DNA from: Mesotaenium endlicherianum
Taxonomy: Eukaryota
DNA: 64,000 nucleotides
Direction: 5' to 3'
Assembly (NCBI GenBank): GCA_009602735.1
Contig: WELA01000984.1
Coordinates: 339,097-403,096 of the forward strand
Part shown: positions 1-64,000 of the stretch, in pieces
How the letters are laid out: every line of letters begins with the position of its first letter
Numbering within the stretch: the first letter of the stretch is position 1
The notes under the pieces: generated by a model
The model's input: only the letters and a program-made list of their open reading frames with translations
Database searches by the model: none
Told to the model about the DNA's origin: nothing
Position numbers and translations under genes: made by a program

Positions 1-872
1 GGGAGGGGGGAGGGAGGGGGGAGGGAGAGGAGGGGCAGCAGAGGTCAGGTTCTCAACAGGAAAACAGACGCCAGCTCACGTCAATCACCTCCCTCCCTCC
101 CTAAAGTGGAGGTCGACTTACCCGCCAGAAAAGCACGCGAGGAAAAACAGGTGCCAGCTTGTGCCAGTAGCAGCTGGAGGTTTCACATGGCACGACTCGA
201 GCTCACGCGACACACACACATGCATGACGCAGCAGCCCCCTGCCAACGACAACAGTGCCCTCAGGAGAATGTAGGAGAGAAGCTGTCCGGACAAACACTC
301 CCAATGTGTCCACGTGCCGGCAGTATACTTGCCTTTTGTCCATGTGGCGAGATAGTCGACTCAGCCCACACAGGAGAGGGGGGGGCAGGAGGAGGAGACA
401 GAGTAGGTTGGGCGCAAGCAGGCCAGAGGTTTTCCTTTTCAGAGACCGATCAAGCTGCTCTAACTGCCACAGGTTGGTGAGAGGCGCCGCACAGCCAGGA
501 GGGAGCAGTAGGGGCCAGGGCCGGGACCAGACCCGGCAATGGGAACAGCACCCTTGCACAAGGAGGAGGAATGGCATGATGCTTGCATTTCAGCATCTAC
601 TTGAGCTGCCTCACCGCTATTTCACTGAGAAGAACTCACAGAGTCATTGCACGCGCACCCGCATGCGGACACACCCGCACCCATGTACACCCACACACAC
701 AAGCACACTCACAAGCGAACGCAACTGCAGATGCATGCACAGCGCCGTGACTCGCAGAAAGCGATCGCACACTGGCCCTCCCTGAGCGGGCGGGCCAGTC
801 CACTCAAAAAAGCTTTGCGCGTGCGCGTGCACGTGCATGTGCAAGCTCTTGCGTGGTTGCTCGCTGGCTCAC

Positions 873-3800
873 CGTTGAAGAAGCCGCCGGCGCTGTGGGC
901 CGCCTGGGGGTCCTCGTAGGTGAGCACACCGTCGCCCTTGTTCTTGCCCTGCTCGTCCGTGTACAGCTTGATGTTCCACGGCCACTGGTCCTTGTACCCC
1001 CGCTTCTGCTTAATTTTTGCCACCTGGCAGGCAGTAGCGCACGCGCACACAGACACACACACGCGCGCACCCAGCCACCCACACACAAATACGTGTGAGA
1101 GGGGGAGAGGCAAGGTGTCAAAAAGGGAGGGGCCCAGGCAGCATTCACAGCCTCTGTCAGTGCCTAAAAGAACATCTGGGGCAGAGCAGATGCTTACAAG
1201 GGGATGCCATCTGGCACCCCATCCCATCCCATCGCGTCCCATCCCGACCCATCCCGTCCCATCCTGTCCAGTCCCGTCCCGTCCCGTCCCGTCCCGGCCA
1301 CACGGATCAACTTTTTACGGCACGCACTCCTCGCCCTCCCCACAGACGAAGAGAGCGAGTCAAGGGGAGGAACGGAAATTAAGGGAGGCCAGGGCTCTCC
1401 CCAACTCCACACAACAAGCTGCTGTATTGCCACCCTGTGCGACACCTGCCCCGAGCGCGGGACAGCCAGAGGACGACAGGTGGCCTCCGATTGCGTCTGA
1501 GAGGCCCTTGCTATGGTAGAGCATCATTGTGACAAGCAGTAGCACCCGAGGCGCTGTCTCCTCAGCTGTGGGGGAGTAGCCACAGGATCACTGTCCCTCA
1601 ACTGTGGGGGACTACGTAGCCACAGGATCACCCGTGCGGCTACTCTCCTGGTGACGCACGAAACCCACCCGCTTCACGCATTTCCCGCCCATTTCTGCAT
1701 TATCTGCACATGCCGCACCCCTCGTCCACCCCTGCCGCCCAGCCCAACAGCCTGGCCTCCATGGCGACAAGACGCCTTGCCCGCTTCAAACCCCCCTGAA
1801 CGCAGAGATAGGTGGCGCCAGTTCCAGCCACCTCACAAGCCGCGAAAATGCCGGCCGGCCAGCCTGCCCAGCAGCGAGCGGTCAACTTCACTCGAACGAA
1901 TGGGCGGGCAAGCAAGCGAGCAGTTGAACCAACAGGCAGGCGGACCACACGCTTGTGGGAGGGGGGGGAAAGGGGGGTGGCGGGGATGCGGGTGAGGGGG
2001 AGGTGTCCGTGGGCAATGCGGGCAGGGGGCAAGAGGGGGGAGGGAGGGGAGAGGAAAGGAAGAAGGGCAGCCGGGGGGGGCAGGAGCAGTAGCAGCAGCA
2101 GCAGTACCAGGCCGATGCCGCCAAAGAGGTCGCGGATCTCATCCGTGGTGACGTCCAGCGGCAGGTTGGAGATGTAGATGCGCGTGTTGTCGCACCCGTC
2201 GCCGCAGTTCTCGTCGCACTGCTTCACCTTGGGACCGTCGTCGGCCGCACCACCGTCGCCTGCAGGTGGAGGAGGGGGGCCCCTGTCCCCACCCCCGCCT
2301 CCATACCCACCCCCGCCTCCCCTGTCGCCGTACCCGCCTCCTCCGCCGCCGCCACCACCGCCGCGGCTGTCATATCCTCCCCTGCCGCCGCCCCCATAGC
2401 CGCCGCCGGCCGCCCCTGCACCTGCTCCTGCGGCGCCAGCTGGCTTGCCTGTCCCACATTTGTTGCACTCTTGCCTCCTAGCAAAGTTGCTGTTCCCGCA
2501 GCTGCCAGAGGAAGAATTCGGCAGTGAAAGAAAGAAACGGGTGGGAGAGAAGGGTACACTCCAGACTTCCGTCAGTTACAAAAGCGAGACACACGCGGCG
2601 ACTTGCTCTCATCCAACGTGTGAGCAATAGCCCAGTAAGCCCAGATTCCCCCAGGCCACTCCCTTCCTGGGACCATGGTTGGGGTGGTGCTTGGGGGGAT
2701 GAAGACAAGTGGCTGCTTCTGGCAAAAAGGGTGGCCGTCAGCCCTCTCTAAGAAGGAAAGGGGCCGACAGGCAAAGGTGCACACAGTATGTCTGCAAGGG
2801 GACCAGACTTGTGAGAACATAGGTAGTGCCAGCACAAGAAATTGACGCAGATAAGGAAATGCTCGTGGCGTCCCTAAGGGCTCGCATTCTTCCATCTCCC
2901 AACACTGTACGGTCATTCATGCTCGCACGCCTCTGTTTTAGTGCACTGCCTCGTGCCTCCTCAGTAGCTACACCACTTCGGGACTGCCTCCTCCTAAAAA
3001 GTTAACGTATTAGAAGGTTCTGAGAAGGTTATGAGCTTATTAGAAGGTTAGGAGTAGTGCAATGTTCACTGATGACGAGGGACGACGCAACTGCCTTCCA
3101 GCTGTTCGCAGCGCTCTCCATGTCCCTCTTCCCCACATGAAGCTCCCGGCATTCAAGATGAAGAACTTGCTAGGACCCGGGGCCACACGATGCGACCTGT
3201 GGCGTAAGATGCTTGCGTCCAACGTGGACAGACAAGCACACAAACACGCGAGGGACAATTCCTACTCTTTCATCTCTTAAATATCATCACTCGCGGACGA
3301 GACATTACCCGTGGAAAAAAAAGCAACAAGAAGACCATCAATCACACAAAAGGGAGAGGGCAGTGATAAGGCCATCTATCTACCAAGATGTGATTTTTAG
3401 TGGGCTGGGGAAGGATCCAAGGCATTACCCAGGGTTTGGGCAGAGCCAGTCACCATCTCTGCCCCCACCTCCCCCTGGGGGACCTCCTCCGCCCCCGGCC
3501 CCACCATATCCACCTCCTCCTACGGCACCACCAGGCTTAGGTGTCTGACATCTGTTGCACTCTGAGCGCCGGGCAAAATTGGAGTTGCCACAGCTGGACA
3601 TCAACACAACATCAGACCAAGGGTGGGTTCACGTGCCAGCTCAGCATGACTGGCATGTACATGACTTTGCTTGCTTTGCTGCTTTGCCCTAAAACCCTGG
3701 AAAGGTCTTCGAGTTGACATGATGAAGGACCAGAGCTGTGGCCTGATGGCCTGAAGAGACCTCAAAAAAATTCTACTTATCGCGGGCTAAACCCTGTCAC

Positions 3801-4658
3801 CAGATCCTCCTAACACCCTAAAAAGATTGTAAGTAAGATCTCAAATTAAAAAGAAACACTCTGAAGTGATTGTAACGAATTGTTGTGTGCTAGGAACATA
3901 AAGAAGGGGGCGCAGAAAAGACGGTCAGCCTTAGAAACAGAGGGAGGGAAGCCTTACGTCTACACTACATATTAAAAAGAGCAGGTGAAGCTGACGGGAT
4001 TGTCATGAGGCAGCAAGGATCAGGATGCCCGTCATTGATCACTGCAAGCTCTCGTCATGGCTAGTCCCAGGGAGTAAATTACAAGAAAGATCATTAAGCG
4101 CTCTGATGTTCTTGCGGATGATTTACCAGCAAGAAGGGGCACATCATCATACCAGCACGTCTTTTCCTGACAGCTACGGTGAAGCTAACAAGAAGTCAAG
4201 CAATAAACAATATACCCTGGGTTAGGGCACATCCAGTCCCCTTCGCGGTCGCTGCCACGTCCTCCACCACCACCGTAACCACCTGATAATCCGATGCCAC
4301 CAACCACCAGTGACCATGCTCAAGGCCACATGCAGAATCATGACGACATGCTAAAGAGCCTAACTTCCAACAATTCTCAACAAGAGCGATGCCTACTGAT
4401 ATGGAAGCCCTCAGCTCAGGGGCATCGAACAACTAACTCAAGAGAGAGTTTAAGCTGGGAAGACAAAGTCCCAAAGATAGAAAGAGTCAAGTAGCTTGTC
4501 TCACCTCCTCCTCCTCCTCCTCCTCCTCCTCTACCTCCACCACCTCCGCCATAACCTCCTCCACCGTTGTAGCTGTCGCCTCCGCCTGGACCACGCCCAT
4601 ATCCAACGCCTCCGCCATCATAACCACCATAGCCTCCACCACCGCCATAGCCTGCCAT
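873..4658 (-). CDS. TAF15b: TAF15b-like FET-family RNA-binding protein (Gly/RGG-rich, two RanBP2 zinc fingers, RRM); 3'-partial, continues past window start
   Basis: GT-AG exons with consistent phases: 4658-4505, 4282-4216, 3593-3429, 2501-2108, 1023-873. They encode REGDWMCPNPG|CGNSNFARRSECNRC, RDGDWLCPNPG|CGNSNFARRQECNKC and KVKQCDENCGDGCDNTRIYISNLPLDVTTDEIRDLFGGIGL|VAKIKQKRGYKDQWPWNIKLY...AAHSAGGFFN, nearly identical to the plant TAF15b RRM. Confidence 0.93.
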
Positions 4659-5590
4659 ACTAGGATTAGAGTCGGCAGACTGCGTGTAAGAGCAAGCAAC
4701 TTTACTTTTACACTAAGTTTATCATGAGCTGCATGAGCTGAGCTGATCTGATATGATCTGAAGAGATGATCAGTAACAATTATCAGAGGCCTCGGTTTGC
4801 TCGGCGTAACAAGTCCCGTCGACTTGATCGTGTTAAGCAACGCTAAGTCAAACAGATACAACGTTAGGAAAACTAACGGCCTGCTAACGGCTGTCATAAT
4901 GGCAGTAGAAAAGCTGGGTAGTAAGTACGAAAGTGTACGAAACAGGTAGAAGCAGCAATGAAGCAAGCGCAAATGCTCCGCTGACGAAACCGTTCGATTC
5001 ATATGATCCAGCATTGGTCATCAATCAAATACCGTGCCCGACCAGTTTTCCCCCCATTGCCTTCAACATATTGAAATTTTGGCGCCCTTTCGAAAGAAAT
5101 GTTGCCAAAAAGGCGGGATGTTAGTAATCGGACGGGCATTGTTGAGATTCTCCAGACGCGCGGAGAGACTCGAGTCTTGGCTGTACAATCAGTACGAACA
5201 GAGCTGTCGTGATCCGGACGGTCTTGTGGTTCAGTTCTCTCACTCGCGAGTCGCACCCTGAAGCCTCATAATATAAGCACATGGCATACATCATTGTCTC
5301 GCGCCTTATACTAGTTCTTGCTAATTTGTCAAAGCGTTACCTTTAGATGCCCAATAAGTTTTCAGTCTGCTACAGATTGCCCGGGCGGTGCCAGCCTTGA
5401 AAGGACGCAGAGCGCCAAGGCATTTGCATGGTTTCTGCATTGTTCTGCCCTGAGTTGTAGCCCCTTGAATCCCTTCGCAAGAGTTTGTTGTCACTCAACA
5501 AAATGTTGGCGTCGAGCCTTTAGTATCATTGTGAGCTGATACAGTTCCTTCCTTGTGTTTCAACTTGTGTCCTGCTCGCTCAGAAGCAGA
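4659..5590. promoter_or_regulatory. Divergent (bidirectional) promoter region between TAF15b and ATXR5/6, with an E2F-like site and two MSA-like elements
   Basis: Head-to-head ATGs at 4658(-) and 5591(+). TTTGGCGC at 5078-5085; CTAACGGC at 4873-4880 and 4884-4891. Confidence 0.55.
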
Positions 5591-8500
5591 ATGGGGGCGA
5601 CAGCTAAACGAAAGCCACTCTCGAGCATTTTTGACAGCCCAGATTGCCGAAAGGAGATGCTCAAAGTGAGAGCATTGGATGACGTAATGCAGCTGGACTT
5701 AAAGCGGCAGAAGAGTAGCAATACAAAGGTCATTGCTCCGGGGTCGTACAAGCCTGGAAATAAACATGGAAAAGAGGATCTCAGCAGCTCGCCTTCTCCT
5801 GCTGGAAGTCAAAATAAATGCTCATTAAGGGAGTGCAGAGAATCCTCTAGAAGCTACAGGCAACCTTCAAAGTACTTCCGGCGACAGAATTCTCCACAGG
5901 TTAGTCTACTTTCCTGTCATGCCTGTGACATAAGAGGCGTCAAACGCCGTACCCGTCCTTGTATCGGTTGCTATATCGTTGAATGCTCGACTGCCTGACT
6001 CAGTCATTTGTTTGTAGCGGTGCCTTTACTAGCATATATCCAGCAATTACATAGATTTTCGAGGGAAGAGCTGCTTTCAATGTACATATTGTGCATGCAG
6101 AAAATATGAGATGTCCGGGCAGAGGTCAGCAGGACTTTCATGACCATTGCTACTAGTACGGGAATGCCTGAGTGTATACCCCTCCCAATAATGCCTGCCT
6201 TTACAAAAAGACTGACCCTGAAGGTAGTCAACCCAACCTTTGACGACCTCATTCCAGTCTGAGACCTTTACTAAATCCAGCTGACCCTTGTGGCTGGTCG
6301 TGCAGCAGCAGGGGTCTGCTTCAGGGGACACATCCAAAAGCCCCCCAACCGAGAGTTCTGAGGCAGCAGGGGACAGGGAGACAAAGGACAGGGAGACATC
6401 CCCAAGCTCCTGCCTGGAGCAGAGCAGAGGGGAGGAGGAGGAGGAGTACGACTTTGAGGACTTGAAGTGCGGAGTCTGCAGCAGAGGAGACGGGGAGGAC
6501 CAAATGCTGATATGCGACACCTGCGACTCAGGCTTCCACATGTTCTGCCTCAGGCCCATCCTGGTCGCGGTCCCAAAAGGGAGCTGGCTGTGCCCTGGAT
6601 GCTCACGGGCTCCCAAAGTCAAAGGTAAAGAGGATACTGCTCTCTCTTATCGGGCCTCATCTGTTGAGTTGGCATAACAATTGGCTTGCAGACTAGGAAA
6701 GTCCGTTCCTCCGCCTGTCGCTTCAGACTGTCGCTCCAGCCTGTCACTGCAGGCTGTCACTTCAGGCTGTCACTTCAGACTGTCAATTGTAGAAGCGGAG
6801 CGGCACTCCTTCCTTAAGATGGACGATAGGACGGTCAAAGGGAAAGTGCAGATTTCGGGCTGTCGCTCGTCAAGAGGCTGAGATGCGGAGGAGCAGCACA
6901 TTGATGTGTTCTGAAATGTAACCAGGCCGGTGGCTCGGGCTTTGGCCAGGGGAGGTGGATCCACCGGCTGAGGCCGGGTTCTTGGCAGAGGACTAACGAT
7001 TTGACTAGGCTTTTGTAAGAAAGGCAGGAAAGGCAGGAATTTGACTAACTTTCACGTTTGTAAGAGGTCCAGTCTTTACTGTACCGTAGCCACGTCGCGA
7101 CTGCCACGTGAGTGCTCGCACACTCTGCAGTGTCTCTGGAGCCATGGCCCCCGATACGGATGGTCGTGCTGCAACTCGTCGGGCAGCCAGCTCACACTGC
7201 GGCCCGCGATGTGCGTGCAGAGTTTCCACTCGTGCAGAAGAAGATCGTCGACTTCTTCCGCATCGAGAAGCCCCTCGGAGAATGCCCAGGTTCACATCTC
7301 CTCCTCTTTCAAACAAACTCCCCCCTCCCCCTGCCTCCCCCTCCCNNNNNNNNNNNNNNNNNNNNNNNNNNNNNNNNNNNNNNNNNNNNNNNNNNNNNNN
7401 NNNNNNNNNNNNNNNNNNNNNNNNNNNNNNNNNNNNNNNNNNNNNNNNNNNNNNNNNNNNNNNNNNNNNNNNNNNNNNNNNNNNNNNNNNNNNNNNNNNN
7501 NNNNNNNNNNNNNNNNNNNNNNNNNNNNNNNNNNNNNNNNNCCCCCCTCCCCCCTCGCCTGCCTGCACACACAGCTCAGCCACACGCCTGGCCAAAACCC
7601 CGTCCCTGATCTATTCTTGTGAAGCTTCCAGAGTCGCCACCTTGTCCATCGTATCACCCTTCCAGACGTCACCAAGTGCTACAGACGTGTGTTCTGCTTT
7701 CACCTGGGGACAGCTGCAGATACCTTATGCCTGAGTCCGGCGCCCTCCATGTCTGCAACTTTTGTGAATGTCCTGTTGACGCACGTGGGGGCGGCTCGGA
7801 AGGGAAGAACCTCAAACAGGGAAGAGGAGGGTCAACTGTGCTGTGCAGAGCAGGCCAGCTCCGGTCGAACACCATGCTTGTCTAGTAGTCTCTCCGCCTC
7901 CCTTCATTATGCTCCGTGCACTCTCTTTACCTCCCTCCATTGTGCTTCGTGCACTTTGCGTGTGGCGGGAGCCATGATTTACTCAAATTGCTGAGCGCGC
8001 AAGCGAAGCCATACTTGAAGCACGCCGCAGCCAGAAGGGGGATGCGAGAAGTGATGCGAAAGAACTGATGGGAGAACCAATGCAAGAAGCGATGCGAGCA
8101 AGCAGGACGCAAAAATCCAAATGTCTTCCTGTGGGGGGGGGGGGGGGGGGGGGNNNNNNNNNNNNNNNNNNNNNNNNNNNNNNNNNNNNNNNNNNNNNNN
8201 NNNNNNTCTTCCCACCGGGGGTGCAACCTTCAGCCCCAGATCTGCAGCAAGCAGGCTTGCACATCTGCAGCCCACCTTCTTCTTTGGCTGCTGACCGGGC
8301 TCCCGTGCTGCCCCCCCCCCCGCGCCTGCAGGATGGCGGAAGAGGCGACGGGCAAACGGGGGGCTGACACGCGCCAAGAAGAGCCGCAACCTCGTGCCCC
8401 ACAGGCCGTCAGCCGACCCCAAGAGGCGGCTGCACCAGATGGCGTCCCTGGCGACAGCGCTGACCTCGCTGGGGGCATCCTTCTGCGACGAGCTTCACTA

Positions 8501-10968
8501 CATGGAAATGGTGCCGCGCTCCCTCAACCGGGCGGCGCGCGAGCCAGGTGGCATGCAGGTACTGGCCCCGGGCTCCGGACCGACTCCTGACTGGCTCCGG
8601 CTCCGGCTCCACCTTTGGCGCTGGCTCCGGCTCCAGCTCCGGCTCCGGCTCCGGCTCCGGCTCCTGATGCTTGTCTAGTTGAGCTGCCGCGCTGCTGCGC
8701 TGACTTCGGATCTTCTGACTCGCTGTCGGAAGCCCACCGAGAGTGTGAACGTCCGAGGACCCATCACTTATGTACGGGTTCTTGTCCATCGTCAATTCGG
8801 TGTCGTCTCTCACTAGCCATACGTGTGACGCGGGTCCTGTTCTCCCATCTCTCCGTGCCTCTTCCTCGCCTCTTCCAAACCTAACCCAACCCTGCCTCCT
8901 GCCTCCTGCCTCCTGCCTCTTGCCCCAAACCTCAGGGAGGATCATGATGATCGAGTGAGCCCTCGTTTCATATTGTCCTGCCGTCGAGGGTGGAGCTCAT
9001 CACGACGAGCTGGAAGATCAGCAGAAAGCTTGAGCTGCCCCCTCTGCAGCCATGGCTGCTCCCCCGTTGGCTCATGCTGCAGAGCCTGGCTCAGACTGTA
9101 GGGGGCAGAGATGCCAGCTTCTGCAGATGGTCGAAAAATAGTATAAGGAAAGAGTCACAGCAGGTGCCGCTTTTCGTAGCAGACGGCTTCTAGCACTCGG
9201 AGGTGGGCTAGCTCGACGACATCTCCGAAAGGAAAGCAACCAACTGCCCCCCCTCCCACCCCCCCCCCACCNNNNNNNNNNNNNNNNNNNNNNNNNNNNN
9301 NNNNNNNNNNNNNNNNNNNNNNNNNNNNNNNNNNNNNNNNNNNNNNNNNNNNNNNNNNNNNNNNNNNNNNNNNNNNNNNNNNNNNNNNNNNNNNNNNNNN
9401 NNNNNNNNNNNNNNNNNNNNNNNNNNNNNNNNNNNNNNNNNNNNNNNNNNNNNNNNNNNNNNNNNNNNNNNNNNNNNNNNNNNNNNNNNNNNNNNNNNNN
9501 NNNNNNNNNNNNNNNNNNNNNNNNNNNNNNNNNNNNNNNNNNNNNNNNNNNNNNNNNNNNNNNNNNNNNNNNNNCCCCCCCCCCCCCCTCCTCGCACTCC
9601 TTCTCCACCCATCTGCTCCTGTTCCCTCCCCTCCCCTCCCCTTTCCTCCCCTTGCACCCCCACACCTGCCCCTCGTTTCTTGATCCCTGTGCGAGGGCTG
9701 CTTAATTTCCAGGCGTGCTGAGGACTGCTAAGGTCCAACAGTCTCCCTCTCTGCCTGCCTGCGTGCCTGCCTCCGACGCCTTCAGGGCAGCATGCGTTGC
9801 CATCAGCAAAGCAGGGGGGTAAGATCGACGACGAGACATGGCACGCACGGGCGACGGCCGCAATCTCGCATGCGTTTGGGACGGGCTGGTGTTGTCTGGG
9901 GGAGACTTGCGGTGGAGCGGGGGGACCAAGAGGAGAGGGAAGCACGCAAGAGGTGGAAGCCGGGGTCGTGCAACTTCTTCCCTCACTGCTGGGCATCGTC
10001 GCCGGAGCCGGGCCCTACTCCGTGTCTCCTCAAGCCTCTCACACCATTTAATCCCTGAGAAAGAGCGCCAGAGACTTCACGCACGCAGGCTTGGATGTGG
10101 CGAGGGGTTGGAGCGCTGCTGGTGGGTGCTCTCGTTGGGAAGGAGGGCGGCCCGGTGGGGGCAATGCAGCAAGCAGTGCCCTCAAGCCTGGGCGTCACCT
10201 ATCTGTGCCGGGCAATGGGCCCGCACAAGGGGGAGGGGAGGGGCAGAGAGGGACACCACGAGGTGCAGTGGGTGCCCCTGCAGCGTACGGGGCTACCCTT
10301 GAAGTTTATGACGACAACCATCTCGCTTGCGAGTGAGAGAAGTCAAAGTATGTTGCTTGGCTGGTCTTATAGTCAATGACACTTCCTTCCTCCCTCTCTC
10401 TGTCCCCCTTTCTCTTCCCCCCCCTCCCCCTCTGCCAACCCCTCCCTCTGCTCCTCTCACCTTTCCCCCTCTCGCCCTCCGTCTCCCTCCTCTTGACCTC
10501 CCTCGCTCTCCCCTTCCCTCGCTCCCCCCTTCCCTCCCTCTCTCAGCCCGTAAGCGTGAGAGCGCGCGTGTGTGTGGCGCCTGACAGACACCTGTGCGTG
10601 GCCCTCGCCGTGGCAGGTTCGTTGTGGAGGCCGACGATCCGATTGCGGACCTGACCATCATCGCCGAGTACACGGGACAGGTGGAGCTCCTGGAGAGCCG
10701 CCAGAGGGAGCCCTGCGACGCCATGATGGGGCTGCTCTCCCCCGGCCCCTCCCACATGGAGCTCGTCATCTGCCCCGACCGCTACGCCAACATCGCCCGC
10801 TTCATCTCGGGCATCAACAACCACTCCAGGTACCTTCTTACGCGAGCGCCAGAGCAGAGTTTGTCTCACGGAGAGTCTCTCTCCCCCTCCCCCCCCCTTC
10901 CACTTTGCCAGGGGTGCGCACGAAACCGGGTTCCAGCGCCTGTGCCTGTGTTCGTGTGTGTGTGTGCG

Positions 10969-11040
<72 letters not shown>

Positions 11041-12060
11041 NGTGTGTGTGTGTGTATGTGTGCGCGTGTATGCGTGCGTGTGCTTATGAGTGTGCGTATG
11101 CTTGCGTGTGTGTGTCCGTGTAGTGCGTGTGTGTGTGTGTGCGTGCGCATGCGTGGATGTGTGCGTGTGCGCGCCTGCGCGTGTGCTTGTGATGCCGTCA
11201 CTTCTGAGGGCTGTCATCGTTGCGGAGGGCAAGGTGCTGCCGCCACGCCTGCATCTTGCGCGAGGCTCTGGAACGCTTGCTGGTTGCCTCCTTGCTAGGG
11301 GTCTGGGGTTAGGGGCGTGCTCTGGCTGAAAAGGCCAAAGGCGAGCTCGCATAGAGCCCTTGACCCGGCAGCGTGGTACGGGTGGCTGTCATGCTCCTCC
11401 TTGTCGCCTGCTTGGGTTCAGTGGGTCTCCCCTTCTCCTGGCAGCAGCTCCCAGCTGTTCCAGGAACTACACATCGGGGCTACCTTGAGGTACCTTGAGC
11501 CCCCTTGCCTGCGATGTGTCGCTTTGGCCCGCACCAGCTCCGCACACTGGCACACGCACGCGCTGGCAGCAGCGGCTGTGGGGCTGCCCACACTCAGGCT
11601 TGCTTGCCAGACGGCTTCCTGGCGGGCATTGCCCATGTAGGCGGGGACTCTCTGATACAGGTAGGTGTCAGACAAACGTGACGTGCTCCCTGAGGTCCTA
11701 CCAGACAAGGGAGAGAGACGAAGAGAGAGAGAGAGAGTGGAAGAGAGAGAGGGGGAGGTTTTGGGCTTGATCGAGTGTTGGGTGTGGGCTGGATGATAGT
11801 GGCAATGGTGGTTGAAAGCTCAGGAAGAGTGTGTGTTTGAGAATGCTGATGGTGGCTACGTGCGGAAGGGTGCGTGTACGTGCGTGCACGTGTGCTGCAG
11901 GGGTGCACGGAAGAAGATCAACGTGCGCAGCATCCGGTTCGACGTCAGCGGCGAGGCGCGGGCGCTCCTGGTGGCCGTGAGAGACATCCGGCGGGGCGAG
12001 CGCCTCTACTACGACTACAACGGCCTCGACCACGACTACCCCACCCACTACTTCGACTGA
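5591..12060 (+). CDS. ATXR6: ATXR5/ATXR6-like histone H3K27 monomethyltransferase (PHD finger, PIP box, SET domain)
   Basis: Exons 5591-5899, 6306-6624 (PHD: CGVC...LICDTCDSGFHMFCLRPILVAVPKGSWLCPGC), 7221-7289 (PIP box QKKIVDFF), 8332-8558 (RRLHQMASLATAL...EPGGMQ), one exon missing (probably in the 9272-9574 gap), 10617-10829 (FVVEAD...AEYTG...NIARFISGINNH) and 11901-12060 (RDIRRGERLYYDYNG...YPTHYF*). ATXR5 versus ATXR6 cannot be resolved; the first exon is the least certain. Confidence 0.92.
8592..8663 (+). repeat. Intronic hexamer tandem repeat (GGCTCC)n
   Basis: About 11 imperfect GGCTCC units just after the 8558 splice donor. Confidence 0.85.
10954..11190 (+). repeat. Intronic (GT)n microsatellite with degenerate GT/GC tail
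   Basis: Long pure TG run at about 10970-11055, then imperfect repeats. Confidence 0.95.
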
Positions 12061-14173
12061 ACCGGGATCGTTGCACCCGTCAGCTTGCCAGCTCATCAGC
12101 TAGCCGGCTGGCCATGCTCATCAGCTAGTTGGCTAGCCAGCTCATCGGCAAGCCGGCTACCCAGCCCATCAGGTAGGCAGCTAGGCAGCTCATCGGCCAG
12201 GCTGCTAGCCAGCTGGCAACAGAGGCCACCGCTACTAGCCTAGCCTGTAGCGGCTGGTAGGCAGCAGTAGGCAGTAGGGAGTAGGCATAAGCAGTAGTAG
12301 GCTGTAGCGGCTAGCCTAGGCTTGTAGCTGGCTGTAGTCTTGTACACGCAGGCAAAGCCTATGCATGAGATGGAGGTACGCCAAGGTAGGCAAAGGTATG
12401 CCAAGGGCAGCAATGGTGCCGTTAGAGTCCCCCCCCCTAGCCTCCAGGTGCCAGGTGTCGCTTGCCAGGCGGCAGGTGTCGCTTGTCTTTCTTGATTTCA
12501 TCATGCGAGTAGGCGGCTTAAATGTTCATGTGCTTGGCCCGTGCCGTACTCAGATTCGTGGGGTGCGGTGGCCCGCCCGTAGCTAGGGAGTGGCTGCCTT
12601 TTCCAGGGCAGCAAGGCCCCGCTGGAGTATGTAGATGGAGCAGCAGGGAGAAGCGCAAGGATCCGTTTTACTGACCCTGGGTTCTCTTGGTTCGCCTGCC
12701 CTTCTAGCCCGGCCCTCGACAACGTCATTGTGATGTGTCAGGGGAAAATACGTTTGTAAATTTCGTTGCTCTCAAGGGACTGAAAGGAATCAATAAAAGT
12801 TGGCTTGTTTCTCTGCTCTATCGCGGCCTTTTCTGGTCGCTGCTCTATGACGTGCTCTACACAAAACAACCCGAGGCATTTTTGCAAGCCTCTTAACCTT
12901 GCTAAATCTCCAGTGCAATGCATGTTCGGTCTGGAGCAGCCTTCTCCGGGAAGCGAGAGACTAATGTCCTCGGTCTTCATGCTGGTCCTCTTAATTCTTC
13001 GGAACAGCGATTGATGTTCATTCGTTGTGCATATGAGGCAAAAGCACCTAACATTGACAAGCTCACAGCTAGCTTAATTGTTGATTGAAAGGGACCAGTT
13101 ACCTGGCGCTGCAAACATGAGCTGGTTCTTACGCGGAGGTGCCTAGCTCACTTTGTTTGTTTGATAAGAAAAAGCGCATCGACATTCCAAATGCATGTCT
13201 GGGAGGCATCACATTGGTAAAACTGCTCCGTTGGCAGCACTGGGCTGCATTTTCGCCGAAGGTGGTGGGAATTTGTCGCGTGGATGGCCACAATGTGTAT
13301 CTTGCGCTCCACATTCATTCACAGGCTTGGTGGCGGCTTGCATTTTTATACAGGGCAAATCTTGTGTACATGTGCTTTTATGTTTCTTAAATACAGTGGT
13401 GTATTTCCTGGTTCAATAATGCCGGGCTTTGCTGATGCTCGTACACCTTGTGAGGTGCACTTGTTTGCTGCTTTCAATCAATGGTTCCGGAAGACTGGCG
13501 AGACCAACAGCACTGCATCATTAAGAGCCTTGCTAATAGAACAAGAGCTCCAAATTTCATCGCCCTAATTTACAAAGAGTTTGTATGAGGGGGTGGGAAA
13601 GAAAGGTACGGAAAAAATTAACCTGCCTAACCTGCCCTGTGAATTCCGACAAGAAAACGAAGGCAGCTAACCCTCAACGAGGACAATCCGACAGCCACAA
13701 TCTTTACGTATATCTCATTTCTGAACTCTGTACAGACTCTAGAAGAAGCGGGAAGCAGGGAGAATCTACATTGCCAGCGAACTAACTATACAGTGGAACA
13801 GGGGAGTTCAACACGAGGTTGAACTTGCTCCTGGCCCCCTCCCCTTGGAGAACTTGTATTCACAATTTGCCGAACAGAGACGAGGTGTGCCCTCCCTTAC
13901 AGCCGCAGTGAGGGGCCCCCTCGGCTCTACGAGATGCACATTAGCCTACACTAGAGTGAACGCTGGAGATGGGAGGCCAGTGGGAAGTTTGTTCTTCAGA
14001 GACTTCTTCTCCAATGACAACCCCACCACCTCTCCAGCCTGTCGAAGTACACAGGAAGGGAAACAAGACACCGCTCAGACATGCTCATCCTGCAAGGCAA
14101 GCTCTACACTGGCCACTGGGAAGCAAGGCACAAAAAATACATCAGACAAAAAAAAAAAGTAAATATGAAGTCC

Positions 14174-17100
14174 TCAGCACTTAAGCATCCAACCGCCGGT
14201 AGATCTGGCAGGACAAGCAGCCAGGACACAGTCTGGCGTCTGCCGTGGTTGCTGCACGACCAGTGACGCGAAAACAACAAGTGCGACGGGCACGGCACGC
14301 GCCCGACGGAAGTCGAGAGAGTGGGGGACTGAGGGGGGAGAGAGGGGCGTAAGCCAGGAGCGCACCTGTACAAGAGAGTCGAGCAGAGGGTACGACACGT
14401 CGCTTCGTCTACCAAAGTTGGATGAAATGCCAAACCTGGTGGTGGCACCACCAAAGAGGGCCCTCTCCTGCTCTGAGCTGCTGCCGCCACCCCCCGCCTC
14501 CCTCTGCCCCGATTTCACCTGGGACGTCCTGTCCCTCGACAGCCGGCAGTACATCTGGGAGCGCGAGGGCACAGGCTCCTCCACATCCACCACCTGGCGC
14601 TTCCCCCGCCGCTCGTCCTCTCCCTTTGCCGCCCCCGCCGCTCCCCCCCCGCTGCTGCCCTCGCCCCGTCGTCTGACGACCCCGTCTCTCTCAAAGGGCG
14701 CCTCGCTGGCGGAGGCTGACGCTGCGGCCAGGCAGTCCAGGCTGCTGACTGTGACCAGACACTCCAGGCGCGACATCTGCGCATGCTCAACTGGCTTTCC
14801 TGGACAGCAAGCAGCGGCGGTGGCGGCGGCGGCGGCGGCGTCTGCAGTGCTGATGGCAACGGCAGCTGTTGTGGTGGTGTCGGTAACGGCTGCAGCTGTT
14901 CTTTGCACTCCTCCTTCTGCGAACAGCTGTGCTGGCGCACCCTGCTCAACCGCAGGAGCCTCCGGGGCTGCAGCGCGCGCCACATGCATGCAGCCTGGAC
15001 GGGCCTCAGGGGCGGCGCCACCTGCTGCGTCCCCCGCTGCAGCTACACCTGCCGGAGCCAAAGCTGGACCCGGAGCTGGAGCAGAAGCTGCAGCCAGAGG
15101 AGGAGCTTCTACATCCACCGCCAGAGCCTTTGTTACCTCCCCAGCCAAGGCCGGGGCCGCTGTAGAAGCAGCAGCAGCAGGAGCAGCAGGAGCAGCGCCC
15201 CCCTTGGCTGCTGGAGCTGCGACGGCAGGTCTTGTTTTAGCAGAAAGGCGGGCTTTCCTCTTCGCAGCCAGCTCCAAAAGAGTGGCCGGGGAGATGCCTG
15301 CGGTCCTCGCGCACCGCCCGCTGGGCTCGCTGCCGGCGCCGCACCTCTGCAGCCTTGCCATGTCATCGTCGTCAGCTGTACACGTGCTTGCCGCGCCCAG
15401 CTTGTTGTGCTCCTCCGGACAAGAGCACAAGCTTGGAGTTGCAGCAGCGGCAGCAGCAGCAGCAGCGACAGTGCGTGGCCTCTTGGCTGGAGGCTCAGAG
15501 CCACCATCAGAGGCTGCGGCTGCGCCAGGGCCCGCCGACAGATGCAGAGGAGATTCTGCAACACGAGGCTCGGGACCCGGAGCGGGAGCCGGAGCTTCAG
15601 CAACGACGGCCGCAACTTCCGATAGCTTCTGCCGCTTTGCGCTCCGGTTGCTCTCAGGCTCAATTGCAGAAGGCTCGGCAACCTTGGCGGCGGTGGCAGG
15701 GGCAGGGACAGGAGTTGGAGCAGCCACCACAACCGCCTGCGCCTGTGCACCATTCTTGCTCCTAGTCTCAGCAGCGGCGAGCGGCCGGGCTCCAGGAGAG
15801 ACAACTGGCGCCGAGGTCGACCTTGTCATGTTGTTCAAAGCTGCTGCCTTCACGCCCGCCCTCGCCGGGGGGGCCGACGCAGCACGCGCAAGAGCCGGGC
15901 CCTCCGAGACATTCTTCTCCTCCTCAGTGGGTGGCGGAGCCGAGGACGTGCCAGCTGTGCGGCTCGAGAGCGGCTCCCGTTGCACCATCTGCGCCACGAC
16001 CTGCGGCTTTTTCTGCACCGCAGGTGGCGGCTGAGTCCTCCCGCTGCCATCGCTCTTGCCAGCAACACCGCCCGCCCGCTTCTTCAAAGGGCCCTCGGCA
16101 GCAGTCACTCCCTGGCCCTGGAGTGCCGGATGACAGGTGGCACCGTCTGCCGCGAAACGAGCGGGGAGGACTCCAGCAGCCTTGAACTTGTCAGCGGATC
16201 GGATCCAGCTGTAGCCGACGCAGCGGCTTGCTGTGCTCTTTTTGTCGTCGTCATCGCTGTTGCTGTCCTCCACTTTGCCTGCACCTGAGCCAGCACCAGG
16301 GGCAAGCCGGTCCCCCATGGCTCCGCCCACAATGGCACTTACGCCCTCTGGTCTACCACAGGGCCTGTCAGCAGAGGCAGGCACCCTTGGGGCCGCTTCG
16401 ACTTGGGTTGCGGCTGCTGGAGCTGCAGTGGCTACTGCCGACAGTCCTGCGAGAGCAAGACCATCTAGGGCATTCTTTCCCGCCCTTGAAGCGCTCGTCT
16501 CCTCAAGAGGCGTGAGGTCGTTAAGAATGGGCCCAGGTTGTTGGCAAGTGGCAGTCGCATTCTCCGGTTCGAGGTCCGATGTTGGCAGCGCACTGGCAGC
16601 TGCTGGAGCCGCTGTTGTCGTCGCGGCAGGTGTCGCGGCGCACGCAGCGTTTTGAGGGGTGTCAGCAGCCGCTGCAAGCACGCTTAGGAGCCCGTTATTG
16701 GCGCTGCTGCTCCTGGGGGGGTCCTCCGGCTCCCCACCAGCTGGGGCTACTCTGCGGGCGACGTGTGCCTTCGCACCTTTAGAAGCTGTAGCGGCAGATC
16801 TGGCAAGGCCGCTGAGGCCCCTGGCGGCGACTTCTTCGGGGGAAGGGCGAGAAGGCCGAGGCCTCCAGGCCCCAGTGAAGGGCTTGTCAGTCCTGGCACA
16901 GCACTCGCCTCTTCCCTCCTCCGCACCACCTGCCTCCTCTTCCTCCACCTCCACCACCTCCACCTTCTCCTTCCTCTCCTGGTCCTCCACCAGAGGGCAG
17001 CAGTCATCGGCCCGCCGCGCACCCCCCATGGCGTGGAAACTGGAGACCTGTTCCGAGCGCATGCTCGTCACCTTCTTCCCCCTCACCCTCCCCCGCGCCC

Positions 17101-20100
17101 TCTCCGCCGCCGAGCGGCTGCTGCCAGGTGTCGGCTTCGCAGCGGCCGCCGCCTCCTTCTCGGCCCTCTCGAGCGCCCTCTTTTTGCGCAGCCCGTGTTT
17201 CCTGGGCCAGCACTTGTCCAGCTCCAAGACAAAGTCCTGCTCGATGTTGAACACCTCCCCGGCAGCGTTCAGCTCCAAGCCCGTGCTGGAGGGTTTAAGC
17301 ATGGACAGCATGGTCCCCGTGACCGCCACCATATCCTCGTCATCATCGCGCTGGTGCAGGGTTTCGGACTTAAAGTCAACTCCCTCTCCCGAGCCCAACA
17401 GCAGCCTAGTCCCGCGCTCAGGAGCGCACCCAAGCTGAGGCCCAGCTCCCACCTCACGCTCGCGCTCAGGCACAGGCTCAGATGGCCTTGACATAGCAGG
17501 CTGAGCCGATTCAAGCTCCTCAATGTCACTCACCGGGGGGCTTGTGTGAACAATCTCCTGCCTCACCACCAAAATTGTTCTGGACGCTCCATTTTCCCCG
17601 TCTGCTCCAACCCCCACCACCTCCCCGGCCCCCGCTGCCGCGCACGAACCGTCCCCGTCCATCCCCTTCTCCATCAGGTCCTCCTCTTCTCCGGTCAGGT
17701 CCACCAACTCTGCAAGACCTCGTAGGGCCCCTGTTCCTGGAGCTGGCACCGGCGGCGCTCCTCCGTCCTCGACAGCCTCCTCGCCCTCTCCGTCGCCCTC
17801 ATCCATGACGACAGCAGCGGCAGCGGCGGCTGCAGCGGCGGCCGCAAAGCAGCGGCGTCTGAGGGCCTTGCGAGACCGCGGGCGGGAAGTTGTCACAACT
17901 GCATTCTCGCTGCTAGGCAGGAACACCATCTTCACCCCCGCCCCTGATCCGGACCCAGATCCAGGCCCCAACCCCGACCCAGCCACGTCATTTGCAGCGG
18001 CGGCGGCGGCAGACTCCCTCCGCCGCTTGCCTGGGTGCATGACAGCTGCCGACGCAGACGCCGACATTGACGCTGCTGCTACCGCTGCAGCAGCCACACG
18101 ATGCAGATTGTCGTGCCCGCGCCCTATCTTCTTGTGGCGCGGCAGCAGGCCCCTGGAGGATAAGGCCAGCGCCGCCGAGAGGAGCGGCTGGTCCGGGTCG
18201 CTGTCGGCCCTGTGCGGCACCGCCACCGGCTCAGTGGCGGCAATGTTGTACAGAGCCACGTCGTCCTCAAACATTCTCCACAGCGTCATGGCCTGTTGCT
18301 GCATTCCCAACCAGATGACACCCACTGCCCCCTCTGAGCAATCTCACTCCAGGAGGTACATGCAGGAGGGATTCTTCCTGTAGGGCATGATGAATCTCAA
18401 CGACATCGATGATAGAAGCAGCTGCTAGACTGGACGTGCAATCTCACCAAGACAAGAAATGGGCGGACGGCATCTGGAAAACAAACCCATCAGCGATACG
18501 GGTGGCATCATCACCACTCACTCCAGAGTGCACCACCAAATCATACAAGAAAAGAACCACGGGCGGGAGGTCATTGTGGTGGTTGCACAGATGGAGATGC
18601 GAGAGGGGACAGGTGCTCAGTAGGTGCGCGCAGGAACGGGCTCCACCAGTTGAAACCTCAGCAACTAATTAACACTCGGTCTCAAGGAAGAAGAAAAAGT
18701 GCTGGACATGAGAATCACCCAGCCAAACAACTGACAGGTGTGCAGCTTCTTTCTTCAACCAAACTCAGGCGATCGCTGGAAACCCCAGACAAATTGTAGG
18801 TAAGGTCATTCTAAATCTAGCATAGGGTTTCGGGCCTGACCTTCAAACACTTCATGCTCTGCTAGAGGCGCCATGATATGCTATGTCTGTGATATTGAAG
18901 ACACCCAGGAGTGGACAATACAGAGCGGAAGGTAGGAGAGAAGCTGACCTGCAGAGGGCTGTCAGGACGCGCACACATGGCGCCATTCTTCAGCACCGTG
19001 CGCACATCGTCAGCGAACAGCACTGAATGTGTGTACTCTCCGCAGCTTAACCTAGCCTGTAAGGATGTCCACATGTCCAACAGGCCTCCTTGTACACGTG
19101 TCATACTTCTCTTTCATCTTGCAAGACTACAACCTGCTGCTACATGCAGAGATCTGCTACACCCGGTTGAGAATGCTCCATGCTTGACATGCTGTTCAGT
19201 ACTCTCCAGAACAACGGCTTTGAGAATGTGTGTGAATGTGCGTCAAGATTGAAATATTCCAATTGAAAAGCATGAGCATGTGAAAAATACACCAAGACAT
19301 TGCACGCTTCAACCAAACACCGACCCACCTGTACAAGTCCGAGGTCAATGGGGGTATGGACGAGCTCCTGGTACAGCTCCCCTGCTTCTTCTGGCCACTG
19401 TGACTTTGCCACCGCCTGGTTGAAGAGATGCCCAAACCTGACCACAGAACATTATGAAGGCTAAATAATTACTCCAAGAGAAACCCTAGACTCTTCCCAC
19501 TCCACAACCAGGTCGTAACAAACAGAAAATGGCTTGGGAATAGAGAAAGATACGTTTGACCTTGAGGCTTGTAAGTGACACATGCAGACGGAAGTCAAGT
19601 CAAGAAGAAACATATAGCTTCTTAAAGTTTGAGTCTAATTTCTGTCCAGCCCACAGAGTGAAGTACCAACCACGACACCATGCTCAAGTATGACTGCAAC
19701 CTGATGCTGCAGTCAAGGAAAATAGCATAAGGTCACATGCTTGTCTACAGGATGTCAGATTGATAAGTTCGTCTCTTGCCCTGTCATGAAGCAGCTCTGA
19801 CCGTGAGGAGTGAAAAACCTTGGAAGGTGGGCTCTCTAGGGTGACACTTAGCGATGCTCATGAGGCCAGTTTGAGTTCATCAGTGCCCAAATATTATGAC
19901 AAGGCGAGAAGGTATTAATGTCTGAACCAGCCTCAGATACAACCAGGCATACGGGACAATGAGCAAAAAGAGATGCCCGCCACTATCATGCCAAGCGATT
20001 GTCCACAGAGAGATTCTCATTGTTATATCCTTTCTTTGGTTCGCACAAAATTTCTACGTATCACTTGCAAAGGTGGCCTCGCGAAGATTGTGATCTTTAG

Positions 20101-20590
20101 TTGGATAAACTACTAGCCAATATAGGATGTTGGTTTTGCGTGTATCTTACTCATGGTTTCTGAGACGAAGAAGGACGATAGCGCAAGAAGATAAGTCAAG
20201 GGTTGAAACAGCAGGCACTTGTTGAGCACCCCTAGTGGTCCGCTTACGCTTCAGGTTGGATATAAGGGCGATGTCCTGTCCCACACAGCAGATTCAGCAT
20301 GCATGTTACCCACAGCATCTTGAGGCATTATCTGCAAACTGAAGGAGGTGGCTCAAGCCTCAGTTGCATGAGCATGGGTATACCTCAAAGGAAAGCAATC
20401 AATTATTTGGCTTTATAGCACCAATATAAGAACAGACTTAAACAGTGATGTGTCTGGCACGCAAAACTGAAAGGAAAAGGCAAACTCATACCTGCTCAAT
20501 CTCATGAAGGTGAAGAGCGAGTTTAAAAAAAGGGCGTTTGTAGGGCAGCCGAAATCTAACAGGAGGAGGTGATGACTGCCTATACGGCAT
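14174..20590 (-). CDS. Bromodomain-containing protein with a long Ala/Pro/Glu-rich low-complexity C-terminal region
   Basis: Exons 19437-19329 (FGHLFNQAV...YQELVHTPIDLGLVQ), 19056-18949 (ARLSCGEY...FADDVRTVLKNG...PDSPLQ) and a very large exon from 18298 (QQAMTLWRMFED; open to 14174, possible donor at 14518) together give a bromodomain pattern. Putative first exon 20590-20492. Exons between 20492 and 19437 and the 3' end are uncertain. Confidence 0.75.
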
Positions 20591-23192
20591 TGTACTGACT
20601 GCTTAAAGGATATGGTCTAACTTTCTCTCACCAAAAACCCTCGAAAAAGCCCACCTAGAATCAAGTCCTAGCAGCCTCCAAAGGGAACCTCCATCACTTC
20701 AACTACGCTCCAATGCAGAAGAAAACAAATCTGGTCTTGGAACAAAACCTGAACCCCTCTCACTCCTCACCTAATTCTTCAAAAACCCTACTCCAAGAGA
20801 TTTCTTCCGAGACCCAAAACAGTTCGCGAACGAGTAAAGTATCTTCACAATGCACACGGGTATGTGGACATCAAATACAGAAGAGCGTAAGAAAACTCTC
20901 CACGATCATGTCTTCTCAACCCAAAGCCCTCTGCAACTTCTCAGAAGCAATGCAAACCTGGTAACCTGTGAACGTTGAACGAGAATGGCGTTATGGGTAA
21001 GGGATGTGGTTCCAAACCATGTTCAAACTGAAATTCTAAAATGTAGGGCTTCCCGGTTCTAGCATCTAGGGGTGTATAGGTGGATGTACTAGAATACTAG
21101 GCCTGGCTACCTATGGTTCAGCCACAAAATAGTGACATAACTCTAATGTATGACAGTTTAGCAGGTCCACCTCATACCCAAGTGGCATCTTATTAAAAGT
21201 GATCGCACACTTGACCGTTGATGCCCTTAATCTGAGAATCTTTGAAGAGCTTTTGAAGGCGTGGAAGGAATATAGATACCGAGTAGGATTGTGTCAGCCA
21301 ATGATCCGCATTCGACTGCAGTCGTTCATGACGCGGTCGCGTGAAGTTTCTAAAAACCGCGTGTTCAATCGACAATCGCGATTGTCCAACGTTTGAATCA
21401 TTGTGCCTCGTTCGGCATGCATTCGCATCCATCAAACTGCTCAAAGTGCATATTTGTGCATAATGTTATGCCCCTAACCGCTTGAAACTGCTTGAAACAG
21501 GCCATTCTTTAGTGACCGAATCAGCCTGAACTTGGCCGGAGTGGGCCGGAGCCCGTTACCGAGCCCTGCCCGAGCCTCACCTCCTGACCTAAACCGGCCT
21601 GGCAAGGCGTGGCGCACCGCGAGATCGCTCCCATCGTCTTGGCATCACCTGAGCATCACAGGCAATCACAGTGAATCACAGGCATCATTGTGCATGACAG
21701 TGCATTGTGCATCACGACTTACAGCGATTGATCGTGATTCGGTCACTTGTAGGCTGCTTGCAGGCTGTTGCAGGCACTACTGGTTGCTATACCAGTTGCT
21801 ACTGTTGCTCCTGGGTCACGGAGGATCGTTGACCAAATTGTTCCACCGTCAGCCTATAATACAAGACTGCCACAACCATGCCACAACGCACCACAGCGAT
21901 GCCATGACGTGACGGGAAGTCAGAATAATTGGCAATCGACGAAACGAATCGCCACAGTATGCCACATGGACATACACAATTGTGCAGGCATCTATGGCTG
22001 ACGTGCGCAGGTGTAAGCTTAGTTCTCAATACTAAGGCCTATTTATAGTGGGCCTTTTCGGTGCATACACCTAATATGTCTTTCGTGCCCTTTATGCATC
22101 GAATTCAGATTTTATAAGGGGGCCGACAATTTCTCCTCACGGACGCCCCCAAACGATGACTGACAAATAGAAACGTGCACGACAAAATTCAAAACGTCGA
22201 CGACATCGACGGCGATTGTCGCCTTCGAAACAAGATAGACAAAATCAACAAAATTAACAAAATTAACCATCACGAAAACAAGGCGGTGCAAAGCAAGAAG
22301 AGGGGCCTCGCCATGTCCGACAACCGAAAAGACGAGGGAGGGTCGACACAACTCACCTCGGCCAGTCTGGCCCCCCGGCTCCCCTCCTGTCGGCGACCAT
22401 GGCCCGTCATTCCTCGTCAGGCGTCCCTGCACAAACACGCAAAAAAATGAAGTGACGATACGGACCTCACAACGAGCTATTATACTGCGCCGGCTCGACG
22501 CAATCGATGTCTGCATCGACGTCAATGAAAGGTTCTCGAAGGATCCCAAACACGCCGAAACGACAAGGAAGCCCGACGCGCACGTGCGAGGCCCTTACTG
22601 AATTCCCCCTCACAAAAGTAACGTGAGGGGCGCCTTGCTGACGACAACAAAATACACTGCATTCTTGAACGAAACGTAAGTAACTATACGACTTGAAAAA
22701 CGACGCGTTTAGGATCGTTTACAATAGTTGACCAGTTTTGAACGAAATAGTCATTTTGTTCAGGAATAATGAGCTTTTCAATTCACCTCACGAGGTGTAT
22801 TGAAAGTCTTGGATGTTATTCGACCTCTATCCACGACGAGTCCCTCTATTTTTTTTGTCAAGATCGCTTCCCCGCGAAATTCGCTCACAAATCGCGCGAG
22901 ATTGCAAGGGGGGGAATTGACATAAATAGTTTGGAAAATGTCCTCACGATGCACTGTAAACGAAACACGTTTTTCGATAATGCCCTTCGTTTGAAAAACG
23001 TTAATTGAAGTTTCGTTCAGTACCGTAATCGCTATCGTTGAATATTGGTGCTTGTGTCCATTATAAACAAGCCCTAACACAGATAACATGCATCGAGTTG
23101 TGGACTCGAGAAGAACTGGAACGCTCACTCATGCGCTGTCGCGACTACTATCCATCTGACGGTGCCGCACGCGCAGTGCAAGTCACGGCCGC

Positions 23193-23910
23193 TGTAATGA
23201 ACCAGTATATTGGTTGATATAATATTCGTTTAAATATAATAGCTAAATAAGTTCAGCCTGCTGAACTTTAGTTAGTATTCAGTCTGCTGGACCTTATAAA
23301 ATAATCAGTTTAATGACTCAGCCGGGAGCAACAGGCTGAAGCCAACTTCGGTCAGTTTGCTGACACATTCTTTGACAGCCAGCTGACTTCCGTACTCGGT
23401 AGCAGCGAACTGCCTAGATATGCATCTAAGTGTGGTGTGCTAGATGAATGGTCAGATGACATCCTTAGGATGGATGGCGATTTGGGATGATGGGAGATGG
23501 CGGTGGATTTGGTTAACTAAGGTCCTACCAACGCGGTTAACTCCCGGGTAGGCGGTGCCATCGCAATGGCCGTTGAACAGTAAACTCATTCCATGTACAT
23601 ATGCTAGGATTGCTCTCGAGTTCGGCATTCAAAAACAAGGCCAACTCTCTTGTACTGCTTACTGAGAGATATCTGGATCCAAGGCGAGAAGCCATTGATA
23701 TGCACTGTCTTCTAACCTTGCTTATGTATGAGTTTACTGATTGCATTATTGATGTTAGTTTACTTGCACTTGACTTACGAGTATTGTCCACTGCTAGTTT
23801 GTTGTCCTTTGTTGTTTAATCAATTAACAAAATATACCATAAAGATTACTTGTTGATATAAAGATCTTAATTAATTGTTAATCGCCTATTTGGTAAGTCG
23901 ATTCATTTCA
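23193..23910 (+). mobile_element. Solo LTR, family C (TG...CA, 718 bp)
   Basis: TGTAATGA...ATTTCA flanked by perfect 5-bp TSD GCCGC/GCCGC; inverted homolog at 46587-47293. Confidence 0.9.
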
Positions 23911-24863
23911 GCCGCCCAGTTACGGAAGTCACCAATGAGTTTAGTCCTATCAGTTGACCACTGACAAGTCAGCACTAGTTCAGGTCACATGCGACCTTGA
24001 TCAGAAGGCAGGTCAAACCCGACGCTAAGAGGTAAGTGGGGTTTCACAATCCACACCGGAAAAACTGACTAAGCTAAGCCTGCAAGAATTGACAAATTAG
24101 CCGAGAAGCTAACTAGGCTCAAGAGCCGAGAGTTAATGCCAACGCAGCTGCAAAGTTGACCATGCTGCAGACATGCAAAAGTTGCCGAGTCAGAAGCGCT
24201 GAATGGACGGCGATCTTTGTCGCTGGACTTGGGCCGAGGTAGCCACGACTTAAGCAGCCACCCAAGGAACATGGGCTGTGCCGTTGCCCATGCTTTCATG
24301 CTAACCGAAAGGTTAAGCCACTCGAGTGACAAACTCGAGAGTGCATGCATGTGTTATGTGAGACTCGAGAGGTGTGGCGCAGCATTAGAACTCGAGAGAG
24401 AGAGAGAGAGAGAGAGAAGCCTGCATGCGTGGTGCCTGGGTAAGGCACAAGCGAGACACGATCTCACCTCATTCTTGCCGCGGACATTTGCCTAGGCAGC
24501 AGAAGGAGCGCAAGAGAGAGAGAGGAGAAAAGAAGAGAAGGGCGCGAAGAAGAAAGGAGTTTCCAAGGTTACCAGAGTCAAGGAAGCACGCTCCAGCCGA
24601 CGCTCGAAGATTCCTTCTTTGTGTATCATAGAAAAATTAGAAGCAAGGAGTTCCCAAGAAGGGATTTCTCTGATAGAAAGTAGCGAGAGTTTGCACAATA
24701 GAATATGCTAGGATCTTTAGCGAAGAGTTGAGCCAAACACCACAAGCGTGCGAGAGCACATAAATTGGTGAGTATTGTGTTAGTTTCCAAGTTCTCAGAA
24801 GTCTCTATTGTCAAATTGCTGGAAGCAAGAGCATAATTAATCAAGAACACTCTCAGTGAAGAA

Positions 24864-26327
24864 CCTCGGTATTCAAGAATAACTTAATACTTAGCGGAAA
24901 GAGAATAACAATAACTACGAACAAACAATCATCCTCGAAAAACGAAAATGAATCTAGAATAGAATGTGTGGAAGTGAGAGTTGCACTTACAATGACTCTT
25001 GCAAGTATTTATACTAGCACAAAATGAGACACAAGAGTGCTTCAAGTCACCACCTAGGGCATTGGTTCATCTTCAACGAAAACACTTGAAGGGCGATAAC
25101 CCGTAACGCGCCGTTTGGCCGTTTGGAGACTTTTCGACGGTTTCCAAAAAACCGTTTTACGCCAAATGGGCGTTTTCGCGTTCATGCAACTTTTCAAAAA
25201 GTCGCGACTGCTCGCGGAGTCGCGTACACATTGATTGGACATGAAGCAAATGTGAGTTATTGTAGTGATTTGAGTTATTATATATTAGTTTGCATATATT
25301 TCAATGTTTTCAAATATATTTGGAGTAGTATTGTGTGGATTCAAGTGTGAATAGGTACTCTAGTGACTTGGTTCATGTCCTTTGAACCTTCTAAGGCATT
25401 TTCGAAGTTAGAGGAAAGACCTAGAAGAACTCCACGTGGCAAAAGTCAAATGTGCCATTTTTAGGTCAAAAGGACATGTGTACATTATTCTAGAAAGAGG
25501 TGGCAAGTTTTGGGATGTGTTGGGTGCCAACACATCAACATACACCTTCCTAGAAATTACTTATGTAGCAAGTATATAAACAAGAGCTAGAACATAGAAA
25601 GACATTCGAGAATCACTCTTGTACTTGCCAAAATCCAGAAATATATTAACTTTCAAGAAGCCATCTCTCTTTCAAGAAGCTACCACTTGTGTTCAAAGAT
25701 CCTTGTCTTGAATAGATAAAGTATTATATTTCACTAAGTACTTCATCTATTTGTTTCACTACAGTTATAATATCTACTTCGTCAAGCCGGTTAGGTGGGA
25801 ACGAATCAAACAAAGGGTCGCGGGTTCAAATTCGCTTGGATGCAAAGCGAATTTGCATATTTTTTTTTGTGTGACTTTTACAATAATCTTCGGAGTCGCA
25901 ACACGTCGACCAAAGGGTTGTGTGCTCGAATGCGACTGGTGGCTCTCTTGGGCAACTTTCAAAGGTGTTTTCTTACGAATTAACAACTATCGTTAATTGA
26001 AAAGAATGACAGTTATTATCCAATTTATTGAATGTCATATTAAGTTAATTAATCACCGATTAACTAAGTTATTCATTCATAATTTATCAAGGTAACTTTA
26101 TGAATGATTATGTTGTTCTATTGCAAAGTAATCGAATTCCTTTACGATGCTTTTTGCAATAGCAATCGGGTCGTTTTGCCAAGCGACCAGGAATTAGTCG
26201 GCACACGCGTGTGTGAATTAATTCATCAAGATGCAATCTTTTCTCAAATAAAATATCGATAAATAGTGTAAAGTTTTTTAGATAATCAGAAAACGTCCCA
26301 AATATGCCTAAAAAGCTCAGATCGTCA
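24864..26327 (-). mobile_element. Diverged family-B-related LTR, interrupted by a family A solo LTR; left boundary unresolved
   Basis: Reverse-complement similarity to the family B LTR (CCTCGGTATTCAAG ... CCCAAATATGCCTAAAAAGCTCAGATCGTCA). Confidence 0.75.
25261..25763 (+). mobile_element. Solo LTR, family A (503 bp)
   Basis: TGTAGTG...CACTACA, TSD GTTAT/GTTAT; matches the LTRs at 52745 and 59014. Confidence 0.95.
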
Positions 26328-26460
26328 GCTAAAGACTAAATGACCCTTGTATTCCATTGACATGTACAATTTGTAAGCATTTTGACTGATTCGGCGTACC
26401 ACCAAATAGGGGCCCACCCAGACAGGTCCAAGCTTTCTCTTGATGACCCCAGGAAGGTAC

Positions 26461-27381
26461 TGTAACGATCCGAGCTATTTTAGGCGTATTTGGGACGTTT
26501 TCCCAATTACCTAAAGTACGTTATACTATTTATCATATTATTTGATAAATGATTGCATCACATTCAATTATTCGTCACACGTGTGTGTCGATTAATTCCT
26601 GGTCGATTGGCGAAACGACCAAGATACTATTGCAAAATGCGTCGTAACGTAACTCGACTACTTCGCAAAAGTACATAATTATTCATAAAGTTACTTTGAT
26701 TAATTATGAGATGATAACTTAATAAATCACGGATTGATTAAGTTGATTTGATTGTCATTATTTCGGATAATGCACAATCACAAACTTCGCATTTACGACC
26801 AGTCGTTAATACGAAGAAAGCGTCGTGAAATTCAAACGACAATTAACATGCAAAGCGACTTTGCATCCGAGCGGATTCGAACCCGCGACTCGTCGTTTGA
26901 ATCGTTCACACCTAACCAATTGGCGAAGTAGTTATTCGTAACTACCGGTTCATGGCGAAAGTACCTGTACGCAACTCCGCGAACCATCCCGTCTTTTCAA
27001 AAAGTCGCGTGAACGCGAATACGCCCGTTTGGCGTGAAACGGTTATTTCGGAAAACCGTCGAAAAGTCTCCAAACGTCCAAACGGCTCGTTTGGAGCATT
27101 CGGCCGAACGGTTTTGTAACCTTTCGTCCGTTTTCGTTAAACATGAACCTGTGCCCTAGGTGGTGACTCGAAGCACTCCAGTGCCTCAAGATTTGCAAGT
27201 ATATATACTTGCAAGAGTCATTGTGAGTGCAACTCTCACAAGCACACATTCTACGTTAGTTTACATTTTCGCTCTTTCGAGTATTCGTCGATTTGCACAA
27301 TTATACAGATTTTCCTTCCACTTGAATTAAATATTCCTTGAATACCGAGGAAAGATCCTCTCGAAAAGCAGAAACGTAACA
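26461..27381 (+). mobile_element. Solo LTR, family B (921 bp)
   Basis: TGTAACG...CGTAACA, TSD GGTAC/GGTAC. Confidence 0.95.
26862..26933 (-). other. tRNA-like Pol III A-box/B-box module inside the family B LTR (not a functional tRNA)
   Basis: Minus strand TCGCCAATTGGTTAGG...GCGGGTTCGAATCCGC with tRNA-like spacing; no acceptor stem. Also present at about 25780, 28908, 31113 and 42071. Confidence 0.6.
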
Positions 27382-30300
27382 GGTACAAATGCTGAGTATG
27401 CAGTTTGACCAAGTCCCCTTTAGAAAATGTCAGGTCCCGACGGTGTTGATTGGCATATTTTGGTTGGGTTTCTGGGCTTTGTACAGGTTGTGCTTAACTT
27501 TTGATAAAGTGTCAACGAACTCCTGAGTCAAATGTAAGGAGATCAAATTGTCAATCCCCTCAGGGTGAGTCAACGACTGCCCCAGAACATCTAAGGAAGA
27601 CTTAGGGACTTTATCCAGACTGAGTTCAAACGAAGTCATTCTCGTTGACGCATGAACAGCACTGTTAACTGCAAACTGAATCTGTGGCAACAATTCATCC
27701 CAATTATCTTATTTTTGGTTGATATAGACTCTCAACACCTCCTGCAGAACTCGGTTAGTTCTTTCAGTCTGCCAGTCAATTTGAGGGTGGTTTGCTGTGC
27801 TGAGCAGCTGTTTGACTCCCATTAATCCCATTAATGCTCTCTTGAACTTAGAGGTAAATTTGGAGTCTCTGTCTGAGATATATTGGAGGGCCATGTTGGC
27901 ATACTACATGCTTGTAGAACTGTCTTGCAATTTCGAGAGCAGTCACCTTGACAGTGGTGGGGATGAAAATGACCATATTTGTCAGTGTATCCACTACTCC
28001 CAAAATGGAATCATGCCCATTGGCAGTTCTCGGTAGTGTGACCACCCAGCACATTGAGATAGTCTCTCATCTTCCAGCAGGAGTAGGTAATGGTTGCAAT
28101 AACCCCCCGGGTGATGTGTGTCTAAACTTGTTCTTTTGACACTGATCACATGACTTAACATACTTTAAGACCTCCCGAGGTAATCCTTCCCAGTGGTAGT
28201 GTTTTGCCAATTTGCCAAGTTTGGCCTGTCTTAAGTGTCCACCCAGTAAATTGTCATGAGCCTGACTAAATAATAGAGACCTTAGTTCCGAGTTATGAGG
28301 AATGGCCAGCTTCAATGTGCCTGAATTGGTTTCATTTACTAGACCCACCCTTTAGCCTATACCCAAGTGTAGTAGCAAGACACACACCATCAGTTGGACT
28401 GGGCTCAAATGTTGGGTTAGAAAGGTAGGCTTTTCTACGTTGTTTAATGTAACGATTCTAACTTTCGAGAGAATAGTAAGAATCTTTTCTAAACTGTTCA
28501 GAAAGGAGTTCTGCAGAATTATAGAATTAGTGCGTGTGAGAGTTGCACTCACAATGACTCTCGCAGGTATTTATACCTGTTCAACGTGAGGCACTTGAGT
28601 GCTTTGAGTCACCACCTAGGGTACCAGTCATGTCAACGAAAATAGTCAAATGGATGTGACCCATTTGACCGAATGCTTGAAAATATGCCATGTGGCAGTT
28701 TCGAGACTTTCGACGAATCGCAACAAATCGTTTTGCGCCGAATAGACGTAGTTGCGTTCTTTGAATAGACATGTTTGTTCGTAGGCATGTCTTAGCTTCT
28801 TTCAAATAGACTAATCGCGGTCATGTCTTCTCGATGTTTTCGATAGACGTGACCGTTCGTCGTGCGCACAAGCTTTCGTCATGACCGAGTAATCGTCATA
28901 ACTACTTCGCCAATCGATTAGGTGTGATCGTCTCAAACAAGGGGTCGCGGGTTTGAATCCGCATGGACCGTTTTGTTTGAGTTTTATGATTTCGTTTGGT
29001 TTAACGACTGGTCGTTAATCCGAAATCAATGACTGTGCATTATCCGAAATAATGACAATAAACATAATCTGATCAATCCGTAATTGAATAGGTTATCATC
29101 TCATATTTATCCAAAGTAACTTCATGGATAATTATGTCGTACTATTGCAAAGTAGTCAAAATTTTTTACGGCACTTTTTGCGATACGACTTGGTCGTTTC
29201 GCTAATCGACTAGGGAATAGTCAGCACACGTGTGTGGCAAAAAACTCATCAAGGTGCAATAATTCATCAAAATCATATATTGATAAATAGCGTGATGTAT
29301 ATTAGGTACTTGGGAAACGTCCCAAATACGCCTAAAATAGCTCAGATCGTTACACTCCTCCCCCCTTATAAAGAACTTAACGTCCGCGTTAAGCGTCGTC
29401 TGTTAAGTCGTATGTGTCAATACTGACCGAAAACACCGGTGAACGAATGGACTTTGCTTCATCATAGGGACGGAAAAGAGCAAATATTTACGCACGTCTC
29501 TTTTGCGTTTGTTCATTGCATTACGACTTGTACCGGGTAGCACACTTGCCGTGGTACAGAGCTTGCTAGGTGAAAGCCCATCGTAACCAATACTATTTGA
29601 ACCAGGTCCTACGATGTAGTAGGATTTTGTCCTGAAGTTTGTACGAGTCCCCACTGGAGTCGTAGTCGAGCCATTTGATCAATAACTCCCTTGGGAGGCT
29701 TATGACGGGTGTAGCGATGTCCTAAGACGTCCTCTACACTCTAGGCTTATCATCATCGGCGAGTTCCAATTCCGGTGCTTGTGGCTAATATCGGCCGTCA
29801 GACCTAAACAGCTTTAGTAAATTGACTTGGAATACGGGATGCGTTTACCCCATGGATTTGCAAATCCAGTCGTTATGCAAGAGGTGTAACCTTTGCAGTA
29901 ACAATAAAAGGGCCTACCCAGCGAGGCAGACGGTTGCGCTTTTGTGGGTGCTTGAGTTGCAAGTTTTTTGTTTTGCAAAAGTACTTTATTGCCGACCTCA
30001 AAACTCATATCAATTTTGTGCGTATCAGCAAACTTTTTCTGCCGATCTCGAGCGGCGGCCCGAGCCAACTTTGCTTGTTTGTGCACCTCTTGAAGAGAGC
30101 GGACAAAGAGGCGAGCACGTGGTACTCTCATGGTTGGCATCCCCGCCTCACCGGTTACCGTATGCGTGAGAGGAGTGTGCGGATGTCTTCCGTAGTTCAG
30201 AAAAGAACAAAGTTAACACTTTTTTGATAAGCATAATTAACAGTGAACTCTGCAACTGAAAGGAGGGTGTCCCAGTTTTCTTAGAGAGACTTCACCTAAT

Positions 30301-33300
30301 GCTTAAGGAACTGCTTCAGAACGTGGTTCAAGCGTACAGTTGGGCTTCTATCGGTCTGAGGATGGAAGCTAGTGGATATCGTTTCTGTCGTGTCGAAGTA
30401 CGAGCAAACTTCCTGCCAGAAGTTGCTCGTAAATCTATTGCCACAATCACTTATGATCTTTCAGCATACCTAGTAACTTGAACACGTGATCAATAAAGAG
30501 ACGAGCACCCTCGATTGCATCAAGTGATGGTTTAGTGGCCACCTAAGTGCACCACCTTAGTCAAAGGATCCACAATCTGTTAACACCCCATTGTGTCATG
30601 TATCGATGGTAGGTTATGCAACGACAAAGTCAAGGCTTGCTTTACCAAGGAGCACATCCAAGTTCCAATAGTTGCAGCTTCCCAGCCGGCAACGTATTGC
30701 TCGATTTTGTAACGATCCGAGCTATTTTAGGCGTATTTGGGAAGTTTTCCCAATTACCTAGAGTACGTTATACTATTTATCATATTATTTGATAAATGAT
30801 TGCATCATATTCAATTATCCGCCACACGCGTGTTCCAATTAATTCCTGGTCGATTGGCGAAACGACCAAGATACTATTGCAAAAAGCGTTGAAACGTAAC
30901 TCGACTACTTCGCAAAAGTACGACATAATTATTCATAAAGTTACTTTGATTAATTATGAGATGATAACTTAAGAAATCTTGGATTGATTGAGTTGATATG
31001 ATTGTCATTATTTTGAATAATGCACAATCATAGATTTCGCATTTACGATTAGTCGTTAATACGAAGAAACAATCGTAAAAGCTAAACGACACATAATATG
31101 CAAAGCGACTTTGAATCCGAGCGGATGCGAACCAGCAACTCGTCGTTTGAAACATTCACACCTAACCGATTGGCGGAGTGGTTTTTATAACTCCCGGTTC
31201 ATGACCAAAGCATCTGTACGCGACTCCGCGAACAGTTGCGACTTTTCAAATGTCGCGCGAATGCGAAAACGCCCATTTGGCGTGAAACGGTTTTTCGGAA
31301 ACCGTCAAAAACTCTCCAAACAGCCAAACGGTGCGTTTCGAGCATTTGGCCGAATGGTTCGTACCCCTCCGACCGTTTACATTGAACATGAACCAGTACC
31401 CTAGGTGGTGACTCGAAGCACTCCAGTGCCTCATGTCGTGCAAGTGTAAATACTTGCAAGAGTCATTGTGAGTGCAACTCTCACAAGCACACATTCTACG
31501 TTAGTTTTCATTTCCGCTATTTCAAGTATTCGTCAATCCGCACAAGTATACAGATTTTCTTTCCACTTCAATTAAATATTCCTTGAATACCAAAAAAAGA
31601 TCCTCTTGAAAAGCAGAAACATTACAATGGTATCGGAGCCGATCTCGGTTTCTCCAAGGAAAAATTTTAGAGTGGTTTGGGAATATGTTTAGAGAAGATA
31701 TATATTAGGGACAATTCTTTATTCCGACAATCACCCATCCCAGTATTGCCCTGCGCTCCGGTCGCTTATCATAGTTTCTGGGCAGATTGTCGAGCGATCA
31801 CCCATCCCAGTTCTGCTATGAACCTACGGTCGCTTATCGTAGCCACTTTCGACGGGAAATTTTTTCTCCATTTTCCGGCGTCGCCGGCGCCAACACAGCG
31901 GTTGTTGGTGCAACTGCGCTGCAGCTGCTCTTGCCGCTGGCCAAGACGACAACCTCAACGGTCCCTCAGGCCAACTAGGCGCTGTCGAAATTTTTTCCGT
32001 TGAACCTTTCTTTTTTTGCCGTTACTAACAACGCCGCTTGTTTCTTTTTCAGACGATTTTGACTTTTGTGGTGAAGGGTGCCTATTTCTTCAACCCCTTG
32101 CACATGTTCAAGTCAAAATCTGCACCCGTTTGGGGCTTTTTTTGCACCGTTGCACACAAAAGGGGTCCATAGGGGACTTTCTTTTTCATCCCCACCCATC
32201 CCACCCACCTTGTGTTCTTGGATGCTATGCGCGTGTTTTGATACATACAAAGGATTTTTGCCCACGGGTCTTTTCCATGACATTGTCGCACTTGTTGTCA
32301 TTCTACGGGAATTGACTCTCGCGCACAATTTCTGGATTCAAAACATTGTCGTCCATATTTGGTCACGTTTTGACCAGATTTGACATGTTTCTTTGACATT
32401 GAGTTGATTTTTTTGCTCATTTGAGTTTGTGGATTGTTTCCCTTTCTCTATTGCTTTGGCACGATGCTTTTTCATCTAGTCTATCTCGTCCATTTGTGAC
32501 TCACCCCTCTCACATGAATTTGAGCTTGAAAGCGATAAGAACACCGCCCTGCTTATCACAACGCTCACTCAAATCATGTCAAGGTTGACATTGCATTTAA
32601 CTTGATAAGTGCCAATTTCTATTGAGCTATTGACAACACAACTTAGTGAGCAAAAAATTCTAGGTGTTTGTGCACATGCACCAAAGGTTCTTGTTCACTC
32701 TGGCTTACCCGATATAAATATACTTCGAAACGAATATATTTGTATGCCAGTGTTGAGCTTTGCTGAGTTCTTGGAACTCGAGTGCATCCCTAATACCATG
32801 TTCTTGCACTTCCAGCCGCATGATCCTAACCTTGCCAAATGTTACGAACACTTATTTCGCTTACGAAAAATGCACAAGTGTCTTGCACCAATTTCTATTG
32901 CTGCATTTACACATATTCGCGCGTACTCTAACCCGATTACTCGGTTTCGCGCGAGGACAGCAATGCAAAATGGGATCTTGGTAAAGGACCTCCACATTCC
33001 CCACATTCCTCTCACGGCGAGGATGTTGCTGGTGATGCATAATGCTTCTTTGGGGTTAAGTATGACTTTTGATACGAAAGTTTCAAGAAGATCATGCTTT
33101 ACAGTCATTGATTCAAGCGCGTCAGTGAGCTTCATTAGTGCACGTTTCGCACACGGCATGGAGTTGCTTCCAATATTCAAGGACGAGGAACTCCGCCTTG
33201 GCAATGGCTCGTTAGCTTGCATTACTGGAACGATTAAATTACCGCTGCGTGCAATCTTTTCAGGGGCGTGTACAATTCTACGTCACTGAATTGCCACATG

Positions 33301-34166
33301 GAATCGACGCAGTTTTGGGTAATGATTGGCTTACGCAAACGAGTGCATTGCTTGACTTCAATCAAAAGACATGCATTGTACGCAAAGGGACCAAAAAGAT
33401 TACTCTTCAGTCCCTTAAGCCCGATTTGGCCTTGAAAAGCCCTTCAAAGACTCTTCTATTGTCCATAAAGCAAGCTCAACTTTTGGCAAAATACGGTCAG
33501 AATGTTTTCTTTGGATTACTGAGACCCGATTCCCCAGCAACTTCAACTACGCTCTTCACGCAAGAGCCGATGTTAGACGTTACTGGTCATGAGGAAACCC
33601 CTCACAGCTGAACTTTCTGCTCTTTTGCAAAAGTACAAATCAATGTTTCCAAGTGAAATACCCGTCGGGCTTCCGCCTGACAGGGGTATTGGACATACAA
33701 TCCCTCTCATTCCCAATTCTCAACCGACTTGGCGACCAATTTATCGCCTAAGCCCATTGGAGATGAACGAAATGAAAGACCAAATTAGCGACTTGCTGGA
33801 GAAAGGATGGATTGAGCCGAGCTTTTCTCCATTCGGCGCCCCCATCCTATATGTTCAAAAGAAAGATGGGACGCTTAGAATGTGCATTGATTATCGTGCG
33901 TTGAACAACATAACGGTCAAAAACCGCTATTCGTTGCCTCGCATTGATGATTTGTTTGATTCGTTGCAGGGGGCATGCGTGTTCTCCTCGCTTGACTTAG
34001 CCAAAGGCTATCATCAAATTCAATCACACCAGAGGATGTCCCCAAAACAGCGTTTCATACGCCTATTGAGCACTTCCAATACAAAGTCCTCAGTTTTGGA
34101 CTTACCAATGCACCAGCGACATTCCAAAGTACGATAAACGATTTGTTTAGACCTTAATTGGGAAAA

Positions 34167-34200
34167 TTTAGGGTTTAGGGTTTAGGATTTAGGGTTTAGG
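34167..34200 (+). repeat. Interstitial plant-type telomeric repeat, about 5 x TTTAGGG
   Basis: TTTAGGG TTTAGGG TTTAGGA TTTAGGG TTTAGG. Confidence 0.9.
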
Positions 34201-36547
34201 CATTACAAGCACCTCGAGTTGGTGTTGCAAATCCTTTGTGAGCAACAGTTGTACGCTAAGCTCAAGAAATGTTCCTTCCTAAAAGATGAACTTTTGTACT
34301 TGGGACATTTAGTGGGTTCGAAATGGGTGCGCCCTGACGCAGCCAAAATTGCGTGCGTCGCTGACTGGCCTGCCCCAAAAGATGTACATACTGTATGTTC
34401 ATTCCTCGGGTTTGCTAACTACTTTTGTAAGTTTATGCAAGATTATTCCATAATGGCCGCGCCACTCACTGCTGGGATGTGAATACGCAACATGCGTTTA
34501 AGCGCATTAAGTATGCACTCACTAATGCGCCACTTCTTTCATTACCCGATCCCGACTTGCCTTACGAGGTAGTTGCCGATGCGTCTGGTGTTAGAATAGG
34601 GACTGTGCTGCTGCAGGCAGGCAAGCCTATCAGTTTTGAGAGTCGTAAGCTGACACCTGCCGAACAAAATTACTCAACGACAGAGCAAGAGCTCTGGGCA
34701 GTCATATACGCTTTGAAAACTTGGCGATGTTACTTGGAAGGCTGCAAAGGTTTGACAGTGGTTACGGACCATTGCCCAAATACCTTCTTTCAAATTCAGC
34801 CAACGTTATCGAGGAGACAGACGAGATGGTCTGAGTTCTTGCAACGATTCCACTTTGAGTGGGCGCATCGCCTAGGCCGCAACAATGTTGCTGATCCTCT
34901 ACGTCGAGTTCCTCACCACCACTTGATGTTGGGGACTGTTGTTAGTTTGCAAGGATGAAACGGTCAGGTTTCAAGGGCAGCCACCCTTGATTCCGTTGTA
35001 CCCCCCCAGACGACTGGCGTTGCACGGCCTGGTGACGCGGACCAACCCGATTTGGGTAGCATGCAAACCTCCGAAGTACTTGACCTGCATCAATCATTTC
35101 ATGAGGGCTATCTCAAAGACCCGTTTTTCCTAGATCTCCAGGGTACTGACTTGAGCGGTGTAGCCGTGACGATATACAGTATGGATAAAAGGAAAGATCA
35201 CTCAAGCTATTCGTTTGAGGACGGTTTTTGGTGGCACAATGGGCGAATGGTTGTCCCAGAAGGCCGAGTAAGACATGTGCTACTACGAGAAGCACATGAC
35301 TCTCCTTACTCTGGTCACCATGGAATTACCAAAACCCCACACGCTTTGCGCCGAGGGTACATTCGGCCGTCTATAGTGAAACAGATAGATAAAGTACTTG
35401 GTGAAATATAATACTTTATCTATTCAAGACAAGGATCTTTGAACACAAGTGGTAGCTTCTTGAAAGAGAGATGGCTTCTCGAAAGTTCATATATTCCTGG
35501 ATTTTGGCAAGTACAAGAGTGATTCTCCAAAGTCTTTCTATGTTCTAGCTCTTGTTTATATACTTGCTACATAAATAATTTCTAGGAAGGTGTATGTTGA
35601 TGTGTTGGCACCCAACACATCCCAAAATTTGCCACCTCTTTCTAGAATAATGTACACATGTCCTTTTGACCTAAAAATGGCACATTTGACTTTTGCCACA
35701 TGGAGTTCTTCGAGGTCTTTCCTCTAACTTTGAAAATGCCTTAGAAGGTTCAAAGGACATGAACCAAGTCACTAGAGTACCTATTCACACTTGAATCCAC
35801 ACAATACTACTCCAAATAAGTTTGAAAACATTAAAATACATGCAAACGAATATATAATAACTCAAATTACTACATCACCCCCCCGACAGAAAAAGCGACG
35901 TCTCGGCGCGTCAAGTAAGGTCTTACACATGTGGAGCAGACTTGTTGTCAGATGCCACATATGTGAAGAGGATTAGTCCAAGGCGCCAAGTCAGGTGCTA
36001 CACATGTAAGGTAGACTAGGCAAGGTCGTGGGTGGTGTGACCTTATTGGCTAGCCTACTCCTTGATGATAAAGAAAATTGTACAAGTTGGCCCAGAATCT
36101 GCCACAAATTCAAAAATTCATAGCGTCCACAAAACTGCTTTAAATCTCAAAACTTGAGTGCCAAACGGACCGCGTCAAAGAACTCTACTGGGTCACCAAA
36201 TTTGAGAGCATTCTAATTTTTGGAGTGTCGTTGAAAGCTGAGAGAGTAGGCACTCCTCCAAATCTATGCAGAAACTTCTGAAACTCATAAGTCCTTCTAT
36301 ACTTCTCCACATTCTGCAAAATAAGTCTCAAACTGGGCGCTGTAAGATGTTTTACCAGAGTCTTCAGTTTCAAAGCATTCCAAGTTCAGGGGAGGGCACA
36401 ATGTCAGAAGGCATATTCTGCCCTAACAATGCCAGCAGCCTGACCCCCTTCTACTTAGAGCATCATATCTCTCTCACCAGTGCTCCAAATTGAGCAAACT
36501 TGGACTCTAAATGACCGGCTACTCATGGACTATAGCCAAGTGAATTT

Positions 36548-38566
36548 TCAAAATTTATTATGCAGGGGCCTATCACCAGTAGCAGTTTTAATTTTTTGTC
36601 CAGAATCTGCGAGAAGAGAAGAGTGTTTCCTCTTTCTTGTTCTTGCAGGCTGCCTCCAAGGGGTCTTCTGCTGCTTCTTGATGGTGGCAGGCTGCCTCCT
36701 TGAAGTCTTCGGGCTTCGAGTAGAGAGACTTGGGGCTGGTCCAAGATGGGGGTTGGCGGCATGGAAGCGCTTCAACTTACTCTGAACTTTGTCAAGGTAG
36801 TGTGCCGCCACCCAACTATTCTCCGAATCTGGATATCCTTTCCACTTGATCAAGTATTGCTGCTGTCTCCTGAAATTTCTCATAGCCACTATGTCTTCCA
36901 CTTCGTACTCCAAATGATCATCCATTATTGTTGGGGCTGGTGGGGTTGTCACACGTCCTGGGAACTTGTTGTCGGGTTGCACATATGGCTTGAAGAGGGA
37001 AGCGTGGAATACGGGGTCGATGTGCATAGTCTGGGGAAGTTCTAGCTTGAAAGCAACGGGGTTGACTTGCTGGATAATCTTGAAGGGTCCCAAATACTTG
37101 GGAGAGAACTTGCTGTCGGCAGGCCTGATGCTCAGGGAAATATTCTTGGATGATAGTAACACGTTGTCACTCACTCTGTACGTAATTTCTTTTCTGGATC
37201 TGTTCACCACTCTTGCTTGAGCATCTTGCGCGTGTTGTAGAGCTTTCTTCGCTGCTGTAAGGGCTGCTTCTAATGTCTCCATAAAATCNNNNNNNNNNNN
37301 NNNNNNNNNNNNNNNNNNNNNNNNNNNNNNNNNNNNNNNNNNNNNNNNNNNNNNNNNNNNNNNNNNNNNNNNNNNNNNNNNNNNNNNNNNNNNNNNNNNN
37401 NNNNNNNNNNNNNNNNNNNNNNNNNNNNNNNNNNNNNNNNNNNNNNNNNNNNNNNNNNNNNNNNNNNNNNNNNNNNNNNNNNNNNNNNNNNNNNNNNNCA
37501 GCCGGTCCATGAGCTCATCCATGCGCGGCAGCGGGTATCGATTCTTGATGGTGATCTTGTTGAGGGCGCGATAGTCCACACACATCCTCAAGGTACCATC
37601 TTTCTTCTTGACAAATAGCACCGGGGCTCCAAATGGCGACTTGCTAGGTCGAATGAAGCCATGCTCCAGTAGCTCCTTGATTTGCTTCTTGACTTCGTCT
37701 AGCTCCGTGTATGACATTTTGAACGTAGGCCGAGAGATGGGCTTGCTTCCGGGCTCCAACTCTATCTTGTGGTCCACGAACCTTTTGGGGAGTAAGCCCT
37801 TGGGCAATTCCGGAGAGAATACTTGTTTGTAGTCCTCTAAGACTTCTTGGATCTCCTTGGGAACGGGGCTGCCTTCTTGACTCTCGATGTCTTTCTTGAT
37901 GTCTTTTGGCGTGATCAAGGCCAAAAGAAGCTCGTGTCCCTTCCTCACAAGTCTCTTGCGTTGGAGGGCGGACAATAGTATCTCGTGTGTCGGCTTATAG
38001 ATGTCTTGAGTCTGGATATTCTGGATTGCGCGCAAAATACAGATTCTTGAAGTGATGTCATTTTTGATCTTGATAGTACCGGTCCTCCAATCAACTTGGG
38101 GGTTGTGCTTGGTCAACCAAGGCGTCCCTAGGATGATGTCGTACTTGCCCAATTGCATGGGGGAGAACACTACTCTATCCTTGAAGGACTTGATAGAGAG
38201 TGCCAAGGGGTACGTCTTCTTGGAAGGGGTAGTATAGGAGAATCCATCGGGCATCATAATCTCCTCGTCGTGGTCAAGAGTTCGCATAGTAATACCGTGC
38301 TTGGTGGCAAAATCTGCAGCAATGAAGTTGCCTTGAGCTCCGCTATCCACCAAGATGTGGACCTTCTCTCCTCCAAGGTAACCTCTCAAACTCATTGGGG
38401 CTGGAACGTCGTCATCAACGGGGGTCTCCACCTCACTTGGCTTGTTGCCTTCTCGTGAAGTGGGTCTTGGGGTGGTAGGCTCCTGGCCTACCGGCGCTGT
38501 CCGTTTTTTGACAACTTTTTGGGGCATGACAGTGCACGATGGCCTTTTTCCTTGCAATAAAAGCAT
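36548..38566 (-). CDS. pol: A1 Pol (protease, RT, [N gap], integrase end, chromodomain)
   Basis: [35 protein letters not shown]...YLIKWKGY. 210 Ns stand in for roughly 1.9 kb present in A2. Confidence 0.88.
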
Positions 38567-39693
38567 AGTCCAGCCGTCACGAGAGCTTCTTTTTCAGCCG
38601 GGGAGAGTCTTGCTTTCACTCCTTGCTGGTTTCTTGCATCAAAAGTGTCATTGGAGGGTCTTTCACTCTTTTGGGCAGCCGCGGGGTCCCTTTTAATAAC
38701 TCCGATTTCCATGGGTGTGGGTCCAAATTCGGATGTGGAAGGGGCTGCGTACACCCGCGTCGCCGGTACCCGTGAAGATGAAGGCACGGAGTGCTTGAAA
38801 TCCAAGGTATCCACCTTTTGGGCCACTTCAATGATCTTTGAGAAGTCCGTCAAGTCGCGTAACTCCACTTCCTTTGCCACCTTGGGTTTGAGGCCAAAGA
38901 TGTAGCGGTCAATCTTCTCCTCGAGAGACATGTTGGGGATCTCAAGAGTGAGGGCGTGAAATCTGGATGTATACTCTTGAACGGACGTCGTTTGCTTGAG
39001 ATGGTGGAGCTTTCCTCGGGCAATCTTCTCCGCATTGATGGGCATGAATTGCTTCTTGAGGGCCTCACGAAAATCTGCCCATCTTGCATATGATGGTGGG
39101 GGCTCTTGGCCGAGCATGGGGTGCGCCATAGCTTGATATATAGCCGCTTGATAGTTACGCCACCATGATGTTGCTGCTCCTCTAAGTAAGGTAACGGCAA
39201 AGGGAACGTAGTCCTCCTCGGGTACTTCAAGGAACGCGAGGTACGTCTCCACTTGGTAGAGCCATAAATTCAGGTTGGCACCTTTCCCGGGGTTGAAAGT
39301 GTCGGGTTTGCCGGGCTTGATGAGTTTCCTTGCTCTCGTTGGCTCTTGTGGAGGCGCTTGAGCCGGGGCTGGATTTTGAGCATTGCTCGCAATAGGGGCA
39401 ACCATGGCAGCCATAGCTTCTCTTGACGCTTGCACGGTTGCTTCATAGGTGGCCAAGCCCACTTGGTTGTGGACGGTCATTAGGAAGGCTGCCCACTCAT
39501 TTGCGGGAACTCCTTGTGGTGGGGTCAACTTTGCTATAGCGGCTGCCACGGGATTTGACGGTGCTCCTCCTTGTGGTGCTTCTTGTTGTTGCAACTTTTC
39601 TTGAGTGGGCTCTCCTATCGGCGCTGGAGGAGGGTCTCTTGGAGAGGAAGGGCCCCCTTCGAAAGCTTGCTGTTGGTCTTGAGGATCGGCCAT
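38488..39693 (-). CDS. gag: A1 Gag (capsid domain plus CCHC zinc knuckle), 401 aa
   Basis: [10 protein letters not shown] motif, [21 protein letters not shown]. Confidence 0.92.
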
Positions 39694-42600
39694 CTTCTTG
39701 TGCTACCAAAGTGCCTAGCTCTGATACCACTGCAGTGAAACAGATAGATAAAGTACTTAGTGAAATAGAATACTTTATCTATTCAAGACAAGGATCTTTG
39801 AACACAAGTGGTAGCTTCTTGAAAGAGAGATGGCTTCTTGAAAGTTAATATATTTCTGGATTTTGGCAAGTACAAGAGTGATTCTCCAATGTCTTTCTAT
39901 GTTCTAGCTCTTGTTTACATACTTGCTACATAAGTAATTTCTAGGAAGGTGTATGTTGATGTGTTGGCACCCAACACATCCCAAAACTTGCCACCTCTTT
40001 CTAGAATAATGTACACATGTCCTTTTGACCTAAAAATGGCACATTTGACTTTTGCCACATGGAGTTCTTCTAGGTCTTTCCTCTAACTTCGAAAATGCCT
40101 TAGAAGGTTCGAAGGACATGAACCAAGTCACTAGAGTACCTATTCACACTTGAATCCACACAATACTACTCCAAATATATTTGAAAATATTAAAATATAT
40201 GCAAATTAAATATATAATAACTCAAATCACTACACCGTCCTTCAAAGTTGGTGTTGCCGAGTACATCGTCAATTGCGAAACATGTCAGAGGAATAAGCCG
40301 AGCCATACGTTACCAGCTGGGAAGTTGCAACCATTGGAACTTGCATGTGTTCCTTGGAAAAGCATAAGCCTCGACTTTGTCGTGGAATTGCCTACCACCG
40401 ATAGAGGACACAATGGGGTGTTAACGATCGTGAATCGTTTCACTAAGATGGTGCACTTTGTGGCCACTAAACCATTACTTGATGCAGTCGAGACCGCGCG
40501 TCTCTTCGTGGATCATGGGTTCAAGTTGCATGGCATGCCGAAAGACATCATAAGTGATCGTGACAGTAGATTTACGAGCCACTTCTGCAGGAAGTTTGCT
40601 CGCATTTCGGCACGAACCTTAAGATGTCAACTAGCTTCCATCCTCAGACCGATGGTCAGACAGAGCTCTTGAACCGTGTTCTGCAACAATTCCTTGGGCA
40701 TTATGTGAATCCTCGCCAAGACAACGGGTACACCCTCCTTTCATTTGCAAAGTTTGCAGTTAATAATGCTTATCAGGAAAGTGGTAAGGAAACTCCATAT
40801 TTCCTTACCTATGGGCGACCTCCGCACACTCCCCTGACACACGTCGTTCAAGGTCAGACGAGGACGTCAACCATGAGAGTGCCAAGTGCACGCCTATTTG
40901 TCCATTCTCTTCAAGAGGTGCACAAAAACGCGAAGTTGGCTTTAGCCGCTGCTCGAGATCGGCAGAACAACGTTTGTTGACACGCACAGGACTAAGTTAA
41001 GTTAACAAGTTGGCAATAAAGTACTTTTGTAAACTAAAAACCTCCAACTCAAGTACCCAGGAAAGCGAAAGATTCTGCCTCGCTGGGTAGGCCCTTTTAT
41101 CGTTATTGCAACGGTTGGACCTGTTGCATACCGACTAGATTTGCCTAAATCCATGGGGCGAACGCATCCTGTGTTCCATGTCAATTTACTAAAGCTGTTT
41201 AGGTATGATGGCCGCTATCAGCCACAAGCACCAGAACTAGAACTCGACGATGATGATAAGGCCTGGGATGTAGAGGAAGTCTTTGGACATCGCTATACCC
41301 GCCATAAGCCTCCCAGAGTGGAGCTTTTGATTAAATGGCTAGATTACAATTCTAGTTGGAATTCGTATGAACCTCAGGGTAAGATCCTCCTTAATTGTAA
41401 GGACTTGGTTCAAAGATATTGGTTACGATGGGCTCAAGCTCAAGAGCTCTGCGCCGAGGCAGGTGTGCTACCAAGCGCTCTTCGTAAACCATGGAACAAA
41501 CGCAAAAGAGACGCGGCCAAATAATCGCTCTTTTCCGTCACTGTGATGATGCATAGTCCAATCGCTCACCAATGTTTTCCGCTAGTCAAGGCTAGTATTG
41601 ACACATTCAGACTTAAAAGATGTACGCTTAACGAGGACGTTAAGTTCTTTTAGGGGGGATGAGTGTAACGATTTGAGCTATTTTAGGCGTATTTGGGACG
41701 TTTTCCCAATTACCTAAAGTACGTTATACTATTTATCATATTACTTGATAAATATGATTGCATCATATTCAATTATTTGCCACACGCGTGTGCCGATTAA
41801 TTCCTGGTCGATTGGCGAAACGACCAAGATACTATTGCAAAAAGCGTCGTAATATAACTCGACTACTTCGCAAAAGTACGACATAATTATTCATGAAGTT
41901 ACTTTGATTAATTATAAGATGATAACTTCGTAAATCTCGGACTGATTAAGTTGATATGCTTGTCATTCTTTTGGATAATGCACAGTTATAGATTTTGCAT
42001 TTATGACCAGTCGTTAATACGAAAAAACAGTCGTAAAAGTCAAACGACACATAATATGCAAAGGGATTTTGCATCCGAGCGGATTCGAACCCGCGACTTG
42101 TCGTTTGTTGAAACGTTCACACCTAACCGATTGGCGGAGTGGTTTTTATAACTCCCGGTTCATGACCAAAGCATCTGTACGCGACTCCGCGAACAGTTGC
42201 GACTTTTCAAATGTCGCGCGAATGCGAAAACGCCCATTTGGCGTGAAACGGTTTTTCGGAAACCGACGAAAAGTCTCCAAACCGCCAAACGGTGCGTTTC
42301 GAGCATTCGGCCGAATGGGTCGTACCCCTTCGACCGTTTACGTTGAACATGAACCAGTGCCCTAGGTATTGACTCAAAGCACTCCAGTGCCTCATGTTGT
42401 GCAAGTGTAAATACTTGCAAGAGTCATTGTGAGTGCAACTCTCACAAGCACACATTCTACGTTAGTTTTCATTTCCGCTATTTCAAGTATTCGTCAATTC
42501 GCACAAGTATACAGATTTTCTTTCCACTTCAATTAAATATTCCTTGAATACGAGGATAGATCCTCTTGAAAAGCAGAAACGTTACAGGTTTATTCCCCTA

Positions 42601-44752
42601 ACATGTTGCGCAGTTGGTGATGTACTCGGCAACACCAACCTTGAGAGACGGCCAAATGCACTCTCGGCGCAAGGTGTGTGTGATTTTGGTAGATTCATAA
42701 TGACCACAGTAAGGAGAGTCATGTGCTTCTCGTAGTAGCACATATCTTACTTGGCCTTCTGGGACCACAATGCGCCTATTGTGTCACCAAACACCGTCCT
42801 CAAACATACAATTTGAATTTCCTCTCCTTTTGTCCATACTGTTCATCGGTACGGCTACACCGTTCAAGCCAGTACCCTGGAGATCTAGGAAAAACGGATC
42901 TTTGAGATAGCCCTCGTGAAACAGTTAATACATGTAAAGTGATTCCGAGGTGTTCACGCTATTCAAACCAGGTTGGCCCGCGTCACCAGGCCAGGTGCGG
43001 TCAGACGTCTGGGGGGGTACAGCTAATCAAGGGTGGCCACCCTCAAAGCCTAACCATTTTGTTCTTGCCAGCCCGCAACGGTCCCCAGCAGCGAGCTACG
43101 CTGAGGAATTCGACTTAGAGGGTCCACAACATTGTTGCGACCAATGCGATCCTGCCTACTTTAAGTGGAAACGTTGCAAGATCTCAGACCATCTCGTCCG
43201 TCTCCTTGACATCGTTGGCAGAATGTGGAAGAAGGTATTTGGGCAGTGATCCGTGACCATTGTCAAACCCTTGCAGCCTTCCAAATAACATTGCCAAAAT
43301 TTTAAAGCGTATATAATTGCTTGAGTTCGGCAGTTGTTAGCTTCCGACTTCCTAATTTGATAGGCTAGCCTGCTTGCAACAGACCAACCCCTTTCTCAAC
43401 TCCAAATGCATTCGCAACTGCTCCGTAATCACGTTTTGGATCGGCCAATGTGAGAACGAGCGGAGGGATGAGGGCATTTTTAGTGCGCTCAAACGCAAAA
43501 TGCGTTGAATCATTTCCCAAATAAACGATATTGTCATCCTTTTGAGTGTAGCATATGGCAAAGCCAATACTGATTACTCGTTGCAAATACTCATAAAGTA
43601 ACTTGCAAATCAAAGGAATGAACATGCATTGAGTACAGACGGGAACAGGCCCTTTGCGCATAAGCAAGTTTGACCAGGTCTACGCGAACCCACGACCCTT
43701 TAACACGTTCCAATACAACAATGCGCATTCGTTGAAGTGAATGTTAATTAGCAAAAGCTGGTGACGTATGTGACCAAATCACAAAGAACATCACAAACGA
43801 GTGTATGGTGGGCCCATCAGAGTCTGTCTGATGTTATGCACCTACAGTGCAATCGCATCATATGCCAATCGCAATGGCATTTGTATCCTAACAACGCACC
43901 ATTGGCGTTTGTTATATTCCAAATGGGAATGTAACGAGGATACACTATCTTTTCTAACGCAAGCAAACAGGCGTTAAGAAATCAAGAGGCATCTAAAGTA
44001 TGCCATAGAGTGGGGCCATACAAGACAATGACTACTTGAAACGTTGGATAACTTGAGACCGTATAAATTTGGACAACGCTCGATTACGTCATACGTAATA
44101 GCGAGGCCAAGCTTCTGAAGTATAACTAGTGCATATGATAGTGCAAAACGCGCACAACTCTTGTGATCCCTTTGTACGACACTTGAGCGCACTCAATATC
44201 GCATGTGGGGGCTACACAACCATATCCAAACACAACAAGATTGAACGCGAGAGGTCGCAACCTAACGCTCTTGAAATGCATTGACCATCCTAAAACGATA
44301 GGACAAATTGACATTCGCAAATGGTCAAAAGAGGAAACGGGAATTTGGCACGTATCAAGCAAAATGCTCTGCCAATCTTGACATGATTTGAGTGAGCGCG
44401 GTGATAAGCGAGACGGTTTTCTTATCGCTTTCAAGCTCAAAGCCACGTGAAAGTGTCGAGATACAAATTGGTCGTTTCGCTAATCGACCAGGGATTAGTC
44501 GGCACACTCGTGTGGCAAATAATTCATCAAGATGCAATAATGTATCACATAAGATATTGCTAAATAGCGTAATGTAATTTAGGTAATTGGAAAAACGTCC
44601 TAAATACGCCTAAAACAGCTCAAATCGTTACAGTGAAGGAAAGACTATTTTACCTTTGGAAGCTCCTCACAAGCCATTTCTTGTGACTTAAGGTACCTGC
44701 TTAAAACCAGGTCATATTTAAGAAAAAGGGAGATCAACAATCTTGATGGCAC

Positions 44753-46586
44753 TTAACACTAGATAGTCCAACGGAATTTATGCTCTTTGGCCCAACAATT
44801 ACCTGGACTAGATATTTTTCTCAAAGCTCATTAGTGGTTCAATTAACTTGTCTCTTATGGATTCTAGAAGGTCATATCACAATCTAGGTCACTATGCTTT
44901 TTTTTTGGTCAAGGGGATTTATTTTTTGCCCAAAAAACTTCAAAACTTTTTTGTCCAAAAAACGATCGAGAAAATTGCATACTTTGAGTGACTACCACAC
45001 TCAATTGACTTGATTACAAAAGTTTTGATTTTTGCCAAAATTGCTTATATAGGTAAGGAGTGTGCTTATAAAATTTAACAGTTATAACTTCAATATTCTA
45101 GAAGTTGTAGAATTTGAGAATTGGAAGTTATATTCGGCCCCCTGCTTTTTGCATGGCCCAACAAGAGAAGTATTATTGGCTTCACAAAACACATCCTATC
45201 AAGCTCAATACAAGGTCTTTGAACATGAAATTAAAGGATATGGTATGTAAGATAGCAATGTTTTTTATTAATATTTAAATTAGTTTAATAAATTAAAAAA
45301 TCTTAACAAGTCATTTCATCATATTTCAGGAGCAAACAGGAGTAAAGTTTTATTTTCAATAAAAAGAAATATTCTTAATTCAAGAAGGCAAAACAAAGTC
45401 ATACTATTGCTTTGTAGACATAGCAAGAAAAAAATGAAATTGATATAGCAAAGAATAGAAGTCTGGTAAAATCGACAACAAGTGCGCGTTATCGCCTACT
45501 TTTGCCCTTGATCCTTGACCTCCCTCTTATCTCCAACATCAAGGTGGTCTATCTGCCTTTGTATATGATACCTCTGAAAGCACTTAGAAGGACACAAGAA
45601 TCTTTTGCGAGGCTCACACATGAAGTGAACCTTAGGAGCTCTCAAGCCAGATGCACGAAGCCCAAAAGTGCCAGCTGTACACACTACGCATCGCTTCCTG
45701 TCCTTCACCTTTGCTAGAAAATACTTGTGAGTCCACCTTGCACCTGCAGCAATTGGGGCTGGGACGGTTTGGATCACCACCTTGCTAGGGCCTTCATCAT
45801 GGGGATGGCTGAAGTTGCACATGGCATCCTTGATCTCCAAGTAGTTGTCAAACCTGTCTTCGTCGGGTTGTGCCATCTTGTATAAGATGAACACAATAGC
45901 AAGCAAGCCATCAAAGATTCCCAGTAGGCCCTATGCCACCACTTCCTATTTACCAACACTCTCTCAGAACTATAGTTTCTAGCTAGACACATAGCATCAA
46001 ATTGATCAACTGCATCCTTGTACAATTTATAGTGTTCTACTAACTTTGGAGCTGGCAGAGACACTCTCTCTTTTCCAACATGCCTAAGCTGAGTTTTGGG
46101 AGCCAGACCCTTTGCTGTAGATAAAAATGCACAAGGCCTTTGATCATTCCATACACATGCAACCATAGAGGGGTGCTAATTGTATGCAGCTATAGAGTGG
46201 CCTGGAGGGTGAGAATCAGGCTTCATCCACAACAAGCCAGCAGGATAGTCCTTTCTATTTGTGACAACTGTCCCTGTGGCTGCATGTCCCATCTTAGCTA
46301 GTAGTGCAAATAGATGAGGTGAGGTGAAGCCTCTATCCACGATCAAATTAAAAAAAATACCCATAGGTAGCATACTCACTAAGTCTCGTACAACCTGTGT
46401 CTTTTGACCAGGAAACTTGACTCTGTCATAGATTATGAATGCATAACAAGAGTAAGTAAGGGCATCACAGATTGTGAACAATTCTATGCCATACTTGTAA
46501 GGCTTGGAAGAGTTGTACACTCTAATGAGGCATTGTCTATTTCTAATTGGGATTGTTCTTTCATCCACAGTCAGGTACACTCCAAG
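44753..46586 (-). mobile_element. piggyBac-like DNA transposon, 3' half
   Basis: Transposase remnant, AT-rich 3' region and a candidate terminus TTAA|CACTAGATAGTCC at 44753-44769. The terminus is tentative because the partner TIR is not in the window. Confidence 0.6.
45496..46586 (-). pseudogene. piggyBac (DDE_Tnp_1_7-type) transposase pseudogene
   Basis: LTVDERTIP...KPYKYGI, IVDRGFTS, ATGTVVTNRKDYP, DAVDQFD, KWWHR, and a C-terminal Cys-rich region RCVVC...C...LC...CFQRYH. In-frame TAG at 46176 and 1-bp frameshift near 45920; N-terminus cut off by an LTR. Confidence 0.9.
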
Positions 46587-47293
46587 TGAAATGAATCGAC
46601 TTACCAAATAGGCAATTAACAATTAATGAAGATCTTTATATCAGCAAGTAATCTTTATGGTGTTTTTTGTTAATTGATTTAACAGCAAAGGACAACACAC
46701 TAGCAGTGGACAATACTCGTAAGTCAAATGGTAGTAAACTAGCATCAATAATGCAATCAGTAAACTCACACATAAGCAAGGCTAGGAGACAGTGCATATC
46801 AATGGCTTCTCGCCTTGGATTCAGATCTCTCTCAATAAGCTTTACAAGAGAGTTGGCCTCGTTTCCGAATGCCGAACTCGAGAGCAATACCTAGCGTTTG
46901 TACATGGAATGAGTTTACTGTTCGATGGCACCGCCTACCCGGGAGTTAACCGCGTTGGTAGGACCTCGGTTAACCAAATCCACCGCCATCTCCCATCATC
47001 CCGAATCGCCATCCATCCTAAGGATGTCATCTGGCCATTCATCTAGCACACCACACTTAGATGCATATCTAGGCAGTTTGCTGCTACCGAGTACGGAAGT
47101 CAGCTGGCTGTCAAAGAATGTGTCAGCAAGCTGACCTAAGTTGACTTCAGCCTGCTGCTCCCGGCTGAGTCATTAAACTGATTATTTTATAAAGTCCACC
47201 AGACTAAATATTAACTAAAGTTCAGCAGGCTGAACTTATTTAACTTTTATAATTAAATAGATATTATATTTACCAATATACTGATTCATTACA
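46587..47293 (-). mobile_element. Family C LTR (707 bp), probably the 3' LTR of element C1 inserted into the piggyBac
   Basis: TG...CA homolog of 23193-23910; no local TSD; lies directly downstream of C1 pol and ORF3 on the same strand. The PPT-like tract is decayed (AAGTTGAAGTGAT). Confidence 0.8.
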
Positions 47294-47449
47294 ATCACTT
47301 CAACTTAACAAGTTGTCGCCTCGACAACACTAACACTTGGTACATGGTCCCTCTAGCTGAAAGTGTTGATCGACTCCCAACACCTTTTGCTTCAATCCTG
47401 ATACCTAACGGTGGGGGTCACTAGTAACAGCGTGCTCTCCCCTCGACCC

Positions 47450-49120
47450 TCAACCTATTGCCATTAGGAAGGAGATGTTCCTTGGGGGCCCATGGTCAGG
47501 GGAGCCAGACCTCCTCCTGTCTTGGGGTCTCCTGAAGCCTGGGGGATCTACGTAGGGGCCCCGCGGAGAACGCAGTAATTGGGTTGTTTCCTCCTACACA
47601 GTCTGAAACTGAAGGGAGGCAGCCTTCTCCTGGGCAGCCCTCAAACTGACAGGAACATATACCGGCATTCCAGAAGGATGTTGCATGACATGAGCCAAGG
47701 GCACATGCCCTCTCTGCGAGGAAGATGCTGGCAGGCCTCTGGCTATCTCTCTAGCAGCCCTCCTGTCTGCACTGTCTGATTGGGTCTTCGTGCCTGCAGA
47801 TGGGCTCTGTCCTTTGGCAGTTCCCAGCCAAGTGATATCTTCCTCTTCAGCGAGCTGTTGTAACGCCAACCCAGTCTTATCCCTTACAAGGGATGTGGCA
47901 GGTGTCAGGACCACAGCGGGGCTGGTGTCCTCCTCCTCGCCTTCCTCTTCTTCCTCCTCTGACCCCTCCTCCTCTCCTTCCCCTGGTTCCTCTGAGACTG
48001 CTGGGGTCTATTCTGTCAGCTGCTCCAGCTCTTTCCGAAAAAAAGAATATCCCACTGACCTTCCCCTTTTGGGTGCTGGTGGGGGTTGTTGAGTCCGGAT
48101 TGCATACAGGTCCTTTTCGACCTGCTTGCTTGCCCATTTGGCATAAGCGTGCTTCCCTTTAGAGAATGACTCACGGGCCCTGCTCCTGTCCTCCTGCATT
48201 TCTTGGCTCATGCAGTCTCTTACTCCATCCAATCTTGGGTCCCAAGCGGCAATATGAGGAGGCAACACTATGTTCCCCTATAGGTCCGTTAGGAAGTCTT
48301 CCTCCCTTGCCTTGTCATTTTGCTGGTCCCTCATGTTGATGGTCATCCACCGCCAACCGGTGGGCTTCTGGAAGAAGGCAGGGTCTGTTCTTTTCAGAGT
48401 ACAAGGGTACCAGTGCCCTGCAAAGTCTAGCTGACTGGTTTCCCTCGCCAAAAATGTCCAGCTTCTTCTCTCCATCTCATTTTACATGGCCTTGAACCTG
48501 TTATCGAATGTAGAGTCCTTAAAGCTGTCCGCGTCCATAGGATTCATCCTGATGACACTATCTTTTCCCCAGATACCCGGAATGGATACAGCTCCTATTT
48601 CATTCATCTGGGCCATTGCCTTGGCCTCTTTGACCGTATATCCTACCATCCTGGCGTAATTGTGGTAGAGGAGTCCTGTGCTGACCTCTATATACTTGTC
48701 GAAGCTATCAGATGTCTCCCCTTCCCTTCGCAGGATGTCCTGCTGTGCCTTACTGCGACTTCTCTGGGCATACTTGAAGACCTCCTCCACTAGATCAAAG
48801 CCCTTGCCCAGCACTGTGTAGCGGTAGCTGCTGATTCTCCTCTGTTCTTCTTCGTCAGCATGCTGCTTCCGCCTCTCCTCAGCTTGCCTCTCCTCTTCCG
48901 CCTTCTTGGCCTCCTCTGCAGCTTTTCTATCCAGTTCTTCCTGCCTCAGCCTGGCCTGCTCCTCCTCCTCCTTCTCCTTCTGTGCCTCCCGCTGTTGTTG
49001 GAGTCGTTGTGATTCTCGAGCGGAGATGGAGGATGATTCGATGTCGCCACGGAATTGCAAGTATTTTGCTTGTGCCTCTTCCGCTCTTCTCTTCCTCTTA
49101 AGTTCTGTCTTCTGAGTCAT
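47450..49120 (-). pseudogene. Extra ORF (ORF3) of family C element C1: unknown protein of about 510-557 aa (coiled coil, aromatic-rich core, acidic tail)
   Basis: ORF-track pieces 48482-49129, 48278-48475, 48008-48268 and 47594-47914 share one frame and are separated only by point stops; homologous to 50733-52208. Confidence 0.8.
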
Positions 49121-49478
49121 CCTGCTCAATCATAAACACAATGCAGTTAGTGAAGTCATGATACTTTGCCGCTACTGAGTGCTCGTGGTTAAAAAGAACG
49201 TGATAGGGAGAGTCCCTACAGTGTAGTACCTTGTGTGAGTGAGTATAACAGAGAATTGAGTTAGAGAGAGAAAGTGAGTATGAGCGCAGGTTGAGTGTGT
49301 AGAATGGTTATAAAATTCGCCTGGCTGATCCCGAAACGGAACACACTCCCTCCAACTTAAGTTTAAAGGTGGGCTGCCTGTCACAACTGTCACTATCTGT
49401 CACTAACTGTCACATTCCTCTCCGACTTATATGGAGACATGACCTCCTGTCACCTGTCCATGTCCACGAAAATGACAG

Positions 49479-50733
49479 TTAGGGAGGGGTGCCAGCCGCC
49501 GGAAGGTGGAACCGTTTCAATGCCCCTTTGGCATTGGTCAGCTAGTCTTTAAATTCCTAAGTGTCCCCAGAGGCGTCGTAACCCTTCCATCTGACCAGGT
49601 ACTTCATGACATATTTAGATGAGCGACGGACAGAACGAGCGTCTAAAATCTCCTCGACCTCATAATCCTCACGGTCACCATCTCGCACAGCGAGGACCGG
49701 TCCCGGTTGGACAGGTAATCGACCTGTGAACAGTGTGTCACCTTTGATGTATGGTTCAAGAATGAGACATTAAAGCCCGGGTGGCCCTTATATTATGTTG
49801 ACATATTCAGTTTGTAAGCATTCTGACCGACACAGCGCACCACCGAATATGGACCGATCCAAACAGGACCAAGCTTTTTCTTGACCACACCAAGCAGGTA
49901 CAGGTGCTGAGAATGCAGTTTGACCAAATCGCCCTTAGAAAATGGATATTGTTTCCCAGCGTCAAGCTTGGATGGGCAGTGGTTGTAAGAGACCCCCCAA
50001 TGGTGTGTGTCTAGACTTATTTCTTTGACAATGATCACAGGACTCAACATATTTCAAGACCTCCCAAGGTAATCCCTCCCAATGATAATGTTTTGCCAGT
50101 TTGCCAACAGCTTTGGCCTGCCCCAAATGCCCACCCAGTATACTGTCATGTGCTTGACTTAGTAAAAGGGACCTTATTTCCAAGTTATTAAGAATGACCA
50201 GCTTCAGCCTGCCTGAAGTGGTTTCAGTCACCCAGACCCCACCCTTAAGCCTATACCCGAGTGCAGTAGCAGGACACACACCATCAGTGGGGCTGGGCTC
50301 ATATGTTGGATCAGAAAGGTAGGCTTTTCTAAGTTGTTCAAGGAAGGACTTTTTCACCTTTAATGAAGTGAGTGTACAAAGGACTTTATCTACAGTATGC
50401 TGATTAAAGTTCCTTCCTTGCAGGTCACGTCTTCTAGAGAGTGCATCAGCAGGATTCAACTTCCTTTGTTTGTAGTCAATCTGGACTTGAAACTGCTCCA
50501 GCATCTGGCTCCAGCGGTTCTCCCTCCTCGACAGCTTGGACTTTTTCTGAAAGTGAGTAAGAGCTAGATGATCTGTAATCACCTTAAACGCTTTACCATG
50601 TAAGTATGCTCTCCACTGTTTGAGCACATGAATGATTGCTTGCAGCTCTTCATCATGCACAGAGTAATTAATCTCAGCTGGATTAAATTTCATAGACTCA
50701 TGTAACACAGGATGCCACTCCTGCTTTACCTTA
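49479..50733 (-). pseudogene. C1 pol fragment (RNase H, integrase with core deleted, chromodomain)
   Basis: QEWHPV..ES, NYSVHDEEL, TDH, QAHDSILGGH, WIGPYSV, DYEVEEILDAR...YLVRWKGY; stop at 49479. Confidence 0.88.
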
Positions 50734-52208
50734 GAGGTCGGCATACCTCTGGCCACCCCGCGTGTCCCTCTTCTGGCACCCCTGTCCTCTGGGGATTTCT
50801 GCTTTTGTCTGCTGCCAAGTACAGTCAGATCAGCTTCTTCCCTTGCTTGGGCAGGTGGGCTGGGGGAGCGAATGCGCGGTTCAATTACCTCCACGGCTGG
50901 GGTCACATGCCATATTCCTAATCTTGGCTCCTAAGGAAGCCTTGCCCTTGCCTGCCAGTGGGTCTCCTGCGTACTACCTCTTGATTCTCTTGCCTGCCCC
51001 TGGGTATCCTGAGTACCAGCTCCTGATGCTTCTCCTTTGCCTTGCTCTTCTTCCTCATCCTTCTCATCCTCCTCCTCTGAGAGAGTAGGAGTCTCGTCCA
51101 CTAAGTCGTCCTGCTCCCTGGTAGACATGGAGTAGTCTACTGACCTCCCTTTCTTAGGACGCGCCGGAGGTTGCTTGGCCTTCAGCCTGCTGATATCTAT
51201 CCGGCCTGCATTCTTTGCCCATTTGACAAAGGTATGCTTTCCCTTAGAGAAGTAGTCTCTCCCCCTCCTCCTGTGCTCTTGGTCTCTGAATTATATTGCT
51301 CAGGCAGCCATTCAGCCTAGGGTCCTAGGGGGCAATGTGAGGTGGTAGGATGAGGTAGCCGTCTAGGCCATAGTGGAAGTCATCTGGTTGGGCTGGGTCA
51401 CATTCCTGTTTTTAATTTGTGACGGTCATCCACCTCCAGTCTGTTGGCTGCTGGTAGTACTGGGGTCCATGCTCAGCTTTCCTCAGTTTACACGGGGACC
51501 ACTGGGGAGAGAACATCTGCTGTCCTGCGTCCTTGGCCAAGTACTCCCAGCTCCTTCTCCCAACTTCATTGTAAGCTGGCAGTAGTGTGAGGTAGAATAC
51601 CGTATCCTTAAAGCTATCGGGCCGCATGCTCACCATTTTGATGAGGATCTGATCTTCCACTGTTCTCGGTATTGGGACTGGCTTGTTCTCTGAATCATCT
51701 GCAAGGTACCGGGCCTGCTCTGCTGTATAGCCCACCATCTTGGCATAATCTTCGTAGAGGACCACACCAGTGTGTGTCTCAATGTACCTATCCAATGCTG
51801 CAGTTCCTTCCCTTTGTAGCAGTGTTGTCTGTTCCAGCTTGTTGATCTCCCGGGCTGCCAGCAATGCTTCCTTCACTTTATCAAAGTTTTGGCCACCCAC
51901 CACAGTATACCTGTAAGTGGCCAAGCTCTTCTGCCTGTCCGCTTCAGCCTTTTTCCTTCTCTCCTCCTTTGCCGCTGCCGCTTCTTCTTGTTGTTCTTCT
52001 GTCTTTCCTCCTCAGCTTTCCTGAGGTTTTCCGCTTCTTGATCCTTCTTCCTCTGTGCTTCTTCTGCCGCCTCTTGTTGTCTGCGGACCCTTTCTTGTTC
52101 TCTCCTTGTGAGGGACGTCGCCGCCAGCTCCTTCTGGTATTGCTCCATTGTCCTCCTGGCTTCTTCTGCCTTGCGCTTTTTCTCCTCCTTTTGTGTGGTG
52201 GGAGCCAT
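50733..52208 (-). pseudogene. Extra ORF (ORF3) of family C element C2, frameshifted and 3'-truncated
   Basis: MAPTTQKEEKKRKAEE coiled coil; YRYTV, DRYIETHTG..Y..YAKMVGYT, DSFKD, RRSWEYLA, PTDWRWMT and FSKGKH..KWA are shared with C1 ORF3. Confidence 0.8.
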
Positions 52209-53284
52209 TCTGCACATGTGACCAGGGCACAAGTTAGTAGGATATCGACCTTTGTCATAGGAGTTGCAGGAAGGGAGTAAGTTCGTATTAGTATGGTATA
52301 TTCGTTCTTGTTTACCTTACAGGGTGATTGCTAGGAGTGGACGTAGTTGCGGTGCGGAAGACGTAAACGTATGAATGTGTTTTCAGGTGTGTTAAGTGAT
52401 GCATTGCTGTGCGAGGCCCTTTTTCCTTCAACCCAAGGTGCTTTATGTGGGCCAGGCTGTCCCTTCTGTCACTATGCTGAGACTTAGGATTCACATAACC
52501 GTCCCATCTGTCACTATGCTGACACTTAGGGGTCACATAACTGTCCCTTTCTCGCTCTCGCACACTAACTGTCATATATTTTCCCCTCCAACTTAAATGG
52601 AGACAGATTCTCCTGTCACCTTCCCGTGTCAACAGAAATGACCGTTAGGGAGGGGCTTCAGCCGCCCGAAGGTGGACCCGTTTCAACGCCCCTTTGGCAT
52701 TAGTCAGCTGGTCTTTAAATTTTCAAGTGTCCCAAGAGGCATCATGTAGTGATTTGAGTTATTATATATTAGTTCGCATATATTTTAATGTTTTCAAATA
52801 TATTTGGAGTAGTATTGTGTGGAGTCAAGTGTGAATAGGTACTCTCGTAACTTGGTTCATGTCCTTTGAACCTTCCAAGGCATTTTCGAAGTTAGAAGAA
52901 AGACCTAGAAGAACTCCATGTGGCAAAAGTCAGATGTGCCATTTTTAAGTCAAAAGGACATGTGTACATTATTCTAGAAAGAGGTGGCAAGTTTTGGGAT
53001 GTGTTGGGTGCCAACACATCAACATACACCTTCCTAGAAATTACTTATGTAGCAAGTATATAAACAAGAGCTAGAACATAGAAAGACATTCCAGAATCAC
53101 TCTTGTACTTGCCAAAATCCAGAAATATATTAACTTTCAAGAAGCCATCTCTCTTTCAAGAAGCTACCACTTGTGTTCAAAGATCCTTGTCTTGAATAGA
53201 TAAAGTATTCTGTTTTACTAAGTACTTTATCTATCTGTTTCACTACAGTGGTATCGGAGCTAGGCACTTTGGTAGCACAAGAAG

Positions 53285-54565
53285 ATGGCCGATCCCCAAG
53301 ACCAACAGCAAGCTTTCGAAGGAAGCCCTTCCTCTCCAAGACACCCTCCTCCAGCGCCGATGGGAGAGCCCACTCAAGAAAATCTGAAACAACAAGAAGC
53401 ACCACAAAGAGGAGCACACCCTCCTCCAACGTCGATGGGAGAGCCTACTCAAGGAAATCTCCAACAACAAGAAGCACCACAAGGAGGAGCACCGTCAAAT
53501 CCCGTGGCAGCCGCTATAGCAAAGTTAACCCCACCACAAGGAGTTCCCGCAAATGAGTGGGCAGCCTTCCTAATGACCGTCCACAACCAAGTGGGCCTGG
53601 CCACCTATGAAGCAACCGTGCAAGCGTCAAGAGAAGCTATGGCTGCCATGGTTGCCCCTATTGCGAGCAATGCTCAAAATCCAGCCCCGGCTCAAGCGCC
53701 TCCACAAGAGCCAACGAGAGCAAGGAAACTCATCAAGCCCGGCAAACCCGACACTTTCAACCCCGGGAAAGGTGCCAACCTGAATTTATGGCTCTACCAA
53801 GTGGAGACGTACCTCGCGTTCCTTGAAGTACCCGAGGAGGACTACGTTCCCTTTGCCGTTACCTTACTTAGAGGAGCAGCAACATCATGGTGGCGTAACT
53901 ATCAAGCGGCTATATATCAAGCTATGGCGCACCCCATGCTCGGCCAAGAGCCCCCACCATCATATGCAAGATGGGCAGATTTTCGTGAGGCCCTCAAGAA
54001 GCAATTCATGCCCATCAATGCGGAGAAGATTGCCCGAGGAAAGCTCCACCATCTCAAGCAAACGACGTCCGTTCAAGAGTATACATCCAGATTTCACGCC
54101 CTCACTCTTGAGATCCCCAACATGTCTCTCGAGGAGAAGATTGACCGTTACATCTTTGGCCTCAAACCCAAGGTGGCAAAGGAAGTGGAGTTACGCGACT
54201 TGACGGACTTCTCAAAGATCATTGAAGTGGCCCAAAAGGTGGATACCTTGGATTTCAAGCACTCCGTGCCTTCATCTTCACGGGTACCGACGACGCGGGT
54301 GTACGCAGCCCCTTCCACATCCGAATCTGGACCCACACCCATGGAAATCGGAGTTATTAAAAGGGACCCCGCGGCTGCCCGGAAGAGTGGAAGACCCTCC
54401 AATGACACTTATGATGCAAGAAACCAGCAAGGAGTGAAAGCAAGACTCTCCCCGGCTGAAAAAGAAGCTCTCATGACGGCTGGACTATGCTTCTATTGCA
54501 AGGAAAAGGGCCATCGTGCACTTTCATGCCCCAAAAAGTTGTCAAAAAACGGACAGCGCCGGTAG
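53285..54565 (+). CDS. gag: A2 Gag, 426 aa
   Basis: Retrotransposon gag motif [10 protein letters not shown] and CCHC knuckle [14 protein letters not shown]. Confidence 0.95.
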
Positions 54566-57500
54566 GCCAGGAGCCTACCACCCCAAGACCCACTTCACGA
54601 GAAGGCAACACGCCAAGTGAGGTGGAGACCCCCGTTGAAGACGACGTTCCAGCCCCAATGAGTTTGAGAGGTTACCTTGGAGGAGAGAAGGTCCACATCT
54701 TGGTGGATAGCGGAGCTCAAGGCAACTTCATTGCTGCAGATTTTGCCACCAAGCACGGTATTACTATGCGAACTCTTGACCACGACGAGGAGATTATGAT
54801 GCCCGATGGATTCTCCTATACTACCCCTTCCAAGAAGACGTACCCCTTGGCACTCTCTATCAAGTCCTTCAAGGATAGAGTAGTGTTCTCCCCCATGCAA
54901 TTGGGCAAGTACGACGTCATCCTAGGGACGCCTTGGTTGACCAAGCACAACCCCCAAGTTGATTGGAGGACCGGTACTATCAAGATCAAGAATGACATCA
55001 CTTCAAGAATCTGTATTTTGCGCGCAATCCAGAATATCCAGACCCAAGACATCCAGAAGCCGGCACACGAGATACTATTGTCCGCCCTCCAACTCAAGAG
55101 ACTTGTGAGGAAGGGACACGAGCTTCTTTTGGCCTTGATCACGCCAAAAGACATCAAGAAAGACATCGAGAGTCAAGAAGGCAGCCCCGTTCCCAAGGAG
55201 ATACAAGAAGTCTTTGAGGACTACAAAGAAGTGTTCTCCCCGGAATTGCCCAAGGGCCTACCCCCCAAAAGATTCGTAGACCACAAGATAGAGTTGGAGC
55301 CCGGAAGCAAGCCCATCTCTCGGCCTACGTTCAAAATGTCATACACGGAGCTAGACGAAGTCAAGAAGCAAATCAAGGAGCTACTGGAGCATGGCTTCAT
55401 TCGACCTAGCAAGTCGCCATTTGGAGCCCCGGTGCTATTTGTCAAGAAGAAAGATGGTACCTTGAGGATGTGTGTGGACTATCGCGCCCTCAACAAGATC
55501 ACCATCAAGAATCGATACCCGCTGCCGCGCATGGATGAGCTCATGGACCGGCTGGTTGGAGCCAAGTACTTCACGAAGATTGACTTACGGAGCGGCTACC
55601 ACCAGATTCGCATCGCAGAACCGGACATAGAGAAGACGGCATTCAGGACAAGATATGGACATTTTGAGTTCATGGTCCTGCCATTTGGACTCACCAACGC
55701 GCCAGCAACTTTCATGACTATGATGAACACCATATTTCAGCCCATGTTGGACAGATTTGTGGTGGTATTCATCGATGACATCCTTATCTACAGCAAGACC
55801 CTTGAAGAGCATGCGAGACACTTGAAAGAAGTCCTTGAAGTATTGAAGCAAAACAAGCTGTTTGCGAAGGAGTCAAAATGCGAGTTTGCCAAACAAGAAG
55901 TGGAGTTCCTAGGTCTCCACGTGACTGCTGATGGCATCAAGATAGACCCCAAGAAGACCACGGTGGTGGAGGAATGGCCAACCCCCACGACCAAGAAAGA
56001 ACTCCAGTCATTCTTGGGATTTGCCAATTGGTACAGAAAATTCATCCAAGGCTTCTCGCACATAGCAGCCCCCCTGACAGATCTACTCAAGAAGGACAGG
56101 CTATATACATGGACCGAGAAAGAGGAAGAGGCATTTCAAGAGTTAAAGCGAAGATTGACCACATCCCCGGTGCTCACACTCCCAAGTCCAAACCCAGATT
56201 GGCCCTTCCACGTCATCACCGATGCATCTTCCTATGCAATAGGAGCAATCCTGCTTCAAGACCAAGGCAAGGGACTGCAGCCCATCGCCTACGAGTCAAG
56301 GAAGCTAAATCCAGCCGAGCAAAATTATACAACCACGGAGCGAGAGGCATTGGCGATTGTACATGCCTTGAAGGTTTGGCGCTGCTACGTTGAAGGACGC
56401 AAAGTACTGGTCACCACGGACCACGAGGCGTTAAAGCACCTCCAAACGCAGCCGTATCTCTCAAGGAGACAAGCAAGATGGAGCGGATACTTGCAACAAT
56501 ACAACATCACGATTCAGTACCAGCCCGGCAAGACAAACCCGGCTGACCCCCTCTCAAGACTGCAATTAAATGCAGTGATGGTATCCCTGAAGACAGATCT
56601 GGAAGCTCGATTTTCAGCCGCCTATGAAAGAGACCCTTACTACAAGAACGGAGAAGCAGCCTTGGACCCATGCAAGAAGCAAGAAGGCAATTATTGGGTG
56701 AGGCAAGATACGGGCCAGAGATGTGTTCCTAATGACTTAGACCTCCGGCTCTTGCTTCTACGAGAAGCACACGACAACCCTCTTGGAGGACACTTTGGAA
56801 TCCTAAGGACCACGGGCGTTCTAGCTAGGACTTATTGTTGGCCAGGCATGTCTAAGCAAGTCAAGGAGTACTGCAGGAGCTGTGACACATGCCAAAGAAT
56901 CAAGCCATCATCGCAAAAGGCGGGAGGACTCCTCCAACCACTACCAATCCCCGAAAGACAATGGACGGACATCTCAATGGACCTTATCGTGGACTTGCCC
57001 GTGACACCTCGAGGCCATAATGCAATACTCACGGTGGTGGACAGACTTACCAAGATGGCTCATTTTATTCCCACGACGACTAAGGCTACAGCACCACAAC
57101 TTGCAAGACTCATCTTTGACAACATCTTCCGACTCCATGGACTACCATCAAGAATTGTGTCAGATAGAGATCCAAGATTCACAAGCCATTTCTGGAAAAA
57201 TCTCTTCAAGAACTTGGGTACATCGCTGGATATGTCTACTGCCTACCACCCACAATCAGATGGGCAAACCGAGCGTATGAATCGTACCCTAAAGACCTCT
57301 CTAAAGGCCTACGTGTCTACCCTCGAGCAAGACTGGGACATGTACTTGACCCCCCTCGAGTTTGCCTACAACAACACTACGCAGGCCTCTACCCAAGAGT
57401 CCCCATTCTTCCTCAACTATGGCTTCCATCCGACCACGCCACTGAGCTTCACGGCTGGCCATGATGAAGTACCTGCAGCCACAGATTTTATGGAGACATT

Positions 57501-58071
57501 AGAAGCAGCCCTTACAGCAGCGAAGAAAGCTCTACAACACGCGCAAGATGCTCAAGCAAGAGTGGCGAACAGATCCAGAAGAGAAATTACGTACAGAGTG
57601 GGTGACAACGTGTTACTATCATCCAAGAACATTTCCCTGAACAACAGGCCTGCCGGCAGCAAGTTCTCTCCCAAGTATTTGGGACCCTTCAAGATTATCC
57701 AGCAAGTCAACCCCGTTGCTTTCAAGCTAGAACTTCCCCAGACTATGCACATCGACCCCGTATTCCACGCTTTCCTCTTCAAGTTGTATGTGCAACCCGA
57801 CAACAAGTTCCCAGGACGTGTGACAACCCCACCAGCCCCAACAATAGTGGATGATCATTTGGAGTACGAAGTGGAAGACATAGTGGCTATGAGAAATTTC
57901 AGGAGACAGCAGCAATACTTGATCAAGTGGAAAGGATATCCAGATTCGGAGAATAGTTGGGTGGCGGCGCACTACCTTGACAAAGTTCAGAGAAAGTTGA
58001 AGCGCTTCCATGCCGCCAACCCCCATCTTCGACCAGCCCCAAGTCTCTCTACTAAAAGCCCGAAGACTTGA
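54487..58071 (+). CDS. pol: A2 Pol (protease, RT, RNase H, integrase, chromodomain), -1 frame relative to gag
   Basis: LVDSGA; FIDDIL; TDASS/ERE/TDH; HHCC zinc finger; DLI/SDRD/ERMN integrase DDE; GPF motif; chromodomain YEVEDIV...[15 protein letters not shown]. Confidence 0.96.
54544..54579 (+). promoter_or_regulatory. Putative -1 ribosomal frameshift signal (A_AAA_AAC plus hairpin)
   Basis: In-phase slippery heptamer at 54544-54550; hairpin GGTAGGC-CAGGA-GCCTACC at 54561-54579; identical in A1. Confidence 0.75.
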
Positions 58072-60003
58072 GGGAGGCAGCCTGCCACCATCAAAAAGCA
58101 GCAGAAGACCCCTTGGAGGCAGCCCGCAAGAACCACAAAGAGGAAAAAATGACATTAGACACTTTTCTCTTCTTGCAGTTTCTGAACAAAAAACTAAAAC
58201 TGCTACTGGCNAACAAAAAACTGAAACTGCTACTGGCGATAGGTCTCTTCATAATAAATTTTGAAAATTTACTTGGCTGTAGTCCATGAGTAGTCGGTCA
58301 TTTGGAGTCCAAGTTTGCTCAATTTGGAGCAGTGGTGAGAGAGATATGATGCTCTAAGAAGAAGGGGGTCCGACTGCTGGCATTGTTAGGGCAGAATATG
58401 CCTTCTGACATTGTGCCATCCTCTGAACTTGGAATGCTCTGAAACTCAAGACTCTGGTGAAACATCTTACAGCGCCTAGTTTGAGACTTAGTTTGCAGAA
58501 TTTGGAGAAGCATAGAAGGACTTATGATTTTCAGAAGTTTCTGAACATATTTGGAGGAGTGCCTACTCTCTCAGCTCTCAACGACAGTCCAGAGATTAGA
58601 ATGCTCTCAAATTTGGTGACTCGGTAGAGTTCTCCGACGCGGTCCGTTTGGCACTCGAATTTTCAGATTTGGAACAGTTCTGTGGCCTCTATGAATTTTT
58701 GAGTTCGTGGCAGATTTGGGCCAACTTGTACAATTTTCTTTATCATTAAGGAGTAGGCTAGCCAATAAGGTCACACCACCTACGACCTTGCCTAGTCTAC
58801 CTTACATGTGTAGCACCTGACTTGGCGCCTTTGACTAGTCCTCTTCACATGTGTGGCATCTGACTTGAAACTGTTGACTAGTTTGCTCCACATGTGTAAG
58901 ACCTGACTTGACGCGCCGAGACGTCGCTTTTTCTATCGGGGGGGTGATGTAGTGATTGGAGTTATTATATATTAGTNCGCGCCGAGTCGTCGCTTTTTCT
59001 ATCAGGGGGGTGATGTAGTGATTGGAGTTATTATATATTAGTTCGCATATATTTTAATGTTTTCAAATATATTTGGAGTAGTATTGTGTGGAGTCAAGTG
59101 TGAATAGGTACTCTAGTAACTTGGTTCATGTCCTTTGAACCTTCCAAGGCATTTTCGAAGTTAGAGGAAAGACCTAGAAGAACTCCATGTGGCAAAAGTC
59201 AAATGTGCCATTTTTAGGTCAAAAGGACATGTGTACATTATTCTAGAAAGAGGTGGCAAGTTTTGGGATGTGTTGGGTGCCAACACATCAACATACACCT
59301 TCCTAGAAATTACTTATGTAGCAAGTATATAAACAAGAGCTAGAACATAGAAAGACACTCGAGAATCACTCTTGTACTTGCCAAAATCCAGAAATATATT
59401 AACTTTCAAGAAGCCATCTCTCTTTCAAGAAGCTACCACTTGTGTTCAAAGATCCTTGTCTTGAATAGATAAAGTATTATGTTTTACTAAGTACTCTATC
59501 TATCTGTTTCACTACACATCATAACCCTTCCATCGAATGAGGTACTTCATGACATATTTAGACGATCAACGGATCGAGCGCGCGTCTAAAATCTCCTCAA
59601 CCTCATATTCCTCAGGGTCGTCGTCCCGGACAGTGGGGACCGGTCCCGGTTGGACAGGTAACCGACCTGTGAACTATGTATTACCGTTGATGTATGGTTC
59701 CAGGAAGGAGACATTAAAGACAAAGTGACCCTTGTATTCGGCTAACATGTTCAGTTTGTAAGCATTTTGACCGACACGACGCACCACCGAATGTGGACCG
59801 ACGTAGACGAGACCAAGCTTTTTCTTGACCACACCAGGGAGGTACAGGTGCTGAGAATGCAGTTTGACCAAATCGCCCTTAGAAAATGTGAGCTCCCGAC
59901 GGTGTTGATTAGTGTATTTTTGTTGATTTTCTTGGGCTTTGTGCAGGTTTTGTTGGACGTTAGACAGGGTGTCAGCAAACTCCTCAGTTAATTGGAGGGA
60001 GAC

Positions 60004-60509
60004 TGTAGTGAAACAGATAGATGAAGTACTTAGTGAAATAGAATACTTTATCTATTCAAGACAAGGATCTTTGAACACAAGTGGTAGCTTCTTGAAAGAG
60101 AGATGGCTTCTTGAAAGTTAATATATATTTCTGGATTTTTGGCAAGTACAAGAGTGATTTTGGAATGTCTTTCTATGTTCTAGCTCTTGTTTATATACTT
60201 GTTACATAAGTAATTTCTAGGAAAGTGTATGTTGATGTGTTGGCACCCAACACATCCCAAAACTTGCCACCTCTTTCTAGAATAATGTACACATGTCCTT
60301 TTGACCTAAAAATGGCACATCTGACTTTTGCCACATGGAGTTCTTCTAGGTCTTTCCTCTAACTTCGAAAATGCCTTGGAAGGTTCAAAGGACATGAACC
60401 AAGTTACTAGAGCACCTATTCACACTTGACTCCACACAATACTACTCCAAATATATTTGAAAACATTAAAATATATGCAAACTAATATATAATAATTCAA
60501 ATCATTACA
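60004..60509 (-). mobile_element. Solo LTR, family A
   Basis: TG...CA ends, TSD GAGAC/GAGAC, inside the C2 integrase. Confidence 0.95.
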
Positions 60510-62076
60510 GAGACCGAGTTCTCAATCCCTTCAAGGTGAGTTAAAGACTTCCCTAGGACATCTAAAGGAGACTTAGGGACTCTACCCAGGCTCAGTTCAA
60601 AAGGAGTCTTGCCCGTTGACGCGTGCACCGCACTGTTGACCGCAAACTGGATTTGAGGTAACAGGTCATCCCAATTATCTTGTTTTCGGTTAATATGGGC
60701 TCTCAGTACCTCTTGCAGAACTCGGTTATTTCTTTCAGTTTGACCATCAGTCTGAGGGTGGTTTGCTGTGCTAAGCAGCTGTCTGACTCCCATTAACCCC
60801 ATTAAAGCCCTCCAGAACTTAGAGGTAAATTTTGAGTCTCTGTCTGAGATTATATTAGAAGGTAGCCCATGTTGGCATACTACATGGTTGTAAAACTGTC
60901 TCGCTGTTTCGAGTGCAGTCACTTTGACAGTTGTGGGGATGAAAATGACCATTTTTGTCAGTTTATCCACGACTACCAATATCAAATCATGCCCATTAGC
61001 AGTTCGTGGTAGTGTGACCACCCAGTCCATGGATATAGATTCCCAGCGTCCAGCTGGGATGGGCAGTGGTTGTAAGAGGCCCCCCGGTGGTGTGTGCCTA
61101 GACTTATTCTTTTGACATTGGTCACAGGACTTAACGTATTTCAAGACCTCCCGAGGTAATCCCTCCCAATGATAATGTTTTGCGAGTTTGCCAACAGTCT
61201 TGGCCTGCCCAAATGCCCACCCAGTAAACTGTCATGTGCTTGACTCAATAAAAGAGACCTTATTTCGAAGTTATTAGGAATGACCAGCTTCAGCTTGCCT
61301 GAAGTGGTTTCAGTCACCCAGACCCCTCCCTTAAGTTTATACCCGAGTGCAGTAGCACGACACACACCAGTAGTGGGGCTGGGCTCAAATGTTGGGTCAG
61401 AAAGGTAGGCTTTTCTAAGTTGTTCGAGGAAGGACTTTTTCATCTTTAGTGAAGTGAGTGCACACAGGACTTTAACTACAGCATGCTGATTAAAGTTCCT
61501 TTCTTGCAAGTCAGGTCTTCCAGAGAGTGCATCAGCAGGATTCAACTTCCCTGATTTGTAGTCGATCTGGACATGAAACTGCTCCAGCATCTGGCTCCAG
61601 TGGTTCTCCCTCCTCGACAGCTTGGACTTCTTCTGAAAGTGGGTCAGAGCTAGATGAGGTGTAATCACCTTAAAAGCTTTACCATGTCAGTATGCTCTCC
61701 ATTGTTTGAGCACATGAATGAAAGCTAGAAGCTCTTTATCATGCTCTGAGTAATTAATCTCCGCTGGATTAAATTTCATAGACTCGTACGACACAGGGTG
61801 CCACTCCTGCCTTACCTTACCATCCTTTGTGGTTTTCTCAGCAGGCTGCAACAAAATAGCACCCATGGCAAAGTCAGAAGCATCAGTGACCACCTGCACC
61901 GGTTTGCCGGGGTCATACACGGCTAGCACTGGGGCAGAACAAAGAGCATCTTTAAGGGTCTGGAAGGCAGCCTGCTGCTCTTCCCCCCACACATACCCTA
62001 TGTCTTTCTTAGTAAGGTCAGTCAGTTTACTGGCCATTGTAGAATAATTCTCAATAAATCTCTTGTAGTAGTTAGC

Positions 62077-64000
62077 TGTAGTGAAACAGATAGATAAAGT
62101 ACTTAGTAAAACAGAATAGTTTATCTATTCAAGACAAGGATCTTTGAACACAAGTGGTAGCTTCTTGAAAGAGAGATGGCTTCTTGAAAGTTAATATATT
62201 TCTGGATTTTGGCAAGTACAAGAGTGATTCTGGAATGTCTTTCTATGTTCTAGCTCTTGTTTATAGACTTGCTACATAAGTAATTTCTAGGAAAGTGTAT
62301 NAGTGTATGTTCATGTTCAGTGTATGTTCATGTTGATGTGTTGGCACCCAACACATCCCAAAACTTGCCACCTCTTTCTAGAATAATGTACACATGTGCT
62401 TTTGACCTAAAAATGGCACATTTGACTTTTGCCACATGGAGTTCTTCTAGGTCTTTCCTCTAACTTCGAAAATGCCTTGGAAGGTTCAAAGGACATGAAC
62501 CAAGTAACTAGAGTACCTATTCACACTTGACTCCACACAATACTACTCCAAATATATTTGAAAACATTAAAAATATATGCAAACTAATATATAATAACTC
62601 AAATCACTACATCACCCCCCCAATAGTGAAAGCGACGTCTCGGCGCGTCAAGTCAGGTCTTACACATGTGGAGCAAACTAGTCAACAGTTTCAAGTCAGA
62701 TGACACACATGTGAAGAGGACTAGTCAAAGGCGCCAAGTCAGGTGCTACACATGTAAGGTAGACTAGGCAAGGTCGTAGGTGGTGTGACCTTATTGGCTA
62801 GCCTACTCCTTAATGATAAAGAAAATTGTACAAGTTGGCCCAGAATCTGCCACAAATTCAAAAATTCATAGCGGCCACAGAACTGCTTTAAATCTGAAAA
62901 TTCGAAAGCCAAACGGACCGCGTCGGAGAACTCTACCGAGTCACCAAATTTGAGAGCATTCTAATTTCTGGACTGTCGTTGAGAGCTGAGAGAGTAGGCA
63001 CTCCTCCAAATCTGTTCAGAAACTTCTGAAAATCATAAGTCCTTCTATGCTTCTCCAAATTCTGCAAACTAAGTCTCAAACTGGGCGCTGTAAGATGTTC
63101 TACCAGAGTCTTGAGTTTCAGAGCATTCCAAGTTCAGGGGAGGGCACAATGTCAGAAGGCATATTCTGCCCTAACAATGCCAGCAGCCTGACCCCCTTCT
63201 ACTTAGAGCATCATATCTCTCTCACCAATGCTCCAAATTGAGCAAACTTGGACTCCAAATGACCGGCAACTCATGGAATACAGCCAGGTTAATTTTCAGA
63301 ATTTATTATGAAGAGACCTATCACCAGTAGCAGTTTTAGTTTTCTGTCTAGAAACTGCAAGAAGAGAAGAGTGTCTAATGTCAATTTTTCCTCTTTCTTG
63401 TTCTTGCGGGCTGCCTCCAAGGGGTCTTCTGCTGCTTCTTGATGGTGGCAGGCTGCCTCCCTGAAGTCTTCGGGCTTTTAGTAGAGAGACTTGGGGCTGG
63501 TCCAAGATGGGGGTTGGCGGCATGGAAGCGCTTCAACTTTCTCTGAACTTTGTCAAGGTAGTGCGCCGCCACCCAACTATTCTCCGAATCTGGATATCCT
63601 TTCCACTTGATCAAGTATTGCTGCTGTCTCCTGAAATTTCTCATAGCCACTATGTCTTCCACTTCGTACTCCAAATGATCATCCACTATTGTTGGGGCTG
63701 GTGGGGTTGTCACACGTCCTGGGAACTTGTTGTCGGGTTGCACATATGGCTTGAAGAGGGAAGCGTGGAATACGGGGTCGATGTGCATAGTCTGGGGAAG
63801 TTCTAGCTTGAAAGCAACGGGGTTGACTTGCTGGATAATCTTGAAGGGTCCCAAATACTTGGGAGAGAACTTGCTGCCGGCAGGCCTGTTGTTCAGGGAA
63901 ATGTTCTTGGATGATAGTAACACGTTGTCACCCACTCTGTACGTAATTTCTCTTCTGGATCTGTTCGCCACTCTTGCTTGAGCATCTTGCGCGTGTTGTA
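62077..64000 (-). mobile_element. Family A element A3 (3' LTR, 3' UTR, pol end); continues past the window
   Basis: LTR 62077-62611, adjacent PPT, and chromodomain ORF 63381-63971 nearly identical to A2. Confidence 0.93.

Follow-up and report, generated by a model that had tools for sequence, protein, structure and literature searches.

Introduction

Athila, SIRE, Tat, and Tekay elements carry, in the interval from pol to the 3' LTR, additional sense-oriented ORFs designated aORF-3S or eORF-3'F (PMC7264820; PMC6317226), and splicing has been reported for Bagy2. REXdb records forward 3' extra ORFs in Tekay and none for the algal/non-seed chromovirus clades Chlamyvir and Tcn1, while a fungal Gypsy survey depicts an 'add. 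ORF of unknown function' (PMC2864245). Accessory genes are also known from more distant elements: gene23 of maize Grande (aORF-3R) is driven by a promoter of its own, and its product is nuclear (PMC7264820), VANC21 and VANC6 are anti-silencing proteins of VANDAL elements that act via a short tandem motif in the element (PMC6719617), and foamy virus tas/bel-2 occurs together with an internal promoter and a central polypurine tract (PMC7828637).

The gene considered here, ORF3, lies in a window of 64,000 nt from Mesotaenium endlicherianum (GCA_009602735.1, contig WELA01000984.1, positions 339,097-403,096, forward strand), and all coordinates below are positions of that window. ORF3 resembles aORF-3S/eORF-3'F genes in position, orientation, length (>250 codons), high divergence, and the scarcity of recognizable domains, but differs from them in having neither a membrane segment nor a match to Athila ORF-1, the plant mobile domain, or Transposase_28. 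Grande gene23 is likewise an accessory gene situated in the 3' internal region and equipped with a separate promoter (a predicted one in ORF3), although it is antisense and belongs to a non-chromovirus lineage. VANC proteins share with ORF3 the status of TE-encoded accessory proteins, and family C, the host element of ORF3, also has a short motif array; VANDALs are DNA transposons, however, whereas ORF3 resides in an LTR element and has no Pfam match. The foamy virus offers an analogy of layout (an internal promoter, purine-rich tracts beyond the usual one, and accessory ORFs located after the structural genes and ahead of the 3' LTR), although it is a vertebrate retrovirus with env and no sequence link to family C. 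The view that such a gene is atypical for chromoviruses, taken in a preliminary description of this DNA, is weakened by the Tekay entries, by the fungal 'add. ORF', and by an unrelated sense ORF after pol in 36 of 80 metagenome relatives. Elements of this kind were already known to carry extra genes, but the ORF3 protein itself is new.

Layout of the Family C Elements

Family C is a chromovirus family present as two decayed copies, C1 and C2, both on the minus strand and each with a sense ORF3 after pol. The C1 pol remnant (49479..50733, minus strand; Pfam and self-alignment) comprises RNase H, an integrase zinc finger, an integrase core deleted near 49942, a Tf2-like SH3 region, a chromodomain, and the stop codon (49481-49479). 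The pol gene of C2 is split, its 3' end with the second half of the chromodomain and the stop codon (52647-52645) occupying 52645..52743 (minus strand; self-alignment) and the part from RNase H to the first half of the chromodomain occupying 59517..62075 (minus strand; self-alignment and Pfam), where it is interrupted by a solo LTR at 60003-60509. A full-length family A chromovirus (52744..59516, plus strand) is inserted into the C2 chromodomain and flanked by a target duplication of 5 nt; it has no extra ORF between its own pol and LTR. Family C pol matched the Pfam profiles RT_RNaseH, Integrase_H2C2, rve, and SH3_Tf2-1, and C1 pol matched Chromo at E 2.7e-8; the RNase H-integrase order with a C-terminal chromodomain is that of a chromovirus. 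In a quick integrase tree built without clade references for Chlamyvir, Tcn1, Tekay, Reina, Galadriel, or CRM, C2 formed a long, unplaced branch. The 64-kb window holds no complete family C element with 5' LTR and gag; gag, protease, RT, 5' LTR, and primer site are lost or lie beyond the window in both copies.

The C1 3' LTR (46587..47293, minus strand; 707 nt, TG...CA) has no target duplication and directly follows a polypurine-tract-like motif (47294..47307, minus strand) that is just moderately purine-rich. A solo LTR at 23193-23910, flanked by a 5-nt duplication, is 92% identical to it. Motifs of the same type recur on the pol side of ORF3, at 49415..49429 in C1 (minus strand; second copy at 49345-49359) and at 52581..52595 in C2 (minus strand); the pattern was defined from the very sites tested, which makes chance figures for it too favorable.

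ORF3 as a Gene of Family C

ORF3 of C1 (47450..49120, minus strand) is a single frame of 556 codons running from the ATG at 49120 to a stop ending at 47450, interrupted by four internal stops at codons 213, 281, 371, and 509, and without a Pfam family. The other five frames of the stretch contain 13-24 stops each, and across 2000 shuffles even the best frame had at least 10, versus the four observed. ORF3 of C2 (50734..52208, minus strand) begins at 52208, carries two frameshifts and point stops, and has lost its 3' end at about 50734, where it is joined to the C1 RNase H; it matches C1 ORF3 in three pieces (tblastn E 2.7e-10, 1e-51, and 1e-23). As in the aORF-3S/eORF-3'F class, ORF3 is thus a sense ORF of at least 250 codons between pol and the 3' LTR. 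The preliminary description correctly placed its start 360-440 bp past the pol stop (the gaps measure 358 nt in C1 and 436 nt in C2) and correctly read the C1 copy as one frame with point stops only, and all the protein motifs that it quoted were recovered in translations or alignments. It underrated the similarity of the two proteins, said to match only in motifs, since they are 44% identical over 204 core codons (60% DNA identity over 1224 columns), and it overstated that of pol, which at 85-91% identity between C1 and C2 is close, short of near-identical. ORF3 is very probably a real gene of family C.

Its assignment to the family is borne out by other copies. In two DNA runs of one sample, 8046 and 6812 contigs fell on 47150-49700, and summed depth over ORF3 was mostly 1-2.5e5 versus 42-86 for the single contigs listed, depth not being equivalent to copy number. 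One contig from a different sample covers 49058-49591, from the end of pol to the start of ORF3, and three contigs (records 1, 2, and 9, with 22-31 other letters each) traverse the LTR edge at 47293. Approximately 100% of the family depth has another base at stop codons 371 and 509. Because contigs of other copies tie ORF3 to both pol and the 3' LTR, as the earlier placement of a third, family C-linked gene between them had anticipated, ORF3 belongs to the internal region of the family as a high-copy gene, outside the LTR.

Selection and Divergence Relative to pol

A core dN/dS near 1, which the preliminary description had named as evidence against its own reading, was not found: the C1/C2 pair gave 0.31, with pN/pS of 0.54 (bootstrap 0.45-0.67), albeit from a single pair of dead copies whose dS is close to saturation. 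Identity by codon position was 0.61/0.67/0.46. Judged by these codon patterns, ORF3 is under purifying selection.

The divergence of ORF3 is nevertheless out of step with that of pol. In ORF3, synonymous sites have diverged to about 1.5 or to saturation, versus 0.16-0.54 in pol, and identity at fourfold sites is 0.17-0.39 versus 0.61-0.88. DNA identity between C1 and C2 begins to fall at the pol-proximal motif (49415..49429), dropping from 87% to 76% and then 57% across 49577-49278, so that the step coincides with the duplicated polypurine-tract-like motif. In reads of a third relative, the pol side is C2-like and the ORF3 side C1-like, with the joint at 49400/52583, although an equidistant relative could also yield such reads. 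Fast protein evolution is disfavored because synonymous sites, too, are several-fold more diverged than in pol; it is therefore the exchangeable half of the earlier "fast-evolving or exchangeable accessory cassette" that stands, and ORF3 has probably been swapped between subfamilies as a cassette.

Predicted Promoter and Intron

Upstream of the predicted C1 promoter, four GTGACAG motifs are spaced by about 10 nt (49378..49413, minus strand); the C2 counterpart comprises five (T/G)GACAG motifs at 52457-52574, and within the window (T/G)GACAG motifs cluster most densely ahead of the two ORF3s. A third array of four motifs lies outside family C, at 6746-6785. The TGACAG array does not exactly match a ZYRE (YGACAYGAC). 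A TATA-like box (TATAA, 49308..49312, minus strand) with a putative promoter role is followed in C1 by a CT-rich stretch, and its C2 counterpart is CATAAA at 52447. Predicted introns of 108 nt in C1 (49122..49229, minus strand) and 106 nt in C2 (52210..52315, minus strand) share an AG|GTA donor, an ACTAAC branch, and a CAG acceptor, and each ends one base ahead of the ORF3 ATG. The donor-branch-acceptor pattern occurs twice in the window, both strands counted, once ahead of each ORF3 ATG, and its strict branch-acceptor part is found in 0.2-0.3% of shuffles per copy, figures that are too favorable inasmuch as the splice and TGACAG patterns were derived from the very sites tested.

RNA depth over C1 ORF3 was low, 0-12.5 per strand and bin versus 20-150 at the LTR peaks, and the sole notable sense signal of the two polyA runs may represent copies of one fragment. 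No splice joint at the predicted intron appeared among the four joints listed or among 15 of 59 in a second set, and unspliced reads, mostly antisense in the polyA runs, span it. Because both copies retain the TGACAG array, the TATA-like box, and the donor, branch, and acceptor signals, it is rather likely that ORF3 forms a separate spliced transcription unit with its own internal promoter.

The ORF3 Protein

C1 ORF3 consists of a charged, likely coiled-coil region (residues 1-96), an aromatic core (97-340), a basic motif, PPAPKRGR (347-354), with KRKR also present and a matching basic motif in C2, an acidic patch of net charge -18 (366-400), and a low-complexity tail. The highest 19-residue Kyte-Doolittle mean is 0.86 in C1 and at most 0.5 in the C2 pieces, and no hydrophobic N-terminus is present; by hydropathy, ORF3 thus has neither the transmembrane segment nor the signal peptide of an Env-like protein, in agreement with the preliminary description. 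Two cysteines and two histidines are common to C1 and C2, and a Cys/His metal site is possible. Taken together, the basic motifs and acidic patch tentatively suggest a nuclear regulator.

The protein, previously reported as unrecognized, matched no known family. A word-indexed search with residues 95-365 retained none of 1038 candidates (lengths 306-975), and an HMMER profile found nothing at E 0.001 among 1.84 billion representatives, libraries from which host proteins seem to be missing. Neither viral contigs (0 of 82 stretches) nor those from metagenomes (0 of 32) yielded a match, searches of Pfam, NCBIfam, and PHROGs were likewise negative, and three matches to PDB sequences at E 0.28-1.1 (HNF6, HutZ) were taken as chance. 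The known plant eORF domains PF03078, PF10536, and PF04195 did not match ORF3 at E 0.1 or E 10, and the type of cargo known from other algal or orchid elements, methyltransferase or AlkB, was rejected for want of such a Pfam match. Two AlphaFold models from 2-3 sequences had mean pLDDT of 35.9 and 40.6 and provided no usable fold.

A parallel in layout is provided by A2, an alignment of a sense 3' ORF family from metagenome loci with one named relative from Russula brevipes. These fungal/A2 elements resemble family C in a Ty3/gypsy pol with a Tf2-like SH3 region at its end and in a long sense ORF within about 1 kb of pol that combines, as in ORF3, a coiled coil, a core, and a low-complexity tail. 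The A2 proteins themselves differ from ORF3 (hhalign probability 0.2% over 15 columns; profile E 1.7 or worse), and homology was rejected, as only a 15-column G-x-T-x-x-E-A stretch aligns, which may resemble UBA-type helical bundles. The A2 metagenome loci form a separate integrase clade in the quick integrase tree, and a natural protein of the family had no usable match in the ESM Atlas.

Proposed Explanation and Alternatives

We propose that ORF3 is a family gene exchanged as a cassette, expressed from its own spliced mRNA, and encoding a nuclear regulator that promotes transcription of its own element, a joint reading to which we assign a probability of roughly 0.45. It builds on the position, linkage, selection, divergence step, and conserved splice-type signals observed above, and its further steps are put forward conditionally. 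The pol-proximal motif and the TG beside it would represent an older 3' end of the element or a second plus-strand priming site, near which template switching could combine one pol with different ORF3 modules. Together, the array of TGACAG motifs, the TATA-like box, and the intron of 106-108 nt would constitute the ORF3 transcription unit. The protein may oligomerize via its charged N-terminus and enter the nucleus by means of its basic motifs, and its acidic patch may act on chromatin or the transcription machinery, making ORF3 a transactivator or anti-silencing factor. The analogy to VANC proteins drawn in the preliminary description may or may not apply.

That ORF3 sits inside a long LTR beginning at the TG after the pol-proximal motif, or is a displaced Gag, is very improbable: the motif with TGTGACAG at 49413 does resemble an LTR start, identity falls there, and family C gag is absent from the window, but varied flanks occur at 47293 (78 and 84 contigs, agreement 0.35-0.37) and not at 49413 among 24 of 995 loose-end rows, ORF3 depth is below rather than twice that of the pol end, in other copies the ORF3 spacer runs into the LTR at 47293, and ORF3 has no Gag or zinc-knuckle match, whereas the family A Gag was detected at E 3e-16. 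The placement of ORF3 within an LTR, prompted by the motif at 49415, was accordingly rejected on flank, depth, and bridging-contig data. Capture of a host gene or of a fragment from a different mobile element, riding along without serving the element, would explain a promoter and 5' UTR intron resembling those of a host gene, and could have escaped searches of libraries in which host proteins seem to be missing and the best integrase relatives among 120 listed are at most 56% identical; it is nonetheless improbable, since a passenger would decay, whereas the two subfamily versions show purifying selection at near-saturated dS, copy depth is high, and the family majority is open at two stop sites. 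A history without exchange, in which ORF3 and its flanks evolve faster than pol or pol is homogenized among subfamilies, accords with the REXdb description of eORFs as fast-evolving or independently acquired and with the range of pol dS itself (0.16-0.54). Such a history is highly doubtful, however, given that synonymous and non-coding sites diverge as well, stepping at one motif, which protein-level selection does not explain, and that homogenization of pol is itself recombination.

A different expression route and role are unlikely rather than far-fetched, namely that ORF3, still a family gene, functions along the particle or RNA path, be it in exporting RNA, scaffolding the particle, or bringing the integration complex into the nucleus, and that env-style splicing from the 5' LTR, instead of an internal promoter, gives rise to it. 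An acceptor right ahead of the ATG suits env-type splicing too, Bagy2 is spliced in this manner, accessory-factor roles have been proposed for aORFs (PMC7264820), and a coiled coil with basic motifs is compatible with such roles; against this, both copies have a matching donor just 106-108 nt upstream, preceded by a TATA-like box and motif array, and ORF3 has no membrane segment. Returning to the nuclear regulator, a more elaborate version, which we regard as a long shot, is a swappable module in which the old 3' end would serve as internal promoter, the TGACAG array would be read by KNOX/BELL-type homeodomain factors or by ORF3, and a spliced leader would precede a new-fold nuclear protein desilencing its own subfamily, perhaps in the zygote, as an LTR counterpart of VANC with protein and target motif exchanged together.

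Significance

What the extra ORFs of plant-type LTR retrotransposons do has yet to be settled (PMC7264820), and family C offers a defined unit with a predicted promoter, intron, start codon, nuclear-type protein, and recombination point, and with two deeply diverged ORF3 versions on closely related pol genes. The sense 3' ORFs of an unrelated, likely fungal lineage suggest that such genes are commoner in chromovirus-like elements than plant surveys indicate. Lastly, the VANC principle would reach LTR elements as well if the ORF3 protein were an activator or anti-silencing factor of the self-specific kind.

Organization of the Family C Copies

The window is built of nested LTR retrotransposons, as self-alignment and annotation show, and family C, a chromovirus (a Ty3/gypsy element with a chromodomain), is present as two decayed minus-strand copies, C1 and C2. 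On the minus strand, C2 pol extends from about 62075 down to 59517, is interrupted there by a full-length plus-strand element of another chromovirus family, A (52744-59516; target duplication of 5 nt), and resumes beyond this insert to end at 52645. The C1 pol remnant (minus strand) has an abrupt edge within RNase H at 50733, is missing the core of the integrase, and closes at 49479 with an SH3 domain and a chromodomain. ORF3, the extra sense frame between pol and the 3' LTR, starts on the minus strand at 52208 in C2 and at 49120 in C1 (436 and 358 nt past the respective pol stops). A deletion at 50733/50734 joined the tail of C2 ORF3 to C1 RNase H, so that the ORF3 frame continues into pol.

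A further piece of family C pol, the third in the window and more diverged (80-84%; 26330-26460 and 27382-28447, minus strand), is interrupted by LTRs of another family, B, and no ORF3 was found beside it. The 942-nt spacer between pol and 3' LTR of family A (58071-59013, plus strand) holds no ORF above 46 codons, and the 505-nt LTR of that family occurs at least seven times within the window. Immediately past the C1 3' LTR lies a decayed piggyBac-like transposase (45496-46586, minus strand; DDE_Tnp_1_7, E 3e-24), into which the C element probably inserted. A stop-free, GC-rich frame of 1389 codons (14174-18343, minus strand) matched no Pfam family; it may be an exon of the host or belong to a different element.

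ORF3 as a Gene of Family C

C1 ORF3 comprises 556 codons in a single frame with four stops, compared with at least 10 in the best frame of every shuffled version; the C2 version aligns to it in three different frames (core E 1e-51) and is truncated at the junction with C1 pol. The preliminary description was accurate apart from two points: the proteins, said to be alike in motifs only, can be aligned throughout, and the pol DNA, said to be near-identical between copies, is 85-91% identical. Over 204 codons of the core, amino-acid identity is 44% and codon-position identities are 0.61/0.67/0.46, with a dN/dS of 0.31 and a pN/pS of 0.54 (0.45-0.67), all from one comparison of two dead copies in which dS is close to saturated.

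Contigs from two DNA runs of one sample span the whole of ORF3 at a summed depth of mostly 1-2.5e5, which is not a copy number, versus 42-86 for the single contigs listed. A 504-nt contig of another sample reaches from the end of pol into the beginning of ORF3, and three of the records listed (22-31 differences each) run across the LTR boundary at 47293 into the spacer that follows ORF3. At two of the four C1 stop codons nearly all family depth has another base; the other two fall outside the 40 of 448 rows listed. On these grounds, ORF3 belongs to family C as a repeated and linked component. Contigs of other copies join the LTR start at 47293 to 47868, 48360, and 49495, within ORF3 or pol, which reflects nested insertions or deletions elsewhere in the family.

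A polypurine-tract-like motif, its pattern derived from the very sites counted, occurs four times in the window: adjoining the LTR at 47293, twice past C1 pol, and once past C2 pol. An LTR start at the pol-proximal motif and its TG (49413) was considered and ruled out by flanks, depth, and a solo LTR. In the rows listed, flanks vary at 47293 (78 and 84 contigs), with no such variation at 49413, depth over ORF3 is lower than over the pol end, and the 707-nt LTR has a solo copy with its own target duplication (23193-23910); ORF3 thus lies in the internal region, outside the LTR. The extra pol-proximal motif would likely be the relic of an earlier 3' end or an additional site of priming.

Exchange or Rapid Evolution

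A fast-evolving or exchangeable accessory cassette had been proposed, and the divergence pattern favors the latter term. DNA identity between C1 and C2 drops from 87% to about 57-60% across the pol-proximal motif and then stays low; identity at fourfold sites is 0.61-0.88 for pol against 0.17-0.39 for ORF3, and dS is 0.16-0.54 in pol and 1.55 or saturated in ORF3. Because silent sites are unaffected by protein selection, their divergence in ORF3 far beyond that of pol points to separate histories of the two regions, and to exchange rather than speed. At the motif, reads of a third relative pass from a pol side resembling C2 to an ORF3 side resembling C1 (two runs with 8 and 9 such reads, two more with one each), although a relative equidistant from both copies would look alike. 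ORF3 was likely swapped as a cassette.

Protein and Predicted Transcript

In C1 ORF3, residues 1-96 are 53% charged, residues 97-340 form an aromatic core, residues 347-354 are basic (with a counterpart in C2), and residues 366-400 have a net charge of -18; a membrane segment was sought and is absent, as originally described. Two structure predictions yielded no usable fold, and no relatives were found in Pfam, NCBIfam, PHROGs, the PDB, viral contigs, metagenome contigs, or 1.84 billion representatives. None of the 120 best integrase relatives listed exceeds 56% identity, and Closterium is the source named most often among them. The libraries seem to lack the host's own proteins, so this blank means that no distant relatives are in range, not that ORF3 is rare among the host's kin. 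The family C chromodomain has aromatic residues that we take to be its cage. Among plants, the consulted portion of REXdb has such residues only in non-seed plants and algae (PMC6317226). Together with the integrase relatives, these residues would tentatively place the source among green algae or non-seed plants.

Each ORF3 ATG has the same series of signals ahead of it: first a TGACAG array, then a TATA-like box and a CT-rich stretch, and last an AG|GTA donor, an ACTAAC branch, and, one base short of the ATG, a CAG acceptor (predicted introns of 108 nt in C1 and 106 nt in C2). With both strands of the window counted, the complete donor-branch-acceptor pattern occurs at just these two sites, and the (T/G)GACAG clusters before the two ORF3s are its densest. 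From these signals, a separate spliced ORF3 transcript is likely. Four TGACAG at 13-nt spacing also occur beyond any family C sequence (6746-6785, minus strand). TGAC is given as a KNOX/BELL submotif and YGACAYGAC as a Chlamydomonas zygote element in the consulted part of PMC4889651; as the array does not match the latter exactly, a connection to the zygote is no more than a lead.

The RNA-seq check suggested earlier does not bear out this transcript. In four runs (6-18% of each covered), C1 ORF3 has a depth of 0-12.5 per strand, well below the LTR peaks, and the sole patch of sense reads, in a polyA run, may derive from one fragment. The predicted-intron joint was found neither among the four RNA-read joints listed nor among 15 of 59 from a further listing, and unspliced reads cover the intron. 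The family C LTR type (46524-47293) is transcribed in polyA runs, one direction per end; reads departing 46587 have a common flank (agreement about 0.9), which suggests one expressed locus elsewhere.

Parallels and Precedents

Metagenome loci were retrieved with the C2 integrase; the best 80 of 203 (38-51% identity; many from a common source and not independent) include 31 that extend at least 1.5 kb past the SH3/chromodomain match, many with a long sense ORF. A profile built on 11 such ORFs matches 36 of the 80, all in a single integrase clade (97% support in a quick tree) with C2 outside. These proteins of 450-710 aa, encoded in sense behind pol, have an N-terminal H-x-C-x-x-C, a coiled coil, a proline-rich linker, and a conserved core; nine examples, among others, are L011:7973-10099, L014:9486-11453, L015:8572-10446, L018:7335-9389, L021:7400-9184, L024:9810-11396, L028:2445-4442, L040:4717-6717, and L059:8525-10369. 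Pfam gave only weak coiled-coil matches, one named relative is from Russula brevipes, and the host clade is likely fungal Ty3/gypsy. Profile comparison found no homology to ORF3, and the family was rejected as its homolog; its alignment is deep enough for folding.

A class of sense ORFs situated downstream of pol and ahead of the 3' LTR has already been described, and ORF3 matches it by location (PMC7264820, in part). The REXdb eORF sheet, whose columns appear shifted in the Athila row, has all four columns filled for Tekay (33, 12, 18, 8) and zero for Chlamyvir, Tcn1, Reina, Galadriel, and CRM, although other additional files may add cases (PMC6317226). Among excerpts of other sources, a fungal survey figure includes an 'add. 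ORF' of unknown function (PMC2864245), DAM or DNMT domains are present in algal chromoviruses (bioRxiv 10.64898/2026.05.21.726589), and AlkB is present in orchid elements (PMC9289625). VANC, invoked in the preliminary description (PMC6719617, in part), and foamy virus tas (PMC7828637, in part) resemble ORF3 by analogy only. No paper on family C or the ORF3 protein was found among the results listed by searches of the openly accessible literature.

Given its composition, basic motifs, motif array, and precedent, ORF3 is predicted, with a probability slightly short of one half, to be a nuclear regulator of its own element's transcription. In summary, ORF3 is a real, selected, and probably family-wide orphan gene with a function that is predicted only.

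Follow-up and report, generated by a model that had tools for sequence, protein, structure and literature searches.

Two decayed chromodomain-bearing Ty3/gypsy retrotransposons, C1 and C2, each carry a sense open reading frame (ORF3) after pol in the 64,000-nucleotide stretch of Mesotaenium endlicherianum DNA analysed here, hereafter the window. ORF3 is under purifying selection, and, as judged from the sequence, selection on the splice site directly ahead of it is well supported. We propose that an internal promoter, possibly derived from an old LTR, on balance probably drives a spliced ORF3 mRNA, with the packaged genome staying unspliced. Both copies share the same order of pol, an extra polypurine tract (PPT1), a TGACAG array, a G-poor leader, splice signals and ORF3, which is followed in C1 by a second tract (PPT2) and then an LTR. 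The parts of the two copies and their direct neighbours are as follows.

49479..50733, minus strand: C1 pol remnant with RNase H, integrase zinc finger, SH3 and chromodomain, ending with TAA at 49481-49479 (Pfam, BLAST).
47447..49120, minus strand: C1 ORF3, with stops at codons 213, 281, 371, 509 and 557; its true end is uncertain.
47294..47328, minus strand: hairpin GTTGTCG/CGACAAC and a weak second tract, PPT2, sharing TAAGTYGRAG with PPT1.
46587..47293, minus strand: 707-bp LTR, probably the 3' LTR of C1.
59517..62070, minus strand: C2 pol from RNase H to chromodomain, interrupted at 60002-60509 by a solo LTR (Pfam, BLAST).
52745..59516, plus strand: younger LTR element in the C2 chromodomain, with target duplication TGATG.
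52579..52744, minus strand: end of the C2 chromodomain with the pol stop (52647-52645) and PPT1 (52594-52579).
50734..52208, minus strand: C2 ORF3, with two frameshifts, several stops and a cut 3' end.

BLAST comparison of the two pol regions gave 85-91% identity. Pfam domains follow the order RT_RNaseH, Integrase_H2C2 and rve in C2, and RNase H then H2C2 in C1, where an internal deletion at ~49943 has removed the integrase core. The chromodomain (PF00385) of C1 scores above the cut-off (E 2.7e-8), and the interrupted half in C2 scores below it (1.5e-4). As the younger element with its TGATG duplication interrupts this chromodomain, which resumes at 52744, the pol and ORF3 of C2 were once contiguous. 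The C1 pol remnant shows this same junction. The cut 3' end of C2 ORF3 is joined to the C1 RNase H at 50733. The 5' parts of both copies are deleted or lie beyond the window, and only one probable 3' LTR is present. Among the best 120 of 2,140 matches, the nearest integrase cores are at most 59% identical, and the named matches among those listed include Closterium, Haematococcus, Chara, fungi and flowering plants, at 46-55% identity. Some related chromovirus polyproteins among the matches listed (P0089, P0090, P0092, P0075, P0095 and P0104) contain PF05869 or PF00692/PF22769, which we take to be methylase-like and dUTPase-like, respectively. A third pol copy (26330-28447, minus strand), 80-83% identical, is cut before the chromodomain by other LTRs and hence yields no ORF3.

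The motif TAAGTYGRAG occurs five times in the window, four of them at C1 PPT1, at C2 PPT1, at another site in C1 and immediately ahead of the 707-bp LTR; its presence at the tracts and next to the LTR ties this LTR to the C1/C2 family. The assignment to C1 is nevertheless an indirect one, since PPT2 has a lower purine content than PPT1 and the 64-kb window contains no 5' LTR belonging to the family. A 718-bp solo copy of the same LTR sits at 23193-23910, flanked by the target duplication GCCGC. On its other side, the 707-bp LTR adjoins a decayed piggyBac-like transposase (45400-46586, minus strand; Pfam DDE_Tnp_1_7), the 5' part of which is absent from the window.

The first 19 kb of the window hold host genes, including a PHD exon and RRM/RanBP-zinc-finger exons, and nested LTR retrotransposons fill the remainder. 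Two divergent host genes (870-4900, minus strand; 5580-11500, plus strand) lie a few hundred bases apart; one has RRM and RanBP zinc fingers (TAF15/FET-like), and the other a PHD finger, which by its motifs we take to be ATXR5/6-like. A 1,389-codon Ala/Pro-rich open frame (14174-18343, minus strand) has no Pfam match and is probably a large host exon. A young chromovirus family, whose 504-bp LTRs are 91-98% identical, is present at 59516-52745, 60509-60002, 62076-64000, 35371-40234 and 25261-25765, with at least three insertions in or beside C2 pol; its primer site is presumably tRNA-Met-type. In one young element, ~950 nt separate the pol stop from the polypurine tract (58070-59013, plus strand) without a same-strand ORF of 100 codons, and the junction of tract and LTR is doubled around an N at ~58975, probably an assembly artefact.

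Between the pol stop and ORF3, the two copies have a similar organization, composed of the following elements.

49415..49428, minus strand: extra polypurine tract PPT1 of C1 (sequence, C1-C2 BLAST).
49414-49407, minus strand: LTR-tip-like TGTGACAG of C1, directly past PPT1.
49378..49473, minus strand: TGACAG array of C1, five sense and one antisense, a putative enhancer.
49308..49315, minus strand: TATA-like TTTTATAA of C1, a candidate promoter element.
49230..49309, minus strand: G-poor putative first exon of C1, 4 G in 80 nt.
49122..49229, minus strand: predicted C1 intron, 108 nt, GTACTA ... CACTAAC (49152-49146) ... GCAG.
52462..52618, minus strand: TGACAG array of C2, four copies, partly in a ~42-nt repeat unit.
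52316..52395, minus strand: G-poor putative first exon of C2, 9 G in 80 nt.
52210..52315, minus strand: predicted C2 intron, 106 nt, GTAAAC ... TACTAAC (52239-52233) ... GCAG.

Re-reading the sequence, which contains zero Ns from 46000 to 53500, confirmed every splice coordinate of the original prediction in both copies. In C1, the donor AAG|GTACTA has its GT at 49229 and the acceptor GAGCAG ends at 49122, followed by one G and the ATG at 49120; in C2, the donor AAG|GTAAAC has its GT at 52315 and the acceptor GTGCAG ends at 52210, followed by one A and the ATG at 52208. The claim that the donor, the CTAAC branch point, the GCAG acceptor, the length of 106 or 108 nt and the 1-nt gap before the ATG are common to both copies likewise holds. 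The branch A lies ~25-26 nt from the intron end in each copy, and the two candidates have the features of a U2-type intron: a GT donor and a YTRAY branch point 18-40 nt from a YAG acceptor. The acceptor CAG of C2 is the first AG past the branch point; in C1 a GAG stands 3 nt ahead of the acceptor CAG. Among ten hand-read donors of the host genes are GTACTG (twice), GTACCT and GTAAAG, and six of ten hand-read acceptors have YTRAY and none has CTAAC; these host readings are indicative only, as joining the five hand-read exons leaves one stop, so that at least one boundary is wrong.

As had been stated, the interiors of the two introns cannot be aligned: their score is 18, the mean for shuffles is 21.4+-4.2, and 83% of 300 shuffles scored as high. 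The leaders also align no better than shuffles. Over 206 core codons of ORF3, the C1-C2 synonymous divergence (pS) is 0.70 (bootstrap 0.60-0.79), rising to 0.82 and 0.92 in the flanking parts, and dN/dS is ~0.24, an imprecise value with dS near saturation. With synonymous sites near saturation and the intron interiors and leaders unalignable, the match of the splice signals is unlikely to be a product of simple descent.

Could the match be due to chance, or could ORF3 be the unselected relic of a captured host gene, with splicing irrelevant to the element? There are just two copies, and the patterns were picked after inspection. A strict pattern of AG|GTR, CTAAC and YAG followed within 0-10 nt by ATG, itself written after the sites were seen, fits 2 of the 2,075 ATGs on both strands of the window, and these two are the ORF3 ATGs. 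When the 200 nt ahead of each ORF3 ATG were dinucleotide-shuffled 5,000 times, a looser pattern appeared in 2.4% for C1 and 0.6% for C2, and the donor alone in 6.5% and 5.5%, with a joint value of ~0.004. In total, six features match despite near-saturated neutral sites, which makes chance or a relic very unlikely.

Compared to ORF3, the pol genes diverged far less, with pS of only 0.17-0.36 across four segments, which argues for an age of the two ORF3 modules far exceeding that of the pol split. Based on this comparison, we infer that ORF3 modules may have been swapped between subfamilies, the exchange taking place at PPT1. This tract lies ~50 nt downstream of the pol stop in both copies. PPT1, the LTR-tip-like motif, the TGACAG arrays and the signal of module exchange are additions to the original prediction. 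DNA homology between C1 and C2 continues past the pol stop (65 of 80 positions matched) and ends 13 nt beyond PPT1, at 49401. Directly after C1 PPT1, the tip TGTGAC of TGTGACAG resembles the true LTR starts in the window; the C2 tip is degenerate. Another tract-like motif followed by TGT lies within the C1 TGACAG region (49360-49344, minus strand), 65 nt past PPT1.

In another reading, PPT1 would be the true tract and an LTR of at least 2 kb, starting at TGTGACAG, would hold the promoter, the intron and ORF3; C1 would then have inserted into the element that owns the 707-bp LTR. The position of PPT1 so close to the pol stop, its higher purine content compared to PPT2 and the TGTGAC tip all fit this reading, and the halt of homology 13 nt into the supposed LTR is what a fast-evolving U3 would produce. 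However, the inverted tip GTCACA occurs nowhere in C1 49414-47294, C1 would have to have landed less than ~150 nt from another element's 3' end, and the family motif TAAGTYGRAG is also found at PPT2. Moreover, extra tracts past the chromodomain are already known from Bongo3, as described in the available part of PMC3605345. Altogether, a long LTR appears quite unlikely. A GTCACA in the C2 intron was considered as an LTR end and rejected, as it has no counterpart in C1.

The order ORF3(C2), pol(C1), PPT and LTR-like tip would fit yet another unit, in which ORF3 belongs, as a 5' extra ORF, to a tandem neighbour having one LTR in common with the element upstream (in the order LTR, ORF, gag/RT now deleted, and pol). 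Precedents exist in the accessible part of PMC11728184, which describes 5' extra ORFs in Tekay chromoviruses and the sharing of LTRs between tandem elements. Yet the two supposed LTRs of such a unit are unalignable past 13 nt, a search for a primer-binding-site pattern found none, and what comes after C1 ORF3 is a tract plus an LTR instead of gag; this reading is thus highly improbable.

Returning to the internal promoter, no 6-mers other than TGACAG and the overlapping GTGACA occur at least three times in both upstream regions, and the TGACAG counts on both strands (six in C1, four in C2) were reached in 0 of 5,000 Markov simulations, although tandem repeats inflate such motif counts. The repeat units differ between C1 and C2. 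The only comparable cluster elsewhere in the window is a 13-nt tandem repeat with four TGACAG in a host intron (6746-6785). The putative first exons are G-poor to a degree reached by 0.3% (C1) and 3.3% (C2) of the 80-nt background windows from 19-64 kb, and by eye the TATA-like element and G-poor leader of C1 look like those of two LTRs of another family in the window. A TATA-like element had been described upstream of both donors; TTTTATAA is indeed present in C1, but the C2 candidate CACTTAA (52398-52392) is a poor match, and a second one, CATAAAG (52447-52441), lies 132 nt from the donor. The TATA box is thus not conserved.

The original prediction left two routes to ORF3 expression, an internal promoter or an env-like subgenomic splice. 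We favour the former, because a long env-like splice alone leaves the local donor, the G-poor leader and the TGACAG arrays unexplained; as for the protein, the term env-like does not apply, given a maximum hydropathy of 0.86. The second route would join a donor near the 5' LTR of an LTR-initiated RNA to the ORF3 acceptor, directly or via a 91-nt exon. An acceptor and branch point right before the ATG, as in the available descriptions of Athila and Bagy-2 (PMC7197481, PMC2829016, PMC7264820), would suit such a splice, as would the lack of a good TATA in C2 and a YAG that precedes the donor by exactly 91 nt in C1 and C2 alike. The direct form, however, does not account for the conserved donor, the intron length or the G-poor leader. 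For the 91-nt exon, no clear branch point goes with the upstream YAG, and in C2 the stretch before it is rich in purines and contains several AGs. As the two copies offer 9 and 12 candidate YAGs, a single common offset is weak evidence. We therefore regard an LTR-initiated splice as unlikely. Nothing on an internal start of Athila env was found in the accessible parts of PMC3276544, PMC5580714 and bioRxiv 2024.04.02.587720.

We propose that the region past PPT1 acts as an internal promoter, possibly from an old LTR left within the element, from which a capped RNA would start ~50 nt ahead of the donor in C1 and then lose the leader intron of 106 or 108 nt. Each intron contains two ATGs, one of which is in another frame and overlaps the start of ORF3, so that their removal by splicing would permit and favour ORF3 translation. 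If the module travels with the element, the packaged RNA should be mostly unspliced, given that the intron persisted in both lineages over the time in which neutral sites became saturated. The genomic RNA might escape splicing through a separate packaged RNA pool or through dependence of the intron on a nearby cap. Folding was considered as a third means, with the donor hidden by upstream RNA only in the long transcript, and was not supported: the unpaired probabilities of the donor are 0.59 versus 0.72 in C1 and 0.46 versus 0.49 in C2, all within the range of 40 shuffles. Several observations count against the internal promoter, namely the C2 copy without a good TATA, the sample of just two copies, both broken, and the shared YAG at 91 nt, which fits an internal exon. 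In addition, with near-perfect branch points the intron would be expected to be easily spliced, and hence easily lost.

As for its product, ORF3 is ~510-560 codons long, with a charged, coiled-coil-like N-terminus of 95 residues (67% E/K/R/Q/D), a conserved core of ~250 residues that is 44% identical between C1 and C2, a basic P-x-K-K/R-G-R motif shared by the two copies, and a low-complexity, acidic tail. ORF3 is not Env: it has no membrane segment, and the maximum 19-residue Kyte-Doolittle mean is 0.86 in C1 and at most 0.5 in the C2 pieces. A Pfam search gave no family above the cut-off. Among 1.84 billion representative proteins no relative was found, the lone match (E 4.5e-4) being a repeat protein over 31 residues, and word-indexed searches, metagenomes and viral contigs gave no homologue. 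AlphaFold prediction from the two-sequence alignment reached a pLDDT of 31.9 and no usable fold. The basic motifs and the extra ORFs of other elements (PMC7264820, PMC11728184, both in part) suggest that ORF3 may be a soluble nuclear accessory protein.

Metagenomes provided 80 pol loci of 39-50% identity, none of which matches ORF3. A chromodomain match is present in 35 of them; these have at most one TGACAG each within the following 500 nt, and no sense ORF downstream of them has a branch point and acceptor ahead of its ATG. Ten metagenome loci (L004-L007, L009 and L066, each with the ORF ~300 nt past the chromodomain, and L014, L027, L035 and L079) contain sense ORFs of 184-768 codons behind the chromodomain that are unrelated to ORF3 and have no acceptor signature. 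The L014 ORF stands behind a primer-site-like motif and may be an adjoining gag.

A far-reaching version combines an old 3' LTR turned internal promoter, an orphan nuclear accessory gene, a sense 5'-UTR intron that survives reverse transcription, swaps between subfamilies at PPT1 and a zygote switch of ORF3 acting through TGACAG and KNOX/BELL homeodomain factors; as a whole, it is doubtful at best. TGACAG itself is presumably a TALE site. KNOX/BELL sites and the Chlamydomonas zygote element have TGAC as their core in the available part of PMC4889651. A link of the arrays to the zygote is speculation, and in the literature searched nothing was found that joins KNOX, BELL, TGACAG and zygote.

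The following comparison with known systems draws on the accessible parts of the papers cited. Extra ORFs are common, occurring in 3,372 Ty3/gypsy elements (PMC6317226); the expression and role of sense extra ORFs in plant LTR retrotransposons are largely open (PMC7264820, PMC6317226). Similar to ORF3, the extra ORFs of Athila4, Calypso and Bagy-2 lie in sense between pol and the 3' LTR (PMC2829016, PMC7197481, PMC7264820, PMC1142308), with an extra polypurine tract in the linker and a splice acceptor ahead of the ORF (PMC2829016, PMC7197481, PMC7264820). ORF3 shares this position with env-like ORFs, provided that the LTR assignment is correct. However, those elements are not chromoviruses, whereas C1 and C2 are; ORF3 lacks both a membrane segment and a Pfam match and has a conserved donor just 106-108 nt ahead of it. 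The Athila/Tat (OTA) lineage is defined by an integrase without a chromodomain (PMC6317226), whereas C1 and C2 have one.

Maize Grande (Tat/Retand) also has an accessory ORF between pol and the 3' LTR, gene23, with its own promoter and a nuclear protein (PMC7264820). Compared to ORF3 and its intron, which are in sense, gene23 is antisense, and thus an intron there would not be spliced from the genomic RNA. In the ENV linker of Sireviruses (Ty1/copia), repeated motifs upstream of the 3' ORF have been taken to support an internal promoter, which has been proposed but not conclusively identified (PMC2829016). Besides the different superfamily, the motifs of Sireviruses are CGG-CCG boxes that recur in the LTR; the 707-bp LTR here contains one TGACAG. 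The chromovirus Bongo3 of Beta vulgaris has an additional polypurine tract right past the chromodomain, and no extra ORF or intron is described in the available part of that paper (PMC3605345). Barley BARE1 (Ty1/copia) keeps a 104-nt sense intron in its genome and has distinct translated and packaged RNA pools; its intron, however, is located at the gag/pol boundary and yields Gag, and both promoters are in the LTR (PMC3735527). Under the internal-promoter reading, the foamy virus tas/bet system is alike in that it combines a sense internal promoter with a spliced accessory RNA from the region close to the 3' end (PMC13220597). As foamy viruses are vertebrate retroviruses, this is a likeness of logic, and no homology is claimed.

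No chromovirus with a matching combination was found in the limited literature covered, mainly main texts of open-access papers. The C1/C2 elements belong to none of the Athila-type, Grande, Bongo3 and foamy virus systems, being chromoviruses with a non-membrane ORF. The exact junctions and the predicted start window of this locus make internal initiation and the escape of genomic RNA from splicing testable. If the proposal is true, the Athila-like two-tract layout extends to a chromovirus with a non-Env orphan protein.
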